Positions 1-64,000 of a stretch of 64,000 nucleotides of DNA are shown in pieces. The translations under genes were made by a program, and so were the position numbers. The notes under the pieces are model-generated. The model was not told where the DNA came from and did not search any database. It worked only from the letters and a program-made list of their open reading frames with translations. The stretch comes from a virus (lineage: Duplodnaviria; Heunggongvirae; Uroviricota; Caudoviricetes). The stretch is taken from the IMG/VR virus record IMGVR_UViG_3300022661_000054. One strand, 5' to 3'. Numbering within the stretch: the first letter of the stretch is position 1; each line of letters begins with the position of its first letter.

Positions 1-623
1 GACATATTTGCAATACGGCTTGTAAGTCGCTCACCGAGAGCTGTATATAGCTGCTGTCTATTCAAGTTAGAAGTATAAATATTAGATTTTCCTAAAGCTA
101 ATCTATTATCAATAATGTTAAGTAAATGGGTTAATTCAAATTCGCTACCCATTTTAGCCGCTATATCATCCCAGATTACTAGGTCCGCTTCAAAAACATT
201 TTCTTTGATATACTCTACATAAGAACTCTTTGTAGAAATATTATCTTTGAGTGCTAGTAAAAACCTAGGTACACTTATAAATAAAACTCTGCACTTAGCT
301 TCAGATCTAGCCCAAATTTTGTTAAAATAGGCTTCAGCTAAACGAACACTCCATGAGCTTTTTCCGTTACCACAGTTAGCAGAGTGAATATACAAATTTT
401 TACCTTCTTGAATAAACTTTACAATATCTTGCTCAATAGCGGCTAATTGCTTAAACTGCTCTAAGTCTGTGCCATCTTCATCTACTAATAAAGTAACATG
501 CTGTTTCTGGCTATCTGTCATAAGGGCTGCTGAATACAATGAATCCATTTTGTATTTTCTAAGACAGAAGTCTTTATCACAATCTTTACCGTTGCAAACT
601 TCACGTAAAAAACAAGTTGACAT
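1..623 (-). CDS. DnaC/IstB-like helicase-loader ATPase (3' end runs off window)
   Basis: Manually translated from ATG at 623: MSTCFLREVC...HSANCGNGKSSW (Walker A)...LVIWDDI (Walker B)...IYTSNL...LGERLTSRI; not in ORF track because truncated. Confidence 0.8.
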   Translation of the reverse strand, partial: MSTCFLREVCNGKDCDKDFCLRKYKMDSLYSAALMTDSQKQHVTLLVDEDGTDLEQFKQLAAIEQDIVKFIQEGKNLYIHSANCGNGKSSWSVRLAEAYFNKIWARSEAKCRVLFISVPRFLLALKDNISTKSSYVEYIKENVFEADLVIWDDIAAKMGSEFELTHLLNIIDNRLALGKSNIYTSNLNRQQLYTALGERLTSRIANM

Positions 624-642
624 TATTTCCTCCTAAGTAAGA

Positions 643-1173
643 TTAAACGCCTGTAGAACCGAAAGCTCCTTCACCACGATTTGAAAACTCAAAGTCTTTA
701 TAGAACTCATCAAGTGAGATATTATTGTATACTTCGATTTGAGAAATATCTATAACTCTAGGAATAAACTGTACCGCCTTCATTCCAAGCGGTAGCTCTA
801 CAATATTACCAGTAGTATTTATAAGCGAGATATGAATAATGCCCTGATAGTTCGCGTCCACTACTGACGCACCATAAACAAGACCATGCTTAGTAGCGAT
901 ACCAGACTTATTCTGCGCCTCAAGAGCTACATTAACAGGAATAAAGCTACGTATACCAGAAGGAATATTAGCGCGTCCATGAGGCATAATTTTAATGATA
1001 TATTCACCTGTATCATTAATATCAAGAATTGCATTCGCAGCAGCGTTCTTTTCGTTAAAAGCCTTTACGAAAGTATCAGTGTGCTTAGGAATATAAAAAT
1101 CTACACCACCATTTCCATATTCTCTCTCAGGTGCCTTAACGTCATAACCAGGTTCAATAAAAAATTTAATCAT
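643..1173 (-). CDS. dut: dUTPase (trimeric type)
   Basis: Motifs KSGIA, VVDANYQGIIHISL, C-terminal RGEGAFGSTG. Confidence 0.93.
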   Translation of the reverse strand: MIKFFIEPGYDVKAPEREYGNGGVDFYIPKHTDTFVKAFNEKNAAANAILDINDTGEYIIKIMPHGRANIPSGIRSFIPVNVALEAQNKSGIATKHGLVYGASVVDANYQGIIHISLINTTGNIVELPLGMKAVQFIPRVIDISQIEVYNNISLDEFYKDFEFSNRGEGAFGSTGV

Positions 1174-1244
1174 TTGTTTTACTCTCCTTAAATATTTTTA
1201 TACAAAATATAATACAGTAAAAAGTTATTTAAAACCGCTCATAA

Positions 1245-1283
1245 ATAAAAAAAATACCGCTTAGACTATCTGCCTAAACGGTA
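1245..1283 (-). terminator. Rho-independent terminator
   Basis: Stem taccgcttag/ctaaacggta followed by a U8 tract on the minus strand. Confidence 0.6.
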
Positions 1284-1418
1284 AATAAATTTATATAAAC
1301 TAATTAAAAATAAAAGTATTGTTATGTATTGTTTATTTATCTTTTAGGTATCTTATTTGTATTATTTATAGTAATTATTTAAATAAAAGATTTAATCTTC
1401 TATATTTAATTTAGCAAA

Positions 1419-1592
1419 TTATTTTTTATCCCATGAACGAAAAGACTTTTGTGTAGGTTGTTTTTGGCCACTTCTTAAATATTGATAATATTCATCATTT
1501 GCTTCTTTGCAGTAATAAGAATTAGGCGTTACCATGCAACCACTCGAAGTTTTATATCGACAAAACGAACATTTTGTTTTCTTATTATTCAT
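1419..1592 (-). CDS. Small Cys-rich hypothetical protein
   Basis: MNNKKTKCSFCRY...GC...YC; start overlaps the folA stop. Confidence 0.55.
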   Translation of the reverse strand: MNNKKTKCSFCRYKTSSGCMVTPNSYYCKEANDEYYQYLRSGQKQPTQKSFRSWDKK

Positions 1593-2079
1593 TTGTAATC
1601 CTCTTATAGGTACAGAAGTTAATAGCATAACCACTGTCTTCAATATCATCAGAACGTTCTACTAGATCGAAATTTACGTTATTATCAAGATTTGGAAAGA
1701 AAATTGTGCCTTCACCGTCTGCTTGTACTTTAGTTACATATACTTCCTCATAGTACGGAAGCATTGAGTTATAAAACATACCTCCACCGATGATATAAAT
1801 ATCACAAGTAAGTGCTTGGAGCTGTTTTACAAGTTTATCAAAATCATGAAAACAAACGAAACCTGGATATTCTTTGCCTTCTGGACAAAGCACAATATTA
1901 ATTCTATCTTTTAATGGCTTTTCACCAGGAAGAGACTTCATAGTATTTTCTCCCATAACTACGATACTGTGTAGAGTGGTTTCTCTAAAAAATTTCATGT
2001 CTTCTTTAAGATGAAAAAGAAGATCATTATTTTTTCCAATAGCCCAATTTTTATCAACACAAACAATAGCTTTAATCAT
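1585..2079 (-). CDS. folA: Dihydrofolate reductase
   Basis: AIVCVDKNWAIGKNNDL, DMKFFRETT, VVMGENT, IIGGGMFY. Confidence 0.95.
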   Translation of the reverse strand: MIKAIVCVDKNWAIGKNNDLLFHLKEDMKFFRETTLHSIVVMGENTMKSLPGEKPLKDRINIVLCPEGKEYPGFVCFHDFDKLVKQLQALTCDIYIIGGGMFYNSMLPYYEEVYVTKVQADGEGTIFFPNLDNNVNFDLVERSDDIEDSGYAINFCTYKRITNE

Positions 2080-2081
2080 TT

Positions 2082-2543
2082 TTATATCCTCTTTTCTCTA
2101 ATCTGTATTAAAATGCCATCGTCAGAACGCATATAAATAACACCCTTATTATTTATAATACGATTTATTCCGGCATTCTTAATAAGTCTTAAACAAATCT
2201 CACATGGCCAAGCTTCACACTCAACAGCTTCTCCTGTTTTTACATCATAACCAGCAAGATAAAGGTCAGCATCAAGCATTTCATTACGACTTGCTGATAT
2301 AATAGCATTCATTTCAGCATGAACCGCGGCACATTGACTATATTCTTCCATATCACCATTACCAGAAGCTTTTGTACATATTCCGCAGTGACTTTCGCCT
2401 CTAACGTTACCATTATATCCTGTGCTTACAACTTCTCCATTTTTTACAATAACAGCTCCATAATGCTTTTTAGTGCAAGTAGAGCGTAAAGAAACAGCTT
2501 TAGCAATATTAATATAATATTCATCTATTGAAGGTCTTTTCAT
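2082..2543 (-). CDS. dCMP deaminase
   Basis: RSTC...GAVIVKNG..STGYNG, HAEMNAI, PCEIC zinc motifs. Confidence 0.92.
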   Translation of the reverse strand: MKRPSIDEYYINIAKAVSLRSTCTKKHYGAVIVKNGEVVSTGYNGNVRGESHCGICTKASGNGDMEEYSQCAAVHAEMNAIISASRNEMLDADLYLAGYDVKTGEAVECEAWPCEICLRLIKNAGINRIINNKGVIYMRSDDGILIQIREKRI

Positions 2544-2618
2544 AGCCTTCCTCCTCTGATATTTATAGTATATAATACAATAAAAGACAGACTATTTTAT
2601 AAGCCTGTCTTTACATTT

Positions 2619-3041
2619 TTATTCTACATTATTTGTTTCCCTTATTAGCTCATGTAGGTCTTTTTTATAGAGCTTAAAATCTGATGTTAATTTTTTAATA
2701 AAAGCATTATAATTGACAGTAGAGTCTCGACCAACTATTATATGACTGGTTAGCGTTTCTTTAGCAATTATATAATGATACGAACTGCTTACATCGAATC
2801 TATTTCTTGCTTTAACTGCTGGTGCCAGTAATTCTTTAATAAAAGCTTCAGCGGTTTCTCTTGACTCAGTAATTTTTTCAAAGTAACTTACAACATCATT
2901 TTGCTCTGGATATAACTGAGTTTCATGTAATATTTGTTCGTGACCAGTTGCTTCATTAAAGTCTGACTCAAAATCATCAAAAGTATCACAAAGTTCCTCA
3001 TACAAATCTATGAATATACTTTTAATTCTGTCATAATTCAT
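2619..3041 (-). CDS. Hypothetical protein
   Basis: 140-aa ORF with SD-like GGAGTGG upstream. Confidence 0.7.
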   Translation of the reverse strand: MNYDRIKSIFIDLYEELCDTFDDFESDFNEATGHEQILHETQLYPEQNDVVSYFEKITESRETAEAFIKELLAPAVKARNRFDVSSSYHYIIAKETLTSHIIVGRDSTVNYNAFIKKLTSDFKLYKKDLHELIRETNNVE

Positions 3042-3142
3042 AGGCCCACTCCCTTATCATTAAATTTATATTTACATTATAGCACACTTAAGTAAAAAAG
3101 TAAATATATTTTTATAAATAAAGCAGACCTTTTTTATTAGTC

Positions 3143-3685
3143 TTATTCATAATAATTTTGATAAAACTTTTTATGGGCAGCAAAATAACGCCAGAAGTCT
3201 TCTTCATCTAAATCAACTAGCTTATGAATAAACTCTTCAATTAAAGCTACTGACTTCTCGTGCATAATACGCTTACCTTTGCACTTTTGGTCCCAATAAT
3301 AAAGTAGCAAATCAGGTCCCCAGTCCTCTGGATTATATGCTTTACTAGCACCAAGCATATCACAAAAACTCTCTACTACATATTTAAAAGGCATCTTCAT
3401 TGGAATAATTTTGCCTTCTTCATCCTCATCCCACCAGTACTGAAAATGATGTTTATTAGTATGATAATGATGAATCCAACTAGGAGAGTACCCAAGAGCT
3501 TCTCTGGCATTCTGATGAGGACTCCGCTTACCAGAGTAATACTTACAAATAAGCATTTCAGTAATAGAATACTTGCTAAGATCATGTGTCAAACCTTGCC
3601 AATATAGACCAGCTTTAAAACAAGCTTTTCGTACATACTTGCGGTGCATATGAATAATTTTTAAATGTTTAATTAAGTTCTTCAT
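3143..3685 (-). CDS. HD-like His-rich protein (DUF5662-like)
   Basis: HLKIIHMHR, HDLSKY, WIHHYHTNKHH, ESFCDMLGA. Confidence 0.65.
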   Translation of the reverse strand: MKNLIKHLKIIHMHRKYVRKACFKAGLYWQGLTHDLSKYSITEMLICKYYSGKRSPHQNAREALGYSPSWIHHYHTNKHHFQYWWDEDEEGKIIPMKMPFKYVVESFCDMLGASKAYNPEDWGPDLLLYYWDQKCKGKRIMHEKSVALIEEFIHKLVDLDEEDFWRYFAAHKKFYQNYYE

Positions 3686-3690
3686 TTAAA

Positions 3691-4542
3691 TTACTCCGCA
3701 ACTTGAAATTTAGTAGTAAGCTTAGTAGACTGGTAATCAATAAGCTCAAAATCATCCTCAGTAAATTCATAAAAATCTTGTATATCTGGATTAATCCAAA
3801 GCTTAGGTGCAGAATATTCAGGATTATTCATAACCTCTTTTACTGCGTCAATATGCCTATCGTAAATATGCAAGTTATTTACGATATGTACAAGCTCACC
3901 AACTTCATAGCCACAAACCTGTGCAAGCATATGTGTTAGGATAGCATACTGCATAGTATCCCAACCACCTGATGCTGCTGCAGCAAGAAGATCACCTGAA
4001 CGCTGAATAACCAAACAATTAAGCTTTCCGTCTTTTACGTCCCAAAGAGTTTCATAAACACATGGTGGGAGATTCATTTCGTGAAGATCTTCAGGACACC
4101 ACATAGTTGTAATCATTCTACGGTCCATAGGCTTATTTTTGAGAAGATAAATAAGATTATCTACCTGGTCAAGCTCACCATAAGAATACTTAGATTTCTT
4201 ACCTAGCTGGTAGCCATAAGTTTTACCAATAGTTCCAGCTTCATCTTCCCAAGCTCTCCAAATTGAAGCAGACTTACCAAGTTCATCTACGACATTAGAC
4301 TTCTTCTGCCACATCCAAAGAAGCTCTCTTACAACACCCTTAAACGCTTGGGTACGAAGAGTAAGAATAGGAAATTCTTTAGAAAGATCATAACGTCTTA
4401 CGGCACAAAAAGTTTTAATAGTATGTGCAGGTACGCCGTCTGGCCACTTCGGTCTAACTTCATACTGCTCATCATTAAAACCAGAAGTAAGAATTTGATT
4501 TACTTCTTCTTTAAAATATTTATCTGCTAAGCTCATTAACAA
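3691..4542 (-). CDS. thyA: Thymidylate synthase
   Basis: FPILTLR, ELLWMWQ, GKTYGYQL, LPPC catalytic Cys, QRSGD, NLHIYDRH. Confidence 0.96.
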   Translation of the reverse strand: MLMSLADKYFKEEVNQILTSGFNDEQYEVRPKWPDGVPAHTIKTFCAVRRYDLSKEFPILTLRTQAFKGVVRELLWMWQKKSNVVDELGKSASIWRAWEDEAGTIGKTYGYQLGKKSKYSYGELDQVDNLIYLLKNKPMDRRMITTMWCPEDLHEMNLPPCVYETLWDVKDGKLNCLVIQRSGDLLAAAASGGWDTMQYAILTHMLAQVCGYEVGELVHIVNNLHIYDRHIDAVKEVMNNPEYSAPKLWINPDIQDFYEFTEDDFELIDYQSTKLTTKFQVAE

Positions 4543-4630
4543 ATTCTCCTTAGTATAAAATTTTATACTATATAATACAATAAAAGACGACCATATTTAA
4601 TGATCGTCTTTATAATTTTAATATGTAGTT

Positions 4631-5251
4631 TTAAGCTGCAATATCAACAGAGCTTGAAGGCATTTTATTAGAACAGAGTTTAATTTGTTCAGGTTTAAAA
4701 GCAACGTAGTCGCCAATCTCTAAATTCATAATTCCGTCGTAGCCTGCTTTAGTAAAATAGTTATATGCAAAGTCAAATCCGCATGTAAGTTCTATTACAG
4801 TATCTAATCCGCCATCATTTTCTAAAACCTCTTCTTCAAGTTGCTGCCTAAGCTCATCAGGTACTTCAAAGTTATTGTGTTCAAGCATATCTATAAACAT
4901 ATCTACATTATAATAAGCATCTGCTTCTTCTTCGATAGCTTCCCATCTAAAAGGATTTTTTAAATTTAAATAATATTCTTTTATATATTTACCGTAAATA
5001 TCAAGGCCGAAATCATCATCACAAAAATAGAAACCTTTTCCATAAATAGCACCACCGCCTGTACCAGCACGTTTTATATCAAAAGTATTAAAATCACTGT
5101 TTGAAGCATGGTAAAGTACAAGTAAATTATTTTCTTCGTTTATACATTTACTATTTTTAAAAAAACTTTCCTGTCCAGCAGAAAGTAGTCTTCCTTCTGA
5201 ATCGTAGGCCGCTCCAACCTTAAAATCGTCAAAAAAGTCTAAATTATTCAT
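4631..5251 (-). CDS. ADP-ribosyltransferase-like protein (ART-PolyVal type)
   Basis: LYHAS...FNTFD...YGKGFYF...YYLNLKNPF...AGYDGI...YVAFKPEQIK pattern. Confidence 0.6.
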   Translation of the reverse strand: MNNLDFFDDFKVGAAYDSEGRLLSAGQESFFKNSKCINEENNLLVLYHASNSDFNTFDIKRAGTGGGAIYGKGFYFCDDDFGLDIYGKYIKEYYLNLKNPFRWEAIEEEADAYYNVDMFIDMLEHNNFEVPDELRQQLEEEVLENDGGLDTVIELTCGFDFAYNYFTKAGYDGIMNLEIGDYVAFKPEQIKLCSNKMPSSSVDIAA

Positions 5252-5308
5252 AAGTCACCTACTTAAATTATAATACTATATAATTTAGCAGATGTTAGAC
5301 TATAAATA

Positions 5309-5336
5309 AAAACGAGCTTAGAAATAAGCTCGTTTT
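5309..5336. terminator. Bidirectional terminator-like hairpin
   Basis: aaaacgagctt-agaaat-aagctcgtttt perfect 11-bp stem directly after the stop of 5344..6639. Confidence 0.65.
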
Positions 5337-5343
5337 AAATTAA

Positions 5344-6639
5344 TTATTCAAAATCAACAAATAATTCGTTATCTACCAGTGTATTGCCTCTCGATACAGT
5401 ACGTCTATAAGATTCTTTTAAACTATTTGTTTTATCAGACACTTGGCAATCTTCTTCTACGTCATTACTATAGATGTCATCAAGAGCACCATCAAAAATG
5501 CCAGTGGCATCTACCTCAATAACTGCATAACCATCATCATCAATATAATCATACTCTTTATTTTGTGCTGCGAGCATAATTGGATATAGAACTTCCTCAG
5601 CATAGTTTTCTTCAACAGCATTAACATAAAGATTATCAAAGTGCTTAGCAGCTTCCTCAAACGTATTAAAGTCTAAAATTACCTTCTCTTCAGTATCGTT
5701 ATGCAGTGTAACAGTTCTAACACCCTTAATACTATCAGTATTTTCTACAGACTCTTTCATATTACCAGAAAGCACATCATCAAGCTTTGTTTTTACACCT
5801 GCATGAGCATCCATGAAAACCTCAGATTCCAAAGCTTCATCTAATGCTTCTTCAAAAGACTCAACAACTTCACCTGAGAGAATAGCATCAAGGTCAGTTC
5901 TTACATTAGCGTGAGCATCCATAAAAATATCATCACCAAGAGCTTCTGTTAGCCCAAAATCTTCTTCAAATCTTACGCCATATTCCTGAGTAGCTTTACC
6001 AGCCTGATTTAGCCAGAAAATGTGATCAAACGCAGCAGTTCTCCAGTTAGTCTTATTCTCAACAGCTTCGCCAGTAGCAAGATCGAAACCAACAACAGGC
6101 TTCGGAGTAAGCTTTGCTTTTTCAGTAGCAGTTAAGTAAGGAGAATTTTCTACATCTGCTTTAGAAACAGGGGTAACTGCACCAGTTTCGATATCAACTA
6201 CATAATATCTAACACAGGTACCAGTACCACGCTTAATATCCCAAAGAACATACTTACTATTGGGATCACTCTTCTTCTGAGCAATTTTATTTTCATAACC
6301 GGGAGTATGATCATACCAAGACTTACCAGGTGCTTCACCAGTACTTTGTCTAAAATCTTTGGTTGTTTTGATGTTCTCATAACTAACACCGCTTACAATA
6401 GCGGTAAGGTCTAAAACTTTGTAAATACGAATAGTACTTTTATAAGCTCTTGCTACAGGAATTGAACTATACATTCCCATGTTAAAATATGTACCACCAC
6501 GAAGATTTTTCATAAATTCAAAAATCTCAGCCTCGGATAATGGATTTAGCTTAAGAAGTAAATCAGATTCAAGTGAAATAGCTTCTTTAATTTTATTCAT
6601 TTTAGGTAACTCCTCTTTAAAATTAATCAGGTATATCAT
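5344..6639 (-). CDS. Acidic hypothetical protein, probably virion-associated (start may be 6600)
   Basis: 431-aa ORF, two FMDAHA..LD..LSG...ES repeats, preceded by the GCTAAATTA motif. Confidence 0.7.
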   Translation of the reverse strand: MIYLINFKEELPKMNKIKEAISLESDLLLKLNPLSEAEIFEFMKNLRGGTYFNMGMYSSIPVARAYKSTIRIYKVLDLTAIVSGVSYENIKTTKDFRQSTGEAPGKSWYDHTPGYENKIAQKKSDPNSKYVLWDIKRGTGTCVRYYVVDIETGAVTPVSKADVENSPYLTATEKAKLTPKPVVGFDLATGEAVENKTNWRTAAFDHIFWLNQAGKATQEYGVRFEEDFGLTEALGDDIFMDAHANVRTDLDAILSGEVVESFEEALDEALESEVFMDAHAGVKTKLDDVLSGNMKESVENTDSIKGVRTVTLHNDTEEKVILDFNTFEEAAKHFDNLYVNAVEENYAEEVLYPIMLAAQNKEYDYIDDDGYAVIEVDATGIFDGALDDIYSNDVEEDCQVSDKTNSLKESYRRTVSRGNTLVDNELFVDFE

Positions 6640-6674
6640 AATATACGATTTATACCTAAATAATTTAGCAAATT

Positions 6675-8057
6675 TTAGATAAACTTAGTAGTATTCATTG
6701 CTACTTCTTTAATAACTTTTTGTTTAATAGTCTTATATTTTTTAGCTAACATTTCAAAAATATCAGACTGGTCATTTTCAAGCTCACTAATAATATTTTG
6801 AAGGTCAGTAATTTCCTGTTGATGTTCTTTAGTTAAATAAGAAATAGGTTTACGTAGTACAGCTTGAGAAGTTTCTACAGAGCATTTAAAAGTTTTTTGA
6901 AGAAATGTACAAGCATCTTCATAAGTTAGGTCAAAAATAGCTTTCCAATTATTTGTCTTTTTTAGTTTTTCAATAATCTGAAGCACTTCAAGTTTTTCCT
7001 GGTTATCCTTGATCTGATGTGTTAGTCTATTAGTATGAGTTTCAATTAGATAATTAAGATTAGACTTAACAACCATATCAAAACTACAAGGAACATAGAT
7101 ATGGTCTTGGTCGAAAAAAGCAAGGTTATAAGTTTCAGAAGTCTGTAACTTTTTATATAGTCTATCAAAAAGCTCTTGCATATCGCACTGCTTTTTAAAT
7201 ACTTTTTCAATAACAATTCTAGTATCATAAGTGGACTCATCACGCATATCTACTTTATCTAAAAGAATTTCTTTTTCAATGATCTTTCTTACGTGCTCTG
7301 CAGATTTAGATGCTGGCATAGCAGTGATTGTAATAATACCATCCTTGTCAATTGACATTTCAGGCGCAAGTCGAATAGTGCCCTTACCATTCTTTAAGAC
7401 ACTTTCCCAATCAGCTTTAGATGATAATATAGGAACTCCAACATTAGGAATTGGAAGCTTCTTAGGAGTATAATTAAGGTCTTTGTGCTTAAGAATGTCT
7501 AGATAATAATCAAACATCCCTGAGATATCAAGACAAGGAATATTCAATTTAGGAAGTCCTGCTGGGATGCCTGACATACCATTAATAAAGCAAATAGGTA
7601 ACAACGCTGGCAAAGCCACAGGCTCTTCATAGTCTAACTCACCTGTCATCATAGGACAATATTCAATACCATCACATAATAGTTCTATCGCTAAATCAGA
7701 TAGCTTTCCACCGATATAACGATCCGCAGAAGCTTCAATGCCTTTAGCTTTATTACCCCAGTTACCTTGTTTATCCATAAAGCTTAGTTTATTGCCGTTA
7801 TCTCCGAGAGAAACAATTACTCCGGAAATAGAGGAAGGATGAGGGTGATATTTTAATCCCGTCGCTGCTAGCTCGCTAATTTTCACAATGTGTCTAGGTG
7901 CGGATTTATACATACCATAAATGATACGTTTTTGCACACTTTTTGCAGCGTCTTTGATACAAGGATAACTTCTACCATTTGCAACATAAATACTATATTC
8001 TTTATAATTTTCAGCAGCAAGTTCTAAAGCATCCTTTACTGGTGTAACTTTATTCAT
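6675..8057 (-). CDS. Type II DNA topoisomerase subunit A (GyrA/ParC-like, no CTD)
   Basis: KSVQKRIIYGM, YHPH, QGNWG, SADRY catalytic Tyr, LPICFINGMSGI. Confidence 0.9.
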   Translation of the reverse strand: MNKVTPVKDALELAAENYKEYSIYVANGRSYPCIKDAAKSVQKRIIYGMYKSAPRHIVKISELAATGLKYHPHPSSISGVIVSLGDNGNKLSFMDKQGNWGNKAKGIEASADRYIGGKLSDLAIELLCDGIEYCPMMTGELDYEEPVALPALLPICFINGMSGIPAGLPKLNIPCLDISGMFDYYLDILKHKDLNYTPKKLPIPNVGVPILSSKADWESVLKNGKGTIRLAPEMSIDKDGIITITAMPASKSAEHVRKIIEKEILLDKVDMRDESTYDTRIVIEKVFKKQCDMQELFDRLYKKLQTSETYNLAFFDQDHIYVPCSFDMVVKSNLNYLIETHTNRLTHQIKDNQEKLEVLQIIEKLKKTNNWKAIFDLTYEDACTFLQKTFKCSVETSQAVLRKPISYLTKEHQQEITDLQNIISELENDQSDIFEMLAKKYKTIKQKVIKEVAMNTTKFI

Positions 8058-8072
8058 TTAGTATTCCTCCTT

Positions 8073-10118
8073 TTAATCAAATAGCCCGGCAAAAAGATTT
8101 CCCTGTGCAGGCTTGATCTCTTCAGCAGTTTTCGCTTTTTTGGTACTAGGTTTACTAATAGATACATTTTTTTCATTAGATGTAGTAGTAAGCTTTTTAG
8201 GTTTTACAGCTTTTTTGATGTCAGTTATCAAATTAGGATTCTCAAAGACTTTTGTTTCATTACTTAGAATGATCCCAAGGTCTTTTAGTAGGCTACCTTT
8301 ACCTTCAGAAGTTCCTAAAATCCTATTAAATTCATCAATATCAGAAGGATATTCAATCTGCATAACATTTCTAGTATCTTTATCGACAAGAAAATAGAAA
8401 AGCTGGTCGTCATTCATTTCTCCAAGTCCCTTAAAGCGGTGTACATCTTTAGCTGAAGCAGGAATATCCTCAACTTTATTACACCAATCATAACCTTTTT
8501 TGGTTGACCAGCAGTACAAGGGTGGGAGTGACACAAATACTCTACCCTGTTTTACCATGTCAGGAAACAAATTAATGAACACTGCTAATACAAGGCAATT
8601 AATTTGTAAACCATCTGGGTCAGCATCGGCAGAAATAATAATCCTCTCATAACGTGACTTTGACGCGTCACATTGAGCTCCAATGCCACAACCAATACTA
8701 TTTGCAATATCGCAAATTTCTTTATTCTGAATTACTTCTTTAAGGTCTTTATACGTTGTGTTAAGAATTTTACCTCTAATAGGAAGTACAGCTTGTGTAG
8801 CTTTATCTCTAACACAGAGGTAAGGTCCCATAGCAGAGTCACCTTCAACAATAAATAATTCAGTATCATCGCGCTTTTTAGATGTACATTCTACAAGTTT
8901 TGAAACTACTGAACGACGTCGAATATTATCGCCAGAATCTTCATTAATTTTAATTAAAGAAGAAATTTCTTTACGAGAAAGCAGAGCATTTTGTGCTATA
9001 CGGTACTCCTCAAAACGCTTTAAAAGCTGCTGTGCGACCTCAATGTTATTAGTCAAATACTTTGTTAAGCTCTTGCTAAAAGCCTCCATAAGGCTATCAA
9101 AATAAGCCTTATTGACTACTAATTTCTCCTTTGTCTGAGAAGAAAACTCAGGATGTGAAATAAATACTGCACAAATACCGCGCAGTCCAACTAAATAATC
9201 AGAAGGTTTTAGGTCAACAGCAGGACGTAAGTTCTTATATTTAGTTAGAAGAGCTTCCCAAGTAGAAACAATAGTTTTAGACAGGCATTGAATATGAGTG
9301 CCTCCAAGATAGTTGGAAAGTAAGTTAGTATATCCAAAGTATCTATCTTTAGTATCAGAAGTATATCTTAGAGCTGCTTTCATAGACTCGCCTTGATCAT
9401 TAGAAACTTCAATTGTTGGGATATCTACGTACGTTGCAATTTTAGAATCCTCTTCTTTAATTAAATCAAAAATAGTACAATTTGTGTCTAATTCTTCGTT
9501 ATCTATAATACATCTTGCTCTAAAGCCGAGTGCAGAAGCAATCTTACAACGGTTTATAACGAATTCGTGAGGAATTTTAGCTGAATGGAAATACTTTTTA
9601 TTAGGAATAAATGAGGCTGTTGTACCATCTAGTTCGTCTGTTTTTCCTTTACTTAGTTCAACGTCCGCAGAACCATGAGTAATAGCATGAACAAATTTAC
9701 CTTTACGTCTAGTAGTAATTTCAAACGTTTCTGAAAGCGCGTTAGTAACAGTCATACCAACGCCGTTAAGGCCCGCAGAATAATTATATGAATTGTTATC
9801 AAATTTACCACCAGAATTAGCAATGGTCATTAGAACCTCTACTACTTCCTTCTCTTCACCATTATCAAGCTTTTTCTTACCATGTGGAATACCACGGCCA
9901 AAATCTTGGACTGTATATCTATTTTCTTTTGTATTTACATTAACAACAAGCTCGTGTGAATGCTTTGCACTTACCTCATCCATAGCATTATCAAACATCT
10001 CAGAAAAAAGAGACCTTGGATCATTTGCTTCTCCAATATACATACCAGAGCGTAGCTGAATGTGCTCGATGTCATTTAAAACTTTAATATTATCAGAAGT
10101 ATATTGTTTTGTTGCCAT
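8073..10118 (-). CDS. Type II DNA topoisomerase subunit B (GyrB/ParE-like)
   Basis: HIQLRSGMYIG, EMFDNAMDE, DFGRGIP, GLNGVG, LFIVEGDSA, PIRGKILN, DADPDG, RFKGLGEM. Confidence 0.95.
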   Translation of the reverse strand: MATKQYTSDNIKVLNDIEHIQLRSGMYIGEANDPRSLFSEMFDNAMDEVSAKHSHELVVNVNTKENRYTVQDFGRGIPHGKKKLDNGEEKEVVEVLMTIANSGGKFDNNSYNYSAGLNGVGMTVTNALSETFEITTRRKGKFVHAITHGSADVELSKGKTDELDGTTASFIPNKKYFHSAKIPHEFVINRCKIASALGFRARCIIDNEELDTNCTIFDLIKEEDSKIATYVDIPTIEVSNDQGESMKAALRYTSDTKDRYFGYTNLLSNYLGGTHIQCLSKTIVSTWEALLTKYKNLRPAVDLKPSDYLVGLRGICAVFISHPEFSSQTKEKLVVNKAYFDSLMEAFSKSLTKYLTNNIEVAQQLLKRFEEYRIAQNALLSRKEISSLIKINEDSGDNIRRRSVVSKLVECTSKKRDDTELFIVEGDSAMGPYLCVRDKATQAVLPIRGKILNTTYKDLKEVIQNKEICDIANSIGCGIGAQCDASKSRYERIIISADADPDGLQINCLVLAVFINLFPDMVKQGRVFVSLPPLYCWSTKKGYDWCNKVEDIPASAKDVHRFKGLGEMNDDQLFYFLVDKDTRNVMQIEYPSDIDEFNRILGTSEGKGSLLKDLGIILSNETKVFENPNLITDIKKAVKPKKLTTTSNEKNVSISKPSTKKAKTAEEIKPAQGNLFAGLFD

Positions 10119-10227
10119 TTAATATTCTACTCCTTTATATCATTTTTTCTGTTATTATATCACCATATATTATACAATACACTTTTACAAAATTAAAAAG
10201 GCCCGTCTTTTGACGAACCCTTTATTA

Positions 10228-10833
10228 TTATAATTTTCTACTATTCATTAATTTTGCTAGTGCTGTTTTATCACTCATAGGAATTACTGCAAGTTCATTC
10301 ATTGCTGGAATAACAGTACTGTGTACATAATCATTACCATTTAAATCTTCATAGTCTTTAACCAGCTCAAAGAAAGCGTGATGTTCCATTTCAGACCAAG
10401 CTAACATAGGATTTTTTGTCTCATCTGTAAACAATCTATATTCATCTAACAATTTAGCGCGAATAGCATTTTTCTCACGTTTTTCTAGACGATCTAAGCG
10501 CTCATTTAAGGTATGCTGATTATCAATTACTCCGTTTTTAATCTCATTACATACCTGTAAAAGTTCTCTATCAGTATTTTGAAGTTGTGCCTGAATTTGC
10601 AGGCTCTGAGCTCTATAGCCCGGGAGAGCATTTATAGCTGCTTCAAGAGAAGCTATTTTAGCATCTCTAGCTAAATTTTCTTGCTTAAGTAATTCTTCTT
10701 TAGCTTTTTCTGCTTCTCTTTGTTTTTTTAATTCTTTAGGTAAACCTACCATCTTATTAAAAATAAAAGTAACAGAAAGTGTTAAAATAAGTGTTCCAAC
10801 AGTAGCAAGTATATTTAAAAACCAACCTGGCAT
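10228..10833 (-). CDS. N-terminally anchored membrane/coiled-coil protein
   Basis: Hydrophobic N-terminus, coiled coil, C-terminal Y..LNGN motif; preceded by GCTAAATTA. Confidence 0.65.
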   Translation of the reverse strand: MPGWFLNILATVGTLILTLSVTFIFNKMVGLPKELKKQREAEKAKEELLKQENLARDAKIASLEAAINALPGYRAQSLQIQAQLQNTDRELLQVCNEIKNGVIDNQHTLNERLDRLEKREKNAIRAKLLDEYRLFTDETKNPMLAWSEMEHHAFFELVKDYEDLNGNDYVHSTVIPAMNELAVIPMSDKTALAKLMNSRKL

Positions 10834-10916
10834 AATTAGATGATCTCCTTAAAATGCATTTTTATATCATTTAATTTAGCCAATAATATTTAAGTTTTTA
10901 ATAAATTAACAAATTA

Positions 10917-12020
10917 TTAATTTGAGCTCTTAGATATATTATTCTCTTTTGTCGTGCTGATAAATTTTAGCTGATATATTTCATTTCCATTTTCATCATC
11001 GCCTATTTTATCAGTAACTAGCTTATGTAGTGGTATGCCATCATACTTTAGTTCACTTGTTGAAAGACTTGCTGTGCTAATATCACCAGTAGCTGTAATG
11101 TTTTTTACACCAGTAATGTTACTGGCATCATTACCGCTAAATACCAGACCACCTTTTGTTTCAATATCACCATCAGCTACAATCGTCCCGCCAGCTTTAA
11201 TATCATCAGTTATTTCAAGCTTTCCTGTTGCATCAATATTGCCAAACAGCTTTATTGAGCCCTCCGTATCACCATGTTCAATTTTAGGAAGTAAAGCAGG
11301 CTGATGAATATCCCAGATACCATCTTTTTTTTCTAAAATACATAAAGATACCCATTGTCTTTTCCTTGCTTCATTCTCTACTCTGCCCTCTTCATAACTA
11401 ATATCTCTAGTAATAAGTGCTGCTGTGTTGGTTAGTGGCACTGTAGAGAAAGATAGCCCAGAAAAGTAGTACTCTGTAATAACTGTACTATTATTGTTAT
11501 TAGTATTAATAGGTAAGTCTATGCTTGTCTCACCCCAAGCTTCCTTACCATCGTTAGATTTGGATTGATTGCGTAGTACTAGTGTTGCATATGTTAAATT
11601 TGTATTTTCTGTGTCTTGATAAAGCTTTGCTTCTTCAAGAAAGATATTAGCATAAATACGACTAATATCTGCTTCGCCTACTAGCTTTTGTTTTAAATTG
11701 TTAGCAAAGTCTGTATAGGTCTTATAACCTGATTCTAGCTTAATATCAAAAATGTATCCTGCGAGAACTAATGATAATAAAGCATTAGTACTATTCCACT
11801 CTTTTACATAGGTTTGAGTAAAACCGTTTAAACTAGAGTTTTTTCTAATATTCGCCTCTGTATTTAATCTAGATTCTGGGTCAAAAGGAATGAAAGTGTC
11901 ACCATTGTTTATTGCCGCACTTCTTCTTCCGCAAGGATACGCTTGAATATTAGTACTTTTCACAAAAGCTAGCATTGGACCGTTATTACTATATCGATGT
12001 GTTTCGTTAAACATTAACAT
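10917..12020 (-). CDS. Baseplate/tail-associated structural protein
   Basis: Last gene of the baseplate operon; C-terminal beta-repeat (IKAGGTIVADGDIETKGG). Confidence 0.55.
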   Translation of the reverse strand: MLMFNETHRYSNNGPMLAFVKSTNIQAYPCGRRSAAINNGDTFIPFDPESRLNTEANIRKNSSLNGFTQTYVKEWNSTNALLSLVLAGYIFDIKLESGYKTYTDFANNLKQKLVGEADISRIYANIFLEEAKLYQDTENTNLTYATLVLRNQSKSNDGKEAWGETSIDLPINTNNNNSTVITEYYFSGLSFSTVPLTNTAALITRDISYEEGRVENEARKRQWVSLCILEKKDGIWDIHQPALLPKIEHGDTEGSIKLFGNIDATGKLEITDDIKAGGTIVADGDIETKGGLVFSGNDASNITGVKNITATGDISTASLSTSELKYDGIPLHKLVTDKIGDDENGNEIYQLKFISTTKENNISKSSN

Positions 12021-12035
12021 TGATTATTTCACTCC

Positions 12036-12551
12036 TTAATTAGAAATAATAAGTTCCCAGTCTATAACTAAAGCCGTTGAGGCGGACATAGTAAGAGCCG
12101 AATCCTTATTTTCTTCTGTTAATTTACATATTGCCGCATAATCGTTAATTTCAGTAGCGGTACTGCATTGATTTGAATCAGTATATAGGCCGATTGCATC
12201 AAAATCTGCAGTTTCCAAAACAGTTCTAGGTATTACAAAGCTATACCGTACTTTGTCCTTTTCTGAATCATTTACCTTTTCTGGTATTGTTTGTCTAAAA
12301 ATAAACTGAGACTTGCTATCATAGACTTCAGTATCTGTAATATTTTTATTAGATTTTAGTAACATAATTTTACTAGGCATATTTTTCCTAGCCAGTTCAA
12401 AATTACCAGCAAGACAGTCTACTAAAAAATCAAATAAAGGGTGTTTACCAGCGTTATGCTTTTGTGCAATTATGAATTTTTTACCATTCGTATACTGGGA
12501 TAGCGTAACTATCCCAGTATAACTAATATTGTTTATAGCTGTATTTTTCAT
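12036..12551 (-). CDS. Hypothetical structural protein
   Basis: Tightly packed within the baseplate operon. Confidence 0.6.
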   Translation of the reverse strand: MKNTAINNISYTGIVTLSQYTNGKKFIIAQKHNAGKHPLFDFLVDCLAGNFELARKNMPSKIMLLKSNKNITDTEVYDSKSQFIFRQTIPEKVNDSEKDKVRYSFVIPRTVLETADFDAIGLYTDSNQCSTATEINDYAAICKLTEENKDSALTMSASTALVIDWELIISN

Positions 12552-12554
12552 ATA

Positions 12555-13358
12555 TTATTCCTCATTATCTCCTTCTTTTTCAGTACTTTCCACTTCTATA
12601 TCCACTTCTAGTTGCTGCACAGGCGTTATTCCTAAGCTATTTTCTAGCACAGGTATAATTGTATTAAATAACAGACCTGTATGCAATAAATAATTATCAT
12701 CTGCAGCATCTGGATCATTTGAAGTGCTTTCGAGGTTATCAAAATAAGGTTTATGCTCACCAACTTTAAATAACTCAGATAAACCAGTACTTGTTTTAGC
12801 ATCTTCATACCAACCCAAGTCTTGTACGAAGTCAGCCTGTAATGCATTATGTACCTTAACTTCAGTAATATAAGTATCACTATATTTATTCTGTCTAGAC
12901 ACTCTGCAGGTCATACCAGCAGGTAAAATATACGGTATAAGATCCATAAATAAGACAATATCTACCAAGTCTTTTGGAAACGTTACTACTAAACAATTAT
13001 CTTCAATTTCCATAAAATTCGTAGGATCGAAACTGCTTGAGACACCTGCAGCGGCAACTAAAGCTTCGGCGGCAATTTCAACTGCCTTTTCAGACCCTTT
13101 ATATTTTAATATGAGCGGCAGTACGCTTGCAATTGCTAAAAGCTGTTTTTTATTATAATTACGCTTTACTTTGAATCCAAGTGTTAGTGCAAGTAACTCA
13201 GTTAACTTAGAATTTGCTTTTGTATTAGGCAAATTATATAAGTCATCAACATTGTGCTTAACAGCGTTAAGCACAATGTTGATTAACCAGCTTAGATACT
13301 GAAAGTCTCTAGAAGCGTTTGTGTAGATAGAAGGAACTTGATTATAAAAATTAATCAT
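12555..13358 (-). CDS. Baseplate wedge protein (P2 gpI-like)
   Basis: FYNQVPSIY...LLALTLGF...LKYKGSEKAVE pattern downstream of a baseplate J-like gene. Confidence 0.6.
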   Translation of the reverse strand: MINFYNQVPSIYTNASRDFQYLSWLINIVLNAVKHNVDDLYNLPNTKANSKLTELLALTLGFKVKRNYNKKQLLAIASVLPLILKYKGSEKAVEIAAEALVAAAGVSSSFDPTNFMEIEDNCLVVTFPKDLVDIVLFMDLIPYILPAGMTCRVSRQNKYSDTYITEVKVHNALQADFVQDLGWYEDAKTSTGLSELFKVGEHKPYFDNLESTSNDPDAADDNYLLHTGLLFNTIIPVLENSLGITPVQQLEVDIEVESTEKEGDNEE

Positions 13359-13374
13359 TAATTAGTACCTCCAT

Positions 13375-16300
13375 TTAATTTAATTTAGAAGAACGAGCAA
13401 CTTGAATGCCGTCAGTTAGATAGTCAATATCTAATTTTGAAATAACAAAGTTATTATTTACATTATTAACATCATAATTAGTTCTCGGATTTAATAAGGT
13501 ATTTAATTTTTTATCACCTTCAGTAAACTCTATAGCAAGCGAGCTTTCTATCGGAACATTATAATAGAAGTCATTATTTTTGTCCAAATCTTTTATCTCA
13601 GCTAAAAGCTGCTTTTCTTGTGTTAGTACTTTTTCTAGCTCAAGAAGTTCTTTAGACTTACCTGCGTCTTCTTCTAGCTTATCAAGACTGTCAGAAAGAT
13701 TATTCATAGCTATCTTAAGACTTGCCTCAATATCATTTGTTTCGTCTAATACATTAATAGCTAACCATGCACTTAAAGCATTTGTCCAGCTTCTAAGAAT
13801 AATACTCTTGTCTTCGGTATTTTCGTCAGGCTTAGTTCTATCAAATTCATTGCTAATTGCATCAAAAACAGTTTTAATTTTGTTATATACAACACTTTTA
13901 TCTATGAGATCTAGCACTCTCTCTCGATATGAATCCGGTAACAAAGACTCGTCAACTAATTCATTATTTGTAATATCAACATTTACAAGCCAATCTAGCA
14001 GATCTTGTTTACTCTGTAGTTTATTTAGCAAGTTTTTATCAGAATAATCTGCATAAGATGGTGCATTTGACTCGCTTACTACTACATTACTGAGGTCACT
14101 TATATAATCTTTAATAGCATCTAACAAAGCACTCTCGGTATTAGAAGTATAACCAGTAAATGCTGATTTGACATTATTAGCAAGATCAGTTACTTTGCTA
14201 TAAAAATCATCTTCCTTAGCAGTAAACTCTGGATAGTTCTCTTCATATAGAGTGATGCTTGGACACAGTAAATTTGATACTACATTAAGTAGCTTTGTGT
14301 CTGTACTAATAATGCCATTAAGTTCTTCTTTTAGTGCTGCCAATAGTTGCTGCTTTTCGATGATAGTAAAGCTACTAACATTATCAGCATTAGTAAGTCG
14401 ACTAAGCTTGTCATATATACTGTTTATGATAGTATTTCTAGCACTATCATCGCCACCTTTTATTGCAGTTAAACTATCAGTTATACTGCTAGGCAATTGC
14501 AATATGGTAAAACTTAGAGAGTTAATAAAGTTTTCTATTACCTTTTTCTGTTCATGTTGCAGAGCAAGAGATTTAACTTTATCGAATAAAGCTATAAAAC
14601 TTTCCACATTCGCGGCTTCAGCTAAAGTAGTACGAAGTTTTTCGGTTCCTGTACTGTCTGTATAGTAAAAAACAGACTTGTAGTCATTATCGCCATCCAT
14701 AGAATCTGAATCTGATACATTGTCTAGGTTAGTAGCACTATCATAGACAAAGGTAGACATAGCCTTAAAACCGTCAGCTAGATCCTCATACATATAACTT
14801 GGCCAAACAGCGAGTACTGCTGCTTTTCCAAAGTCAAAAGTCAATAGAGTATCTAAACTAATACTCTCGACATTTGCAATATCTGTGTCTCTCACTGCTG
14901 TAATTAGCTCAATGTTATCTAGAGCCTCAATAGCTTGTTCATCTTTTACGATATTTATACTTTCGATAACATCATTGTAGTAATCATAGTCAAATGAACT
15001 TAAAATACCAGTAAGTTCAACAACCAACGCATCTAATGTTTCTCTATAGGTGTTATAGTATTCATTATGTAGATTTTCTACGCCTTCGATAATACTTTGA
15101 TCTGGTGAAGGCTCTGCAGTGCTGTCAAGTTTTAAATCAACCTCATCTATTAATGCATTAATAATCTCAATAGGGTCAGAACTTTCTAGGTTGCCTACGT
15201 CACTAGAGCTTTTGGTTAACAATATGCTTAATTGAGCTAACACGGCATCTAACTGTGCATAAGAATTTTTATTTGCCAGCTGCTCAATTTCGCTTATTAA
15301 AATTGGTAGATTTTCTTCTTCTAGCATCATTTTTAAATTCCGTAGCACCGAAGACATCATTAAGTAGTCAGCCTCCTTAGCACTAGTCGAAAGTGTGTCT
15401 AAATAGCTGTCTATTTGATCGTTATTAGCAGTTTCAACTAATTGATTTACTTTTGAGACAAGTTCTGGATAGTGCTCTGCCGTAATAAGATTTTCTAATA
15501 CAGAAATTAACCTGGTTCTACCTTCAAAATCAGCTACCTGCTCGAGGTCTTCTAGTATAACAGCTAATTTTGCATTATAATCGGTATTTATTTTTTCAAT
15601 GCTAGCTGTTTTAAGTTCCTTGATTAACCCCTCAGAGTCTACTCCATGGGCAACATTTTCAAAGTCATTTAATATAGCATCTTCCGCAAAGGTTATGTTA
15701 TTTTGATTAATTGAGTCTGTAAGGTAAGCTAATTCTGATAAAATCTGCTGTTGAATAGTATTAACATCTACTAGATCTTTTAGTATACTAACTAATTGTA
15801 ATTCCAGGTCGTCCTTTTCCTTATACTCAGTTAATGCATCCAACAAAGCTTTCTCTTTATTTAATGTTGTAGCTATTTGCGCATATTTGTCAAGAATTGT
15901 AGTATTAAACTCTTTATCCCAGCTATATGTGTCATTTTCAACAGTAATTAAGGACTCGAGTTCGGTCTTGGCTGTAGTGGCAAAATCAATTATTTTTTCA
16001 ATGCTTGGCTTAACATCAATTAATGTATTATACAGCTCAGATATTTCTTCGTCATTTTTACTTTTTAGCTCATTTACTTGCGAGTAGGCTGTAGCTACAC
16101 TGTTTTCAATAAGTTGATTAAGTACCTTTATATTTAGTACTGGGTCGTCGATAATCTGATAGCCTAACTGATCTAGGTTTAGTCCATATGTTGCAGAAGC
16201 AATACTAGAACCTGTATTGCCTTCTTCCAGTACAAGCTTGTAATCTACTAATCGAATGTCATCAAAAGAAAGAGTACCTTTTGACCCTTCAGAAGTCTTA

Positions 16301-19300
16301 ATAAAGAATGTACCAGATTTATTTACTCGTATGCAATTTATGCCTGGACTTAAGTGTAATTTATCAGCCGTATTTATCTGTGCTATACCATTTGTCCAAG
16401 AGGGTTCGTCTGTATTAAATAGAGTGATGTCATCATGTTTTGTTCCTGGAATAACCTCTAACCACGTAGACATCGAATTTGCTTCAGCTGGATCATCACT
16501 GGCGTAGTTTATATAAATACTAAATAGACCGTAAGTATCAGGCAATAGACTAGTTGATAGCTTTAAAGCATTGTCATAGTATTTACCAGTGTCCTCATCA
16601 AGTTTATTACTATTAATTCTAGTTAAATCCACGGTATTCCAAATATCAGAATAGCCTTTTTCACTTAAGTCTAGCGTTTCACCTACCCACTTAGTGAAGT
16701 CGCTAAGTCCTTGTCCGTTTTTTAAGGTTTCTCTTTCTTTTTCTAATTGAACAGTTCTACCTGGTTCAGTTTTTACAATGGCAGGAGATTCATCAGTAAA
16801 AATTTTTAATTTAAAACCTGTTAACTTATTAGGGTTATATACTACGTCATTTACATTAATTGTACCATTCGTAGCACATGCAAGATTTGTTTTAAAAGAT
16901 AGCGTGTTTCCTTCAGTTGGCTCAAGCTTCAAAGATTTGGTATCAGAAATACCTGCACTAGAGAGTTTTAAACTAGTTTTGACTATACCATCATTACGCA
17001 AGGTTTGTGAATCAGCACCTGATACATTTAAAGCTAAGCTGCACTGGGCTTCCCAACCAAGACCCTTTTCGGTAGTTTCATTATTATCAAATGAAAGCCT
17101 TACCGGGTCCAGTCCCTGTTCAAGCTCGTCCTCACTAGCTCCTGAAACGGTATAGGCGACATCAGTACAATATTTCCAGTCAGAACTGGTTAAGTCACCG
17201 CCATCTGCCAATGATAAACTATAGATAGTATCTCCTTCACCTAGAGTTACATATTGATATTCACTAAAAATTAATTCATCATTAGAACCTATGAAACTTA
17301 AAGATTTCCAAGGAATTTCTTTAATACCTGAATCAAAGATAGTGCTAATATCTATATCTTCATAGCTTTTAAGCGCAATACTACCTTTCGCTGTAACTAC
17401 TGTACCACTAGTAAAATATGCGAGCTCTGCTTGATTTTTATCGGTATAGAAAATATACTCCCCGTCTTTTAGTGTATAACTTCTACCACTTTGGTCATCA
17501 TTAGCTTTTTCTAACTCCGCACAATCAAAGTTTTTATAAATATAAATTTGATTACTAACTGCACTATTAAAGAAGCTTTTATTAATTTTTACTTCAGCAA
17601 GTTCTCTAACTTCAATCTGCTCATTAGCACCTATGCTATACATCTCTACAGTGCTATTTAACTCATTAAAAGTAACAGATTTAGTTGAAGTTTTATCTAA
17701 TGTACTTGAATCCATTAGGCCTGGCTCAAAACCGCTTGGCTTAATAATTGTGCCTGCTTCATATAGTTCTGTGACAGCTGTAGTTGCTTGGCTACTACTA
17801 TCATCAGTTGTCGCAGAAGGTGTGTATTCAATACATAAGTACTCACCTGTACCTAGCTCATAGTCTTCGTTATTAGAAATCATAGATACTCTAGCAGCTA
17901 TACCAATATTTTCAACTAAGTATACATCTAAAAGATAATTATTTTGATTTAATAACCCAAAATAATTTTTATTGAACTTTAAAATCTTTTCTGTGTCTTC
18001 TGTTACATATCTTCCAGGTTCATAGCCTTCGCCAAACATACGCCACAAAATAGTACGGTTTTCTTCTACTGGTTTATAGTCTAAGACCTGATTATTAAAA
18101 GTTGTACCCTTGTCTAGCGCAGTTTTACATTGTCTAATAAAGTCTTCCCAAGCAGTCAGAGTGGTCGGTTCAAACGGAACATATTCCAGCTCAAATGATA
18201 CAGTCCAGTCATATCTTGGTAAGCCATCTGTAACATCTTTAAGTGCCGTTATTTCATTATCCACACTAGCTTTGATATCACTCAGAGTCGTTGCAGAAGT
18301 TATAAAAGGATTAAATGCTTTGCCATCGCTATCAGTTAGAACAATTTCGGGTAACTTACCTCTGATATCACTTTGCACAAAAGCTGTAGCCGCAGTAGTA
18401 CTGATAAGCTTTACACAGCCGCTTTTTTTGAAAATATCTAGTACATCGGGAGCATTTACATCAACAATAGTGTTATCTACACCGACTTTGATGTTTCCAA
18501 CCTGTACGTTTGTCATCGGATTGCCGCAATAAATACATTTGCCATCAGTTCCCTTTTTATGGTTACCGTTATTCTTTGGACAAGCATCAGATTCCTCTGC
18601 CAAGATTTCAGAATAGGCTGAAATTGTTTGAGAAATCGTAAATTTCTTTTTATGTGTGTTGGTAAAATGGTTTAAAACTTTTTGCCATTTTATTGGTGTA
18701 TTTTCGTTGTCTGTCCATCCGGAGGCCATATCACTATTTAAAATTGCAAACAGTGAATTAGCAGAAGCTGCTCTAGCTTCTTTTGCTACAGGTTCGTTTA
18801 AATGAAGATGATAGTTAACATAAGCAGGATAAGTTTTTACTGTTGTGAGATTAGGTGCTCTAAATCTTACGAATTCACCAGCTTTTAGTTTTAAGCCTGT
18901 ATCTGTAATATCATTTACTTTTATTGTACACTCAGTCTGTATATCTGTAATATCATTTTTATTGTCAGACTCACCTATCTCTGTAACTACTCCGTCCACA
19001 ATTATGCTTTCAAGTGTATTATCGTCTGAATCAGAACCATAGCTAGATAGCCCTGGTTCAGTTGTTGTATAGTAAACGCTTTCGTTTTTATCTTTAATTT
19101 TTTGGGCTGTATATACTTTTTCACCGTCAGTCCAGACAAAACATGAGTCTTTAGGCATATAATCCGTAGTTACACCATCAGGCAAGGCTGCTGGAGCTTC
19201 TGTTTTTAAAGTGTCAGTACCACTATTACTAAGACCTGTAGTAACCAAATAAGGAGCTTCGGCAAAGCTGGTCTTAAAAGTGTTATTATATTTAAATAAA

Positions 19301-22128
19301 GGAACCCGCCCTGCTAATATGTTACGTACAACAAGTTTATTATAAATACTTTTAGCTTTTTTGGTGTTAAAAGTACCAATCTCAGGGTACTTATCGTCTT
19401 CTTTAAACTTAATCTCAGTTTCAAAATCTAGGTTAGGAACACTCTTTGCTTCATCTTCACTTAACCAAGAAGACGCAACAGCATATTCTATAGGTTCTAG
19501 TACACCATTACCGTCAACATCAGTTAACACGGAAAATGTAGTGTATAAGGTAGGGTCATTTAAAGAAGCGACTCTGATATTTGGATCTGCGTTTTCAATA
19601 ACCTCAATAATACTATCAAAAGGAATTTCTTCGCCAAAGTCAAGCTCATGCATGTTAAATGCATTTGCAAGCGCTATTTTAATATGCTCTTTCAGTATAT
19701 TTGCTTCTTCCTCTGTTATCTTGGAGTTAGTTGCAATAGTAACATTTAATCTTAAATAGTTATTAATACTAAGAATATCGTCTTTACGAGGGGTTTGAAT
19801 TTTATGTGCCAAAGTTTTTGAATTAGTATCAAGCTGTTGTTCTATGGTGCTTAAGTTAGCATTAGAATAAGTAAATGAACTGTCATAGGGCTTACGTATG
19901 CTTTTAGATTCAGAGCTAAGCTGTGTGTATGACTTAAAAGGATAGAGTACTAAATCAAAATGATCTATTGTAGGCTCTTCTTTAACTAATGTTTCGGCTA
20001 TTTGATGCTTAATATTAGTTTGTAAAAAGGTTTCTACATCGGTTTTTTCGAAGTTTTCAGTATCTGTCTGTAAATAGTGTTTTGTATCAGTTTTTACATA
20101 TTTTTCTATATTTGTCCGTAAATACTCAGCTGTATCAGTCTGTATAAACTTTTCTGTGTCAACTTGAAGAAATTTTTCTGTATTAGTTTGCACGTACTCT
20201 TCAGTATCTATTTGTTTATATGTTTTTGTTACGAGATACTTTTTAATTGGGTATTTAATACTAATTTCCTCTATAGGTAAATTAGTATAATAGTATAAAG
20301 TACTTGTAGGAGAGTCATTTTGCATAACTAACCAAACTCTTCTACCATTTGATGTACCTTCTTGCACAATACCTGTTTTTGTAGTATCAAAAGTTTTACT
20401 ACTTGCACCAGAAGTTATAATAAACTCAGACGGATACAGAGGGAAACCATTTTCATTATATGTACGCCAATATGTAGTAACTTCTACACCGTCAATAACT
20501 TTAGTTGCTGGATTACTAGAAAAATATGGTTTATTTGCTTCACTAACGTGGGTATAATTTTCATACCCTGCGTCTTCTATAAATTCAGGGTCATCTTCAT
20601 TTGATTCCCATAATTCTAAATTACCTGGTTTAGTATCAACGTGTTCTCTATTACCAGGAGTGACACCTTGAGAAACCGGAGTACCAGGAGTGATACCTTG
20701 AGAAACCGGGGTACCTGGTATGGTTTTTTGATGTACTAAATCACCAGTAATATCTTCTTCTGCGAGGTGTTTGAATTCTATACCTTCATCAGTGTATTGA
20801 TAGACAGGCTCACCATAGTCTTTTCCAACACTTTTAAACTCACCATGTTTGGTAATACCTTGAGAAACTAGCTTGCCTTCTTCTAATAGACCTTCAGTTA
20901 TTTCAGTATCAACGGTCTTTTTTATAAATACTGGAGTATCCTTATAAAAAATGCCGGCATCATCACAGCTACAAATAGTAACTGCTCTATTTATATCATT
21001 ACGAATATCTGTAACTAATATATTAGATACTAATGATCTGCCACCATCATCTACCATTGAATAGATTTTATTCATATAATCTCTACAAGTGACTAGAGTC
21101 TCAAAAGTGCCGACAGTCTTTTTAAAATTATTATAGGCTTGACTGATTGTCTCAATGTTAGCTCCATTGTTTGCTGAAAATGAATTTTCGACACTAAAAC
21201 TTTCAGCTGAAACTTTAGACCAGTAACCTGATGTAGGAGGTTCTAACTGTGTTAAAGTTCTTGGCGATACATTGCCACTGATGCCGGAAGTTCTGGCATA
21301 GTAAATAAACAGCCCATCATTAAACAGCTCGCTGTAATCTTCTGGAAATTCAATATACGGACGACTCTCATAAGAGTCAAAACCGAATTTAAAAGATCTA
21401 GTTCCTCTAGGCACAATATTTAAATTATCTACTCTAGTCCAGGGTGTCCCATCTACTAAACTACCCTTAGAAGTATCACCGAAAACATTATATACAAAAA
21501 TACCATTCTCAGCTACCTGTGTTTCTGGAAGATAGAATCTGTTACGTTCTGATATATGATTTATTGTAATTACACTATTATCACCAGCACCTTCACATTT
21601 TACAAGCTGACCTTCCATACAAGGAATAGGAGGATCGGTGATAGGCGAAGCAGCTGAAATAATACGAGGTGTTTCATTAGTCGTAAAATAGTATATATCC
21701 TTATCTCCGTTTGTAATAACAGTAAATTTCGGAATCTCTAAATGCTGACCATCTTTCATGTTCATAACATTTGCTTCTTCTTCAGAAGGATCTGGATTAT
21801 AGTATTTAATAGTAACAGTCGTCTCAGCAGATCTATAATACTTGATATTATAGCCAAGCATTTCGCACAACTTACGCATAGAATCTTCTTGAGCAGCAGT
21901 TGGCATAAAAGCTTCAAGAGTATTTTTATCTATGTTATAATTCAGCTTATCTGCAATACCTGTTAGTGCTTTTAAGATTACAATACCAGGGTCACTTTCA
22001 TTCGTACTTGTCGGATCCCAACGTTCCGAAAGTTTACCGGCAACTTCTAAAAGTTCGTTCCATATTTGAACGAAGTCCTTTTTAGTTGGAGATAAATTTA
22101 GTGCTGTAATTTCATTTTTTGTTAGCAT
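13375..22128 (-). CDS. Giant baseplate wedge protein (gp6/baseplate-J-like N-terminus), 2917 aa
   Basis: KDFVQIWNEL...DPGIVIL...LCEMLGY...IEFP...GANIETI...LVTCRDY; follows a gp25-like gene. Confidence 0.7.
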   Translation of the reverse strand: MLTKNEITALNLSPTKKDFVQIWNELLEVAGKLSERWDPTSTNESDPGIVILKALTGIADKLNYNIDKNTLEAFMPTAAQEDSMRKLCEMLGYNIKYYRSAETTVTIKYYNPDPSEEEANVMNMKDGQHLEIPKFTVITNGDKDIYYFTTNETPRIISAASPITDPPIPCMEGQLVKCEGAGDNSVITINHISERNRFYLPETQVAENGIFVYNVFGDTSKGSLVDGTPWTRVDNLNIVPRGTRSFKFGFDSYESRPYIEFPEDYSELFNDGLFIYYARTSGISGNVSPRTLTQLEPPTSGYWSKVSAESFSVENSFSANNGANIETISQAYNNFKKTVGTFETLVTCRDYMNKIYSMVDDGGRSLVSNILVTDIRNDINRAVTICSCDDAGIFYKDTPVFIKKTVDTEITEGLLEEGKLVSQGITKHGEFKSVGKDYGEPVYQYTDEGIEFKHLAEEDITGDLVHQKTIPGTPVSQGITPGTPVSQGVTPGNREHVDTKPGNLELWESNEDDPEFIEDAGYENYTHVSEANKPYFSSNPATKVIDGVEVTTYWRTYNENGFPLYPSEFIITSGASSKTFDTTKTGIVQEGTSNGRRVWLVMQNDSPTSTLYYYTNLPIEEISIKYPIKKYLVTKTYKQIDTEEYVQTNTEKFLQVDTEKFIQTDTAEYLRTNIEKYVKTDTKHYLQTDTENFEKTDVETFLQTNIKHQIAETLVKEEPTIDHFDLVLYPFKSYTQLSSESKSIRKPYDSSFTYSNANLSTIEQQLDTNSKTLAHKIQTPRKDDILSINNYLRLNVTIATNSKITEEEANILKEHIKIALANAFNMHELDFGEEIPFDSIIEVIENADPNIRVASLNDPTLYTTFSVLTDVDGNGVLEPIEYAVASSWLSEDEAKSVPNLDFETEIKFKEDDKYPEIGTFNTKKAKSIYNKLVVRNILAGRVPLFKYNNTFKTSFAEAPYLVTTGLSNSGTDTLKTEAPAALPDGVTTDYMPKDSCFVWTDGEKVYTAQKIKDKNESVYYTTTEPGLSSYGSDSDDNTLESIIVDGVVTEIGESDNKNDITDIQTECTIKVNDITDTGLKLKAGEFVRFRAPNLTTVKTYPAYVNYHLHLNEPVAKEARAASANSLFAILNSDMASGWTDNENTPIKWQKVLNHFTNTHKKKFTISQTISAYSEILAEESDACPKNNGNHKKGTDGKCIYCGNPMTNVQVGNIKVGVDNTIVDVNAPDVLDIFKKSGCVKLISTTAATAFVQSDIRGKLPEIVLTDSDGKAFNPFITSATTLSDIKASVDNEITALKDVTDGLPRYDWTVSFELEYVPFEPTTLTAWEDFIRQCKTALDKGTTFNNQVLDYKPVEENRTILWRMFGEGYEPGRYVTEDTEKILKFNKNYFGLLNQNNYLLDVYLVENIGIAARVSMISNNEDYELGTGEYLCIEYTPSATTDDSSSQATTAVTELYEAGTIIKPSGFEPGLMDSSTLDKTSTKSVTFNELNSTVEMYSIGANEQIEVRELAEVKINKSFFNSAVSNQIYIYKNFDCAELEKANDDQSGRSYTLKDGEYIFYTDKNQAELAYFTSGTVVTAKGSIALKSYEDIDISTIFDSGIKEIPWKSLSFIGSNDELIFSEYQYVTLGEGDTIYSLSLADGGDLTSSDWKYCTDVAYTVSGASEDELEQGLDPVRLSFDNNETTEKGLGWEAQCSLALNVSGADSQTLRNDGIVKTSLKLSSAGISDTKSLKLEPTEGNTLSFKTNLACATNGTINVNDVVYNPNKLTGFKLKIFTDESPAIVKTEPGRTVQLEKERETLKNGQGLSDFTKWVGETLDLSEKGYSDIWNTVDLTRINSNKLDEDTGKYYDNALKLSTSLLPDTYGLFSIYINYASDDPAEANSMSTWLEVIPGTKHDDITLFNTDEPSWTNGIAQINTADKLHLSPGINCIRVNKSGTFFIKTSEGSKGTLSFDDIRLVDYKLVLEEGNTGSSIASATYGLNLDQLGYQIIDDPVLNIKVLNQLIENSVATAYSQVNELKSKNDEEISELYNTLIDVKPSIEKIIDFATTAKTELESLITVENDTYSWDKEFNTTILDKYAQIATTLNKEKALLDALTEYKEKDDLELQLVSILKDLVDVNTIQQQILSELAYLTDSINQNNITFAEDAILNDFENVAHGVDSEGLIKELKTASIEKINTDYNAKLAVILEDLEQVADFEGRTRLISVLENLITAEHYPELVSKVNQLVETANNDQIDSYLDTLSTSAKEADYLMMSSVLRNLKMMLEEENLPILISEIEQLANKNSYAQLDAVLAQLSILLTKSSSDVGNLESSDPIEIINALIDEVDLKLDSTAEPSPDQSIIEGVENLHNEYYNTYRETLDALVVELTGILSSFDYDYYNDVIESINIVKDEQAIEALDNIELITAVRDTDIANVESISLDTLLTFDFGKAAVLAVWPSYMYEDLADGFKAMSTFVYDSATNLDNVSDSDSMDGDNDYKSVFYYTDSTGTEKLRTTLAEAANVESFIALFDKVKSLALQHEQKKVIENFINSLSFTILQLPSSITDSLTAIKGGDDSARNTIINSIYDKLSRLTNADNVSSFTIIEKQQLLAALKEELNGIISTDTKLLNVVSNLLCPSITLYEENYPEFTAKEDDFYSKVTDLANNVKSAFTGYTSNTESALLDAIKDYISDLSNVVVSESNAPSYADYSDKNLLNKLQSKQDLLDWLVNVDITNNELVDESLLPDSYRERVLDLIDKSVVYNKIKTVFDAISNEFDRTKPDENTEDKSIILRSWTNALSAWLAINVLDETNDIEASLKIAMNNLSDSLDKLEEDAGKSKELLELEKVLTQEKQLLAEIKDLDKNNDFYYNVPIESSLAIEFTEGDKKLNTLLNPRTNYDVNNVNNNFVISKLDIDYLTDGIQVARSSKLN
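19990..20225 (-). repeat. Degenerate 24-nt (8-aa) coding tandem repeat Q(T/V)DTE(K/E)(F/Y)(L/V/I), about 9-10 units
   Basis: QIDTEEYV QTNTEKFL QVDTEKFI QTDTAEYL RTNIEKYV KTDTKHYL QTDTENFE KTDVETFL QTNIKHQI. Confidence 0.75.
20653..20718 (-). repeat. 30-nt coding direct repeat (PGTPVSQG[IV]T)
   Basis: accaggagtga(c/t)accttgagaaaccgg(a/g)gt occurs twice, plus a partial third copy. Confidence 0.8.
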
Positions 22129-22146
22129 CTTTTAAACTCCTTTTAT

Positions 22147-22539
22147 TTATGATTGTTGTTTAGTTTCATCAAACAATAATAGATTAAAAGTATTATGTGT
22201 ATAATCAATTTGATTTGTGCCAGAGAAAGTGCAATAAAGTCTGCCTTTTATATTATCTGATACAATATCAATATTGTTTCTAGAAATTTTTATCTGCGGC
22301 AAAAAGATAGCAATTTGTGTATAAATGGTATCAATTAGCATATCTTTTAATATGTAACTATTTTGATTAAACATATAATGTTTTAATAGAATACCAAAAT
22401 ACGGGTCACATTCAAATTCACCACGCTCAGAATGTAACAAAAGCAAGGCGTTTTGTCTTGTAGCTTTTCCATACTCGTCCGCGCGCCATATTCTTGAACT
22501 ATTAGTTTTAAACATTTTTGGAAACTTATAGGAACGCAT
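22147..22539 (-). CDS. Baseplate wedge protein gp25/GPW-like
   Basis: LLLHSERGEFECDPYFGILLKHYMF...IAIFLPQI, gp25-like signature and position. Confidence 0.7.
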   Translation of the reverse strand: MRSYKFPKMFKTNSSRIWRADEYGKATRQNALLLLHSERGEFECDPYFGILLKHYMFNQNSYILKDMLIDTIYTQIAIFLPQIKISRNNIDIVSDNIKGRLYCTFSGTNQIDYTHNTFNLLLFDETKQQS

Positions 22540-22555
22540 TAGTTATCTCCTTTAG

Positions 22556-23239
22556 CTATTCTGAATATTTTGTATCGGTTCCAATTTTATTATATTTTCT
22601 ATATGTTTTATTACCGTTTTTAACGCAGGTTTTAACTCTTAACTTCGCACAGGCACCGCAGGCAGAGCACTCACCGTCTTCATCTTGGTACTTAAAAGCA
22701 TCTACAACGGGATACTCAGCAGTATTATCAAGGTCTCCATCATCAACTTCTACGTTTTCCGGTCGAAGTTGCCATTGTGTCCAGTTTTTAAAACATCTAA
22801 AATATTCATCTAGCTTTATAAAAAGGTCTCTAGCCCAAGATTCTAGCCACAGTATGTAGTCCGCTATTTTTTTCGGGGTCTTGAAATGTTTATAAACAGC
22901 TTCATTGGAAAACCTAAAGATCGTAGTTTCAGAAGGCATACTTGCTTTTGTACGGACATTTAAAGAATCTAAAATGCCCGCGCCACCCGGTGTTTCGTTT
23001 TCATATGTAGTTCCTTTAAAAAGCTTACCTATAACAATTGGCTTTTCTAGAGCGTTTTCTTCAAAAGCTACAAAAACAACATCTTTTACATATAAGTTAT
23101 TGAACATACCGGGCGTAATATTAATCAAAGCTTCTATTTCTATTGGAGTAGAACTAGACGCTGTTTCAAATAGAGGCAGTCTTACTACACACCGATTACC
23201 AGCTCTATTTATAGACTTTATAATACCTTTAGTAACCAA
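22556..23239 (-). CDS. Baseplate-associated protein (N-terminal OB-like hub region)
   Basis: GIIKSIN..CVVRLP...DVVFVAF...PIVIGKL; first gene after GCTAAATTA. Confidence 0.5.
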   Translation of the reverse strand: MVTKGIIKSINRAGNRCVVRLPLFETASSSTPIEIEALINITPGMFNNLYVKDVVFVAFEENALEKPIVIGKLFKGTTYENETPGGAGILDSLNVRTKASMPSETTIFRFSNEAVYKHFKTPKKIADYILWLESWARDLFIKLDEYFRCFKNWTQWQLRPENVEVDDGDLDNTAEYPVVDAFKYQDEDGECSACGACAKLRVKTCVKNGNKTYRKYNKIGTDTKYSE

Positions 23240-23272
23240 AATAGCTGACCTCCATTAAAAACTTTTATCAAA

Positions 23273-23281
23273 TAATTTAGC
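23273..23281 (-). promoter_or_regulatory. Putative late-promoter motif GCTAAATTA (representative copy)
   Basis: Exact 9-mer also at 1407, 5281, 6661, 10872, 45145, 48131, 55554, 56685; intergenic and mostly just upstream of structural genes. Confidence 0.65.
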
Positions 23282-23371
23282 AAATAGTATACCAAATAGA
23301 TTTAATAAAAATAAAAGTTAAAGCTATATAACATACTATACAGCTTTAACTTTATAAATATATTTATAATA

Positions 23372-25603
23372 TTATACTAATAAATGAAAAGTCCTGCTTA
23401 TGACTTCGCGCTGCTGCTCTCTAGAAAGCTTGTGAAAATTTACAGCGTAACCAGAAACTCTTATTGTGAGATTTGGGTAATTTTCAGGGTGTTCATATGC
23501 ATCCATGAGGGTTTCTCTATTTAGTACATTAACATTAATATGATGAGCGCCTTTAGCAAAGTAACCGTCTAACACAGAGACAAGATTATTTATCTGATTT
23601 TCTTCAGTATTTCCGAGAGTAGCGGGGGCAATAGAAAATGTATTAGAGATACCATCTCGGCAATCATCATAATTTAATTTAGCAACAGAGCTGAGCGATG
23701 CCAGTGCTCCATTTTCTTCTCTATTGTGCATAGGATTAGCACCAGGCGCGAAAGGTTCACCGGCTTTTCTGCCATCTGGCGTAGCTCCAGTATGCTTACC
23801 GTACATTACATTAGAAGTAATAGTTAAAACTGACAACGTGTGAACAGCATTTCGATACGTTGGTATTTTACGTAATTCTTCAATAAACGAATGAGTAATT
23901 TCTTGAGCTATAGTGTCAACTCTATCATCATCATTTCCAAACTTAGGAAATTTACCATCACATGTAAAATCAACAATATAGCCAGCTTCATTTCTAAGAT
24001 TTTTTACATTAGCATATTTAATTGCGCTTAAAGAATCGGCCATAACTGATAAACCTGCAACACCGAAAGCCATTAAACGTTCTACATAAGTATCATGTAG
24101 TGCCATTTGAGACTTTTCATAGCAGTATTTATCATGCATATAATGAATAATGTTCATAGTATTTACATATAGCTTCGCAATCCAAGGCAAGTAAATATCT
24201 AGTCTCTTTTTTACTTCAATATAATCTAAAGTGTCACCTGTCAGTACTGGCATTTGCGGACCAATATGTATACCACTTGTTGTGTCATAACCTCCGTTTA
24301 TCGCAACAAGAAGCAGTTTAGGTAAGTTACATCTAGCACCAAAAAACTGCATTTGCTTGCCCAATTTCATAGCAGATACACAACATGCAATTGCATAGTC
24401 GTCACCATAAATAGGTCTCATTAAATCATCATTTTCATACTGAATAGAATCTGTATCAATAGAAATTTTCGCACAAAACTTTTTAAAACCGTCTGGTAAT
24501 TTTGAAGACCAAAGTACAGTTAGGTTAGGTTCAGGTGATGGGCCAAGAGTGTAAAGAGTATTAAGAATTCTAAAACTAGTTTTGGTTACTAAAGTGTTGC
24601 CATCTGCCTGCATACCACCAACAGCTTCTGTAATCCACATAGGGTCACCACCGAAAAGCTCGTTATATTCAGGAGTTCTAAGGTGTCTAGCGCAACGAAG
24701 TTTAATAACAAAATCATCTAAAAGCTCTTGCGCAGCCTCTTCGGTTAAAAGACCGTTGCGAATATCACGTTCAATATAAATATCAAAAAATGTACAGACC
24801 CTGCCAAGTGACATTGCGGCACCATTTTGCTCTTTAATAGCGGCAAGGTATGCAAAATAAGTCCACTGAATAGCTTCTCGTGCATTTGCTGCAGGCTCTG
24901 AAATATCATATCCATACATTTCTGCCATTTGTTTCATTAAGCCCAAAAACGTAATTTGTTTGTGTAACTCTTCACTTAAACGAATTTCATCGGTATTAAA
25001 GTTTGATGTAGCCAATGCTTTTCTATCTTTTTGCTTTTCTTCAATTAACCGATCAATGCCGTATAGAGCCACTCTACGATAATCACCGATAATTCTACCT
25101 CTACCATATGCGTCAGGAAGACCTGTAATAATATGGCATTTTCTAGCAGCTCTCATTTCATCGGTATAGGCTCTAAATACACCATCATTATGAGTTGTTC
25201 TATATCTAAACTCATTTTCAACTTCTTCGCTGAGCTTGTACCCGTACGCTTCACACGCCTGACGAACCATACGCATTCCGCCAAATGGATTTACGCTTCT
25301 CTTAAGCGGACGATTTGTTTGTAAACCAACAATTAGCTCATTATCCTTATCAATGTAACCAGGAGAAAAACTAGTTAAAGATGATACAGTCGCTGTATCA
25401 ACATCTAAAACACCACCATACTGGCGTTCTAGATCAAATAATCCCTGCACTTTTTTCATTAAATTTGTAGTACGGTCGGTAGGTCCAACTAGAAAGCTGT
25501 GATTACCACTGTAAGAAGTGTAGTTTGTCTTAATAAAATCATGTACGTCTATTTTGTCTTGCCAATAACCGCCCTTAAAATCAAACCAATTTGGATGATT
25601 CAT
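23372..25603 (-). CDS. pflB: Pyruvate formate-lyase (formate C-acetyltransferase)
   Basis: [30 protein letters not shown] (Cys-Cys active site), [12 protein letters not shown] glycyl-radical loop. Confidence 0.95.
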
Positions 25604-25638
25604 AAATATCTCCTTTAAAATAGTTTTACATATATAAA

Positions 25639-25674
25639 TAAAAGACAGCCCTACTTGTAACTGAGCTGTCTTTT
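25639..25674 (-). terminator. Terminator-like hairpin
   Basis: aaagacagc...gctgtcttt inverted repeat after the HPr-like gene. Confidence 0.55.
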
Positions 25675-25675
25675 A

Positions 25676-25909
25676 TTACTTTTCAAGCTTTTCAATAAAC
25701 TTTGTAAACTTTTCTGCATCAATATGATCTGGTGCAGTTAAATTTACTTCTTTGCCTAGAATAGTGAATAGAGCCAGTAAACTTTTTGCATCAAAAATCT
25801 CAGTACTTGTACTTAAATAAATAGAAAAGTCTTCTTTGCTCGCCATTTCACTAAGTCTATACAAATCTTCTTTTGTATTAATCTTAAACGGATATGTCAC
25901 AATTATCAC
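25676..25909 (-). CDS. HPr-like small protein
   Basis: 77 aa with DAKSLLALF resembling the HPr Ser46 region (NAKSIMG); no equivalent of His15 evident. Confidence 0.5.
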   Translation of the reverse strand: MIIVTYPFKINTKEDLYRLSEMASKEDFSIYLSTSTEIFDAKSLLALFTILGKEVNLTAPDHIDAEKFTKFIEKLEK

Positions 25910-25951
25910 CTCTTTTTAATTATTATACAATATATTTTAGCATAATTTTAA

Positions 25952-26146
25952 TTAATACCAAGGCCCATCAAAAGAATCATCAATACATTCTCTATGATCA
26001 CATTCGGGACAAACTAAATAATCAACAGCTCTACGTTTACGGCCAGTTTTATACATGTGGCCTTCAAATGTATTATACTCTTCTTCAATAAACCATACTG
26101 CTTCTAGTGGTTCTCCACAGACAGAACATTCACCATACTTGCTCAT
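25952..26146 (-). CDS. Small zinc-ribbon protein
   Basis: CSVC...CPEC. Confidence 0.7.
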   Translation of the reverse strand: MSKYGECSVCGEPLEAVWFIEEEYNTFEGHMYKTGRKRRAVDYLVCPECDHRECIDDSFDGPWY

Positions 26147-26616
26147 TATTTAACCTCTTCACTAGATACTTTTGTAAAAATAATCCAGTCATCTTCATAG
26201 CCTTCCCCAAAGGTCTTTTTAAATCCTTCACACTCGTATTTTTCTGCAAGATAATTGGTAAGCTCATAATTAAATTTAGTACACCATAACTTATCTTTTT
26301 TAGTCGAATGCCACTCCCAAGGTTTATGCCAATCAGTTGAAAAACTAAGTTCTCCTGTTTCTTTATCATAGTCGCAAATTTTAACTAAGTATTTATTTAT
26401 AATTTCTACTGCTTTTTCTTCAGACCACTCTAAAGCTTGGTACTTTCGAGCATGAACCAAATCAAGCTCTACTGAAATTACACCAATAGGATAAACAAAC
26501 CAATTACGAAAATCATAACCTTTGTAACTAGGATTTTTTCTTCGACGTCGTCTCTCACGGCGCTCTTTTTCTCTTTGTTCCGTTTTTAACTTTTGTTCTA
26601 TCTCTTTTTCAAACAT
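26146..26616 (-). CDS. Hypothetical protein
   Basis: 156-aa ORF with SD AGAGG, coupled to the next gene. Confidence 0.7.
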   Translation of the reverse strand: MFEKEIEQKLKTEQREKERRERRRRRKNPSYKGYDFRNWFVYPIGVISVELDLVHARKYQALEWSEEKAVEIINKYLVKICDYDKETGELSFSTDWHKPWEWHSTKKDKLWCTKFNYELTNYLAEKYECEGFKKTFGEGYEDDWIIFTKVSSEEVK

Positions 26617-26710
26617 ATTTAACCTCTAAATTTTATAAAATATCCACAACTAGAACAGATAGATTTATTACGGCCATCAAAACAAGTTTTCATAATATAG
26701 TAATCTCCTT

Positions 26711-27070
26711 CTACCTAGTAGCAAATTTATCAAAGTAGTCTTCTGTGTACCACTTTTCTAATTTCTCTACTTGCTTACTTAGTCGTTTTTCATTGTAAAG
26801 AAATGGAAGACCATCTACCTTTTCTTGGATATAATATTTGCTATCCATATCAGTCTCTGAGACTCTACCACAAACAGTACATACCTTAGTAGGTATAGGT
26901 ATTATTTCTATTTTTGGTTTGCCTGTTTTAAAATCAGTACCATTCCATTTACGATGTAAAAGAACTGTTTCATATATATGTTTATGCTTTGACCGAGGTA
27001 GTCCTTTTGCATTAGATTTCTTTTTATATTTTGGTGCTTCATCTGATAAAAGAATACGTTTTTCGTTCAT
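26711..27070 (-). CDS. Hypothetical protein (basic; HKHIY, CTVC)
   Basis: ORF with SD AGGAG. Confidence 0.7.
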   Translation of the reverse strand: MNEKRILLSDEAPKYKKKSNAKGLPRSKHKHIYETVLLHRKWNGTDFKTGKPKIEIIPIPTKVCTVCGRVSETDMDSKYYIQEKVDGLPFLYNEKRLSKQVEKLEKWYTEDYFDKFATR

Positions 27071-27081
27071 AGACTAACTCC

Positions 27082-27264
27082 TTATAGGTATCTAAGCTTA
27101 TTAAAAGGTGTTTTACCATCTCCCACTTTAATGCGTGTTTTTCTCCACCGCCACCAGCCTGGAATATTAGTAACAAGTATTAATTCACCATTTTCAATAA
27201 TCGGATTTACATAAGTCCATGCTTTATAAGTATCCTTGCGTAGTCTAACAATATATCTAGCCAT
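27082..27264 (-). CDS. Stand-alone Mtd-N/hyaluronidase-N-like domain protein
   Basis: VRLRKDT...ENGELILV...IKVGDGKTPFNKLRY. Confidence 0.55.
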   Translation of the reverse strand: MARYIVRLRKDTYKAWTYVNPIIENGELILVTNIPGWWRWRKTRIKVGDGKTPFNKLRYL

Positions 27265-27266
27265 AA

Positions 27267-27653
27267 TTAAACCTCTTTCCAACCATTCTTTTGAATAATT
27301 CTTCTCATATTCTCAACACCTACCGGATTCATTGAGTGAATATGAATAGGGTAATTACGACCAGTTTCTTCAAGCCAGTCAAGGAGCTTAATATAGTCAC
27401 CACCATCAGAAGCATAATCTCCTGCATCATGGTCAATATCAATGAGTTCAATAGTAGAGTATGCACTGTGTAGTATACGGTTTAGGTGTTGAGCATACTC
27501 ATCCCTGCCATCCTCGTACGCTGCTTCTTGTATTTCAATGATTCTCTGCCGTTCTTTCTCTCGTGTCTCAATAGTCTGAATGGCTCTACTTACAGTTCTG
27601 ATATGAATATATCCATCAGGTGCAGGTCTTACATCGTCAATCCAAAGTTTCAT
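27267..27653 (-). CDS. Cyclic-phosphate-processing receiver (cREC) domain protein
   Basis: MKLWIDDVRPAP...IDIDHDAG...DYIKLLDWLE...IHSMNPVGVENM. Confidence 0.75.
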   Translation of the reverse strand: MKLWIDDVRPAPDGYIHIRTVSRAIQTIETREKERQRIIEIQEAAYEDGRDEYAQHLNRILHSAYSTIELIDIDHDAGDYASDGGDYIKLLDWLEETGRNYPIHIHSMNPVGVENMRRIIQKNGWKEV

Positions 27654-27859
27654 ACTCGAAAATTATCCTTATCTTGAATTACATTAATATTTTTGTCAAA
27701 ACCGACAACTTTATAAGTAACCAGGCATAATACAAATCTAATACTAGAAAAATCAGTAAAAAGAGACATATTTGTCATGTCCATATCAATCACTAAATAT
27801 GGTACATCAGTGAACCAAAACTTATCACCGATTTTGAGATCTTCCAATCGTTTTATCAT
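27650..27859 (-). CDS. Hypothetical protein
   Basis: Short ORF coupled to neighbours. Confidence 0.6.
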   Translation of the reverse strand: MIKRLEDLKIGDKFWFTDVPYLVIDMDMTNMSLFTDFSSIRFVLCLVTYKVVGFDKNINVIQDKDNFRV

Positions 27860-27886
27860 ATCTAAATCACCTCTTAATTTATGCTA

Positions 27887-28150
27887 TTAGTAGTTAAAAT
27901 GTTCTTCTAAGTCTACATGTTTACAGCGGTCATGCCAAATCCTTATTTTTTCAATTTTTACAAAAGGTCGTGTAATGTAGTAACCGATGTTATGTAGCCA
28001 CCATTCTACATACATACCTTTATATGATCTGTTAAGGCAAGCATCAGCTGTATATTCTTTATACATCTTATAACATGAGGTGTATATAATGTATTTCATC
28101 TTTTTAGGATCCCATATCTTATAGCTGTTTTCTATATGTAAATTCTTCAT
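27887..28150 (-). CDS. Hypothetical protein
   Basis: 87-aa ORF in a co-oriented run. Confidence 0.6.
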   Translation of the reverse strand: MKNLHIENSYKIWDPKKMKYIIYTSCYKMYKEYTADACLNRSYKGMYVEWWLHNIGYYITRPFVKIEKIRIWHDRCKHVDLEEHFNY

Positions 28151-28596
28151 TCTACGTCAATCTCCCAAGAGTATCTAATATTATAATTAATATATGATTT
28201 ATCAACAATAATATTATGTTTATTTTTAATGTCGGCCAGATATTTATCAATAATTTCTTCTTTAGTTCTTTGCCAAAATATAGAAGAAGTAATTATATCT
28301 AGATTTTCTTCCATATACTTATCAGGCCCAGCAGGACATTTACTAGCTCCAATAGTGAATAAATCTTCTATAGCAATAGACTTCGATGGTATAGAAATAG
28401 ACTTAAAAAATGCACTACAAACATCTTCTACTGCGACCGTTAATCTTATAGACTCAAAGTCAATATACATTCGAAGTCTAATTTTATAGAGTACCTCTGG
28501 AAGATTTGTTAGTGAACAATGATGCTTTTGTTGTACTAGCTCTCTATTCTGTCTAGCATTTGCTGCACAAGCTGCGATAATACAAGCACTATTCAA
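28147..28596 (-). CDS. Hypothetical protein
   Basis: 149-aa ORF with stop/start overlap. Confidence 0.6.
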   Translation of the reverse strand: MNSACIIAACAANARQNRELVQQKHHCSLTNLPEVLYKIRLRMYIDFESIRLTVAVEDVCSAFFKSISIPSKSIAIEDLFTIGASKCPAGPDKYMEENLDIITSSIFWQRTKEEIIDKYLADIKNKHNIIVDKSYINYNIRYSWEIDVE

Positions 28597-28597
28597 C

Positions 28598-28999
28598 TTA
28601 AAGTACCTCTTCTACCAGTCTATAGCAAGGTTCCTCTGCACTACCATATTGCTCAATATAATATTTTTTACCGGTATGCTCTTCTACCAATGTTTTTAAA
28701 ATATGAATATCAACAGCAAAGTAAGCACAACTATCAATAATCACATCAACAAGCTGCATACCAAACTGTCCATTAATACAGCTAGGTCTACTTGACCAAG
28801 TATAGCCAGCCTTATGGTAGAGTCCATCAGTGAGCTGGGTTGCTCCAAAGCAGTAAACACCTTCAACATCTGTATCTTCACAAAACAGCTCCATAGTATT
28901 ATTTTCAACTGATGCAGAATAAATTTTATCTTTTGCCTGAATCTTCTTATCACAAGTTAAATAATAGGTACCATTGATAATTTGTTTAATTTTTAACAT
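28598..28999 (-). CDS. Hypothetical protein
   Basis: 133-aa ORF with SD GAGG and an upstream promoter-like TGTATAAT. Confidence 0.65.
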   Translation of the reverse strand: MLKIKQIINGTYYLTCDKKIQAKDKIYSASVENNTMELFCEDTDVEGVYCFGATQLTDGLYHKAGYTWSSRPSCINGQFGMQLVDVIIDSCAYFAVDIHILKTLVEEHTGKKYYIEQYGSAEEPCYRLVEEVL

Positions 29000-29088
29000 T
29001 TTAAAATCCTCCTATAATAAAATTCCTACTTATATATTATACAGAAAAAAGCGTAAGATTTAAACAACCTTACGCAAATATTTAAAAA

Positions 29089-29370
29089 TTAATTATTATC
29101 TGTCCTATTAATGATATTGATACTTTCAGTTAAAAATTTAAGCATTTTAGCTTTATCATCAGTAAATACGCCCGTATAATAAACAGGCTTATCAGTAAAA
29201 GCTTTCCATGCTCGTTTAAATCTACCAAGTAATCCTGTATAATCTCCACCGATATATGAATCTTCTATAGTAATCTCATAGGAAGTATCAAGATTATCAT
29301 AATCAAATCTAGTAAATACTAACGCCTCGGCGTGATCATCGCATCTCATTAAGCTAGTCTCAGTCTGCAT
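29089..29370 (-). CDS. Hypothetical protein
   Basis: 93-aa ORF with SD GGAGG. Confidence 0.65.
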   Translation of the reverse strand: MQTETSLMRCDDHAEALVFTRFDYDNLDTSYEITIEDSYIGGDYTGLLGRFKRAWKAFTDKPVYYTGVFTDDKAKMLKFLTESINIINRTDNN

Positions 29371-29575
29371 TTATAACCTCCATCTCATCAATCTGTGTCA
29401 ATACTCTGTATAGCTGAGGAATGCCAGAGTCAGTTCCATAGTCATTCATTTGAATATTTCTAATATAATTTTGAATAATTCGAATTACATCAGATTTAAG
29501 CACATACCCATCTTTATTCCTTTTCTTTCTCATTTGCAAGCACCTTATCAAAATATTCTTTACACTTCTTAGCAA
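29360..29575 (-). CDS. Hypothetical protein (true start probably downstream of 29575)
   Basis: Fills the gap between coupled genes. Confidence 0.45.
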   Translation of the reverse strand: MLRSVKNILIRCLQMRKKRNKDGYVLKSDVIRIIQNYIRNIQMNDYGTDSGIPQLYRVLTQIDEMEVINAD

Positions 29576-30095
29576 ACTCTTCTTCGTCGTATTCCATAAA
29601 TTCTACAGAAGTCGAGCAATCAGAGGTTTTGTGCAAAAATACAAATTTACCATCATAAGCATAACTCATGTTTTCTATAGTTAGCTGCTCTCTATGAGGA
29701 ATTTGAACTGCATACTCTTCCTTATTTACTTTAAAGAATAGTTCATAATAATATCCTTCATAGCCGCCAGAGATAATATCATGAATTTTAATATTAATTC
29801 TATCATTATCTTTAAAGAAACATTCTTTTACAGTATTTTCAATATAAGAAAGATTTTCACGTTCTTTCTTTTTGGTCTTACCAATTTCAGGTCTAGCAGC
29901 TTTGATCATTGGAATACGATAATCCCAAACAGTTTTAGCGTTTCTAACTGTTCTTACATAGTCACAATGAATAAGATGTTCAATGTATTTAGCATCTTCT
30001 AAATCATGCTTTGCCTTTACCCATCTGTCTCGTGTAGCAATAATTCTTAATGCAGGATTTTTGTCAAAATCACAGTCAATTCCCCATTTACCCAT
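29514..30095 (-). CDS. Hypothetical protein
   Basis: 193-aa ORF with SD GAGG. Confidence 0.7.
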   Translation of the reverse strand: MGKWGIDCDFDKNPALRIIATRDRWVKAKHDLEDAKYIEHLIHCDYVRTVRNAKTVWDYRIPMIKAARPEIGKTKKKERENLSYIENTVKECFFKDNDRINIKIHDIISGGYEGYYYELFFKVNKEEYAVQIPHREQLTIENMSYAYDGKFVFLHKTSDCSTSVEFMEYDEEEFAKKCKEYFDKVLANEKEKE

Positions 30096-30115
30096 AATTT
30101 GTTACCTCTCTTAGA

Positions 30116-30511
30116 TTAATAAATAGCTTTCTTATCGTCAGTAATAAACTTATTCACTGTTTCAATCAGCTTTTCAGCATTTAGATTCTTAGGCTCATTA
30201 CCTAAATCATTAAGAACTTCTTCTGCCATAAAAGGATTTAGATAAATCTCAGGACCTTTACAGACTTTTGAATGCTTTACTTCTGTACCAGACACTGAGG
30301 TGGAAGCGACATAAAAAATAAATTTATCTAATTCAGATATTTTAGTAATTTCTTTTAAATCTGCCCAATAAGTTTTACCATCTCCGAGTTTATAGATTAC
30401 TTCTTCAGTATCAGTACCATAAGCAGCGACTAATTCATACTCTCTCGGTATAAAGTTTTTAGTTTTAAAATTGTCAACGGTATCTCGTTTAATTAGTACT
30501 TTTACAGACAT
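30116..30511 (-). CDS. Protein with N-terminal Mtd-N/hyaluronidase-N-like domain
   Basis: VLIKRDT...EYELV...YKLGDGKTYWADL. Confidence 0.5.
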   Translation of the reverse strand: MSVKVLIKRDTVDNFKTKNFIPREYELVAAYGTDTEEVIYKLGDGKTYWADLKEITKISELDKFIFYVASTSVSGTEVKHSKVCKGPEIYLNPFMAEEVLNDLGNEPKNLNAEKLIETVNKFITDDKKAIY

Positions 30512-30912
30512 TATTCGTACCCGTATTTATCCTTTCTACCGCCAATAAATTGGTTAACATCAAAATTACTTTTAATATTATTAGTGCCAGTAGTACAAGT
30601 AACTTCCCAATTTCGTTGGGTACAGTTAGGACAAAAAGACTCATAAGGACTCATCACTGCCCCACACTTAGGACAAATCCAGCCATACAGACCACCGATG
30701 CCTTGCAAGTCGCTGTCAGTAGAAACTTTCGCAGTTTTATTATAATTATTTAAAAATTGTTTTAGCTCTGAATTAGGAATAAGAGTAGATAGTTTTTCAA
30801 TATAACCACAATCGTCACATTTAAAACTTCCATCAGGCATTTTTATCAGAGGCTTTTTACAAATAGGACAAGTTTTGTTTTCACTTACTGTGCTTGAATT
30901 ACTAGCTAACAT
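30511..30912 (-). CDS. Double zinc-ribbon protein
   Basis: CPIC...CDDC and WICPKC...CPNC. Confidence 0.7.
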   Translation of the reverse strand: MLASNSSTVSENKTCPICKKPLIKMPDGSFKCDDCGYIEKLSTLIPNSELKQFLNNYNKTAKVSTDSDLQGIGGLYGWICPKCGAVMSPYESFCPNCTQRNWEVTCTTGTNNIKSNFDVNQFIGGRKDKYGYE

Positions 30913-31119
30913 TTAAAATTCTCCTCTACCATTTTCTTCTTCTGGATGCTCTTTAGCCCATCTCTTTATATTAATATATTCTTCATGTTCATAGAGTAGC
31001 CAACCAAGCCAACGAGGAACTGGAATACCTCTATAACGAGGTTTAAAATGTCTACATTTATGACATTCAATACTCATACAATGACCATAACCACATGGAT
31101 TACTCATAAAATGTTTCAT
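30913..31119 (-). CDS. Small Cys/His-rich hypothetical protein
   Basis: CGYGHCMSIECHKCRHF. Confidence 0.55.
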   Translation of the reverse strand: MKHFMSNPCGYGHCMSIECHKCRHFKPRYRGIPVPRWLGWLLYEHEEYINIKRWAKEHPEEENGRGEF

Positions 31120-31291
31120 TTTTAGTCTCCTTAAGGCACTCTTCACATCTATATAGCTCAGGATGTGCTAGCATGTGATATAATCTTACTTTATATTTAA
31201 GACACTTATGTAGTGCGGGTTCATCTAACATATTTTGTTTTTCCTCAGTTAGATTAAGATATTTGCAGTCTCTTGGACAAAATTCACTCAT
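31100..31291 (-). CDS. Small Cys-rich hypothetical protein
   Basis: CPRDCKYL...HKC...CEEC. Confidence 0.55.
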   Translation of the reverse strand: MSEFCPRDCKYLNLTEEKQNMLDEPALHKCLKYKVRLYHMLAHPELYRCEECLKETKNETFYE

Positions 31292-31550
31292 CTTCATCAC
31301 CAAAATCAAAATCTTCAGGAAAAGCTTTCTCTAGTTCTTCCAAAGTATTAAAGACCGTTTTACCAATGTCTTCTCTAGTAAAATAGCCGTCGTCCCAAAC
31401 TTCTGTAATATCTACACCAACATCCAGATTATACCAATTATATGTAATGTCATCTTTCTCAAGAATAACACTTTCAATAATACATTCTCTATATTGGCCT
31501 TTTACCCAGCAAGTATCACCAGGCATATATTTTACTTCTACAGTTTTCAT
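31284..31550 (-). CDS. Hypothetical protein
   Basis: 88-aa ORF ending with the IGKTVF.T.EE motif typical of small phage proteins. Confidence 0.65.
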   Translation of the reverse strand: MKTVEVKYMPGDTCWVKGQYRECIIESVILEKDDITYNWYNLDVGVDITEVWDDGYFTREDIGKTVFNTLEELEKAFPEDFDFGDEDE

Positions 31551-31825
31551 CCAAACAGACCTCCAAATAGGTTATTAAATGGTACAGGGTTTCTTGAAGT
31601 GTGGTCTTTTTCGTCCCACTCATACGCCGGACAGTACTCAAAAAGTTTGCCTTCTGGAATTTCCTTGCCAAGCTTACAATTAAACTTAGTTATCTTATTT
31701 TCAGCATGTTTACAGGTATGACAAGATCGTTTTGTATAATTGTTAATGCACTCTGCCTCGTGTTTTGTAAGTTCTTCTTCCGTGCCAATTTTATCACAAT
31801 ATTCACATCTAAACAACGGTTTCAT
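31547..31825 (-). CDS. Cys-rich zinc-binding hypothetical protein
   Basis: CEYC..HEAEC..CHTCKH..C. Confidence 0.65.
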   Translation of the reverse strand: MKPLFRCEYCDKIGTEEELTKHEAECINNYTKRSCHTCKHAENKITKFNCKLGKEIPEGKLFEYCPAYEWDEKDHTSRNPVPFNNLFGGLFG

Positions 31826-32028
31826 CTGCTGGTCCCTCCATCATGATACTCAATTATATGCTCGTTATACTTTGTAGCAACATCACCTGACCAGGCTTGA
31901 ATATTTTTCAATTCTTCCTTAAGAGCTACAATCTGTTTATCTCTTCTATTAAGTCCTATACAAGCTAATAGAGTTGAAATAAAAACACTCACAGTAATAA
32001 TCATTAAAGCAAAACCAAGTTGCTCCAT
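31822..32028 (-). CDS. Small membrane protein
   Basis: N-terminal hydrophobic helix. Confidence 0.6.
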   Translation of the reverse strand: MEQLGFALMIITVSVFISTLLACIGLNRRDKQIVALKEELKNIQAWSGDVATKYNEHIIEYHDGGTSR

Positions 32029-32076
32029 AAAAATTCTCCTTATCCATAATATCTGCTGGTAACAGTTCCATACTAA

Positions 32077-32346
32077 CTACTCACCTACAACAACATAAAG
32101 AAATTTTTTACCCCATTTAATATTAATGCAATCAGGTTTATCAAGGGTAATACAGAGTTCTGGTTTATTTCTACGCACTTCACCGGTAGAGTTTACAATA
32201 CCGGCTTCTTTCATAACAGCAGGAAGAAAACGAGTATCGGTGAAGAGTGTATAATCTTTTTCATTTTCTTCCCAGTCTTTATTATCTAAAGCTAACAGAC
32301 TGCTAACTTCAACTAAAGGCTTTCCAATAACAACATTTCTAAACAC
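32077..32346 (-). CDS. Small protein with S4-like RNA-binding motif
   Basis: VMKEAGIVNSTGEVRR...IKWGKK resembles the TyrRS C-terminal S4 domain. Confidence 0.5.
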   Translation of the reverse strand: MFRNVVIGKPLVEVSSLLALDNKDWEENEKDYTLFTDTRFLPAVMKEAGIVNSTGEVRRNKPELCITLDKPDCINIKWGKKFLYVVVGE

Positions 32347-32431
32347 TTTATATACCTCTTTAATAATTTTATACTATATATTACAATAAAAACGTGCTAA
32401 ATTATTAATTTTAGCACGTTTAATACTTTAT

Positions 32432-32680
32432 TTATCCGATATAAATGTTTGCAGGTTTATGTAGTCCATATTCTTTTTGGCATTTAATACAGACTCCTCC
32501 ATCTACTGAGTACTCGCCACAACTAGGACAAATATCCATCATAGAATATAACACAGGTTTAATATTTTCTAGTTGTGTAACTTTATTGACCTTAGATTTA
32601 CCTTTAAAAATAGTTTCATATCTATACATCAGCTTCTCCGCAAAAATTCTGTAAGTATCTATTCCACTCATCTTTAACAC
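32432..32680 (-). CDS. Small zinc-ribbon protein (start uncertain)
   Basis: CPSC...CIKC. Confidence 0.45.
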   Translation of the reverse strand: MLKMSGIDTYRIFAEKLMYRYETIFKGKSKVNKVTQLENIKPVLYSMMDICPSCGEYSVDGGVCIKCQKEYGLHKPANIYIG

Positions 32681-33197
32681 TTACAATACTTTTATAACTT
32701 TTACCGTCTCTAAATCCTACTACTTCATAAGAGTCTTTAAATTCAAGGTCATCACAGATATCGCGCTCAAATCCATTATTTCTAAAGCATGTTTCGCACA
32801 ATGAAGCAATATAACCTCGTGTTTCATAGTGCGCTGGCATACCACAATTTACGCAAACAAATCTTGCTATGTATCCGTATTTTTGAAGAATTACTTCAAC
32901 AGCAGGCGAACCTTCACCATTACTATAACAAACTAACTCATTATATTTTTCTTTTACTTGAATAAAATAGAAATCATTAAGTTTTCCTTTTTCTTCAAGA
33001 ATAGTCTTAATATCATCACACATTTGAAAAAATAACTTATACCAACCGTTAGGAATTTCCAGCCCAATCATTGGAAACTTCGATTCTGTGTCAATAGTAC
33101 CATCAATATTTCTAGCTCTTAAAAAAGGGTATTCAGTTATAGCTTGGTTTTCTTCTTCTATTTTATCTCGTTCCCAATCTTTATATTCGTTCGACAT
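32622..33197 (-). CDS. Hypothetical protein
   Basis: QVKEKYNELV...CVNCG...LCETC, pattern of a conserved phage family. Confidence 0.65.
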   Translation of the reverse strand: MSNEYKDWERDKIEEENQAITEYPFLRARNIDGTIDTESKFPMIGLEIPNGWYKLFFQMCDDIKTILEEKGKLNDFYFIQVKEKYNELVCYSNGEGSPAVEVILQKYGYIARFVCVNCGMPAHYETRGYIASLCETCFRNNGFERDICDDLEFKDSYEVVGFRDGKSYKSIVSVKDEWNRYLQNFCGEADV

Positions 33198-33212
33198 ATG
33201 TCACCTCTAAAA

Positions 33213-33692
33213 CTACTTATCTTTATAAAAAGACTTTACTGCATCCTGTTTTTCGTGCCAGTTATTCCAGTATTCTTTGTTAAGCTGCTTAGCTGTTTTA
33301 TAAGCGACATTAATCAATGCTTCAATTTCAATTTCATTTCTACCACTGCTAAACTCTGCTAGATAAACTTTACTAAAAAGCCTTTCGAGCTTATGGACCT
33401 TGCAAACAAGTTCGTCATTAATGTAAACATCTCTACATGTGTACACAGGGATAGTATCATACGTAAGTCCAGGAGGTACTTCAGCATTCGCTACTCGGAT
33501 ACAGAATTTTTTGCCTTTACTATTAAATTCGATAGTCTTGTCAGTAGAGCGACTGGCAAAAACAATGGTCGAAATCTTTTTGTTAAGGCGCTTGCCGTAT
33601 TTATGACCGGAGCTTTCACTATATGATACAGCATTTGAGATAATAAAAGCAAAAACTACAATATTACAAATTAAATAAATTGCTAAACTCAT
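33213..33692 (-). CDS. Membrane-anchored hypothetical protein
   Basis: N-terminal hydrophobic helix. Confidence 0.65.
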   Translation of the reverse strand: MSLAIYLICNIVVFAFIISNAVSYSESSGHKYGKRLNKKISTIVFASRSTDKTIEFNSKGKKFCIRVANAEVPPGLTYDTIPVYTCRDVYINDELVCKVHKLERLFSKVYLAEFSSGRNEIEIEALINVAYKTAKQLNKEYWNNWHEKQDAVKSFYKDK

Positions 33693-34045
33693 TCACGATC
33701 CTCCTGTATTTTTGTAAAAGCAGTTCCACGTTCAGCAATAACATACTCGTCAAGTTTTCGTCCGCACTCCGGGCAAAATTTTGGGTAGTATACTCCAACT
33801 GTGTGCCAACGACCGTAGTACCATTCACAAACTTCAATATTAATTGCTTTACCGCCTCCAGAATTAAGATATATCTGATGAGGATAGCCATTCGGTAAAC
33901 CACAAGTAGTGCCGATGGTAGAAGAGCTAAAATCATTACTATTATCTAAACTAGATTCATAGTAGTCTTCTTCAATATGAGGTTCTTTTGCCCATACATG
34001 TGCATTAAAACAAAAATGACAACTCATTTCTTTGCCCTCAGACAT
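33689..34045 (-). CDS. Zinc-binding hypothetical protein
   Basis: CHFC ... FCPECGRKL. Confidence 0.65.
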   Translation of the reverse strand: MSEGKEMSCHFCFNAHVWAKEPHIEEDYYESSLDNSNDFSSSTIGTTCGLPNGYPHQIYLNSGGGKAINIEVCEWYYGRWHTVGVYYPKFCPECGRKLDEYVIAERGTAFTKIQEDRE

Positions 34046-34419
34046 AAATCATTCTTTTTCATATATTCAAATAAGTCGATAACAGCAGACATTCTTCCAA
34101 TTGCCCAGCTTAGTTTACGAATATCACAAGTAAGTGCGCCATATGCTGCATGACTTGTTTTAAAATCATTTTTACCGGCACTGTTACATCTAACAATAGC
34201 TTCAAATTCAAAATTAGAGGTACACGTTGCTTCAGTATTATGAAGTAACTGCCAAATAGAGTCGTTATCTCTATAATGGTCCTTTAGCTCTCTGATTAAC
34301 TTAAGTTTAGTTAAAAAGGTTTCAGACAAATCATAAGCTCTGCTTGCTACGTCGGAATAAATATTATAAATGTGCTTACGATGCTTAAGTTTAAAAAATT
34401 CTCTTTTAGTCATATCCAT
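34024..34419 (-). CDS. Hypothetical protein
   Basis: 131-aa coupled ORF. Confidence 0.6.
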   Translation of the reverse strand: MDMTKREFFKLKHRKHIYNIYSDVASRAYDLSETFLTKLKLIRELKDHYRDNDSIWQLLHNTEATCTSNFEFEAIVRCNSAGKNDFKTSHAAYGALTCDIRKLSWAIGRMSAVIDLFEYMKKNDLCLRAKK

Positions 34420-34727
34420 TACAGAATACCTCCTTGCTGTTCAAGTACTAAATCGGAATAAAAAGATCTTTCTGAATCAATATCTTCAGTGCTAGATACA
34501 TGGTCAAAAAGATTCTCATATTGTTTCTTTGTCATAGTAACGACAGTAGGCTTATGCTCAACGTCTAAAAGGCCTTGTTCAATCCAGCTTCTAACCTCAA
34601 CTTCGCTTACAACTGTCTCATTAAACAATGCTACTTTCTCTTGTTCGTAGCCATTCATATAAGATGCAGTCCACTCAATTTTCATTAAATGCTCAGGAAA
34701 ACATTTTTTCATATAATAAACCTCCAT
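34419..34727 (-). CDS. Hypothetical protein
   Basis: 102-aa coupled ORF. Confidence 0.55.
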   Translation of the reverse strand: MEVYYMKKCFPEHLMKIEWTASYMNGYEQEKVALFNETVVSEVEVRSWIEQGLLDVEHKPTVVTMTKKQYENLFDHVSSTEDIDSERSFYSDLVLEQQGGIL

Positions 34728-35158
34728 TATATGTAAGTTTCTTCTATGTAACTATTATTTCCAGTATAGTAAACGTGTCTAATTCCTAAATCACGAAGGG
34801 CCCTCTCGCAAGCGGCACAGGGTTTAGACAAACGAGGATGATCTTTACCTCGCCAAACAAAAAGTTTTACTTTATTAAAGTTAATATCGAGGTATTTAAT
34901 TTTATTAATGACCATCATTTCAGCATGAATAGTTGACTGAAAAGAATACCCATCAAAACCTCGTTCAAGGCTATTATATCTAGCCTGACCAGGGTGAGTT
35001 TTATGACTGTTCCAACCAAGAGCTAGCAACTTTCCACAATAAATTGCAACTGCTCCTAGCGCCTGCTTATAATCACTATTATAAGAAGCTTGCTTGGCAA
35101 GCTCATACGCACGCTCTTTAGTCATAAAACCTCCTAAATATTTACGGTTGGTAGTCAC
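34727..35158 (-). CDS. Cytidine/CMP-type zinc deaminase family protein (second deaminase)
   Basis: LGAVAI...LGWNSHKTHP...IHAEM...SKPCAAC. Confidence 0.75.
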   Translation of the reverse strand: MTTNRKYLGGFMTKERAYELAKQASYNSDYKQALGAVAIYCGKLLALGWNSHKTHPGQARYNSLERGFDGYSFQSTIHAEMMVINKIKYLDINFNKVKLFVWRGKDHPRLSKPCAACERALRDLGIRHVYYTGNNSYIEETYI

Positions 35159-35312
35159 GCAAGCTTTCTCTTAAATCTTCTCTAAATCTTTCCACGTCAT
35201 GGTCATATCTATAGTCGTCTTCATCGTCACGACGATTTAAAATGCTATTTACCTGCTGATTGATAATATAATTTTCATAATCACTATTATCTACATAATT
35301 AATATACAACAT
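35142..35312 (-). CDS. Small acidic hypothetical protein
   Basis: MLYINYVDNS... with SD GGAG; the longer track ORF overlaps the upstream gene. Confidence 0.5.
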   Translation of the reverse strand: MLYINYVDNSDYENYIINQQVNSILNRRDDEDDYRYDHDVERFREDLRESLRDYQP

Positions 35313-35325
35313 AAATAGTCTCCTT

Positions 35326-35664
35326 TTACCAAATATACTCAATTTTAAGCCATTTATCTTCATTCTCAATAGGACAAAACAGTACTCCGGAACCGCTATC
35401 AGGATTAAACAAACTGTCATCTTGCTTCTCTAAGACGTAGCTACCATTCTCTTGTTTATCGCCTGCTGGCTCATTAACGATACTAAAAGAAACAACTTCG
35501 ATATATTCGAGGTTACAATAGCTGTCCTCTGATTTGACGGCTTCTTTAAGACTCCAAATCATCTCATCTCTTTCTCTGTCTATACTTGCCATTTGCTTCG
35601 AAAGAGCATCAATTGCTTTTACAGTATTAATGACATTTTTAGTGAGCATTTTTATCACCTTCAT
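35326..35664 (-). CDS. Hypothetical protein
   Basis: 112-aa coupled ORF. Confidence 0.6.
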   Translation of the reverse strand: MKVIKMLTKNVINTVKAIDALSKQMASIDRERDEMIWSLKEAVKSEDSYCNLEYIEVVSFSIVNEPAGDKQENGSYVLEKQDDSLFNPDSGSGVLFCPIENEDKWLKIEYIW

Positions 35665-36583
35665 GTAATATTTTTAAAGCGTCGTAAAATTTAATTTCTT
35701 TTAAATATGAAGCAGAAGTGAATTCAGCTTCATATTTATCTATAGTCTTCTGCTTCCAGTCTTTAAAGAAATGCAAAGTCATGTGATAACGAATAAGAGC
35801 AGCTACGGTAAGACTGTCTACGTCTTCTTCTTTTCCGTAGAAAAGAGAGATATAAGCACCGACATTTTCGTGGTTGTAATAATGAGCAAACTCAGAATCA
35901 TTTCCTTTAGAATCTTTGAATGCTTTACAAAAAGGCTTACCACAATCATGAAGCGCGGCAGCAATCTTAGTTTCAAGCTCAATAGCAGGCCCTAAATCTT
36001 TTTCTCTTGACTGTACATACTGAAGAGTTTTTAAACAGTGGTCACCGAGAGTTTCAGCATGCCATTTACTTTCCTGATTAAAATCGAAATGGTCAGTAAC
36101 AAAATGGCTCCAATCGCCATATTTGCTCATAGCTTCTGCATTTGCATAAGCAATTTCAATCATATTCCAACCTTCATTGTACCATGGGATATCAAAGCTC
36201 TTATACATACGTTCAAGTACATGGTAAGGCACCACACGAGATCGCTCCTGATTTCTTTGAACGCATAATTCAAAAGGAGTAGCCATAATAATACATCGCT
36301 TAAAACAATCTATATTAGTTAATTCTTGTAAAAATGCCTTACGACGCTTCCAACTGATATTAGTTGCATCATATACTACGTTCTTTCCGTCAGAAAGGTC
36401 TTCTTTTACGCGCTTGTGCAGGAGTTCAAACACCTGCTTATTAATATTTTGGTTATTTACATCGCCAGACAGTTCTTCTCTAATAGCATCGCTACTATGT
36501 ACGCTATAATTAGGATAATTACGTTCAATAAAAGTACTTTTACCACTTCCAGGTAAACCTACCATCATTACAAAAACAGACAT
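35639..36583 (-). CDS. Polynucleotide kinase (AAA_33 P-loop) fused to HD phosphohydrolase; RNA end-healing enzyme
   Basis: GLPGSGKST, SSDAIR, VVYDATN, RNQER; C-terminal H..TLGDH...ALHDCGKP...HENVGA...LHEGD. Confidence 0.85.
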   Translation of the reverse strand: MSVFVMMVGLPGSGKSTFIERNYPNYSVHSSDAIREELSGDVNNQNINKQVFELLHKRVKEDLSDGKNVVYDATNISWKRRKAFLQELTNIDCFKRCIIMATPFELCVQRNQERSRVVPYHVLERMYKSFDIPWYNEGWNMIEIAYANAEAMSKYGDWSHFVTDHFDFNQESKWHAETLGDHCLKTLQYVQSREKDLGPAIELETKIAAALHDCGKPFCKAFKDSKGNDSEFAHYYNHENVGAYISLFYGKEEDVDSLTVAALIRYHMTLHFFKDWKQKTIDKYEAEFTSASYLKEIKFYDALKILHEGDKNAH

Positions 36584-36593
36584 ATGTACCTCC

Positions 36594-36860
36594 TTAATTA
36601 TATTTTTCAGCTCGTTTCTTTCTTACTTCTTCATTAAATTGCTGTACAGTTTTATTATTAAAAGTTAACGTTGGGATAATCACTTTTTGCTGATATGTTT
36701 TATTAAACCAGCCAAAGTCCCAACCAAAATCAACTAAATCTTTATAAGGCTCGCGACCACTCCATAAGCAATCTAAACAATATGGAGCCATTTGATTTGT
36801 TAAAGTATTTTTATGTTCTTCAACATCACTACCAGCTCTACCACATACACAACAATTCAT
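36594..36860 (-). CDS. Small zinc-binding protein
   Basis: CCVC...CLDC. Confidence 0.6.
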   Translation of the reverse strand: MNCCVCGRAGSDVEEHKNTLTNQMAPYCLDCLWSGREPYKDLVDFGWDFGWFNKTYQQKVIIPTLTFNNKTVQQFNEEVRKKRAEKYN

Positions 36861-36861
36861 A

Positions 36862-37656
36862 TTAATTCTCCGTCCAGTATTTAGTTAGGATATCTACTAA
36901 AATACAGTCCATTCTGTTACAAGTATCTTCAGCTACCTTACGTTCATTAGTATCTATATAAGCCTGCTTTCTAGCTTTAGCATAGTCAACAGCTTCTTTT
37001 GCAATAGCTTTTGCTTGATCTAAATCATATCTATAATTAGCTTTTACACTAATTAAGTATTCACGGTCGTATGGAATTAGACAATCTTTGTATAATACAC
37101 CATCAATGTATCTGTCAAGAAATTCTCTACATCTAATAATATGGTGAAGCTGTTTATTATCATATCCATACTTATCAATCTTGTCTTTTAACGTAGGATA
37201 AGGATGACACAAAGCAGCGTTCTTCTCTAAGATCATACCGACGATACAATTTACAGCAGCATAATTATCAATGTGTGCGATATCCTCATTAATTCTAAGC
37301 ATCTCGAGCCAAAAATAAAAGTAGTCGCGCGGTACGTAAAAGAACTCAGTAAATAAAATCTCAAGGTAGTTTACGTTCTGCTTCTTAAAACATTGCCACA
37401 TAAGTCTAATATCTTTTAAATCAATGTGTGAATTGTCTTCTAATATAAGAGTAGTACTTGTAGGCTGCTTATTTAAAATAAGGTCTTCAGCGGAAGGCAG
37501 AACAATGCACTTTGTATCGATATCACTGCCTTCATAATCCAACTGATAATTCTGTGAGCCTTGCAAAAATATGCCAAAAACTTCATATCCTTGATTTTTC
37601 ACATAATTATAATCGTGCTTTAGTCTTTCACAAATCTTAAGTTCTCTTTCAGTCAT
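36862..37656 (-). CDS. Pol-beta-superfamily nucleotidyltransferase (RlaP/YcgL-like)
   Basis: LQGSQNYQLDYEGSDIDTK (GS...DxD), KQNVNYLEILF, KQLHHIIR. Confidence 0.75.
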   Translation of the reverse strand: MTERELKICERLKHDYNYVKNQGYEVFGIFLQGSQNYQLDYEGSDIDTKCIVLPSAEDLILNKQPTSTTLILEDNSHIDLKDIRLMWQCFKKQNVNYLEILFTEFFYVPRDYFYFWLEMLRINEDIAHIDNYAAVNCIVGMILEKNAALCHPYPTLKDKIDKYGYDNKQLHHIIRCREFLDRYIDGVLYKDCLIPYDREYLISVKANYRYDLDQAKAIAKEAVDYAKARKQAYIDTNERKVAEDTCNRMDCILVDILTKYWTEN

Positions 37657-37813
37657 TTAAAAACCTCCAAATATGCTTAGGACGGCGCTCATAAGAGCCC
37701 TTTCCCTTTTTGTTCTCAAGCTTGAAGCCACGTTTTTTGAAATACATGTAGAGTTCAAGTTCTTCAGGTGATTTTTTAAACATTCTTCTATCAATAGATG
37801 CTTCCTTTTTCAT
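37649..37813 (-). CDS. ArfA-like alternative ribosome-rescue factor (54 aa)
   Basis: Manually translated: MKKEASIDRRMFKKSPEELELYMYFKKRGFKLENKKGKGSYERRPKHIWRFLND; KKGKGSY.R..KH motif; SD GGAGGA; below the ORF-track cutoff. Confidence 0.65.
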   Translation of the reverse strand: MKKEASIDRRMFKKSPEELELYMYFKKRGFKLENKKGKGSYERRPKHIWRFLND

Positions 37814-37903
37814 AATAAAGTCCTCCAATTTTTATATCAATAATATATAATACAACAAAATAAAAAGAAAGTTGGCATAATTAACCAACTTTCTTTAAAA
37901 CCA

Positions 37904-38134
37904 TTATTCTTTTACTTCAACAAGCTCAAAAGTAACAAGCTCCAATGGGCCTTCGTATTTAGTTCTAAAATAACGCATAGAACCATTACCAGATAATTTA
38001 TCATTATACTCATCAATTGCTTTCTGGCAATTTCCACGCTTTTCCCAAAACTTATGTCCAGGGTTGGTAATATCTCTTACGAGCTTACCTGTCGAAGCAT
38101 CACGCACTGCATATAAATAATTTTTATTATTCAT
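37904..38134 (-). CDS. Hypothetical protein
   Basis: MNNKNYLYAVRD..., coupled to the upstream gene. Confidence 0.6.
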   Translation of the reverse strand: MNNKNYLYAVRDASTGKLVRDITNPGHKFWEKRGNCQKAIDEYNDKLSGNGSMRYFRTKYEGPLELVTFELVEVKE

Positions 38135-38402
38135 TACAAACACTATATCCTTTAACTTCATGGAAACCACATTTAATAAACTTATTAATATCATGAATGT
38201 AAATAGGTTTATCATAGCTCTCAATCGGGCACGCATACAATTCGTCATAAGACATTAAATTAAGTCCAGTAATACCATAACCATATGCACGCTCTCGCAT
38301 AGCAGTCGTATCCTCACAAATAAGAATACCATCTTCAGCTTTTACTCGCTCAATCAAAGTTTTAGTTTTACCAATACCTTTACCACCACTAAGAATAAAC
38401 AT
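38127..38402 (-). CDS. Small P-loop-containing protein
   Basis: GGKGIGKT at the N-terminus. Confidence 0.55.
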   Translation of the reverse strand: MFILSGGKGIGKTKTLIERVKAEDGILICEDTTAMRERAYGYGITGLNLMSYDELYACPIESYDKPIYIHDINKFIKCGFHEVKGYSVCNE

Positions 38403-38443
38403 TTTTAAATACCTTCCTTATATTTAATTTATTTTATTATGTA

Positions 38444-38884
38444 TTATTGATTTTCTATTTTGCCGCCTCTTGACATGTTTGCTACTTTTTCATTATGAAT
38501 ATCTAAGGCTTCCTTGAGAGTACACTCTTCAAAAGGCAACACCTTATAAAAGCTAGGCTGTTCTCCTATCTCTTTCAGCCATTCTTTAACAATAGGTGCG
38601 ATTCGTTCATTTAAAAGATCTAACTGTTCTCTTTTAGCGCTGTCAAGCCAACCGTCAGAAGCTTCACCGACTTCATCCCAAGCATCTTCACAAAGTCTTT
38701 CGACAATATCTTGAGCAAAGTCATAATTGACCTCATAGTTTTCAATAAGACCAAGAGCGAAAGTATCTTCTAACTTATATTCTTCCCATTGAGCTTCCTC
38801 TACACACTCTCGTATCGAGTCACACGGTCCACCCCGCCAAATTTCATCGTCACTTCTTCGCGACCAAGCATATTTGTTTGCCAT
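38444..38884 (-). CDS. Hypothetical protein
   Basis: 146-aa ORF with SD GAGG and an upstream promoter motif. Confidence 0.7.
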   Translation of the reverse strand: MANKYAWSRRSDDEIWRGGPCDSIRECVEEAQWEEYKLEDTFALGLIENYEVNYDFAQDIVERLCEDAWDEVGEASDGWLDSAKREQLDLLNERIAPIVKEWLKEIGEQPSFYKVLPFEECTLKEALDIHNEKVANMSRGGKIENQ

Positions 38885-38957
38885 ACTAACACCTCAATAA
38901 GTTATTCTATAATATAATACACTATAAAGAATGAAAAAATAAAGCTGGTTATAAAAA

Positions 38958-39290
38958 TTAACCAGCTTTTTCTACTAAATAATCGTATAAAGCTTCAGGA
39001 GTAGTGAGGTCTTTTTCATATTTTACTCCATCAGCTTCACACCAGATCTTCTTATCAACATTTTCCCAAAGCCACCAACTAATTACTGAACCATATTTTC
39101 TATTAGGCAAATCATTCATGCCGAACTCAAGAACTTTTATTAGCTGGTCTAGCCACTCCTGCCCTACATTACAAATAAAAAACGAATCACAAACTTCAGT
39201 TACAGCTTTTTCAAACTTTGAACGGCGTTTATAGCCGTCTTTAATCTTATTTAAAGTCTCGATAAAAACTTCTTTACTAAAAGCAACCAT
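38958..39290 (-). CDS. Hypothetical protein
   Basis: ISWWLWE...TPEALYDYL, a common phage family pattern. Confidence 0.65.
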   Translation of the reverse strand: MVAFSKEVFIETLNKIKDGYKRRSKFEKAVTEVCDSFFICNVGQEWLDQLIKVLEFGMNDLPNRKYGSVISWWLWENVDKKIWCEADGVKYEKDLTTPEALYDYLVEKAG

Positions 39291-39291
39291 G

Positions 39292-40083
39292 TTAATTATC
39301 GCCTCCAATAAAATTATCATCTAAAACTAGTACGTTAACTTCACCAGTATGTGCAGTACAGCGATCAATGCCGATGATTCCTTGAGATTCGTTAAAGTAC
39401 GGATCCCACTTGGCATCATCACCAAACTCTGATAGCTCACCTTGACTATCGCATAAATGACCTAAAGAACAATGCCAATGTCCGAATACGATTGTCTTAC
39501 CGGTTTTGTTCATACCGTCTTGTGCTTTCCAGAAAGGATTACCCCACATAGCTTCTTCCCACTCTACCTCGGAAGCATTACGCCAGTTCTCATTGTATTC
39601 GTAGTATTTTCCAACCTGGTGCCAAGGCTTACTAGCACCTTTATCATAATGAGTAATAGTAGGAATCCAACTATGAACAAAAATATACTTTTCAGTTTCA
39701 AAATAGTTTACAAGTAGGTCGCGATACGCTGCCGTTTTATTCAAAGCTGTATCACAGCACTTAGCAAAATCCGCCGGAAGAGGACTTCCACCGAGGTCTT
39801 GAACAGTTCTTACAGTGCCATTAGACTTATCGTGGCTATATGGAAAACATCTTGCGCAAAGATCGTCAAAAAGTAGGTCATGATTACCTTTTACTAGAAT
39901 CTTTCGCTCAAGCGACATTAAATAGTGCAACAATTCAATACTATTAGGACCCCTATCAAAGCAATCGCCGCACGAAATCAGCCAGTGTTCTTCGTTATTA
40001 GGGTCAAAACCTGCTCTGTCTAAAGCATTTTTAAGTGGTTCTAAGAAACTGTGAATATCAGAAACAACAAAAAGCTTAGGCAT
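39292..40083 (-). CDS. Calcineurin-like metallophosphoesterase
   Basis: SDIHS, GDCFDRG, GNHD, FVHS, FGHWH, IDRC. Confidence 0.9.
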   Translation of the reverse strand: MPKLFVVSDIHSFLEPLKNALDRAGFDPNNEEHWLISCGDCFDRGPNSIELLHYLMSLERKILVKGNHDLLFDDLCARCFPYSHDKSNGTVRTVQDLGGSPLPADFAKCCDTALNKTAAYRDLLVNYFETEKYIFVHSWIPTITHYDKGASKPWHQVGKYYEYNENWRNASEVEWEEAMWGNPFWKAQDGMNKTGKTIVFGHWHCSLGHLCDSQGELSEFGDDAKWDPYFNESQGIIGIDRCTAHTGEVNVLVLDDNFIGGDN

Positions 40084-40938
40084 TTATTTATCTCCTTCTG
40101 AGTAAACCCACCGTTCAATGTAGTATCTATCTTGAGTAAAAATGGGAATTTCTTTATCGATTACCCATTCACTTCTCATACAGCGAGTCTCTTCTTTTGT
40201 TTTAAAATCAATACAAATATCTTCTTTTTCTACACGATTACAGCAGACACCACGTTTAAACTCAGTAGGCATATCATTAAAATTGATACCTCTCTGAGTC
40301 ATTAACATATCTTGAATGTCATTGCAAGACTTACCGTGTAGTTCCTTATGAGAGAAGTTGCACTGACCAAGCATCTGAATTGCGTTGCGAGTAGCATCCT
40401 GCTGACGCCAGATGAAGCAGTTGGTAACTTCTTCTTTAGGAATGTTAAAACAGCGAGAATCAAACATTGCACCATTGTCAATAGCCTTCTTTAATGTATT
40501 AGCATATTTCTCAACATCTTCTTCCCAATAATGGTTTACCCATACATCAGACTGTAAATAATTATCAATTAATTCTCTAAGATACTTATTGAAAACCATT
40601 GTTGCCATGCTTGCTGACACGCTGCACATTTTCTGCACATTATAACCAAACCAAGCATCGGTATCAAGAGTGTCATAGTCTGTGAGAAGAAGAGTGATTT
40701 CGTCTGACTGTGTATAACCAAGCTTACAACCCTGGATATTCTCACAGAGATACTTCATAGTCGCATTCATAGTATTGTGGAAAATCTCGTCATAAGGCCT
40801 CTTAAGACCTTTAGTGAAGGTGTGGAAAGCTTTGCCGTCAAGTCTAATGATTACAGGAACTCGTCTAGGTAGATAATGTTTACTCCTATTTTCATAGAAT
40901 TCTTTCATTCTATCACCAAGTGCATCTTTAGTACTCAT
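40084..40938 (-). CDS. Thg1-like 3'-5' nucleotidyltransferase (tRNA-His guanylyltransferase family)
   Basis: IIRLDGKAFHTFTK...KPYD-like, GYTQSDEITL, FDSRCF, WRQQDATRN. Confidence 0.9.
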   Translation of the reverse strand: MSTKDALGDRMKEFYENRSKHYLPRRVPVIIRLDGKAFHTFTKGLKRPYDEIFHNTMNATMKYLCENIQGCKLGYTQSDEITLLLTDYDTLDTDAWFGYNVQKMCSVSASMATMVFNKYLRELIDNYLQSDVWVNHYWEEDVEKYANTLKKAIDNGAMFDSRCFNIPKEEVTNCFIWRQQDATRNAIQMLGQCNFSHKELHGKSCNDIQDMLMTQRGINFNDMPTEFKRGVCCNRVEKEDICIDFKTKEETRCMRSEWVIDKEIPIFTQDRYYIERWVYSEGDK

Positions 40939-41479
40939 ATTTTATACCTCCTGCTAGTATGCTTAATACAGTCTTAACTGCATAGTCATAACCTTCATTA
41001 TCGCCGTTAATTTCAAAATAATCAATACCAAGACCTTTATATAAATCTTTAATGCGGACACTTATACGATCACTTTCTTCTTCTGTCTGATTTCGGCCTT
41101 TAGGGTTGTAAGGTTTAACTCTGTTAATAAAGAAATTAATATTTTCATATGTATTATAAACATCCATGACTAACCTTGGATAAGACTCAGTTATTGCAGG
41201 ATTAGTATTATAAATAATACTAAGAGGAAGCGGGCTATCAGTCACAATCACATCGACATCATCTCGGCATCTACGTAATCTATAAGACTGTTTACCAAAC
41301 ACATATTCTTGACAACCTAGAGCCATAATATTATGCTCCCAGGTCTTATCTTTAGCAAATTCTGTTACAAGTTCTGCATTAACACCAGCTTTTTTAAGCT
41401 CTGCAAAAATAGTTGCTGCACCAGTGCTTTTTCCAGCACCTGGAGCTCCTGTTAAATTAACAACTAATGGTTTTTTCAT
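40928..41479 (-). CDS. P-loop kinase/ATPase (AAA_28/NadR-like)
   Basis: GAPGAGKST, VTEFAKD, VTDSPL, GRNQTEEES. Confidence 0.75.
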   Translation of the reverse strand: MKKPLVVNLTGAPGAGKSTGAATIFAELKKAGVNAELVTEFAKDKTWEHNIMALGCQEYVFGKQSYRLRRCRDDVDVIVTDSPLPLSIIYNTNPAITESYPRLVMDVYNTYENINFFINRVKPYNPKGRNQTEEESDRISVRIKDLYKGLGIDYFEINGDNEGYDYAVKTVLSILAGGIKYEY

Positions 41480-41644
41480 TTTAAATTCTCCCATACATAA
41501 TCGATAAAGATATTCCAATTCATCATTACTTGATCATAAACTTTTACTATAATATCATACAATAAAAAAAAGAAAGTTACTTATATCTAAGTAACTTTCT
41601 TAAAAAAAATCCTTGCAAAATAAACAAAGGAGGTACACCTTATA

Positions 41645-42290
41645 CATTCAAAGATAAATATAATACATTCCTAGGCCTTCGCCTTACCACTTGTTATATT
41701 CAAGTACATTCGGTCACATAGATGACAAGTCTGAGCTTCGGGGAGCGACCCCTAACTTCTTGCCACGAAATCTGGGTACTTGGTTAACGGCCAAGCCCTG
41801 GACTACATAAACTATGACAGGATTGATTACCTGCACCCCTCACCGTCTATTCAGAAAAAATTAATATCAGTATTCCTAATTATATACTAGCATTAATTCT
41901 TTGTTAATTGTCTTCGGCTACTAGGAGGTTACTTGAATCTCTTATACCCACATTTCTATGGTTCACGACAAATGAGATTATTGGCATTTCCAAGGTGTAA
42001 TACAGTCACCAACTAAACCCTAACTTGGATTCGGCTCAGCTATTAACCAAGCTTTCTATTACTCTCACGAGACTCTTCCTACCATTACTTGCTATAACAT
42101 CAGCACATACAACATATGTTTCGGGTCCTACCCTTAACTCATATACTCGCATATATAAGTAGCGCGGTTTCCGAGGTATCCCTCTTATGTTACCATCACA
42201 CATTGTTCAGCTTTCGCTTAGTTGCATTCTCAGCACAAGAAGCGTGTCTTGTGTTTAGCACTGAGTTAGTAATTATATTTATCTTTCAAG
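41645..42290 (-). ncRNA. Large structured ncRNA, ROOL-like (GOLLD not excluded)
   Basis: ~640-nt ORF-free region closed by a perfect 15-bp helix (41650-41664 with 42272-42286); own promoter at ~42310; many hairpins; 3' motifs GGGGUCGCUCCCC and CUCAGACUUGUC recalled from large phage ncRNAs; next to the tRNA array. Confidence 0.6.
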
Positions 42291-42304
42291 GTACAAATTG
42301 TTGA

Positions 42305-42345
42305 TATTATATTATACAATATGTTTTTTAAAATTTTAATTTAAT
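42305..42345 (-). promoter_or_regulatory. Sigma-A-like promoter (ATTGTATAAT -10) upstream of the large ncRNA; representative of a recurring motif
   Basis: Same (T/C)GTAT(A/T)ATA motif near 1208, 2570, 4570, 10170, 25921, 29035, 47864, 48306, 49310, 51628, 52497, 54988. Confidence 0.55.
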
Positions 42346-42369
42346 TTTAAAAAATATTTAAAAACCTTT

Positions 42370-42445
42370 TGGTGGACCCAGCGAGGGTCGAACTCGCGAC
42401 CTCTAGTTTGCAGGACTAGTGCTCTCCCAATTGAGCTATGGGCCC
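42370..42445 (-). tRNA. tRNA-Ala(UGC)
   Basis: Cloverleaf, G3:U70, encoded CCA; loop CC-UGC-AA (C at 33). Confidence 0.9.
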
Positions 42446-42518
42446 ATATCTTAGCCCTGGGTTAATTACGTCCAGAACTAAAACACATTTGCAAATCTTT
42501 GTGCTTGTTAACAGCACT

Positions 42519-42564
42519 CGGTGCCCGCGGTAGGATTCGAACCCACTCAACGCCATAACGGGCA
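42519..42564 (-). ncRNA. tRNA top-half minihelix (acceptor + T arm only)
   Basis: TGCCCGT-11 nt-GTGGG TTCGAAT CCTAC-C-GCGGGCA-CCG. Confidence 0.55.
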
Positions 42565-42673
42565 TATATAAATATGACTGACTCGGCCGGTTAGGAAACT
42601 GTACACCGCAAGTTCTTTAGCTATCACTTTTCGCCTCGCTACCTAAGCATTAACGCCAGTCATATTCAACAAA

Positions 42674-43345
42674 TTAATCTTTCAAGTATCTCCATATAAA
42701 GCCATAAGCAGTTTTTCGTTTACCTTTGCAAACCTCTAGAATGTGAGCTCTAATTGCGCCGCCTTTAGCATCAGAAATACCACTATCTCGAATCCACTGC
42801 TCAGCTTCATAAGAATTAGTAACACTATGAATTAAATTATTTTTTAAATCATAAATATTTATTGGTTTACTATAAAGCTCTTTTACTAAATCCGGGCTAG
42901 ACTTAACTTGAATATTAGCAGCTTTAGCAATATCGATAATTGTGTCTTTTGTGCACTTAAAAACTTCTGCAGCATCCTTAACACAATTATTATTACGTAA
43001 ATACTGAATAATCGCGCGTCTATCATAAAGCATCTTGCTTCCGCCACCCAAAGTAGCGTTATAACCAGGACCAAGCGGATCTTTACAAAAAGTATGAAAT
43101 TTCGTAATCCAATAAATTTCTCGGTCATTTAAAAGCTCTGGATCATCAGCTAGTTCTTCAACAACTTCTATAGTAAAAGCTGAATAACCATACTTTAACA
43201 TAGCTTTGTACAGAGGTCTTTTACTGTGACCAGTTCTAGCGCTGTCTTTTAAATGCTCTGCAAACCTTTTTTCTAATGAATAAAGTGTTTGACCTATGTA
43301 AGCCTTGCCATTAAGATTATTTGTAATTTTATAAATATAAGCCAT
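42674..43345 (-). CDS. Free-standing GIY-YIG homing endonuclease (Seg-like, NUMOD1-type C-terminus)
   Basis: MAYIYKITN...YIGQT...RFAEH...LNDREIYWI...GYNATLGG; C-terminal ILEVCKGKRKTAYGFIWRY. Confidence 0.9.
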   Translation of the reverse strand: MAYIYKITNNLNGKAYIGQTLYSLEKRFAEHLKDSARTGHSKRPLYKAMLKYGYSAFTIEVVEELADDPELLNDREIYWITKFHTFCKDPLGPGYNATLGGGSKMLYDRRAIIQYLRNNNCVKDAAEVFKCTKDTIIDIAKAANIQVKSSPDLVKELYSKPINIYDLKNNLIHSVTNSYEAEQWIRDSGISDAKGGAIRAHILEVCKGKRKTAYGFIWRYLKD

Positions 43346-43463
43346 AAGAATCACCTAGTTAGTAACTTAGTAGCAGCTGCATTACTAACTAGGTTACTTA
43401 TTTATTGGACAATTCAGTTTAATTAACAACTCACACCACGTGAAGGTATGTCCATTGTGAGTC

Positions 43464-43536
43464 AGCTGGTTGACGGACTTGAACCCCCGACCTGCTCATT
43501 ACAAGTGAGCTGCTCTACCAACTGAGCTAAACCAGC
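43464..43536 (-). tRNA. tRNA-Thr(UGU)
   Basis: Cloverleaf, loop CU-UGU-AA; no encoded CCA; one T-stem mismatch. Confidence 0.85.
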
Positions 43537-43745
43537 ATATAAGAGGGACTGTTATGCAGGTCTCAACCCTCGCCTACACCATGATTAAAAAGAGCTCATG
43601 ATTGCTTCTTATAAACACGATTCGTTTCGAGTTTTAACCGGGTCAAAACGCTTCGTAGATAAGTCTACCGTACCTCTAAGCTCCCGCATATTTTCTAAAT
43701 GTTTATTTGTATAAGGTCGTATGAAAATACCTAACAGTAGACCTT

Positions 43746-43890
43746 TGGCGACTCCGATCGGGATCGAACCGACGACCTCCTGCGTGTGGAGCCTTATACT
43801 AGTCTTGCACTAGCATCTCTTTATAAGAGTGTTTTACTATTAAACTAATAAAGCACAGGCAGGCGTTCTAACCATCTGAACTACGGAGCC
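43746..43890 (-). tRNA. tRNA-Asp(GUC) interrupted in the anticodon by a nested tRNA-like element
   Basis: GGCTCCG/CGGAGTC G CCA; anticodon stem CCTGC/GCAGG; loop CTGT|C AC after removing 43787-43854. Confidence 0.8.
43787..43854 (-). ncRNA. Nested tRNA-like element (68 nt, CCA end)
   Basis: GCTTTAT/ATAAGGC T CCA acceptor; D-like GTTT..AAAC; stunted CTCTT-ATA-AAGAG; T arm GCTAG TGCAAGA CTAGT. Confidence 0.75.
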
Positions 43891-44121
43891 ATATGGTAGC
43901 ATGGCTGAGTTTTTTAAGGTTACCTCAAGCGTTGCTAACTGTTCATCCTATCTATATTAAACCTCTCATTCCTCAACCAAAGTTCTTACTCTTGGAATGT
44001 TGACCCGCTCACACCTTGGTGAAACGATTGATGCATCAATTTGTCTTCTGTTATAGGTCGATTACCGTAGCCTTGGATTGCATAGATAATGCGCATTAAT
44101 GCTATAACAAAGAAGCTTAAA

Positions 44122-44208
44122 AGACAAATACTAGACTCGAACTAGTTCCTGACAATCCAATCCCGTTGATAGGGCATTCTGTCTTATGCTACCTTACACC
44201 AATTTGCC
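44122..44208 (-). ncRNA. tRNA-like element with expanded anticodon loop
   Basis: GGCAAAT/ATTTGTC acceptor, D arm GTG..CAT, T arm ACTAG TTCGAGT CTAGT; GACA/TGTC stem encloses ~25 nt; no CCA. Confidence 0.55.
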
Positions 44209-44352
44209 ATATAGCTACAGTGCATTGCCGATGCTTTGTATCACATTGCTGTAGTACCAACGCTTAGTTCGCATAACTTCCTGCGAACTGCCGTTACGCT
44301 CATTTACCGCTGAGCCGTGCGTACTTGTGTTGGCAAGGTACAAGCGAACCTT

Positions 44353-44427
44353 TGGAGGCGGGGGAAGGATTCGAACCTTCGACACCTGACTTATGAGGAC
44401 AGTGAGCTACCTCTGCTCTACCCCGCG
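44353..44427 (-). tRNA. tRNA-Met(CAU), initiator-like body
   Basis: CGCGGGG with C1:C72 mismatch, GAGC/GCTC D stem, loop CU-CAU-AA, CCA; lacks the 3 G:C anticodon-stem pairs. Confidence 0.8.
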
Positions 44428-44987
44428 ATATATTTTATAATGTAGTTTATTCTCTTACCCTTTTATTTCACTACTTGCCTGCTTATCCACAGTAATATAA
44501 ATTACCTGATACGAGTTTCTCAAGGGTACAGGCTATAACTGATTTTATCGTTGTCTGCCAACTATCTTATTCCTTAATAAGCAAATTTGGGAGCATTTAT
44601 CGTTTGCCCAAACATTTTAGTCTTTACACCAAAATTCTATGTTTCAGATTACCACATTGTCAGCACAATGACCATTAAGGATTTTGTTAAGGGATATGTT
44701 CCCTTACTCGATGGACCAGGGTCTTTCAACCAGCCCTATCAAATAGGTGAACTCGCACAACAGTTCACAGTAGATATCACCACATAGACATCTTTACCTC
44801 ACATAGTTAACACTATGATTTTTGATAAAGCGGTAACCAGCCACACCCATGCTTCCTTCACTACTTAACTTCTGGTTTCATAGCTCGCATGTGCCCTTAC
44901 TATTTGATATTTGTGGGGCTTTATACCCACTCGTTTCTTAAAACGACAAGCACATAGTTATTCAACGGTAACTCTACGAAACCCACC

Positions 44988-45063
44988 TGGCTCCTCGTGG
45001 TGGACTCGAACCACCGACATACGGATTAACAGTCCGCCGTTCTACCTACTGGACTAACGAGGA
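44988..45063 (-). tRNA. tRNA-Asn(GUU)
   Basis: Cloverleaf TCCTCGT/ACGAGGA G CCA, loop CU-GUU-AA. Confidence 0.93.
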
Positions 45064-45170
45064 ATATAAAATCAATTACAAAAATACAAGCAGTGCAAGC
45101 ACCGGTTGTCTAAAACTTCATTGACATTGTTTTATGCTGCAATATAATTTAGCTAATAAAATAAACTAAA

Positions 45171-45296
45171 TTATTTATTTTTCGCTAACTCTTTACGAAG
45201 CTGTCTCTGAAGCTTTTTAATAATGCTGTTATTATCTCGATCACGACCTGACAAAAGTGCAATACGATTTTCAAAATACTGTGCGTCTCTAGTCAT
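45171..45296 (-). CDS. Small basic hypothetical protein (41 aa)
   Basis: MTRDAQYFENRIALL... with SD GGAG; the longer track ORF reads through tRNA-Ser. Confidence 0.5.
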   Translation of the reverse strand: MTRDAQYFENRIALLSGRDRDNNSIIKKLQRQLRKELAKNK

Positions 45297-45322
45297 AAAA
45301 ACAACTCCCTTAAATTTAATCG

Positions 45323-45411
45323 TGGCGGAGAGGGTGGGATTCGAACCCACGGACCCTTTCGGGTCGACGGTTTTCAAGACCGTTCCGTTATAACCACTTC
45401 GGTACCTCTCC
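45323..45411 (-). tRNA. tRNA-Ser(UGA)
   Basis: Class II cloverleaf with GACCC-GAAA-GGGTC variable arm, G73, CCA. Confidence 0.95.
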
Positions 45412-45523
45412 ATATATTTAAAAGGCTTCTCACCTATTTGGTATATCCGGTATACTTTCAACCGGCTATGTCGATATATACTTACCGCTATTTACCACCC
45501 ATACAATAGTAGGTTTATGTATT

Positions 45524-45856
45524 TTAAAGCTCCGACTTTTCGTCTACAAATAAGTTATCATAGAGCTTTTTAACATCCTGCTCAAACTGATTAAACTTCT
45601 TATCGAGACTCTTATAGTAGTTTTTCAATAGTTTATCTTTAACTACCTGTTTACCAACCTCAACATCGAACTCATCATCAGGATGACATACAGTAGAAGA
45701 CTTAAAACTTGTTGGCATTAAGTAGCTAGTCCAAGTACAACCAAGTGAAGTACCTTCTAATTTCTTTTGAATAGCAAGAACTGCATCAAATTCTGTATTT
45801 TCCAAAATACCTACAGTCATTTTCTTTTCTGGAATAGTAATATACTTAATAGCCAT
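45524..45856 (-). CDS. Hypothetical protein
   Basis: 110 aa; CHPDDEFDVEVGK motif common in phage proteins; SD GGAG. Confidence 0.7.
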   Translation of the reverse strand: MAIKYITIPEKKMTVGILENTEFDAVLAIQKKLEGTSLGCTWTSYLMPTSFKSSTVCHPDDEFDVEVGKQVVKDKLLKNYYKSLDKKFNQFEQDVKKLYDNLFVDEKSEL

Positions 45857-45890
45857 TTTTAATTCTCCATTGTTTCTTTAGTATAAATTA

Positions 45891-45977
45891 TGGTGCACCT
45901 GGTGGGACTCGAACCCACAAGACCTTTCGATCACTACCCCCTCAAGATAGCGCGTTTGCCAATTTCGCCACAAGTGC
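45891..45977 (-). tRNA. tRNA-Leu(GAG)
   Basis: Class II cloverleaf, loop UU-GAG-GG, A73, CCA. Confidence 0.9.
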
Positions 45978-46208
45978 GTATAAATAATACTTTTACATAA
46001 TAGAATAAATTCCATCCAGGTTCATAGCCTTTCATACCAGACTACCGTAGTTTCCTTAACGGTCGAACCGTTAAATTTTTAAGGTCTCGCATAATGCCAG
46101 TAGCACGTCATTACAGCTGATTACGTCACTAAAACCTATTCTGTTATGTCATTTTCATTCTTTTTGAGGGCAAGCAAACCGCTCAAATCAGTAGGAGCTA
46201 CCTACAAG

Positions 46209-46285
46209 TGGAGCAACACACGAGACTCGAACTCGTACCATCTGCTTGGAAGGCAGAGATGCTAGCCATTAAACACCAGTGCTGC
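46209..46285 (-). tRNA. tRNA-Gly(UCC)
   Basis: Loop CU-UCC-AA, U73, CCA. Confidence 0.93.
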
Positions 46286-46548
46286 ATGTTATACAGTGTT
46301 GACCCCGATAGCTCTCACAGCTAAAAGTCACTCCACACACTGGGCTACCACTAATTGCGGCTTCTTTACTGACTCGTAGGCACTGTACATATAAATAGGT
46401 TAAGGATTCCCTAGAACCACACATCTCGCCTCTCTTGACCTGCTTTCAACTACTAATAACGTTTTCAATCTATATGCGCAGCAAGATTTACTTAGTAATT
46501 ACTTTCATTTAAGCACTAGGGCTGGCGGACATTTGCTCTCTGCCCTTC

Positions 46549-46624
46549 TGGTCTAAGTGACAGGACTCGAACCTGCGGCATCTTGATCCCAAATCAAGCA
46601 TTCTACCAACTGAATTACACCTAG
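46549..46624 (-). tRNA. tRNA-Pro(UGG)
   Basis: Loop UU-UGG-GA, CCA. Confidence 0.93.
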
Positions 46625-46732
46625 ATTTTTGGCGAAGTTAAGGTCCCTCAACCGCGAATCTCGTTACGATAATAATCTAAGCCGGCTGATTACTACCTCT
46701 GACCCAACGACTATTTGCTACAAACGGCAACG

Positions 46733-46818
46733 TGGTGGAAAGAGATGGAGTCGAACCACCCGAGCCTGAGGCAACAGATTTACAGTCTGCCCCGCTACCA
46801 CTTACGGTATATCTTTCC
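46733..46818 (-). tRNA. tRNA-Tyr(GUA)
   Basis: Loop CU-GUA-AA, long variable arm, A73, CCA; slightly atypical D region. Confidence 0.88.
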
Positions 46819-46831
46819 ATATAAAATAAAA

Positions 46832-46937
46832 CAGATGAGGTTGGAGTTGCACCAACGAAACTGTATAACCCACATGTATACTAAGGTTAATCAGTAGAGA
46901 TTACGGTCCCTTACTTTGACTTCTTGTATACTCATCT
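46832..46937 (-). ncRNA. tRNA-like element with non-canonical expanded core
   Basis: Perfect acceptor AGATGAG/CTCATCT stacked on T arm GTTGG TGCAACT CCAAC; ~75-nt middle has no normal D or anticodon arm. Confidence 0.5.
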
Positions 46938-47148
46938 AAAAAATTAATTTACAGGACCGGTTTCCTTATCCTATTTTCGGAAGTAAATTAATTCCGCTAC
47001 TTACACTTTAGATTAAGTTATTGACCCCAAACTTAGATGAACAAGCAGTAAGAACTATAAGGGGGAAAGTTTTATAGATAAATCACTTTCAAAACTCTCC
47101 ACTTTCGTAGGAACACGTGGTAGCCTTGTACAGAGGGGCTCAACCTCT

Positions 47149-47246
47149 TGGACACGACAGCAGGACTTGAACCTACTTATCTTCAAGAAATCAATCTTGG
47201 TCTTTTTCCTGGGATTCGGATGCTTTACCACATAAGCTATATCGTG
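47149..47246 (-). ncRNA. tRNA-like element with aberrant anticodon/variable region
   Basis: CACGATA/TGTCGTG T CCA, good D arm GCTT..AAGC, T arm GTAGG TTCAAGT CCTGC; no assignable anticodon. Confidence 0.6.
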
Positions 47247-47256
47247 ATATTAGGTT

Positions 47257-47332
47257 TGGTGCGCCATCCGCGGCTCGAACGCGGGACCTAAGCATTAAAA
47301 GTGCTTTGCTCTTCCTACTGAGCTAATGGCGC
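47257..47332 (-). tRNA. tRNA-Lys(UUU)
   Basis: Loop CU-UUU-AA, CCA. Confidence 0.93.
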
Positions 47333-47365
47333 ATATATAAAGCGGTAACTATACCGCATTGTTTT

Positions 47366-47420
47366 TGGTTGCGGACACAAGGTTCATGAGGCCTTGACTT
47401 TCTAGAAAGATTCCGTCCGC
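47366..47420 (-). ncRNA. CCA-ended mini-tRNA lacking anticodon arm
   Basis: GCGGAC/GTCCGC..ACCA, internal hairpin CTTTC-TA-GAAAG, T-like CAAGG/CCTTG. Confidence 0.5.
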
Positions 47421-47507
47421 GTGCCAGGCGGGAGTTTGATTTATTATTATATCTTTCCCGTTCGCCGACTCCTTTAACGGTCTGGACTTTCGGTTAATGG
47501 TACCATT

Positions 47508-47590
47508 TGGTGCGGGCGACAGGACTTGAACCTGCACGCTTTTGGCAATAGATCCTAAATCTATCGTGTCTGCCATTCCACCACGCCCGC
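47508..47590 (-). tRNA. tRNA-Leu(UAG)
   Basis: Class II cloverleaf, loop UU-UAG-GA, CCA. Confidence 0.93.
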
Positions 47591-47774
47591 ATATTAAATG
47601 ACTTATCTACATCACACTAATGAATAAGTCTGATTCTGTATTTTACTTCTTGCAGAATACCATTGAAGGCTTTTTCGTCCATACATTGTAGTGTGTTGTA
47701 CTTTCGGAGTTTCGCGTCTCTCAGGAGATTTTGACGTTCTTGCAAAAACATCTTGGCTTATCTCTTAACCTTGT

Positions 47775-47846
47775 GGAAGTGAGTTAGAGTCGAACTAACC
47801 TCAGTGCCTACACTTTTTGTCAGCCTTATGAGTCCCTTTTCACTTC
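47775..47846 (-). ncRNA. Degenerate tRNA-like element
   Basis: GAAGTGA/TCACTTC acceptor + GTTAG TTCGACT CTAAC T arm; middle not canonical. Confidence 0.5.
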
Positions 47847-47977
47847 ATATTTAATTACATATTTATTATACGATACGAATTTATATATTTTAACAAATTT
47901 TATAAATATTTTAAGCATAAAAAATGACGCTTAAATGAATTTAATCATTATAAGCGTCACTAGATTATCGAGTATTT

Positions 47978-48094
47978 TTACTCACTGAATAACCAATGAC
48001 GCCACTCTGGTGGTCTTGAATAATCAAATTTAGGCATAGCTCCGCCAGCTGTTTTAATTAGTGAATTATAATTAAAATTAACTGACTTTTTCAT
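47978..48094 (-). CDS. 38-aa peptide
   Basis: MKKSVNFNYNSLIKTAGGAMPKFDYSRPPEWRHWLFSE, SD AGGAG, preceded by GCTAAATTA. Confidence 0.4.
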   Translation of the reverse strand: MKKSVNFNYNSLIKTAGGAMPKFDYSRPPEWRHWLFSE

Positions 48095-48491
48095 AGCTAA
48101 TATCTCCTTAAATTATTTTTATTCTATATCTAATTTAGCGTATAATCTAAATTAGAATTTTAAAAATTGCCAAGCTCTTTCTCTCAAGTCTTGTCGGGCT
48201 TTCACCGTTTGGACTTTGTTGCTTTGTATCATATGTATCATTGAAAGGGGAATGCATATGATTAATAAAGCTATTCACAAAACAATGGTAAAAATTACCA
48301 TGTAATATTATACAGTAAAAAATTTAAATATTTTATAAAAATCTTATTTTTTCTGTAAATTAATTTATGTAATATAGCCAACTCATAGATAGCTGGCTAT
48401 AATATTCTTATAAATTAAATTCTTAGCTTGACACTCATTCTTAAATATGTTTTACTATTTTTAATACTTGTTAAACATATCTGTCTTTTTC

Positions 48492-49256
48492 TTACTTCAC
48501 GAAATACTGTAATGCTTTTGTAGCATTTTGTTGTCTCACGCCATAAGATCCAGACCCACATCTCTCATAATATTTTGCAAAATACAATGCTGCTTCTTTT
48601 TCATCTTGCATATTATAGAAAGAATTGCCTTTCGGAATTACTTCAAACAATTCAACAGATAAAAACCTTATCTGGTCTTCAAGTGTTGTGCCAAAATCAT
48701 TTAGAAGTCTTTGTTTCCTACTGCCAGCCCACTGACAAATACCATAATAAGTTTTTTGACTATACTGAGGCCATCTTGAAATATCAAGCGTTTGACCACC
48801 AACTTCTGCCATAATATTACCCATGATACCTGCACACACGTAATCATTAAGACCTAAAGCTTTTAATGATTTCCATACCTTAGTAGCCTGGTTATAATTA
48901 CCATCAGCCTTAAAAGAATTTGAAACTATCTGCTTCTGTTGTGAAACGACCTTCTTAGTTTCCTGTAATTCTTTTTTAAGCTCTTGGATTTGTGCGTCCT
49001 TGTCAAGAAGGACTTTCTCATTCTCAACAAGTGTCTCTTCTTGCTCAGACACTTTTGTTTCTAACTCTTCATTTTGTTTTCTTAAAGAATCAAGTTCTGT
49101 TTGTAATACCGATACTTCTTCTTTATATGAAGATCTGTGACTAGTAAAACTAATAGCTTGTATAGCTACTATAATCACAAGTGCAATAATTGTGCACGTT
49201 TTTATAAGATTACTGTAGTTTTTCAGATACTTCAGCATCTTAAAAATAATACTCAT
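48492..49256 (-). CDS. Membrane-anchored coiled-coil protein with phage-tail-type lysozyme domain
   Basis: N-terminal TM, coiled coil, CAGIMGNIMAE...GICQW...QIRFL..EL...FAKYYER. Confidence 0.75.
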   Translation of the reverse strand: MSIIFKMLKYLKNYSNLIKTCTIIALVIIVAIQAISFTSHRSSYKEEVSVLQTELDSLRKQNEELETKVSEQEETLVENEKVLLDKDAQIQELKKELQETKKVVSQQKQIVSNSFKADGNYNQATKVWKSLKALGLNDYVCAGIMGNIMAEVGGQTLDISRWPQYSQKTYYGICQWAGSRKQRLLNDFGTTLEDQIRFLSVELFEVIPKGNSFYNMQDEKEAALYFAKYYERCGSGSYGVRQQNATKALQYFVK

Positions 49257-49637
49257 TATTTACTCCCTTCGATACATAAAGATATTAGAATTTTATTGAC
49301 TGTACTAATATTATACAGTACAAAACATCTTTATGTCGCAGCAGAGCATCAAGAATTTATTTAAGAATTTATTTTATAAAGAAAAAGATTTATGAGTAAC
49401 TCGTTCTGCAGTTGAGTCGACCCCTTGACTGACATAAATCAAATCAGGTTAGGCTTTTGTTTATGTAGTATCACATCTACTCTGGTCGGTCCAGATTAAG
49501 GGAAACCTTTATCTCTTTACCCTTCATAGAAACCAGTCATACGTTTAAGATTTGTGTGACTAACACCGTACGCTCCGATTACGTTAAGCTTCGATCCATT
49601 TGTGTGATTTTTAAATATCAGGAAGGATGTCCTTATG

Positions 49638-49710
49638 TTACGGTTGTAGGATTTGAACCTATACTTCCGACCAAAAGGCCGGCGTTCTATCCAATTAAAC
49701 TATCTCCGCA
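49638..49710 (-). pseudogene. Degenerate tRNA (undetermined)
   Basis: D arm GTT..AAC, T arm ATAGG TTCAAAT CCTAC, broken acceptor, anticodon hairpin CCGGCC-TTTT-GGTCGG. Confidence 0.45.
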
Positions 49711-50058
49711 TATATAGTTAAAAAATAATATAAGCTTTCTTACTCTACGCCTAGACACTATTTTCACTTACGACCATGTATTTAGCACTCTCCATACGGG
49801 GACGTGCATGGTATGATAAATTACTAAGTTGGTCTGCGTAGCCACTCCTCATCCTGGACCCGATTCTTGCTTACTAACCCGTTAGGTACCTCTTGTGAAG
49901 GTCGGCGTTCAGTCTCACCACTGTAACACAAGTCAGCGGGAATCTCTCGTGGTACCGATCATTTTTTCAGCCTTTACTTCTTCCACCACAGTTCGGGGGC
50001 CCTTTGGCATTGCTTCGTCTCTTAAGTGTACTCTGCCGCCTCAGAAAGATTATATTAA

Positions 50059-50132
50059 TGGCAGGCCGCCAAGGATTTGAACCCTGACCAACTGGGTTGG
50101 AGCCAGTCATGCTACCGTTACACCAACGACCT
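50059..50132 (-). tRNA. tRNA-Trp(CCA)
   Basis: AGGTCGT/GCGGCCT G CCA, loop CU-CCA-AC. Confidence 0.92.
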
Positions 50133-50344
50133 ATAAAATTCACCGTGGACTACTTACATTGTTCACCAGATTACCAGTGTAGCATCCTTTAACAATACGT
50201 TTATCTTTTATCAATAAAGCACTACCAGTATCAATACAGGGGCACGGCTACTCTACTCCCTGGTGACGATTAGCTGATTCTCACGTCCAACGATATTCCC
50301 GCCCCAGTCCACCCAGTGGGAACTTATTAAAATACTATATAGCA

Positions 50345-50416
50345 CTACGCTTACGGACTCGAACCGTGTCTCCCAACAGATTAGGTCAGGTGTTTTACCA
50401 GTTAAACTATTACGCA
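50345..50416 (-). pseudogene. Degenerate tRNA (undetermined)
   Basis: D arm GTTT..AAAC and TTCGAGT T loop; acceptor and anticodon stems mispaired. Confidence 0.4.
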
Positions 50417-50614
50417 GATATTATCTAGTTCGTGCTATCCAAGACTTTTTACCACATTTAGGACATTTTGTTCTTCTATAGTCTTTCATTCGGAAAAACA
50501 CAAATTCATGAAAAGGAGCTTTCAAGATCCATTTCCAATAATTAGATTCCCATTCGTGATTACATTCTGGGCACTGTAACTTTACCTTCATAAAGTACCT
50601 CTAAATAAATAATT

Positions 50615-50704
50615 TGGCGGAGGAGGGGAGATTCGAACTCCCGCACCCTTTCGGGCCTAACGCGTTAGCAGTGCGTCCTCTTCGACCAGCTTGAGTACTC
50701 CTCC
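50615..50704 (-). tRNA. tRNA-Ser(GCU)
   Basis: Class II cloverleaf, loop CU-GCU-AA, G73, CCA. Confidence 0.95.
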
Positions 50705-50711
50705 ACAATTT

Positions 50712-50788
50712 TGGCTGGGCAGGCTGGACTCGAACCAGCGAAATGACGGAGTCAAAGTCCGTTGCCTTACCGACTTGGCTACTGCCCA
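50712..50788 (-). tRNA. tRNA-Gln(UUG)
   Basis: TGGGCAG/CTGCCCA G CCA, loop CU-UUG-AC. Confidence 0.95.
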
Positions 50789-50941
50789 ATAAATAAAAGT
50801 TATTTTAATTTATATTTTCATTTAAACCTTGCCCGCGGCACTGTGACCATATGAATAAACTACTTCTATAAATTAAGGTTACTATCCTATGGAATGGGCA
50901 TTTTTCTGCTGGGGAACCTTATCCACTAATTATAACCCCTG

Positions 50942-51093
50942 TGGTGACGCGTACGGGAATCGAACCCGTGATACCGCCGTTGGTGCTAGATGTCAGACTC
51001 GAACTGACACATAACCTCTATCTCTAGTGGCCTGCCTTACCTTTTGGCTAATCTAACGAAAGGGCGGTGTCTTAACCGCTTGACCAACGCGCC
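50942..51093 (-). tRNA. tRNA-Glu(UUC) interrupted after position 36 by a nested tRNA-like element
   Basis: GGCGCGT/ACGCGTC A CCA; stem CCGCC/GGCGG; loop CTTTC|AC after removing 50981-51057. Confidence 0.8.
50981..51057 (-). ncRNA. Nested tRNA-like element (77 nt, CCA end)
   Basis: GTTAGAT/ATCTAGC A CCA; D arm GCC-AAAAGGTAA-GGC; T arm GTCAG TTCGAGT CTGAC; degenerate anticodon arm. Confidence 0.8.
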
Positions 51094-51161
51094 ATATGTA
51101 ACGAAGGTTGCTTTTTTCATAGAAGAGTGTGCTACATCGTTACCTCTAAATTCTCACTCTT

Positions 51162-51249
51162 TGGTACGCCATCGAGGAGTCGAACCTCGCAATCCCGAAG
51201 ATTACCGTGGTGTATAAGACCAGTGCCCTCACCGCTGAGCTAATGGCGT
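51162..51249 (-). tRNA. tRNA-Ile(UAU) with long variable arm
   Basis: Loop CU-UAU-AC, variable hairpin TAATC-TTCG-GGATTG, A73, CCA. Confidence 0.8.
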
Positions 51250-51254
51250 ATATA

Positions 51255-51331
51255 TGGTGGACCATCTAGGACTCGAACCTAGGACCGACCGGTTATGAGC
51301 CGGGAGCTCTAACCAACTGAGCTAATGGTCC
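51255..51331 (-). tRNA. tRNA-Ile2(CAU, lysidine type)
   Basis: GGACCAT TA GCTCAGTTGGTTAGAGC..CTCATAACCG..GGTCC A CCA resembles Bacillota tRNA-Ile2. Confidence 0.85.
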
Positions 51332-51414
51332 ATAAACTAGTTTATGCACTTAAAACTAGCAAAACGGTCGTTTCTATTTAACCCATTCAACAGAAACTGA
51401 AAAACATAAAGGTC

Positions 51415-51553
51415 TGGTGCGGGATATCGGACTTGAACCGATACGGTATCACTACCGAGGGATTTTTGGTACTTGATGTAGGTACTGCCCCTACTAGATA
51501 GACACTATGTCATCAAGCAAGTCCCTTGCGTCTGCCTATTCCGCCAATCCCGC
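51415..51553 (-). tRNA. tRNA-Leu(UAA) interrupted between positions 34/35 by a nested mini-tRNA
   Basis: GCGGGAT/ATCCCGC A CCA, Leu-type D loop and long variable arm; stem AGGGA/TCCCT; loop CTT|AAAA after removing 51467-51518. Confidence 0.8.
51467..51518 (-). ncRNA. Nested mini-tRNA (52 nt, CCA end)
   Basis: GCTTGAT/ATCAAGT A CCA; hairpin GACA-TAG-TGTC; T-like arm GTAGG GGCAGTA CCTAC. Confidence 0.75.
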
Positions 51554-51561
51554 ATATAAAG

Positions 51562-51619
51562 GCCAAGCTAAATTCATTTAAAAGATGATCGCTATTCAGC
51601 AGAAATAAGCATTGGCTCT
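51562..51619 (-). ncRNA. Y-RNA-like small RNA, copy 1
   Basis: AGA GCCAA-U-GCU UAUUUCU ... AGC-UUGGC; own promoter at ~51630. Confidence 0.7.
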
Positions 51620-51842
51620 ATGCGTTATATTATACAATCTAATTACTTAAAATTTATAGTGTTTTAAAAAAATTTTAAAAATATTTTTTCCGCTAAAGGA
51701 CTCTCACCTTTAGGAGCAAGGGTTGGCTTCGCGTTTGCAACCACTTCCAACGGTCTTTCTTCTATCATTAACTCTTGTGACCAGCATCTAATTCGTTTAC
51801 CTTGCTTTTTCATATCTAAATACTTTTAAGAGTTTTTCTTTT

Positions 51843-51917
51843 TGGTCGGCAACATTCGGAATTGAACCGCCACCCAGCCCAACACTCGGCCGTGTTCTAC
51901 CATTAAACTATTATGCC
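51843..51917 (-). pseudogene. Degenerate tRNA (GUG in an 8-nt loop, His-like?)
   Basis: D arm GTT..AAC, TTCAATT T loop, CCA, mispaired acceptor. Confidence 0.45.
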
Positions 51918-52568
51918 TAAACTCTGCTACCTTTGGGTCACGCTGTACAGGCGTCCGTTTCCAAAGTTGTACGTTGTAGCGTATTCTAATATGGCTTTAT
52001 ACTCACTACGGAATAAATGATAATCTTTCCCACTGATTATCTGACAACTTATCTCTCATCATTAATTCCACGTTCTGTTACCAGATAGCTTATGGCTTTT
52101 ACCTGAGCGAGCTTCATTCTCTCGGCAGGCGAAGTTGTCCCTACTGTCCTTAATCATCCGCCAATAATAAAACGGAACGGCCTATGCTAGTTAATGGCCT
52201 GCGGGCGGTTCATCTATGAGGAAATGACCTTGTAATGACCCTTACGGAGCATCCAACTAATCATCTATTCCACAGTGCATCCTCATAGACATATCGGAGT
52301 TCAACCGAATTTATTTTTTTAAGTTTTTTATCAATCTCATAAGCATTACTTATCTCATTGAAAGGTTTTCAACACTTACAAACCAATTTAAGGCTGTTCA
52401 TCACACTCCATTTACCACTGCTGCTTCTTCGCTAGAGTTAGGCGTTGACCTTAAATCACAGCCTAAACCAACGCTTCGTGGCACCTAACGTATTTTATTA
52501 TACAATGTGTTCTTTATAAATTTAGCACTTATTAAATTAATAATTTAATAAATTATTAAAAATATTTG

Positions 52569-52682
52569 GACTAGCTAAAAGGTGCTCTACCGCTGAGCTA
52601 CATTTCACCTAACAGATGAAATGGTTGGATTCGAACCAACGACCACCCGCTTAAAAGGCGTTAAGAAATAAGCATAGTCTCT
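52569..52682 (-). ncRNA. Y-RNA-like RNA, copy 2, enclosing a circularly permuted tRNA-Lys(UUU)-like domain (YrlA-like)
   Basis: GACUA-U-GCU/AGC-UAGUC stem; order anticodon hairpin - T arm - loop-closed acceptor stem - D arm. Confidence 0.8.
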
Positions 52683-52706
52683 ATAAATATATTACAATAA
52701 AATATA

Positions 52707-54704
52707 TTAATTATTAACAAAAGCTACTAATTTTTCTAATTCATAACTTCTGATAATGGTCTGCTTTACAGGGTCGATATCATCAGAGTCTTCAGAAATG
52801 ACTGGAGCATAAGTATCATCAAATACAACGTTTGCATCCATAGGATTATCCGCAAGCTCGCCACGACACTCGGCAATCATACCAATATTAACGTCAAGAT
52901 AATTAGCCTGTAAGTATTTTTCGATAGTCTTAAAACCTTCAGGTCTAATTACTCTATCATCACTGTCAAGAATCTGATTAAGAATGACTACTTCTCGATT
53001 CTGAATGTCAATAGCAAAAGCTACGCAAGCACGAGAATCACCATAAACCTTAAACTGCATCTCAATGTTCTTAGGATCCCAAGCTTTAGTATTAAGATTT
53101 TCTTTATTCTGGTAACCAGCATAAATCTCACCACTGTTAAGTTCACTGCAGTAACCATGGAAAGTCTGAACTACATACTTATAACCTTTTTTGGCAAGAG
53201 AGTCGAGGTTAATATCAAAGTACTCTGCACCATTAGGACCAGTAATATCACCGGAGAACAGGATATCATTTCCAAAAGATTTTGCACCATAATTGAACCA
53301 GCCCATAGTAGACAAATTATCATCTTTATCTACAACGATAAGAGAAGAATCAATATCAAAAGCTTTCTTCCAATGTACAAAAGTTCTAATATTATTTCCA
53401 GTACAAGGTATACGGCTTCCAATAGGAAGTACATCAATACCCTTACCGCTAGCAGAAGTATTAGTAGGCATACCTAACTTATAGAAATTATCAGCTACAT
53501 AAATCTTACCAAGAGAAGGCAAAGACTTGTAATATTCTTTAATCTTATCAAGACAAACAGAAGCAAGGAACTTACGTGTATTTTCGTTAAGTCTAGACTT
53601 TCGCCATTTAGCTTCATAGTCAGTTTCCTTGTGAGTTTTTACTTTATTATTATGGAAGTAAGTAAAGGTTCTTGCTTCAGTATCATCTGCTGAAAGAGTT
53701 GCAAGAAGCTGATAAAGAACTACAGGATTAGATGCAGGAATCATATTAAGAATTTCAACAGCTTCCTGAGGATTTGCTCTTGAAAGAAGCATCTTAATGC
53801 GACGTTCTAACATAGAACCATTAGAAGCATAAATATCAGCCGCAGCAACAATATCACCATCGGAAAGCATTTTAAGAGCCGCTCTATCAGGGGACTGCAC
53901 ATTAGTTTCTTTGGGTAATTTTAGGTTGCCAAGAGAAACGATTTTATTAAAATACTTTGCCTGTTTCTTAGACATAGGACAATGTTTTACATAAGGAATA
54001 TAAGAAGCAATTTCACTGAAATGCATCTGTAATTCTTTCCAAGCATAAGGATTCTTTTTGCAATTCTTGAATTGTGCTTTATCTCCAAATCTTTGAACAG
54101 AAAGCTTTACAATATCTTTTTTATCTAAGAATCTAGCAAATCTTTTATCTGTAGGAAGGAGCGCAAAAACATTGTCTTTACACTTAATTTCCTCTGACCC
54201 ATCATAAAAACCATTAGTAAACAAAGTAAGAAATTCAGCTAATTCATCACACGAAAACGGACGAGTGTAAGCACAATAAGCATCCGTAATATCGTATAGA
54301 GTTTTACGAGCTTCTTCATTATTTATAATATAGAAGGTTCTAAGTTTAAGCTCATCACCTACAACATATTCAGGAAGATCTTTCTTAAAAATTTCAATTC
54401 TACCAAGGTCCGAGCCATATGCAAAATAAGAAACAATCTGCTCAATCAAAAGCTCTTCACAAGTAAAATATTTAGTATCCTGAGGATTCTCATAAAAAGA
54501 CTTAGGAACATTCAAATGAAATTCCTCGTCAATCTGATTAACCATAGTCTTAGTAAGAAAACTAGGCTTATCTACAATAATACCGAAATTAGCTAACAAA
54601 TATGCGTTTAAATAAGCTGAATTATTTGTAGCCAAATCACTATCATCAATAACTAAATAATGACGAGTTCTTAAAATAGACTTCAAAGTTTCGTTAATTT
54701 GCAT
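52707..54704 (-). CDS. Helical N-terminal domain + C-terminal TerD-like domain; candidate Ro60/TROVE-related RNA-binding protein
   Basis: C-terminal VHWKKAFDIDSS, FSGDIT..GAEYFDINL TerD-like motifs; long helical N-terminus with PKSFYENP; flanked by five Y-like RNAs. Confidence 0.55.
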   Translation of the reverse strand: MQINETLKSILRTRHYLVIDDSDLATNNSAYLNAYLLANFGIIVDKPSFLTKTMVNQIDEEFHLNVPKSFYENPQDTKYFTCEELLIEQIVSYFAYGSDLGRIEIFKKDLPEYVVGDELKLRTFYIINNEEARKTLYDITDAYCAYTRPFSCDELAEFLTLFTNGFYDGSEEIKCKDNVFALLPTDKRFARFLDKKDIVKLSVQRFGDKAQFKNCKKNPYAWKELQMHFSEIASYIPYVKHCPMSKKQAKYFNKIVSLGNLKLPKETNVQSPDRAALKMLSDGDIVAAADIYASNGSMLERRIKMLLSRANPQEAVEILNMIPASNPVVLYQLLATLSADDTEARTFTYFHNNKVKTHKETDYEAKWRKSRLNENTRKFLASVCLDKIKEYYKSLPSLGKIYVADNFYKLGMPTNTSASGKGIDVLPIGSRIPCTGNNIRTFVHWKKAFDIDSSLIVVDKDDNLSTMGWFNYGAKSFGNDILFSGDITGPNGAEYFDINLDSLAKKGYKYVVQTFHGYCSELNSGEIYAGYQNKENLNTKAWDPKNIEMQFKVYGDSRACVAFAIDIQNREVVILNQILDSDDRVIRPEGFKTIEKYLQANYLDVNIGMIAECRGELADNPMDANVVFDDTYAPVISEDSDDIDPVKQTIIRSYELEKLVAFVNN

Positions 54705-54761
54705 AATACTATTCTCCTTAATTTTTATTATTATTTAAATTAAAACGAGCACAATATTTAG

Positions 54762-54813
54762 AACTGACTAAATAATTTTCCCATAAAATTGTTTAGAAAT
54801 AAGTACAGTTTCT
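54762..54813 (-). ncRNA. Y-RNA-like small RNA, copy 3
   Basis: AGA AACUG-U-ACU UAUUUCU ... AGU-CAGUU, enclosed by a 10-bp outer stem 54745-54754/54821-54830. Confidence 0.65.
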
Positions 54814-54838
54814 TTAAATGTTGTGCTCGTACATTTTG

Positions 54839-54896
54839 GTCTAGCTTCTGTTAATCAAAAATATATGGCTTGATAGTAAGAAATAAGCATAGACTC
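54839..54896 (-). ncRNA. Y-RNA-like small RNA, copy 4
   Basis: GA GUCUA-U-GCUU AUUUCU ... AAGC-UAGAC. Confidence 0.7.
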
Positions 54897-54910
54897 AATA
54901 AATAATAAAG

Positions 54911-54972
54911 GCCAAACTACACTACTTTTATGTATCCTGTTATACCAGCATTAAGAAATAAGTATTGGCTCT
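54911..54972 (-). ncRNA. Y-RNA-like small RNA, copy 5
   Basis: AGA GCCAA-U-ACU UAUUUCU ... AGU-UUGGC; promoter TGTATAAT at ~54990. Confidence 0.7.
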
Positions 54973-55152
54973 AAATTAATTACATCATATTATACAGTAT
55001 TAAGTTTTAAATTTTGCACAACAATAACTAAAAAATTTTGCTGTGCAAATAAAAAATATATTATAAATATATTATAATAATTAATTATATTATTATATAT
55101 AATATACTTTTATTATTTTTTAATTTATTATACGATAAATTTTTCAGTTATT

Positions 55153-55524
55153 TTATTCATTTATGATAAATTTTGTTCTTTCTATTAAAGTTCTAACTTC
55201 TTCTGCATCATCAAAGTCATCAACAACTTCCAAGGTGCCGCCTCGTTGAAGTTTAACAGTATAATAATATACTCCTGGTGTTAAAGCTCTGGTATCATTT
55301 GGCTCTATTTTAATAGAAATTTTGCCTGTTTCTGGATTTTGATCATCTAAACTGTAACCTTTTAAAACAATAGCCTCTTCAAATCTTTGATTTGGATATA
55401 ATAAAGCAAAGTATACAGCCTCATTAGTACCTAATAAGTGCTTTACAGTTGAATTATTTTCTGTTATATCTATATTAAATATGTAAGAATCGCCACGATT
55501 TAGTTTAATTATTTTAGTTGACAT
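55153..55524 (-). CDS. Small structural protein (BppU-N-like)
   Basis: IKLNRGDS...IKIEPNDT..L.PGVYYYTVKL; preceded by GCTAAATTA. Confidence 0.55.
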   Translation of the reverse strand: MSTKIIKLNRGDSYIFNIDITENNSTVKHLLGTNEAVYFALLYPNQRFEEAIVLKGYSLDDQNPETGKISIKIEPNDTRALTPGVYYYTVKLQRGGTLEVVDDFDDAEEVRTLIERTKFIINE

Positions 55525-55579
55525 CTCTAGTCTCCTTATAGTATAAGTCTATATAATTTAGCAAATACTTTTAGTAAAT

Positions 55580-55617
55580 AAAAATAGCCTTAGCTAAAAA
55601 ATACTAAGGCTATTTTT
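55580..55617. terminator. Terminator-like hairpin
   Basis: aaaatagccttag...ctaaggctattttt. Confidence 0.6.
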
Positions 55618-55626
55618 ATTTATGTG

Positions 55627-56646
55627 TTAACTATTGTACACAATCCATATATCCCCTTCAGTACCATCAGAATCTGTTGGGGCAGCCGTTCTAAAATAAA
55701 TAGAATTTGTACGATCAGTTTTATAAGTAGATCGATAATAATTATAATGAATAGGCTTACCTTCCGTATCCGATACTGCTTTTGTAGCAAGGTCTGCTAA
55801 TTCAGTGTTAGGAACCTTTGTAGAACCTTTTAGAATGTTATCAAGGTCTGTTATAATATTTGGCACTTTTGTTCTATTTAATTCAGTTACTATAGGCTGT
55901 ATTGCATCAAGACGAGCAAGTAAACCTTCAGAAGAGTTATTAATTGAGTCATTAATTTCTTCAATTTTTCCATCTAAGTTATCGAGTTCTTCTGCTAATT
56001 TCACAATTTCCGCATAATCATAACTCTCTGACTCATTTAATTCATTAACTATATGTGTAGCATTAGTTGCTAATTTTAAAGGTTCTGTCTCGTCATAAGT
56101 ACCAAAATAAATATTTCCAGTACCACTGCTTATATATAAGTAAGTAGAAAATTTTTTATTTACTTTATTATAAGCTGAAAACTTTTTTAAGTTGTTTTCG
56201 TTACCGGTAATTATACTTATACTATGAATTTTATTAAAAGCACTTTGCGGTATATCAGTAGCTGCGCTTAAATTAGAGCCATCCCAGCTGTAAGAAATAG
56301 AAGTTTTTGCTAATTCTTCTACCGCGCCATCGACAACTTTATTTTTAATATCATACCAATTCAAAACCGACTTTTGATCTGTAACAGTGTCGCCTATATT
56401 AGGAACTGTTATTCTACCCTTAAAACTACCTCCACCTGCTGGAACAACTTTTAAACTTTGATTAGAAGAGCCATCAAATTCTATTGAACTTTCCTCACCG
56501 GTAAGATTGACTTTTGTAAGAGTTAACTTAGATGTTAACTTATTAGCTGTATGAGCTAGCTCTGCCTCAACAGCATTTATATTAAAGGTTTCTTCAGTAC
56601 CAGTAGAATTTTCAATTACAATAGTATTTTTTAATTCTTTTGCCAT
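55627..56646 (-). CDS. Tail-fibre-associated protein
   Basis: GEESSIEFDGSSN motif and C-terminal APTDSDGTEGDIWIVY. Confidence 0.55.
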   Translation of the reverse strand: MAKELKNTIVIENSTGTEETFNINAVEAELAHTANKLTSKLTLTKVNLTGEESSIEFDGSSNQSLKVVPAGGGSFKGRITVPNIGDTVTDQKSVLNWYDIKNKVVDGAVEELAKTSISYSWDGSNLSAATDIPQSAFNKIHSISIITGNENNLKKFSAYNKVNKKFSTYLYISSGTGNIYFGTYDETEPLKLATNATHIVNELNESESYDYAEIVKLAEELDNLDGKIEEINDSINNSSEGLLARLDAIQPIVTELNRTKVPNIITDLDNILKGSTKVPNTELADLATKAVSDTEGKPIHYNYYRSTYKTDRTNSIYFRTAAPTDSDGTEGDIWIVYNS

Positions 56647-56695
56647 TTATATAAAGTCCTTTCAAAGAAATCTTATTTCATATATAATTTAGCAA

Positions 56696-59467
56696 TTAAT
56701 TTGTATTTAAATAAGTTACTATAGGTTTTGTTAACATACAAATAGGATTAGACGTTGTTACCACTTGGCTATCATAAACAATGGTGCCATTATTATCTAC
56801 CGTCCAAGTACGAATACCTATCTGAATATTATCTCCTATTTTTGGTATATATTCAAAATATTCAGTTATGTTGAAATCTAAAGGTTTATTTAATGATTTT
56901 AATTTTTTTTCTTTTTTTACAGTGCCATTTACTATTAACTTGATAGTATATCCATAACTTTGCTTCAGCTCAGTATCTTTCTTACCATGCACTTTCCAAT
57001 AGCCCCAGTCTGAAATTTTAGAAGTTTTTAATTGAAAAGAGTTATAAGGCATTTTGTTATCCGTAGTGATAAGTTCTGCTGTTTTAACTGGTACTGGGCG
57101 GCTCTGCTCAGTTGTAAATACTTGTGAGAGTAATACTTCTTCTCCAGAGCTGTCGTTTTTAACACTTACAAGCATAGTATATTCAGTATTTGGAACTAAA
57201 TTAGCGCATTTAAAAGTACCAATACTAATATTGTCTATAGGGTCTGACATCATTATTGTCGGATTGATTTCTAAAGCATTCTTATTATTTATAAGTCTAC
57301 AACTACCAGATGTTCCAAATAACGTTATAAATGCAGCGTTAATTGTGGTGGGCGTTTGCTTGGTCAATATAAGATTTGTAGCTAGAAAATCTTTTTTAGC
57401 AGTAAAAGATTTTCCAGAAAAGCGTTCATACCATCTTTCTGCAGCTCCTCCTCTTTCATCACATAAGACATCTCTGTTTTCTTCTTTTCGCTGATTGCAG
57501 CGTGTTTCTCCGAATCTATTTTTGTAACAGCTCTCATAAGCTTCACAAGTTGTTTCACAGTTTGAATCATAATCTTTTTTAGCACAATAGGTACGTCGCC
57601 ATTTACTTCCATCTGAATTAGTACCACTATGTGGAGGCAGTACATTAGCATTTTTTATATTACGATGAAATCCCCAAATAGCTACTCCTGAACGCTCATA
57701 ATCAAAAGCCCAAGCACACCCCAAAGTATAAGGGTCTTTATCACTAGTTGCAAATTCATCAAACGTTTTAATTCCAAATTCTCTTCCAACGACACCTTTT
57801 TTATATTCTATATTAGTATCTTTTTCATATATAATTCGATCTAACTGTGCATTAATATCTGTATAATCTAAACCATTTTTATTACACCAAGGTATTAAAG
57901 TATCATTTGCCGGTGTCCACTGTACTAGCCCAAAACCACTACCTCCATCTTCGCCTCTACCTGGGTTCATACCAGATTCAACTTCCATATTACCAAGCAC
58001 TCCAGCAACTGCTGAAGGTGACCAACCTTTTCCACATAAATATTGCCAAATATATAAAGCATTTTTTGTCATTTTTTCAGGATAGCTGCGCAAATCTACA
58101 TTAGAACATGTGACATCAGATTTAGCTACAGTATCTAATACAACTTGTTGTGGTGTATCATCTGTAGTTTCTTCTGACTTATTAACGACTATTCTATTAT
58201 TTGTAGGTTGATAAATAAAACCATCAAATCTATGGTTGGGCGCGAGATCATTCCATTGACCATTAGTACCTCGGTGACGCTCCGCAACAAAAAAATGTCC
58301 CCATTTTGAATTGTTATTTGGGTCATAACCAATCCATGAACTATAGTTATTTGACCATGCACTTTCAGATGTTATAATAGTATTTCGATCTTCTGATACA
58401 TATTCAACAATGGCTATATGACCTTCGCCAAGGTCGTTTTTATGCCAGCAAGCAGCCGCCCCAACTTCTGGTTCAAAAGAAACTGTATAACCCTCTCCTT
58501 TTGCTATATCAACCCATTTACCTGGAAGTACCTGGCTATTATTAATAAACGAAAATTTACCTTCGCCTGTTATTGGATTTTTTTCAAGTTCACTATCACC
58601 AGTTAGTCCTGCATAAATTTCAGCAAATCTACCCCAAGCATACGCATTACAGTTTGGAAGTACAAACCAACTCTCTTTATCATGCGGGTTATGTGGGTTT
58701 TTACCTAGTTTTCCAGCCGGGCAAGAGCCTGTGCCCTCATGAGCAGTTTGTTTATTGCTGGCATAATAATTATAGATGTCTTGCTCAGCTTCCTTTGGTG
58801 GAATAGGCACAAGTTTGCCAGACACAAGATATTCATTTAAGTCAAATCTCGGGCCATCTAAGCTAGTTAAATTACCAAATGAGGTAAATACATCGACATA
58901 ACATCCAATATAATTTTTTAGTGCTACAATAGCATCTCTTGTGTAACGTTTACCGTCAAAAGTGCTAAAATTCATCTCTTTTAGATACTTATTACAGTCT
59001 ATAAAACCTGCTACATTACATTTGCCGTCGGTTATTGCTGTATTTATTTCCGTATTAAATGAGTCTATTTTCTCATTTAATTTGCTTTTAGAAATAGCTC
59101 CGCCTGAGCATTCTGAATGCGGATAATCACTGTCTACAGGAATAACAGAGCAAACATAAAATTTTAAATTAGGATACTGAGCTTTTAAGTCATTAATTGC
59201 ATTTATATACTTTTCAGTAATATCAGTTAATTTATAAGCACTATCCCAAATACAACTATATACACAATCATTAAAGCCTATCATTATAACAACGTTATTA
59301 ATATTTGTGGATAATGATGATATAGTATTTTTTGCATTAGTTGTTAACCAAGAAAGCTCACCAGAATCATCAGTAAGGTAGGAAAATTCGTGATAAAGCT
59401 CATCATTTCTTCTGTGTTGTTTGTGCATCTGTGCAGCTGTAAAATCACCTATTATTAGTGTTGCCAA
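56696..59467 (-). CDS. Multidomain virion hydrolase: SGNH-like + CHAP + phage-tail lysozyme + Ig/FN3-like
   Basis: IGD..MIGFND; LPNCNAYAWGR...GHIAIVE; AGVLGNMEVESGMNP..GLVQWTP. Confidence 0.75.
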   Translation of the reverse strand: MATLIIGDFTAAQMHKQHRRNDELYHEFSYLTDDSGELSWLTTNAKNTISSLSTNINNVVIMIGFNDCVYSCIWDSAYKLTDITEKYINAINDLKAQYPNLKFYVCSVIPVDSDYPHSECSGGAISKSKLNEKIDSFNTEINTAITDGKCNVAGFIDCNKYLKEMNFSTFDGKRYTRDAIVALKNYIGCYVDVFTSFGNLTSLDGPRFDLNEYLVSGKLVPIPPKEAEQDIYNYYASNKQTAHEGTGSCPAGKLGKNPHNPHDKESWFVLPNCNAYAWGRFAEIYAGLTGDSELEKNPITGEGKFSFINNSQVLPGKWVDIAKGEGYTVSFEPEVGAAACWHKNDLGEGHIAIVEYVSEDRNTIITSESAWSNNYSSWIGYDPNNNSKWGHFFVAERHRGTNGQWNDLAPNHRFDGFIYQPTNNRIVVNKSEETTDDTPQQVVLDTVAKSDVTCSNVDLRSYPEKMTKNALYIWQYLCGKGWSPSAVAGVLGNMEVESGMNPGRGEDGGSGFGLVQWTPANDTLIPWCNKNGLDYTDINAQLDRIIYEKDTNIEYKKGVVGREFGIKTFDEFATSDKDPYTLGCAWAFDYERSGVAIWGFHRNIKNANVLPPHSGTNSDGSKWRRTYCAKKDYDSNCETTCEAYESCYKNRFGETRCNQRKEENRDVLCDERGGAAERWYERFSGKSFTAKKDFLATNLILTKQTPTTINAAFITLFGTSGSCRLINNKNALEINPTIMMSDPIDNISIGTFKCANLVPNTEYTMLVSVKNDSSGEEVLLSQVFTTEQSRPVPVKTAELITTDNKMPYNSFQLKTSKISDWGYWKVHGKKDTELKQSYGYTIKLIVNGTVKKEKKLKSLNKPLDFNITEYFEYIPKIGDNIQIGIRTWTVDNNGTIVYDSQVVTTSNPICMLTKPIVTYLNTN

Positions 59468-59470
59468 TTC

Positions 59471-60517
59471 TTATAGCTCCTCCTTATGATATAAAATAGT
59501 AGGCTTAAAAGAGTCTTTTATATTAATAAGCATATTACATTTTTTTATATTATTAAAATTGCCAGTACCAAACTTTTGTGTTTTAGTAGACTGCACAAAA
59601 CTTGTCTTTGTAGTAAAAATAATATTTGGCGAAGTGTATACTGTAGAATCTGACTTTTTTGTTGCTTTTATTATTAATTTATATGTAGAATCTTTAGATA
59701 TTCCATTATTAATTGTTATATTATTACTTTTCATACTCAAAGATACAGCTGATGGTTCAGTTTTAGCTGTAATTGGACTTAATAAATAGGACCAATTATA
59801 CTCAGTGTTATCAACTGAATCTACTACTTCATCATTCTCTATTTTAATAATATCTAATGCTAGACTTATTGAAGATGTTGTTATTTTAGTTAGATTTGCG
59901 TTTAATTTTAAACCAGAAAAGCTAATTGTACTAGTAACTTCTGGGCCTGGAACACTAGGATCTGCTGAAGATCCCTCATCTCCTAAAACCATTATGGTGT
60001 GACCATGCTTAACTAATATATCGCCACGAGCAAGTTTACTAATATCGCTAAAATAACTAGTGTCAGTTATAACATTATACTTATTACTATCCTTAAAAGC
60101 TTTTACCATAGATGTGGTAGTTACACTTTTAGACACATTGACACCGGCAGCTATCGCGCATACAGCCATAAATGCTGAACAGTCTGTGTTACAATTAACT
60201 GTTATCTTAGAGAGGTCGAAACCAACTTTTTCTGCTTCATTATAAAGTGAAAGGCGGTCATTCTGCGAATACCCTACACAATTATTATTACAACCCTGTT
60301 CACAAGCAATAACAGACTTTTCCGCTACAGCAGAATCTTTTGGTCTTAGTACAGTGTGAAAGTTTGATGTTTTTATAGTTTTTTCTGAATACTTTTGTAT
60401 TCTAACTTCTTCGTTGTGGCGGCCATACTCATCATAATAGCCCTGGTCGCCAGCTTCACCATAAGCTGTACGATTTTCACTAAGCGACGCATGACCTATT
60501 CTTATTGATTTTGTCAT
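59471..60517 (-). CDS. NlpC/P60-CHAP-like peptidoglycan peptidase with C-terminal beta domains
   Basis: IGHASLSE..GEAGDQ, VGYSQNDR, TDCSAF, RGDILVKHGHT. Confidence 0.7.
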   Translation of the reverse strand: MTKSIRIGHASLSENRTAYGEAGDQGYYDEYGRHNEEVRIQKYSEKTIKTSNFHTVLRPKDSAVAEKSVIACEQGCNNNCVGYSQNDRLSLYNEAEKVGFDLSKITVNCNTDCSAFMAVCAIAAGVNVSKSVTTTSMVKAFKDSNKYNVITDTSYFSDISKLARGDILVKHGHTIMVLGDEGSSADPSVPGPEVTSTISFSGLKLNANLTKITTSSISLALDIIKIENDEVVDSVDNTEYNWSYLLSPITAKTEPSAVSLSMKSNNITINNGISKDSTYKLIIKATKKSDSTVYTSPNIIFTTKTSFVQSTKTQKFGTGNFNNIKKCNMLINIKDSFKPTILYHKEEL

Positions 60518-60541
60518 TTAACTTACTCCACTTAAATTTTA

Positions 60542-61261
60542 TTATCTCCAAAAACCAGTAACACTTATTGATATTTTATAATTAGCACTATTATCTTGCT
60601 TATTTGAGCTTACTATATAATAAGATGCTGATTCTTTTAATGTATTTGTACCGTTTTTAGCCGTAGCTAACCATACAAGACCGTCTGGACTTTGTACTGT
60701 AGCAACTTCAGCTGGAGTCTTTAATTCAGCTGTGCTTATAAAATTAAATGGATATTTAATCCTAGGTATTTCAGTAGAATTTTTAAATAATGATTCACCT
60801 AACTCGGTTTGAACAGTTGTAGTAACAACTAAAGACATAGAACATTTTGCTATGCCTGAAGACCATTTTTGGTACACCCAACCATTACCGACACCAGATT
60901 CTACTACATAATCAACTTCAGGTTCAGCATCATAATGCTGTAAATAGATTTGCCCGACGGTTTTCTCGTCGGGCGCATCTGTTCCGTAAGTAATAACTGC
61001 CGGGCTTTCTCTCTTTAATAGAGCCGCCACTGGATTAACTAGTATATTTAATAATTTTGTGCGACGGTTTTTAGCCTCTACCTCGGACGATAAAATTTCT
61101 TCTGCAGAAAGACCACTGGCACTTGGCAGCGTGCTCCAAGAAGATTTTCCATCACCAATTTTTATTTTATGTGTATCTTTATCATAGCCTGGCTGACCAT
61201 CTTCTAATGGCGTCTTTTGTTTATACCAGGTAGCAGTTTTTCCTCTTCTAAATTTAATCAT
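60542..61261 (-). CDS. Tail-fibre/structural protein with Mtd-N-like N-terminus
   Basis: IKFRRG...GQPGYDKDTHKIKIGDGKSSWSTLP; WVYQKWSSGIAKC. Confidence 0.65.
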   Translation of the reverse strand: MIKFRRGKTATWYKQKTPLEDGQPGYDKDTHKIKIGDGKSSWSTLPSASGLSAEEILSSEVEAKNRRTKLLNILVNPVAALLKRESPAVITYGTDAPDEKTVGQIYLQHYDAEPEVDYVVESGVGNGWVYQKWSSGIAKCSMSLVVTTTVQTELGESLFKNSTEIPRIKYPFNFISTAELKTPAEVATVQSPDGLVWLATAKNGTNTLKESASYYIVSSNKQDNSANYKISISVTGFWR

Positions 61262-61287
61262 TTATATCAAATGCCTTTCAATTAAAT

Positions 61288-62016
61288 CTAAGCTTGTGAA
61301 TTAATTTCTGCAACAACAGCAGCAATAATTTCAGCTTTATCACTTTCAGTTAATACATAAGCAGGGCCAGTTTCACCACGTTGGCCAGGTTCTCCTTGAG
61401 GTCCAGCAGGGCCTTGTACACCATCATTGCCAACAATTTTACCAAGATTAACTTCGTCATTATTAGTGTAGGTAATCAAAAGCTCATCAGTATCAGTTAT
61501 AGATATTGATTTAATACCTATGCCGTCTTTACCAGCAGTTCCAGCAGCTTTTATGCCGGTATCATTATCACCTATTTGCCAGTTGCCTGCATCATTAATA
61601 AACGGTGTTAAACCATTATCACCTGTATCACCCTTTTCTCCTTGGATACTAGCTCCTTGAGGACCTTGGTCACCCTTAGCACCTTTTAACCCTGTAAAAG
61701 AGAATTCAAAAGTTCTAGCACTTTCAGTACCACCTAAAGCCACAGAGACTTTAGGTGTTCCAGAAGTATTATCAACAGATGCGGTAGCACCTGTGATTAT
61801 GGCATTTATTCCGTTTTTGCCAGCAGCGCCTTGCTGACCATCAATGCCATCAGCACCGTCTAAAATATCTACAGTTTTTGAACCAACAGCATCTACGATA
61901 GTTAATCTATGCCCACCATCAGTATCTGTAACTGTAATTGTAGGAGAAATACCGTCTTTGCCGGTGTCTCCTATACCACCAGCAACAGGGAAGAAAGGAA
62001 GGTCGTACATACTCAT
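61288..62016 (-). CDS. Collagen-like (G-X-Y) tail fibre protein
   Basis: GKDGISPTI, GLKGAKGDQGPQG, GVQGPAGPQGEPGQRGETGP. Confidence 0.8.
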   Translation of the reverse strand: MSMYDLPFFPVAGGIGDTGKDGISPTITVTDTDGGHRLTIVDAVGSKTVDILDGADGIDGQQGAAGKNGINAIITGATASVDNTSGTPKVSVALGGTESARTFEFSFTGLKGAKGDQGPQGASIQGEKGDTGDNGLTPFINDAGNWQIGDNDTGIKAAGTAGKDGIGIKSISITDTDELLITYTNNDEVNLGKIVGNDGVQGPAGPQGEPGQRGETGPAYVLTESDKAEIIAAVVAEINSQA

Positions 62017-62327
62017 TATTGATACACCTTATCCTCTCTAAAATACATGTATCTAACAACTGCATTTATTCCAGTCGTTTTAAATACCAGACTATTCACT
62101 TTAATACTATCATAGCCAAATTCTAAAGGTTCTTTAGCATTAATAGAAAAGTCTCTGCCATTTACTTCAACTTCGCAAGCAGCGTCTACTTTAATACCTA
62201 ATTTTCTAAGTACAAAATTTTCAGGCACCTTGTTTAGTTCAAGACTTACTTCATGTTCTCTTATTGCTTGAACAACATTTTCAGAGGTTGTTCCAGTAAT
62301 ATCGAACTCACCATATACTCGTTGCAT
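62016..62327 (-). CDS. Hypothetical protein
   Basis: 103-aa coupled ORF. Confidence 0.65.
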   Translation of the reverse strand: MQRVYGEFDITGTTSENVVQAIREHEVSLELNKVPENFVLRKLGIKVDAACEVEVNGRDFSINAKEPLEFGYDSIKVNSLVFKTTGINAVVRYMYFREDKVYQ

Positions 62328-62375
62328 ACAATTTTACCTCTCTAAATTTATTTATATTTTTAGTTGCCTTTACTT

Positions 62376-62600
62376 TTATTCATCACGATCTTTTATAACT
62401 TTACTAATTTTTATACCACAAAGCATTAACAATTCGCCAGCCCAAAATGAGAAAAAGCTAGTTGTTAGTGTAGAAGAAATTTCAACACTCGTAAAAAATT
62501 GTAGTACAAAAGCAGCTATTGTATATAATGTTATCATAGTACAAATAACTACTAATAATATATTAGATACTTTTACATTTTTCTTTGGTTTATTTGTCAT
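62376..62600 (-). CDS. Small two-TM membrane protein (lysis-associated)
   Basis: Two hydrophobic helices, directly after the holin. Confidence 0.6.
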   Translation of the reverse strand: MTNKPKKNVKVSNILLVVICTMITLYTIAAFVLQFFTSVEISSTLTTSFFSFWAGELLMLCGIKISKVIKDRDE

Positions 62601-62619
62601 TAGGTATTACCTCCTAAGC

Positions 62620-63024
62620 TTAAGCAGCCTGCTTTACAACAACAACCTCAGATTCAATCTTAGTTGTAATATACGCCTTAAGGTCTTTAACAGCTTCATT
62701 TAAATAAATCTGTGCATCATCTGTTAAGATGTCTAAAACAGCATCATAGGTAAGCTGAAAAGCTTTTTTCTGTGCTTCAATATCAAAGGATCCTTCCTTC
62801 TTCAAAGCCTCTACAAATGTCTGGTTTGTAGCAATAACACACTCAGTAACTGTTTTATCAAGTAATTCAATATACTTCTTAGTTGTGTCGTTTTTTGCTT
62901 TCTCAAGCAGTTCCTGCTTTTTAGCTTTAATAAGGGTTACTAAATAAACAGTAGCTGCACCGAGAATCGGAATAATTGCTACTTCAAAAACTTTGTACAA
63001 AATGTCTAACCAATCTAATTGCAT
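62620..63024 (-). CDS. Holin, LL-H-like family
   Basis: Single N-terminal TM then TVTECVIATNQTFVEALKK...IESEV. Confidence 0.7.
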   Translation of the reverse strand: MQLDWLDILYKVFEVAIIPILGAATVYLVTLIKAKKQELLEKAKNDTTKKYIELLDKTVTECVIATNQTFVEALKKEGSFDIEAQKKAFQLTYDAVLDILTDDAQIYLNEAVKDLKAYITTKIESEVVVVKQAA

Positions 63025-63052
63025 TTAAGATTCTCCTTTACTTTAAGTTATA

Positions 63053-64000
63053 TTAAGTATTTGAATAAACTATTGTATAGTCAGAATCAAATACATGATA
63101 ACCTTTACCTGCTTTTTTACAAGCAGCTTTTGCATTCTCTAAATTTGAGTATGCACCTTTTTGAGTTTTTGCGTCATTTTTAGACTTTCTAACTCTATAA
63201 AGCTTATTATTAATTTTATTTTCTGCTGGGTTAATCCAAGCGCCTGCTGTATTACCTGTTCTATCAGTGGTAATATTGTACATTCCACTTATACCATTTG
63301 GATATTTATTAAATAAATAATATGTGCCTGTTTTATAAGTACCCTTACTATTAATCTGCTTAATAGCGTCTACAGCACTTGAATATTTATTTAAATTAGC
63401 AATAACTTTATAGGTATCTATCTTACTTACAGTATATGCCTTCTTACTTAATTTAGCTTTTTTAACAATTACATTACAGCAAGCTTGAGCACATTTATTA
63501 GCATATTCTTGAGTTAAAATTATAGGAACATCTGTTTTACTATCCATAAAGCCAAGCTCAAGTAAAACTGAGTCTGCCTTAGGTTCTCGGCATTCAAATA
63601 AGTTCGCTCTAGCACATCCGTTGGCCCGATTACCTTTTAGACCAGTTAATCGTATTAATTCATTATAAAAAGATTTTTGCCAATCAATAGTATTTTGAGG
63701 TACTGTGCCGCTATAGCAATAAGCAACTATACCGCCTCCAGTACCTCCTTTAATCCCAGCATTATGATGTATTGCAAGATATAAATCCGCATTCCACATG
63801 TCTGATTTTGAGGCGCGTTTAGAAAGAGAAATTTCTTTCTTGCCAGAAGTATCATCTAATCTTAATATCTCTATACCTTCATAGTCAGACAAAAGGAGCT
63901 CAAGCCTATCGGCAATACGATCATTTAGCCACCACTCTCTAGTTTCAGTCACGTCTAGAGACTTTAAGCATCTTTTACCTGCAGTATACAAATAATGCCC
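63053..64000 (-). CDS. Endolysin, N-acetylmuramoyl-L-alanine amidase (amidase_3), 5' end beyond window
   Basis: Frame stays open to the window end (GHYLYTAGKR); LAIHHNAG, LLELGFMDS; C-terminal LYRVRKS..QKGAY wall-binding motif. Confidence 0.85.
   Translation of the reverse strand, partial: GHYLYTAGKRCLKSLDVTETREWWLNDRIADRLELLLSDYEGIEILRLDDTSGKKEISLSKRASKSDMWNADLYLAIHHNAGIKGGTGGGIVAYCYSGTVPQNTIDWQKSFYNELIRLTGLKGNRANGCARANLFECREPKADSVLLELGFMDSKTDVPIILTQEYANKCAQACCNVIVKKAKLSKKAYTVSKIDTYKVIANLNKYSSAVDAIKQINSKGTYKTGTYYLFNKYPNGISGMYNITTDRTGNTAGAWINPAENKINNKLYRVRKSKNDAKTQKGAYSNLENAKAACKKAGKGYHVFDSDYTIVYSNT

What the first reader, a model, noticed from the sequence alone, without database searches (positions are those of the whole stretch)
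51562..54972. Five-member covarying Y-RNA-like family surrounding a helical/TerD-like (Ro60-related?) gene
Seen: five elements (51562-51619, 52569-52682, 54762-54813, 54839-54896, 54911-54972) share the pattern 5'-(A/U)GA-N5-U(bulged)-RCU-UAUUUCU...AGY-N5'-3'. N5/N5' covary perfectly: GCCAA/UUGGC, GACUA/UAGUC, AACUG/CAGUU, GUCUA/UAGAC, GCCAA/UUGGC. RCU/AGY also covaries. The loops are unrelated. Three copies sit in tandem upstream of the 665-aa gene and two downstream with their own promoter motifs. Established: Y RNAs have a 5'/3' helix with a single bulged pyrimidine bound by Ro60/Rsr and a pyrimidine-rich single strand, and are encoded beside the Ro gene. Inference: the 665-aa protein, which has TerD-like C-terminal motifs instead of a vWA domain, is the partner. 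This would be a phage Ro-like RNP with a distinct bulged-U code and multiple interchangeable RNA modules.
Basis: partly seen in the sequence, partly recalled or inferred. Interest (0 to 1): 0.9.

Follow-up and report, generated by a model that had tools for sequence, protein, structure and literature searches.

The report
Y-RNA-like handle RNAs, TerD-domain protein
A large gut phage carries five small folded RNAs that share one conserved "handle" stem and flank an uncharacterised 665-residue gene, and because the same RNA-gene pairing recurs in related phages and many gut and rumen Clostridia, it looks like an undescribed counterpart of the Ro60/Y-RNA particle, although the protein is not a detectable Ro60.

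Summary
Five minus-strand elements share AGA-N5-U(bulge)-RCU-UAUUUCU...AGY-N5' with perfect, covarying 8-bp stems. E2 carries a permuted tRNA-like module and scores 39 bits on Rfam YrlA, below the cut-off of 69.

The handle flanks homologues of the 665-aa gene in all 16 IMG/VR phage loci. A variant handle (N2-AGCUA-8 bp-UAYUUC...AAUAUC-N2') lies just upstream of the gene in at least 58 of 81 Clostridia loci. No other neighbouring gene is conserved.

My verdict is a real modular RNA family, probably the RNA partner of this protein. It works like Ro60/Y RNA but is not a member of that family. Binding and expression are untested. This scan has found the same system on other DNA (e.g. e1-3617250, e1-5414868). 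I found no paper describing it.

The parts
54987..54996 (-). Promoter word TGTATAATAT (extended -10 type) in front of E5. It probably drives an E5-E4-E3-gene transcript.
   Evidence: There are 7 copies in the window, all on the minus strand, against 0.64 expected by chance. The word also precedes the ROOL RNA and E1.
54911..54972 (-). E5: handle RNA (GCCAA/UUGGC, ACU/AGU, bulged U, UAUUUCU). Its apical part looks like a decayed tRNA-like module.
   Evidence: The loop start AAUGCUGG matches tRNA-like-bearing copies in L004, L007 and L008.
54839..54896 (-). E4: handle RNA (GUCUA/UAGAC, GCU/AGC) with a simple apical hairpin.
   Evidence: The MFE fold reproduces the bulged handle, z -1.8.
54741..54835 (-). 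E3: handle RNA (AACUG/CAGUU, ACU/AGU; core 54762-54813), enclosed by a perfect 10-bp outer helix and ending 37 nt before the start codon.
   Evidence: The fold has z -4.3, with 0 of 200 shuffles folding as well.
52707..54704 (-). 665-aa protein. Residues 1-430 form an arginine-rich alpha/beta plus helical-repeat domain, and residues about 435-597 form a TerD-fold beta-sandwich.
52569..52682 (-). E2: handle RNA (GACUA/UAGUC, GCU/AGC) carrying a permuted tRNA-like module: a small hairpin with a CUUUUAA loop, a T arm, a loop-closed acceptor stem and a D arm. It starts 25 nt after the stop codon.
   Evidence: Rfam YrlA RF02553 gives 39 bits, E 2.9e-6, below the gathering score of 69. The fold shows all the arms.
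51627..51636 (-). Promoter word TGTATAATAT in front of E1.
51562..51619 (-). E1: handle RNA (GCCAA/UUGGC, GCU/AGC) with an unrelated apical part, about 1.1 kb downstream of the gene.

Best explanation
The five elements are small non-coding RNAs built like Y RNAs. Each has a constant handle: AGA, then an 8-bp helix with one bulged U, then single-stranded UAUUUCU, closed at the 3' side by CAAA. The handle carries an exchangeable apical module, which is a nearly complete tRNA mimic in E2 and assorted hairpins in the others.

Most likely the handle is the docking site for the neighbouring 665-aa protein, through its arginine-rich N-terminal helical domain. The phage would then make a set of RNPs that share one protein and differ in the RNA module. 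By analogy with Ro60/Y RNA, the module would direct or gate the protein towards partners. tRNA-like modules would recruit tRNA-binding enzymes, or stand in for tRNAs, which fits the gene's position inside the phage tRNA island. The same system exists in gut and rumen Clostridia with a co-varying handle variant.

Shown here: the RNA family, its structure, and its exclusive genetic linkage to this protein family across phages and bacteria. Inferred: physical binding, which domain binds, and what the particle does. The protein is not a demonstrable TROVE/Ro60 homologue, so this works like Ro60/Y RNA but is not a member of that family.
For: (1) The handle is real and covaries.

(2) Linkage in phages. 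The exact handle lies on the gene's strand, within about 700 nt upstream or 900 nt downstream of 49-62% identical homologues, in 16 of 16 IMG/VR loci (about 11 distinct). At least 13 different N5 sequences occur, each with a perfect complement.

(3) Linkage in bacteria. 285 loci in Clostridia-type genomes encode a homologue about 30% identical. In the 80 loci fetched from them plus one Logan contig (L017), 58 of 81 have 1-4 tandem elements within 800 nt upstream under a strict regex. That is 107 copies upstream, against 5 inside the gene and 10 antisense. The median distance from motif to ATG is 143 nt.

(4) The outer helix of the bacterial handle was not used for selection, yet all 6 of its pairs show compensatory changes. 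It is 67% paired, against 31-44% for slid controls. The whole-structure covariation score is 0.78 against 0.29 for shuffles.

(5) YrlA-like tRNA modules occur directly upstream of the gene in 7 of 8 bacterial loci and beside it in phage loci (31-48 bits).

(6) All-against-all clustering of ORFs from 97 loci finds no other conserved neighbouring gene.

(7) The canonical partner was not found. TROVE was not detected in 5 near-complete related phage genomes or in 5 isolate genomes that carry the cassette.

(8) The handle variant tracks the protein clade. The bacterial covariance model does not recognise the phage copies (best E 0.6).

(9) The N-terminal domain keeps invariant or nearly invariant arginines (R148, R301, R309, R345, R368) across phage and bacterial members. 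Its best fold match carries the label of ZorC's EH domain, and E. coli ZorC's EH-motif domain binds nucleic acid (PMC11946911).
Against: No experiment or computation here shows binding. No RNA-seq run holding this DNA could be listed, so expression and RNA ends are unknown.

Twenty of the 81 bacterial loci showed no element anywhere under the strict regex. Some of these do carry copies with one mismatch, and some have too little flank.

In bacteria the last element abuts the Shine-Dalgarno sequence, so part of the signal could be a cis-acting leader.

Neither the TerD domain nor the EH-like fold has an established RNA-binding role.

Co-variation of the handle type with the protein clade is also what shared descent alone would produce.
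Confidence: 0.6

Rival explanations
1. One reading: the 665-aa protein is a true but very diverged Ro60/TROVE homologue whose vWA domain was replaced by TerD, so this is simply a divergent branch of the known Ro60/Y-RNA family.
Confidence: 0.15
2. The elements are mainly cis-acting or antidote RNAs of the gene. They would be either an autoregulatory 5' leader that the protein binds to control its own translation, or, as in type III toxin-antitoxin systems, an upstream RNA array that neutralises a harmful protein effector of a defence or counter-defence module.
For: In bacteria there are 1-4 tandem copies directly upstream on the same strand, and the last abuts the Shine-Dalgarno sequence. In the window, E4 and E3 lack their own promoter and E3 ends 37 nt before the ATG. 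The protein's fold neighbours (ZorC-EH label, TerD) come from conflict systems.
Against: The copies are diverged, with unrelated apical modules, rather than being near-identical repeats (A6 has mean column identity 59%). Many carry elaborate tRNA mimics that a leader or antidote would not need. The phage copies E2 and E1 lie downstream of the gene; E1 sits behind its own TGTATAATAT promoter word and E2 behind a variant of it. There is no PADLOC hit, and no nuclease or toxin domain was detected.
Confidence: 0.12
3. The RNAs are independent residents of the tRNA/ncRNA island, for example tRNA decoys or processing substrates recognised by host enzymes through the handle. On this reading the neighbouring gene is linked only by co-inheritance and makes no physical complex with them.
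For: The window's copies lie at the edge of an 18-tRNA array that also holds ROOL and other ncRNAs. Phage relatives show the same island context. M. smegmatis YrlA, a known tRNA-like Y RNA, is cleaved by RNase P in vitro and can undergo CCA addition (PMC4201824).
Against: In bacteria the cassette sits in varied, non-tRNA contexts, and the gene is the only conserved neighbour. The handle type changes together with the protein clade. Linkage persists down to about 30% protein identity.
Confidence: 0.1

Closest known systems
Ro60 (Rsr) with the bacterial and phage Y RNAs YrlA/YrlB (Rfam RF02553; Chen et al. 2014, PMC4201824)
   Same: Small RNAs are encoded on the same strand beside one large protein gene, several per locus. 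Each has a basal stem with a conserved protein-type recognition module and a variable apical module. At least one per locus carries a permuted tRNA mimic in the order T arm, closed acceptor stem, D arm. The system occurs in both bacteria and phages.
   Different: The protein has no detectable TROVE domain and carries TerD instead of vWA. The handle sequence differs: bulged U plus UAUUUCU in phages, and AGCUA/AAUAUC internal loop plus UAYUUC in bacteria, in place of GNCGAAN0-1G. All copies score below the Rfam cut-off (31-48 bits against 69). The genomes checked that carry the cassette had no TROVE match.
TerD-domain proteins of tellurite-resistance (Ter) stress and conflict systems (PDB 2kxt, 2qz7)
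   Different: It is not in a ter operon. It is fused to a 430-residue helical domain. The Pfam TerD model does not reach significance on this protein. No RNA association is known for TerD proteins.
ZorC (EH-signature domain) of type I Zorya, and DUF4132 proteins
   Same: The best whole-domain fold match of residues 1-430 is an AlphaFold model annotated as a ZorC EH-domain protein (E 7.9e-9, TM 0.52). E. coli ZorC's EH-motif domain binds nucleic acid (PMC11946911).
   Different: There are no Pfam or PADLOC hits to Zorya components, and no zorABD neighbours. The label comes from automatic annotation of a predicted model. No ZorC structure was listed among the PDB matches shown.
MXAN_6230/SCO0854 family RING-domain proteins (NCBIfam NF041916)
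   Same: There is significant partial homology: residues 278-575 match profile positions 395-703, E 1e-24.
   Different: The score is 86 bits against a cut-off of 600. The N-terminal part of the profile, where the family's RING domain would lie, is not matched. Three actinobacterial loci of that family showed no YrlA-like RNA.

Membership tests
Ro60/Rsr (TROVE) proteins | Significant match to the TROVE domain (Pfam PF05731) | tested here: not met
   No Pfam family at E<=1 for the 665-aa protein. No TROVE hit among 10 plus 40 relatives.
Ro60/Rsr (TROVE) proteins | Profile-level homology to bona fide Ro60 orthologues | tested here: not met
   hhalign of A2 (64 family members) against A4 (36 TROVE proteins of Bacillota) gives probability 0.3%, E 0.22.
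Ro60/Rsr (TROVE) proteins | HEAT-repeat toroid fold superposable on solved Ro60 | tested here: inconclusive
Ro60/Rsr (TROVE) proteins | C-terminal vWA domain with a MIDAS site | tested here: not met
Ro60/Rsr (TROVE) proteins | Binds Y RNA through the conserved stem | not testable with these tools
   This needs RIP/CLIP or EMSA.
YrlA-type Y RNA (Rfam RF02553) | Score at or above the Rfam gathering threshold (69 bits) | tested here: not met
   E2 scores 39 bits, E 2.9e-6. Relatives score 31-48 bits. E1 and E3-E5 give no hit.
YrlA-type Y RNA (Rfam RF02553) | Permuted tRNA-like module (T arm, loop-closed acceptor stem, D arm) held on a basal stem | tested here: met
   Met for E2 and for 50 of 146 distinct family copies, which have a T-arm hairpin. 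Not present in E1, E3 or E4. E5 looks decayed.
YrlA-type Y RNA (Rfam RF02553) | GNCGAAN0-1G Rsr-recognition motif near the 5' end (PMC4201824) | tested here: not met
   The 5' strands read AGA-N5-U-RCU-UAUUUCU, where N5 is variable and covarying. The motif is absent.
YrlA-type Y RNA (Rfam RF02553) | Encoded within about 4 kb of a TROVE gene on the same strand | tested here: not met
   No TROVE match in 5 near-complete related phage genomes or in 5 bacterial genomes carrying the cassette. Controls were positive in Deinococcus and Bacteroides.
TerD domain family | TerD beta-sandwich fold | tested here: met
TerD domain family | Pfam TerD (PF02342) match | tested here: not met
   No hit for the window protein. 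Only 2 of 40 bacterial relatives hit, best E 2.4e-4.
Zorya ZorC (EH-signature domain) | Match to Zorya models, with the zorABCD gene context | tested here: not met
   No PADLOC hit and no Pfam EH_Signature hit. No conserved neighbouring genes. The only link is fold similarity to an automatically named AlphaFold model.
NF041916 RING_SCO0854 | Full-length match above the 600-bit cut-off, including the N-terminal part of the profile where the family's RING domain would lie | tested here: not met
   86 bits, covering profile positions 395-703 of 842 only.
Type III toxin-antitoxin (ToxIN-like) | Near-identical tandem RNA repeats upstream of an endoribonuclease toxin | tested here: not met
   The copies share only the handle. 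A6 has mean column identity 59% and the loops are unrelated. No nuclease domain was found.

The most novel reading that the evidence does not exclude
A second, TROVE-independent class of Ro-like ribonucleoprotein. A protein with an EH-like helical domain and a TerD domain would be programmed by a set of interchangeable handle RNAs, many of them near-complete tRNA mimics. Gut Clostridia and their roughly 220-kb phages would both use it to survey, protect or decoy tRNAs during phage-host conflict. The handle and the protein would have co-evolved into distinct phage and bacterial specificities.
Probability: 0.35. Interest if true: 0.9.

Novelty: new variant of a known kind. Interest (0 to 1): 0.8.

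Why it matters
Y RNAs are known only as partners of Ro60. Here YrlA-like, tRNA-mimicking RNAs travel with a different, unannotated protein. The protein family has 1203 representative clusters at 50% identity, 285 loci in bacterial species genomes, and members in large gut phages. The genomes carrying the cassette that I checked had no TROVE match.

If the protein binds the handle, this defines a new modular RNP, and it would give the first RNA-linked role for a TerD-fold protein. It would also explain a recurrent component of phage tRNA islands. Cultured hosts make it directly testable (Eubacterium uniforme ATCC 35992, E. ruminantium FB3002, Lachnospiraceae AC2029).

The handle RNA is absent from Rfam 15, apart from weak YrlA cross-hits, and could be added as a new family.

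Tried and rejected
- **Expression.** No RNA run holding the window stretch was listed. Only DNA runs from animal faeces and bovine gut were listed.
- **First phage scan.** The first related-loci run, with the single protein, found nothing in viral contigs. The alignment query then worked.
- **INPHARED phages.** Only two weak partial tblastn hits, both unannotated.
- **PHROGs.** One family of unknown function, phrog_33734, E 3e-14.
- **PDB sequence and profile searches.** Nothing.
- **Ro60 by Foldseek.** Ro60 was not listed for the N-terminal model in the PDB or among Swiss-Prot models.
- **ESM Atlas.** Only unnamed or "tellurium resistant like" viral clusters.
- **Bacterial model on the window.** The bacterial handle model R1 does not detect the window's copies (best E 0.59 with filters off). 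I read this as a distinct phage sub-type, not as absence.
- **Anticodon-like hairpin.** I considered the CUUUUAA-loop hairpin of E2 as a possible family feature. It occurs in only a handful of the 50 tRNA-like copies, so I rejected it as a family feature.
- **RING-type relatives.** Three actinobacterial NF041916 loci gave no Rfam hit at E<=0.5, and I saw no obvious handle in one upstream region. This is too few loci to conclude anything.
- **Literature.** Searches for TerD with TROVE or with tRNA-like, and for YrlA since 2018, found no description of this pairing. Burroughs and Aravind 2016 could not be retrieved.
- **Promoter scan.** The generic sigma-70 scan was not above shuffles. The specific word TGTATAATAT was.
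Full report
**What is in the window**

All relevant features lie on the minus strand. The 665-aa ORF runs from 54704 down to 52707. Three elements precede it: E5 (54972..54911), E4 (54896..54839) and E3 (54813..54762). Two follow it: E2 (52682..52569, starting 25 nt after the stop) and E1 (51619..51562).

Read 5' to 3', each element is (A/U)GA, five variable bases, one U, RCU, then the invariant UAUUUCU. After 25-90 unrelated bases come AGY, the exact complement of the five bases, and C(A/U)AA.

The word RCTTATTTCT occurs six times in the 64 kb, and five of those are these elements. Thermodynamic folds recover the bulged handle without constraint in E1, E2 and E4, and in the centroid structure of E3. 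E3 is further enclosed by a perfect 10-bp outer helix (z -4.3).

E5 and E1 each sit behind the word TGTATAATAT. That word occurs seven times in the window, always on the minus strand, against 0.64 expected, and it also precedes the ROOL RNA. E4 and E3 have no such word, so E5-E4-E3-gene is probably one transcript.

**E2 is a YrlA-like tRNA mimic**

Between its handle strands E2 holds a small hairpin, a T arm (GUUGG-UUCGAAU-CCAAC), an acceptor-like stem closed by a loop, and a D arm (GCUC-AGCGGUA-GAGC). This is the permuted order that defines YrlA (PMC4201824).

Rfam's YrlA model matches it at 39 bits, E 2.9e-6. That is significant, but below the family's gathering score of 69, and the outer stems are misaligned. 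ARAGORN does not call it a tRNA.

**The family is real and is tied to the gene**

An alignment-based scan of IMG/VR returned 16 loci (about 11 distinct), mostly from 200-237 kb phage contigs, encoding homologues 49-62% identical. Every one has the exact handle on the gene's strand just upstream or downstream. At least 13 different N5 sequences occur, each with a perfect partner. Many carry tRNA-like modules that hit YrlA at 32-43 bits.

In an alignment of 22 phage-type copies, 6 of 8 handle pairs show compensatory changes. The covariation score is 0.556, against 0.20 for shuffles (0 of 500 reach it) and at most 0.10 for slid registers. Because the copies were chosen for perfect stems, the 100% pairing figure is circular. 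The variety of pair types is not.

**The system is not phage-specific**

A search of 1.84 billion cluster representatives found 1203 relatives. A scan of GTDB species genomes found 285 confirmed loci, nearly all Clostridia: Lachnospiraceae, Eubacterium and Oscillospiraceae, including isolates.

Directly upstream of these genes lie one to four tandem elements with a variant handle. It consists of two covarying bases, AGCUA, an uninterrupted 8-bp helix whose 5' strand ends in YU, and UAYUUC. The apical module follows, then the 3' strand, then RAUAUC and the partners of the first two bases.

A strict regex finds at least one copy within 800 nt upstream in 58 of 81 loci. That is 107 copies upstream, against 5 inside the 2-kb gene and 10 antisense. 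Several of the "empty" loci have copies with one mismatch.

In a MAFFT alignment of 38 short copies, the outer helix was not used for selection. All six of its pairs show changes on both sides, and it is 67% paired, against 31-44% for slid controls. Overall covariation is 0.78 against 0.29 for shuffles.

The first element of an array usually carries the tRNA mimic. Seven of eight loci tested hit YrlA at 32-48 bits just upstream of the gene. All-against-all clustering of ORFs from 97 loci shows that nothing else in the neighbourhood is conserved.

A covariance model of the bacterial handle does not recognise the phage copies. The two protein clades therefore come with two handle types. That is expected if the protein reads the handle, though common descent would also give it.

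**The protein**

No Pfam family matches, even at E<=1. PHROGs gives only an unknown family, PADLOC gives nothing, and the PDB gives nothing by sequence or profile. NCBIfam detects partial homology to the MXAN_6230/SCO0854 RING-protein family: residues 278-575, E 1e-24, 86 bits against a cut-off of 600.

A second model of residues 1-430, built on a deeper alignment, is confident (pLDDT 87.6, pTM 0.77). It consists of an alpha/beta subdomain, helical repeats, a beta-hairpin and a long helix.

**Is the protein a Ro60?**

- Foldseek on the PDB and on Swiss-Prot models gives only generic repeat proteins.
- hhalign of the family against 36 genuine TROVE proteins, collected here from Bacillota, gives probability 0.3%.
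- The best whole-domain matches are AlphaFold cluster representatives labelled ZorC EH-domain (E 7.9e-9, TM 0.52), DUF4132, RING and "TerD family". The closest ESM Atlas cluster is a viral "tellurium resistant like" family. E. coli ZorC's EH-motif domain binds DNA (PMC11946911).
- TROVE was not found in five near-complete related phage genomes or in five isolate genomes carrying the cassette. It was present in only 6 of 301 sampled genomes of the same phylum.

Membership in the Ro60 family is therefore not supported. Functional analogy remains the best reading.

**Mechanism proposed**

The handle is the constant part and the only thing, besides the gene, that is conserved. The apical part is freely exchanged: tRNA mimic in 50 of 146 distinct copies, otherwise hairpins.

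I therefore read the handle as the protein's docking site. The likely contact is the N-terminal domain, which keeps five invariant or nearly invariant arginines across both clades. I read the apical modules as adaptors or decoys, as in Ro60/Y RNA.

The position inside phage tRNA islands and the tRNA mimicry point to tRNA metabolism or tRNA-targeted conflict. All of this beyond the genetic linkage is inference.

Three rivals are scored separately: a truly diverged Ro60, a cis-leader or antidote RNA, and mere co-inheritance.

**Relation to earlier work**

I found no paper describing this pairing. Chen et al. 2014 searched only genomes with TROVE proteins.

This scan has met the same system on other DNA several times and reached a similar reading. 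I re-derived the linkage, the structure and the negative TROVE tests independently here.

- the explicit two-helix plus internal-loop anatomy of the bacterial handle;
- the phage and bacterial handle split shown by a covariance model;
- the hhalign test against TROVE;
- the NF041916 homology;
- the TGTATAATAT promoter word.

**Limits**

No RNA-seq run could be listed, so expression, processing and RNA ends are unknown. No tool here predicts RNA-protein binding.

Noticed in passing
window 10167, 29034, 42309, 48305, 49308, 51627, 54987 (all on the minus strand): The word TGTATAATAT occurs 7 times, always on the minus strand, against 0.64 expected. It lies in front of the ROOL RNA, E1 and E5, so it is probably a phage promoter (extended -10 type) used for ncRNA genes.
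   Followed up: partly
window 41653-42289 (-): A full-length ROOL RNA (Rfam RF03087, 286 bits) sits at the far end of the tRNA island.
   Followed up: no
window 44691-44737 (-): A DUF3800-XI RNA motif (RF02975, 40.1 bits, just over its cut-off of 37.8) lies inside the tRNA array.
   Followed up: no
window 43749-43890, 47152-47246, 50945-51093 and about 51400-51545 (-): These tRNA matches are 95-150 nt long, that is, tRNAs with large inserts. The last one reads as a tRNA with a roughly 50-nt insert and is missed by ARAGORN and by the Rfam gathering-threshold scan.
   Followed up: no
window 51840-52500 (-): About 650 nt between E2 and E1 has no long ORF and is richer in G+C than its flanks. It ends in a weak tRNA-like match (51847-51917, 24.8 bits). 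There is no Rfam family match, and the fold z-score is only -1.7. It remains unexplained.
   Followed up: partly
window 13701-13742 (+): The bacterial handle model gives one weak hit (14.5 bits, E 0.88) with AGCUA...AAUAUC but no inner helix. It is probably chance.
   Followed up: no
L004 9082-9192: A related 233-kb phage has a sub-threshold RAGATH-33 match (43.6 bits against 120) within its tRNA island.
   Followed up: no
window 56696-59467 and 48492-49256 (-): Two genes with Phage_lysozyme2 domains (one also has CHAP) bracket the tRNA/ncRNA island. This supports a tailed-phage origin for the window.
   Followed up: no
L024 2318-2389, L023 2262-2337 and similar bacterial copies: Some middle copies of the bacterial arrays keep only a T-arm-like hairpin (GGUUCGAAUCC) as their apical module. 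This suggests stepwise decay or minimisation of the tRNA mimic.
   Followed up: no

What the first reader, a model, noticed from the sequence alone, without database searches (positions are those of the whole stretch)
52569..52682. Circularly permuted tRNA-Lys(UUU) with intact anticodon loop embedded in a Y-like stem
Minus-strand order is Y stem 5' - CGC CUUUUAA GCG GGU - GGUC - GUUGG UUCGAAU CCAAC (T arm) - CAUUUCA-UCUGUUAGG-UGAAAUG (acceptor stem closed by a loop) - UA GCUC AGCGGUA GAGC (D arm) - ACC - Y stem 3'. The 3' ACC pairs with the 5' GGU, rebuilding a full stem ACC|CGC-CUUUUAA-GCGGGU. The T-acceptor-D order matches YrlA-type bacterial Y RNAs, which as I recall lack an anticodon arm. 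This one keeps a Lys UUU loop. tRNA-Lys(UUU) is the established target of PrrC. Inference: a non-chargeable decoy or tether for anticodon nucleases and repair enzymes, or the precursor of a permuted tRNA.
Basis: partly seen in the sequence, partly recalled or inferred. Interest (0 to 1): 0.85.

Follow-up and report, generated by a model that had tools for sequence, protein, structure and literature searches.

The report
Phage tRNA-mimic RNA with split anticodon arm
A large gut phage encodes a roughly 115-base RNA that is a whole tRNA with its ends rewired: the acceptor end is sealed and the anticodon arm is rebuilt from two pieces. The design recurs with compensating changes in about 60 related phage RNAs, so it is a real tRNA decoy or adapter rather than a decoding tRNA, but its Lys-like UUU triplet is not conserved.

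Summary
On the minus strand, 52568-52682 holds a bulged closing stem, a 3-bp hairpin with loop CUUUUAA, two closing pairs (GG:CC), UGGUC, a T arm, an acceptor helix sealed by a loop, and a D arm. This is a complete tRNA cloverleaf permuted at positions 28|29.

The hairpin and both closing pairs covary in 34 IMG/VR relatives and in 8 syntenic orthologues (96-100% paired; 0 of 500 shuffles reach this).

The RNA is of the YrlA kind but fails membership:
- It scores 39 bits against Rfam's cut-off of 69.
- It lacks the GNCGAA Rsr-binding motif.
- I found no TROVE gene in the window.

It is one of five RNAs that share a covarying "handle" around a 665-aa helical + TerD-fold gene. That pairing holds down to 50% protein identity.

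The loop keeps anticodon-loop form (7 nt, U33, A37, A38). The triplet varies: UUU in the closest orthologues, and GUU, UGU, UCU and GGU elsewhere.

Chen et al. 2014 noted a "V" stem-loop upstream of T and read it as a variable arm. It is probably this same hairpin.

A permuted-tRNA precursor is unlikely. The decoy or tether function is plausible but untested.

The scan has found phage Y-like RNAs with permuted tRNAs before on other DNA. The split anticodon-arm reading and the TerD-type neighbour are the new parts.

The parts
52568..52682 (-). Whole small RNA, about 115 nt: handle plus a circularly permuted tRNA-like domain
   Evidence: Sequence read. The covariance model R1, built from 34 relatives, scores it at 90 bits and finds only this copy in the window. 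Rfam YrlA gives 39 bits, below the cut-off of 69.
52671..52679 (-). Handle 5' strand, GACUA-U-GCU (5 bp, a bulged U, then 3 bp), preceded by a conserved AGA
   Evidence: It pairs with 52569-52576. The helix is 100% paired in 8 orthologues, and 3 of its 8 pairs change on both sides. Of 64 strict 5' motifs in 14 loci, 63 have a fully complementary 3' partner, against 3.9% for shuffled controls.
52569..52576 (-). Handle 3' strand, AGC-UAGUC, followed by C and an A/U-rich tail
52661..52670 (-). Conserved single-stranded linker UAUUUCUUAA. It contains the YUAY-type motif UUAU.
   Evidence: GCUUAUUUCU is invariant in the 8 orthologues and in all four sibling handle RNAs. TROVE-linked relatives have UUACUUC at the same place. 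Chen 2014 describes a conserved YUAY that begins the 'V loop' (PMC4201824).
52648..52660 (-). Anticodon-arm look-alike hairpin, CGC-CUUUUAA-GCG (tRNA positions 29-41). The UUU triplet lies at 52653-52655.
   Evidence: It is 96% paired with 4-5 pair types per pair in 34 relatives. RNAalifold recovers it.
52646..52647 (-). Closing strand GG (tRNA positions 42-43), directly abutting the hairpin
   Evidence: It pairs with CC at 52581-52582. Pair 28:42 is CG 22, AU 7, GC 5 and 100% paired. Pair 27:43 is GC 6, UA 2 in the orthologues.
52581..52583 (-). A26 and CC (tRNA positions 27-28), the 3' end of the tRNA-like core. The nick lies after position 28.
52641..52645 (-). Variable-loop equivalent UGGUC (positions 44-48, with C48 available for the Levitt pair with G15)
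   Evidence: Columns 24-28 of A1 are nearly invariant: G26 and C28 in 34/34, U27 in 33/34.
52624..52640 (-). T arm, GUUGG-UUCGAAU-CCAAC
   Evidence: Three of the five stem pairs covary.
52601..52623 (-). Acceptor-stem equivalent, sealed by a cap: CAUUUCA-UCUGUUAGG-UGAAAUG. It folds as a 10-bp helix with a GUU triloop.
   Evidence: Searches give the fold. Six of the seven pairs covary in 34 relatives.
52584..52598 (-). D arm, GCUC-AGCGGUA-GAGC, with G18 and G19, preceded by U8 and A9
   Evidence: The stem is invariant in the relatives, partly because of the search pattern used.
52689..52696 (-). Possible extended -10 box, TGTAATAT, a few bases upstream of the AGA-GACUA start
   Evidence: This is read from the sequence only. 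Sibling RNAs are preceded by TGTATAATAT, and orthologues by TATTAT or TATATA boxes. The consensus scan did not list it. It is an inference.
54911..54972 (-). Sibling handle RNA 1 (GCCAA.../...UUGGC), without a tRNA-like insert
54839..54896 (-). Sibling handle RNA 2 (GUCUA.../...UAGAC)
54762..54813 (-). Sibling handle RNA 3 (AACUG.../...CAGUU)
51562..51619 (-). Sibling handle RNA 5 (GCCAA.../...UUGGC)
52707..54704 (-). 665-aa gene that ends 25 nt upstream of the RNA. It is the candidate protein partner: helical N-terminal region plus a TerD-fold domain (residues 435-597).
   Evidence: No Pfam family matches. More than 600 metagenomic homologues exist. The AF2 model has pLDDT 74.8. The TerD fold scores Z 14.2 against 2qz7_B and E 1e-4 against 2kxt. 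AFDB clusters of 'TerD domain-containing' proteins match at E 1e-21. The handle RNAs flank its homologues in all 10 distinct loci checked.

Best explanation
This is an independently transcribed phage small RNA of about 115 nt. It is a non-decoding tRNA mimic of the YrlA (Y RNA-like) kind.

Architecture:
- A bulged 8-bp 'handle' helix plus a conserved single-stranded UAUUUCU box forms the base.
- The apical domain is a complete tRNA whose ends have been moved.
- The acceptor end is sealed.
- The chain enters and leaves between anticodon-stem positions 28 and 29.
- No nucleotide separates the 3-bp hairpin from the 2-bp closing helix, so the two should stack coaxially into a normal-length (5 bp + 7 nt) anticodon arm. 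The handle branches off sideways at the nick.

Most likely mechanism (inferred):
- The handle is the binding site for the protein encoded next door, a helical + TerD-fold protein that four simpler handle RNAs also flank.
- The tRNA-shaped head, including an anticodon-loop look-alike, serves as bait or adapter for a factor that recognises whole tRNAs.
- Candidate factors are an anticodon-arm nuclease of the host, or a tRNA repair or modification enzyme.

What is shown and what is not:
- Shown: the fold, its conservation, the family, and the gene linkage.
- Inferred: transcription, protein binding, and the bait or adapter role.
For: Structure:
- The sequence shows the layout directly.
- Covariation supports every helix, including the hairpin and both closing pairs.
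- All tRNA tertiary-pair nucleotides are present: U8, A14, G15/C48, G18G19, the UUCGAAU T loop and G46.
- The total arm length (3+2 bp) and the 7-nt loop are constant in 34 relatives.
- U33, A37 and A38 are kept while positions 34-35 vary. That is the pattern of real anticodon loops.

Family:
- R1 finds about 60 members in IMG/VR, metagenomes and GenBank phages.
- 16 of 33 first-round loci carry a TROVE + vWA_Ro60 gene about 150 nt away. This ties the design to bona fide Ro60/Y-RNA loci.

Partner:
- In this clade the RNA sits 25-200 nt downstream of the 665-aa gene's homologues, from 80% down to 49% identity.
- The handle motif has a complementary partner in 63 of 64 cases, with 21 different N5 sequences.

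Context:
- The window holds a tRNA array, a ROOL RNA, a Thg1-like gene, a metallophosphoesterase and an AAA_33+HD kinase/phosphatase-type gene.
- In the literature, phage tRNAs counter anticodon-arm nucleases, and AriB targets Lys(UUU), Thr(UGU) and Asn(GUU) (bioRxiv 10.1101/2025.02.04.636281).
- Hughes et al. proposed YrlA as a competitive inhibitor of an anticodon nuclease (PMC7790460).
Against: - There are no expression, processing or binding data.
- Thermodynamic folding of the single sequence prefers another hairpin, and the z-score is weak.
- The tRNA-like RNA is missing downstream of the gene in two related loci, L120/L121 and L124. It is therefore dispensable for the protein-RNA set.
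- The protein shows no similarity to Ro60 by profile comparison, so the Y-RNA analogy rests on gene order only.
- The triplet varies even between close orthologues. That fits neutral drift as well as changing targets.
- My first search pattern fixed the T-loop and D-arm sequences, so triplet frequencies are biased.
Confidence: 0.6

Rival explanations
1. Structural strut only. The hairpin is the 'V' stem-loop of YrlA-type RNAs. On this reading it helps the three-way junction fold or contacts the partner protein. Its likeness to an anticodon loop is inherited from the ancestral tRNA gene and is kept because a 7-nt U-turn loop is a stable module. Nothing reads it as an anticodon arm.
For: Chen et al. 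2014 describe a less-conserved fourth stem-loop upstream of T and read it as a variable arm (PMC4201824, section 6). The triplet is not conserved. In the same loci, other tRNA-like handle RNAs have a continuous 5-bp anticodon stem opened in the loop, with no hairpin at all (L132:2901-3014, L132:3028-3137, L138:7671-7783). A mimic therefore works without it.
Against: The hairpin lies outside the four-way junction, before the 42-43 strand, so it cannot occupy the variable-arm position. Stem length 3+2 and loop length 7 are fixed, and U33, A37 and A38 are conserved while the stems have turned over completely. That is more constraint than a mere strut needs.
Confidence: 0.25
2. Precursor of a working permuted tRNA-Lys(UUU). 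RNase P and a 3' nuclease would open the acceptor cap and CCA would be added. The handle would be cut away and positions 28 and 29 joined by an RNA ligase, giving a normal decoding tRNA.
For: Joined in silico, the two halves give a canonical 75-nt cloverleaf that ARAGORN calls tRNA-Lys(ttt). M. smegmatis YrlA is cut by RNase P and receives CCA (PMC4201824). The same phage has tRNA genes with long inserts that must need cutting and joining (Rfam tRNA hits of 136-149 nt). A few relatives encode GCCA or ACCA right after the acceptor 3' strand (L007, L091, L143:970).
Against: Here the acceptor helix runs on for 10 bp and is capped by 3 nt, with U at position 73 and no CCA. Many relatives cap the stem with UUCG- or GAAA-type loops, or with as few as 2 nt. 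The phage already has a normal tRNA-Lys(UUU) at 47257-47332. No bacterial enzyme is known to excise a helix from the 5' strand of an anticodon stem (established knowledge). The ARAGORN call is uninformative, because 31 of 34 controls with shuffled hairpin letters are also called tRNA.
Confidence: 0.07
3. Debris of two tandem tRNA genes: the 3' part of one and the 5' part of the next, with no function.
For: The T-acceptor-D order is what adjacent tRNA genes give, and the element lies next to a large tRNA array.
Against: The two acceptor strands are complementary to each other. The break falls at exactly 28|29 in every member. All helices covary across loci with 49-80% identical neighbours, and the flanking handle is conserved.
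Confidence: 0.02

Closest known systems
YrlA (Y RNA-like A; Rfam RF02553; Chen et al. 2014 PMC4201824; Salmonella YrlA structure, Wang et al. 2018 bioRxiv 10.1101/312249)
   Same: The order is the same: 5' stem, then T arm, closed acceptor-like stem-loop, D arm, then 3' stem. The tRNA tertiary-pair nucleotides are kept. A YUAY-type motif (UUAU) lies between the basal stem and the tRNA-like core. A stem-loop sits upstream of T ('V' in Chen 2014). Close relatives of the design lie next to TROVE/Ro60 genes in phages.
   Different: It scores 39 bits against the 69-bit cut-off. It has no GNCGAAN0-1G Rsr-binding motif. No TROVE gene was found in the window. The solved Salmonella YrlA has a continuous, kinked anticodon-like stem and 'lacks the anticodon loop'. 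Here the stem is nicked at 28|29, and a 7-nt anticodon-type loop is retained and conserved in form.
Phage Y-like 'handle' RNAs next to Ro60-like proteins, noted earlier in this scan on other genomes (e1-272486, e1-1839869, e1-4036950)
   Same: Several small RNAs share one closing stem, one of them carries a permuted tRNA, and they cluster around one protein gene inside or beside a tRNA array.
   Different: Those handles carry an ACAGCAA box (seen here in L007, L025, L036 and others), and their neighbour is Ro60-like. Here the box is UAUUUCU and the neighbour has a TerD-fold C-terminal domain.
Circularly permuted tRNA genes of red and green algae, and split tRNAs of Nanoarchaeum (established knowledge, from memory)
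   Same: The 3' half is encoded upstream of the 5' half. A helix formed by the flanks brings the two ends together.
   Different: Those are processed at a bulge-helix-bulge motif by the splicing endonuclease and become decoding tRNAs with free CCA ends. Here the acceptor end is sealed by continuous pairing, and no such enzyme is known in bacteria or their phages.
Phage-encoded tRNAs that resist or bypass anticodon-arm nucleases, such as the T5 tRNA-Lys/Thr/Asn variants against PARIS AriB (PMC11464382; bioRxiv 10.1101/2025.02.04.636281)
   Same: Both are phage-borne, sit with a tRNA array, and present an anticodon arm. The commonest triplets in my first sample (GUU, UUU, UGU) are the three AriB targets.
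   Different: Those are functional, chargeable tRNAs that replace cleaved host tRNAs. This RNA cannot be charged, so it could only bind, titrate or report, not replace.

Membership tests
YrlA (Rfam RF02553) | Reaches the family's curated gathering score (69 bits) | tested here: not met
   It scores 39 bits with E 2.9e-7 in a 401-nt scan, and the model's 7-bp lower stem is unmatched. It is not listed in the gathering-threshold scan of the window. TROVE-adjacent relatives also score only 44-53 bits.
YrlA (Rfam RF02553) | tRNA-like domain in the order T arm, closed acceptor stem-loop, D arm, with conserved tertiary-pair nucleotides | tested here: met
YrlA (Rfam RF02553) | GNCGAAN0-1G motif near the 5' end, the presumed Rsr/Ro60 contact (Chen 2014) | tested here: not met
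   The 5' part reads AGAGACUAUGCUUAUUUCUUAA and has no such motif. TROVE-linked relatives such as L026 do have GCCGAAG.
YrlA (Rfam RF02553) | Encoded next to a Ro60/Rsr (TROVE) gene | tested here: not met
   An HMM built from 12 phage Rsr proteins finds nothing in the six frames of the window. Pfam finds nothing on the neighbour. hhalign of the neighbour family against Rsr gives probability 0.5%. The rest of the ~220-kb genome is not held, so a distant rsr gene cannot be excluded.
YrlA (Rfam RF02553) | No anticodon loop; anticodon-like stem continuous with the Y stem (Salmonella structure) | tested here: not met
   A 7-nt loop on a nicked 5-bp stem is present and conserved.
Functional tRNA / permuted tRNA gene | Recognised as a tRNA gene by tRNA finders | tested here: not met
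   ARAGORN finds none in 51300-55200. Rfam tRNA gives 20.4 bits against a cut-off of 29, and only across the 3' half.
Functional tRNA / permuted tRNA gene | Acceptor end that can be freed: a 7-bp stem, a discriminator, then CCA or a processing site | tested here: not met
   The helix continues to 10 bp with a 3-nt cap, has U at position 73 and has no CCA.
Functional tRNA / permuted tRNA gene | Processing and joining of the permuted ends (circular intermediate) | not testable with these tools
   This needs RNA from infected cells.
Ro60/TROVE protein (for the 665-aa neighbour) | TROVE HEAT-repeat ring plus vWA domain | tested here: inconclusive
   Sequence profiles show no similarity. The C-terminal domain is TerD-fold rather than vWA. 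The helical N-terminal part gave only weak alpha-repeat matches at Z about 6 and was not folded on its own.

The most novel reading that the evidence does not exclude
Phages carry a family of ribonucleoprotein decoys or sensors. Each RNA would display a full tRNA body with a nicked, exchangeable anticodon arm, with triplets UUU, GUU, UGU, UCU, GGU, GAA and others, and often two or three different ones per genome. It would be held by a handle-binding protein that can be Ro60 or, as here, an unrelated helical-TerD protein. The particles would intercept or report host nucleases that cut anticodon arms, so the triplet would track the host's nuclease specificity.
Probability: 0.2. Interest if true: 0.85.

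Novelty: new variant of a known kind. Interest (0 to 1): 0.6.

Why it matters
Bacterial Y RNAs are described as tRNA mimics without an anticodon loop, and what their tRNA-like head binds is still unknown. This window and about 60 relatives show a widespread phage version in which the whole anticodon arm is rebuilt from two pieces and kept in anticodon-loop form.

That gives a concrete, testable handle on the open question. One can ask whether anticodon-arm nucleases, t6A or wobble modification enzymes, or repair enzymes act on it.

It also shows that current tools miss these RNAs:
- The Rfam YrlA model scores them below threshold, even next to TROVE genes.
- In Gordonia phage Neville such an RNA lies under two annotated 'hypothetical protein' genes.

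Finally, the same RNA design is paired here with a non-Ro60 protein. If the binding is confirmed, the Ro/Y-RNA principle would extend to a second protein family.

Tried and rejected
- blastn of the locus against 50,697 GenBank phages gave no match.
- No whole genome is held for the window, so I could not look for rsr, RtcB or anticodon-nuclease genes elsewhere in the phage.
- The search for related loci with the 665-aa protein in IMG/VR found nothing. Yet tblastn on loci fetched by RNA pattern later found ~50% identical homologues, so that first negative was a sensitivity limit.
I therefore did not survey chromosomal YrlA loci of bacteria for the hairpin.
- Single-sequence folding gives a weak z-score and an alternative hairpin, so it is not usable as support.
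- ARAGORN calls the re-permuted sequences tRNA in 34 of 34 cases. It does the same for 31 of 34 controls with a shuffled hairpin, so I rejected this as evidence for the hairpin.
- Foldseek and VIA searches with the full-length model of the neighbour list TerD and generic alpha-repeat proteins, and no Ro60 chain among the rows shown. The Atlas search of residues 1-430 gives only unnamed or TerD-family clusters.
- A loosened handle regex produced mostly noise. I replaced it with the strict motif test.
- Burroughs & Aravind 2016, Sim & Wolin 2018 and Sim et al. 2020 are not held, so I cannot say whether they discuss this hairpin.
- The promoter/terminator scan lists no site that explains the ends of the RNA.
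Full report
**What is there.** The window is part of a large phage genome. Earlier notes of this scan put it at about 220 kb, from gut Clostridia-type bacteria; I did not test that. On the minus strand it carries a 10-kb RNA island:
- a ROOL RNA (41653-42289, 286 bits);
- about 20 tRNA genes;
- a DUF3800-XI RNA.

The flagged element lies just beyond the array, 25 nt downstream of a 665-aa ORF (52707-54704, minus). Read 5' to 3' on the minus strand, it is:
- AGA, then GACUA-U-GCU;
- UAUUUCUUAA;
- CGC-CUUUUAA-GCG;
- GG, then UGGUC;
- GUUGG-UUCGAAU-CCAAC;
- CAUUUCA-UCUGUUAGG-UGAAAUG;
- UA, then GCUC-AGCGGUA-GAGC;
- A, CC, UUUU;
- AGC-UAGUC, then C and an A/U-rich tail.

In tRNA numbering the chain starts at position 29. 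It runs through the anticodon loop (C32 U33 U34 U35 U36 A37 A38), the 3' strand of the anticodon stem (39-43), the variable loop, the T arm and the acceptor 3' strand. It then crosses a cap to the acceptor 5' strand, continues through the D arm and A26, and ends at position 28. The anticodon stem is therefore CC|CGC paired with GCGGG: the normal five pairs, with a nick between 28 and 29. The 8-bp bulged closing helix branches off at that nick.

**Is it more than chance?** The single sequence does not prove it. ViennaRNA prefers a different 5-bp hairpin (CGCCU/GGGUG, -32.7 kcal/mol) to the tRNA-like layout (-28.0), and the z-score against shuffles is -1.68. The evidence is comparative.

First, a pattern for the T loop and D arm with 18-40 nt between them found 119 IMG/VR stretches.
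- In 33 of these, plus the window, the two acceptor strands pair with each other rather than with outside partners.
- All 34 have, with no length variation, a 3-nt / 7-nt / 3-nt hairpin, two more nucleotides and a (U/G)GGUC variable loop in front of the T arm.
- In a MAFFT alignment (A1) the three hairpin pairs are 96% paired, with four to five pair types each.
- The pair equivalent to 28:42 is paired in 34 of 34 (CG 22, AU 7, GC 5).
- None of 500 column shuffles reaches the observed covariation. Sliding the partners by 1-3 columns drops pairing from 98% to 28-43%.

Second, for eight syntenic orthologues of the window's own clade, RNAalifold independently predicts the handle, hairpin, T, acceptor and D helices. 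With the two closing pairs added, 98.3% of cells pair, 17 pairs show changes on both sides, and 27:43 also covaries (GC 6, UA 2).

A covariance model built from A1 (R1) scores the window element at 90 bits and finds no second copy in the window.

**The loop.** Across A1 the loop is always 7 nt. Position 32 is C, A or U; U33 occurs in 30/34; position 36 is U in 27/34; A37 occurs in 30/34; A38 occurs in 34/34. Positions 34 and 35 vary.

The triplets are GUU (11), UUU (5), UGU (5), GUC (2), and one each of CUU, AUU, UAU, UCU, CGU, GCU, UUG, CUG, UGG, UCG and UUC.

In the window's own clade:
- The closest orthologues keep CUUUUAA while the stem turns over (CGC/GCG, GGC/GCC, AGC/GCC, UGC/GCC). These are the window, L122, L123, L125, L135 and L172.
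- L126 and L132 have CUGUUAA.
- L143 has CUUGUAA.
- Metagenomic members add CUUCUAA, CUGGUAA, CUUAUAA, UUGUUAA and CUGAAAA.

The form of an anticodon loop is conserved; the identity of the 'anticodon' is not. Because my first pattern fixed the T-loop and D-arm sequences, the triplet frequencies are not an unbiased census.

**What family is it?** Rfam's YrlA model matches at 39 bits (E 2.9e-7 locally). That is well below the curated 69 bits, and the model's lower stem is unmatched.

Of the 33 IMG/VR loci, 16 have a TROVE + vWA_Ro60 protein (Pfam E 1e-39 to 1e-41) about 150 nt from the element. The split-arm design therefore occurs in genuine Ro60/Y-RNA loci. Even these score only 44-53 bits with RF02553.

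In GenBank, Gordonia phage Neville has such an element just upstream of its 'Ro-like RNA binding protein'. It carries UCC-AUGCUAA-GGA-CG, scores 58 bits with R1 and 44 bits with YrlA, and overlaps two annotated small hypothetical genes. Streptomyces phage pSt2308 has related ones.

The literature bears on this in two ways.
- Wang et al. 2018 state that YrlA 'lacks the anticodon loop' and has a kinked continuous anticodon-like stem (bioRxiv 10.1101/312249).
- Chen et al. [quoted passage not shown] They also note that a conserved YUAY begins the V loop (PMC4201824, section 6).

The UUAU/UUAC in the linker of my family fits that YUAY, so their V stem-loop is very probably this hairpin. I could not see their figures.

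What the present data add is the following. Two covarying pairs close the four-way junction after the hairpin, which puts the hairpin outside the junction. It is contiguous with strand 42-43 and has exactly anticodon-arm dimensions. That is not where or how a variable arm sits.

**The surroundings in this phage.** The element fails three YrlA criteria:
- the score;
- the GNCGAAN0-1G Rsr-binding motif, which is absent from AGAGACUAUGCUUAUUUC;
- a TROVE neighbour.

An HMM from 12 phage Rsr proteins finds nothing in the window. Pfam finds nothing on the 665-aa neighbour. A profile-profile comparison of the neighbour's family with Rsr gives nothing.

The handle is (A)GA-[N5]-U-[RCU]-UAUUUCU ... 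[AGY]-[N5']-C. The copies lie at 54911-54972, 54839-54896, 54762-54813, 52568-52682 and 51562-51619. Only the flagged one has a tRNA-like insert.

With a strict 5' motif, 63 of 64 occurrences in 14 loci have a fully complementary partner within 200 nt. Shuffled N5 controls manage 3.9%. There are 21 different N5 sequences.

The 665-aa protein has more than 600 metagenomic homologues and no annotation. Its AlphaFold model (pLDDT 74.8) has three parts:
- a TerD-fold domain at 435-597 (VIA Z 14.2, rmsd 2.6 A over 145 residues with 2qz7_B; Foldseek E 1e-4 with 2kxt);
- an alpha-repeat stretch at 271-395 (weak, Z about 6);
- an N-terminal region shared with 'TerD family' proteins of viruses and bacteria.

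Whether the helical part resembles the Ro60 ring is undecided.

The gene order is conserved.
- Three short handle RNAs lie upstream of the gene in every locus of 69-80% identity examined (L120-L126).
- The tRNA-like RNA lies directly downstream in L122, L123, L125, L126 and L172.
- It also lies downstream in loci whose protein is only 49-54% identical (L132, L135, L138, L184, L190, L223).
- It is absent in L120/L121 and L124.

Some of the distant loci carry two or three tRNA-like handle RNAs. Some of these are 'type b': a continuous 5-bp anticodon stem opened in the loop, with no hairpin.

**How it most likely works.**

Shown:
- a conserved fold that reproduces every part of a tRNA, including a normal-length anticodon arm;
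- a sealed acceptor end;
- a covarying handle shared with four sibling RNAs;
- tight linkage to one protein gene.

Inferred:
- Each RNA is its own transcript. -10-like boxes lie a few bases upstream and U/A-rich tails downstream, from reading only.
- The handle and its UAUUUCU box bind the neighbouring protein, as Y RNAs bind Ro60.
- The tRNA-shaped head recruits or occupies something that recognises tRNAs.

The head cannot be aminoacylated, so it can only bind, compete or be cut.

The setting points to conflict over tRNAs. The phage has a tRNA array with insert-bearing tRNAs, a Thg1-like enzyme, a metallophosphoesterase and an AAA_33+HD protein nearby.

Two published findings fit. Phage tRNAs neutralise anticodon-arm nucleases, and PARIS AriB cuts Lys(UUU), Thr(UGU) and Asn(GUU) at 40|41 after reading U36-A-A-U39 (bioRxiv 10.1101/2025.02.04.636281; PMC11464382). 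Hughes et al. suggested that YrlA might competitively inhibit an anticodon nuclease (PMC7790460).

The three AriB targets are the three commonest triplets in my first sample. This is only a lead, for three reasons: the sample is biased, these are also typical ANN-box tRNAs, and the window's own hairpin has G39 rather than U39.

I put 0.6 on the statement as a whole ('non-decoding tRNA-mimic RNA of a ribonucleoprotein, whose anticodon-arm look-alike is read by a tRNA-recognising factor'). Within that, I put about 0.9 on the fold and kind, about 0.5 on the TerD-type protein as partner, and about 0.3 on a nuclease decoy specifically.

**Rivals.**
1. The hairpin is only a strut or protein contact, with inherited loop features (0.25). 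The triplet drift and the hairpin-less type b siblings favour this. The fixed 5 bp + 7 nt geometry and the conserved U33/A37/A38 count against it.
2. It is a precursor of a real permuted tRNA-Lys (0.07). When joined, the halves make a canonical cloverleaf, and M. smegmatis YrlA is an RNase P and CCA-adding substrate (PMC4201824). Against it:
   - the acceptor helix here is a continuous 10-bp hairpin without discriminator or CCA;
   - relatives use UUCG- or GAAA-type caps or 2-nt caps;
   - the phage already has a normal tRNA-Lys(UUU);
   - the ARAGORN result is uninformative, because shuffled-hairpin controls also pass.
3. It is tandem-tRNA debris (0.02). The covariation excludes this.

**Novelty and verdict.** The kind is known: tRNA-mimicking Y-like RNA, including in phages. 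This scan has already reported phage handle RNAs with permuted tRNAs next to Ro60-like genes on other DNA (e1-272486, e1-1839869, e1-4036950).

Three things appear not to be in the papers I could read:
- the reading of the upstream stem-loop as a nicked, full-size anticodon arm, supported by covariation of the two closing pairs;
- its conservation in form with a variable triplet;
- the pairing of this RNA design with a helical-TerD protein instead of Ro60.

I class it as a new variant of a known kind, with interest 0.6.

Noticed in passing
window 43749-43890, 50945-51093, 51418-51553 (minus): Rfam tRNA matches span 136-149 nt, with full model coverage, and ARAGORN does not call them. They are tRNA genes interrupted by long inserts. 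Earlier notes on this window (e1-5428028 and following) read the inserts as nested tRNA-like elements.
   Followed up: partly
window 51620-52420 (minus): An ORF-poor stretch of about 800 nt lies between the flagged RNA and the fifth handle RNA. A TGTATAAT box sits near 52500. The stretch is 67-80% identical in syntenic loci L122, L124 and L125, and in parts of L126 and L172. It has no Rfam match even at E 0.01. It is a candidate large non-coding RNA.
   Followed up: partly
window 41653-42289 (minus) and 44691-44737 (minus): A full-length ROOL RNA (286 bits) lies at the downstream end of the tRNA array, and a DUF3800-XI RNA motif (40 bits) lies inside it.
   Followed up: no
window 35639-36583, 39292-40083, 40084-40938, 40928-41518 (minus): A gene set suggestive of RNA-end repair lies right after the RNA island: an AAA_33 kinase + HD phosphohydrolase, a calcineurin-like phosphoesterase, a Thg1-like 3'-5' nucleotidyltransferase and an AAA_28 protein. 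I found no RNA ligase among the ORFs scanned.
   Followed up: partly
window 49637-49710 and 50344-50417 (minus): ARAGORN reports a tRNA with a two-base anticodon ('tt') and a tRNA-Ile with the unusual anticodon AAU.
   Followed up: no
window 42674-43354 (minus): A GIY-YIG homing-endonuclease-type gene sits inside the tRNA array. A related SegE/NUMOD3-type ORF lies beside the tRNA-like RNAs of several IMG/VR loci (L053:3019-3846).
   Followed up: no
L162:1052-1151 (Gordonia phage Neville, NC_060131.1 about 56352-56451): A split-anticodon-arm tRNA mimic lies upstream of the Ro-like gene gp91. It coincides with the annotated small genes gp89 and gp90, which are therefore probably not protein-coding.
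   Followed up: partly
L132:2735-3137, L138:7671-7956, L183:4418-6099: Single phage contigs carry two or three tRNA-like handle RNAs in a row, with different loops or with the anticodon stem opened in the loop ('type b'). This suggests a repertoire rather than one RNA.
   Followed up: partly
L007:10337-11860, L113:234-1739, L095:11634-13067: ORFs next to the 'CAGCAA...AUCCUG' class of tRNA-like RNAs give weak hits (E 1e-8 to 1e-10) to my phage Rsr HMM. This fits earlier notes that this class partners a very divergent Ro60-like protein.
   Followed up: no
window 23372-25603 (minus): The phage encodes a full-length pyruvate formate-lyase-like glycyl radical enzyme (Pfam PFL-like, E 1e-206).
   Followed up: no
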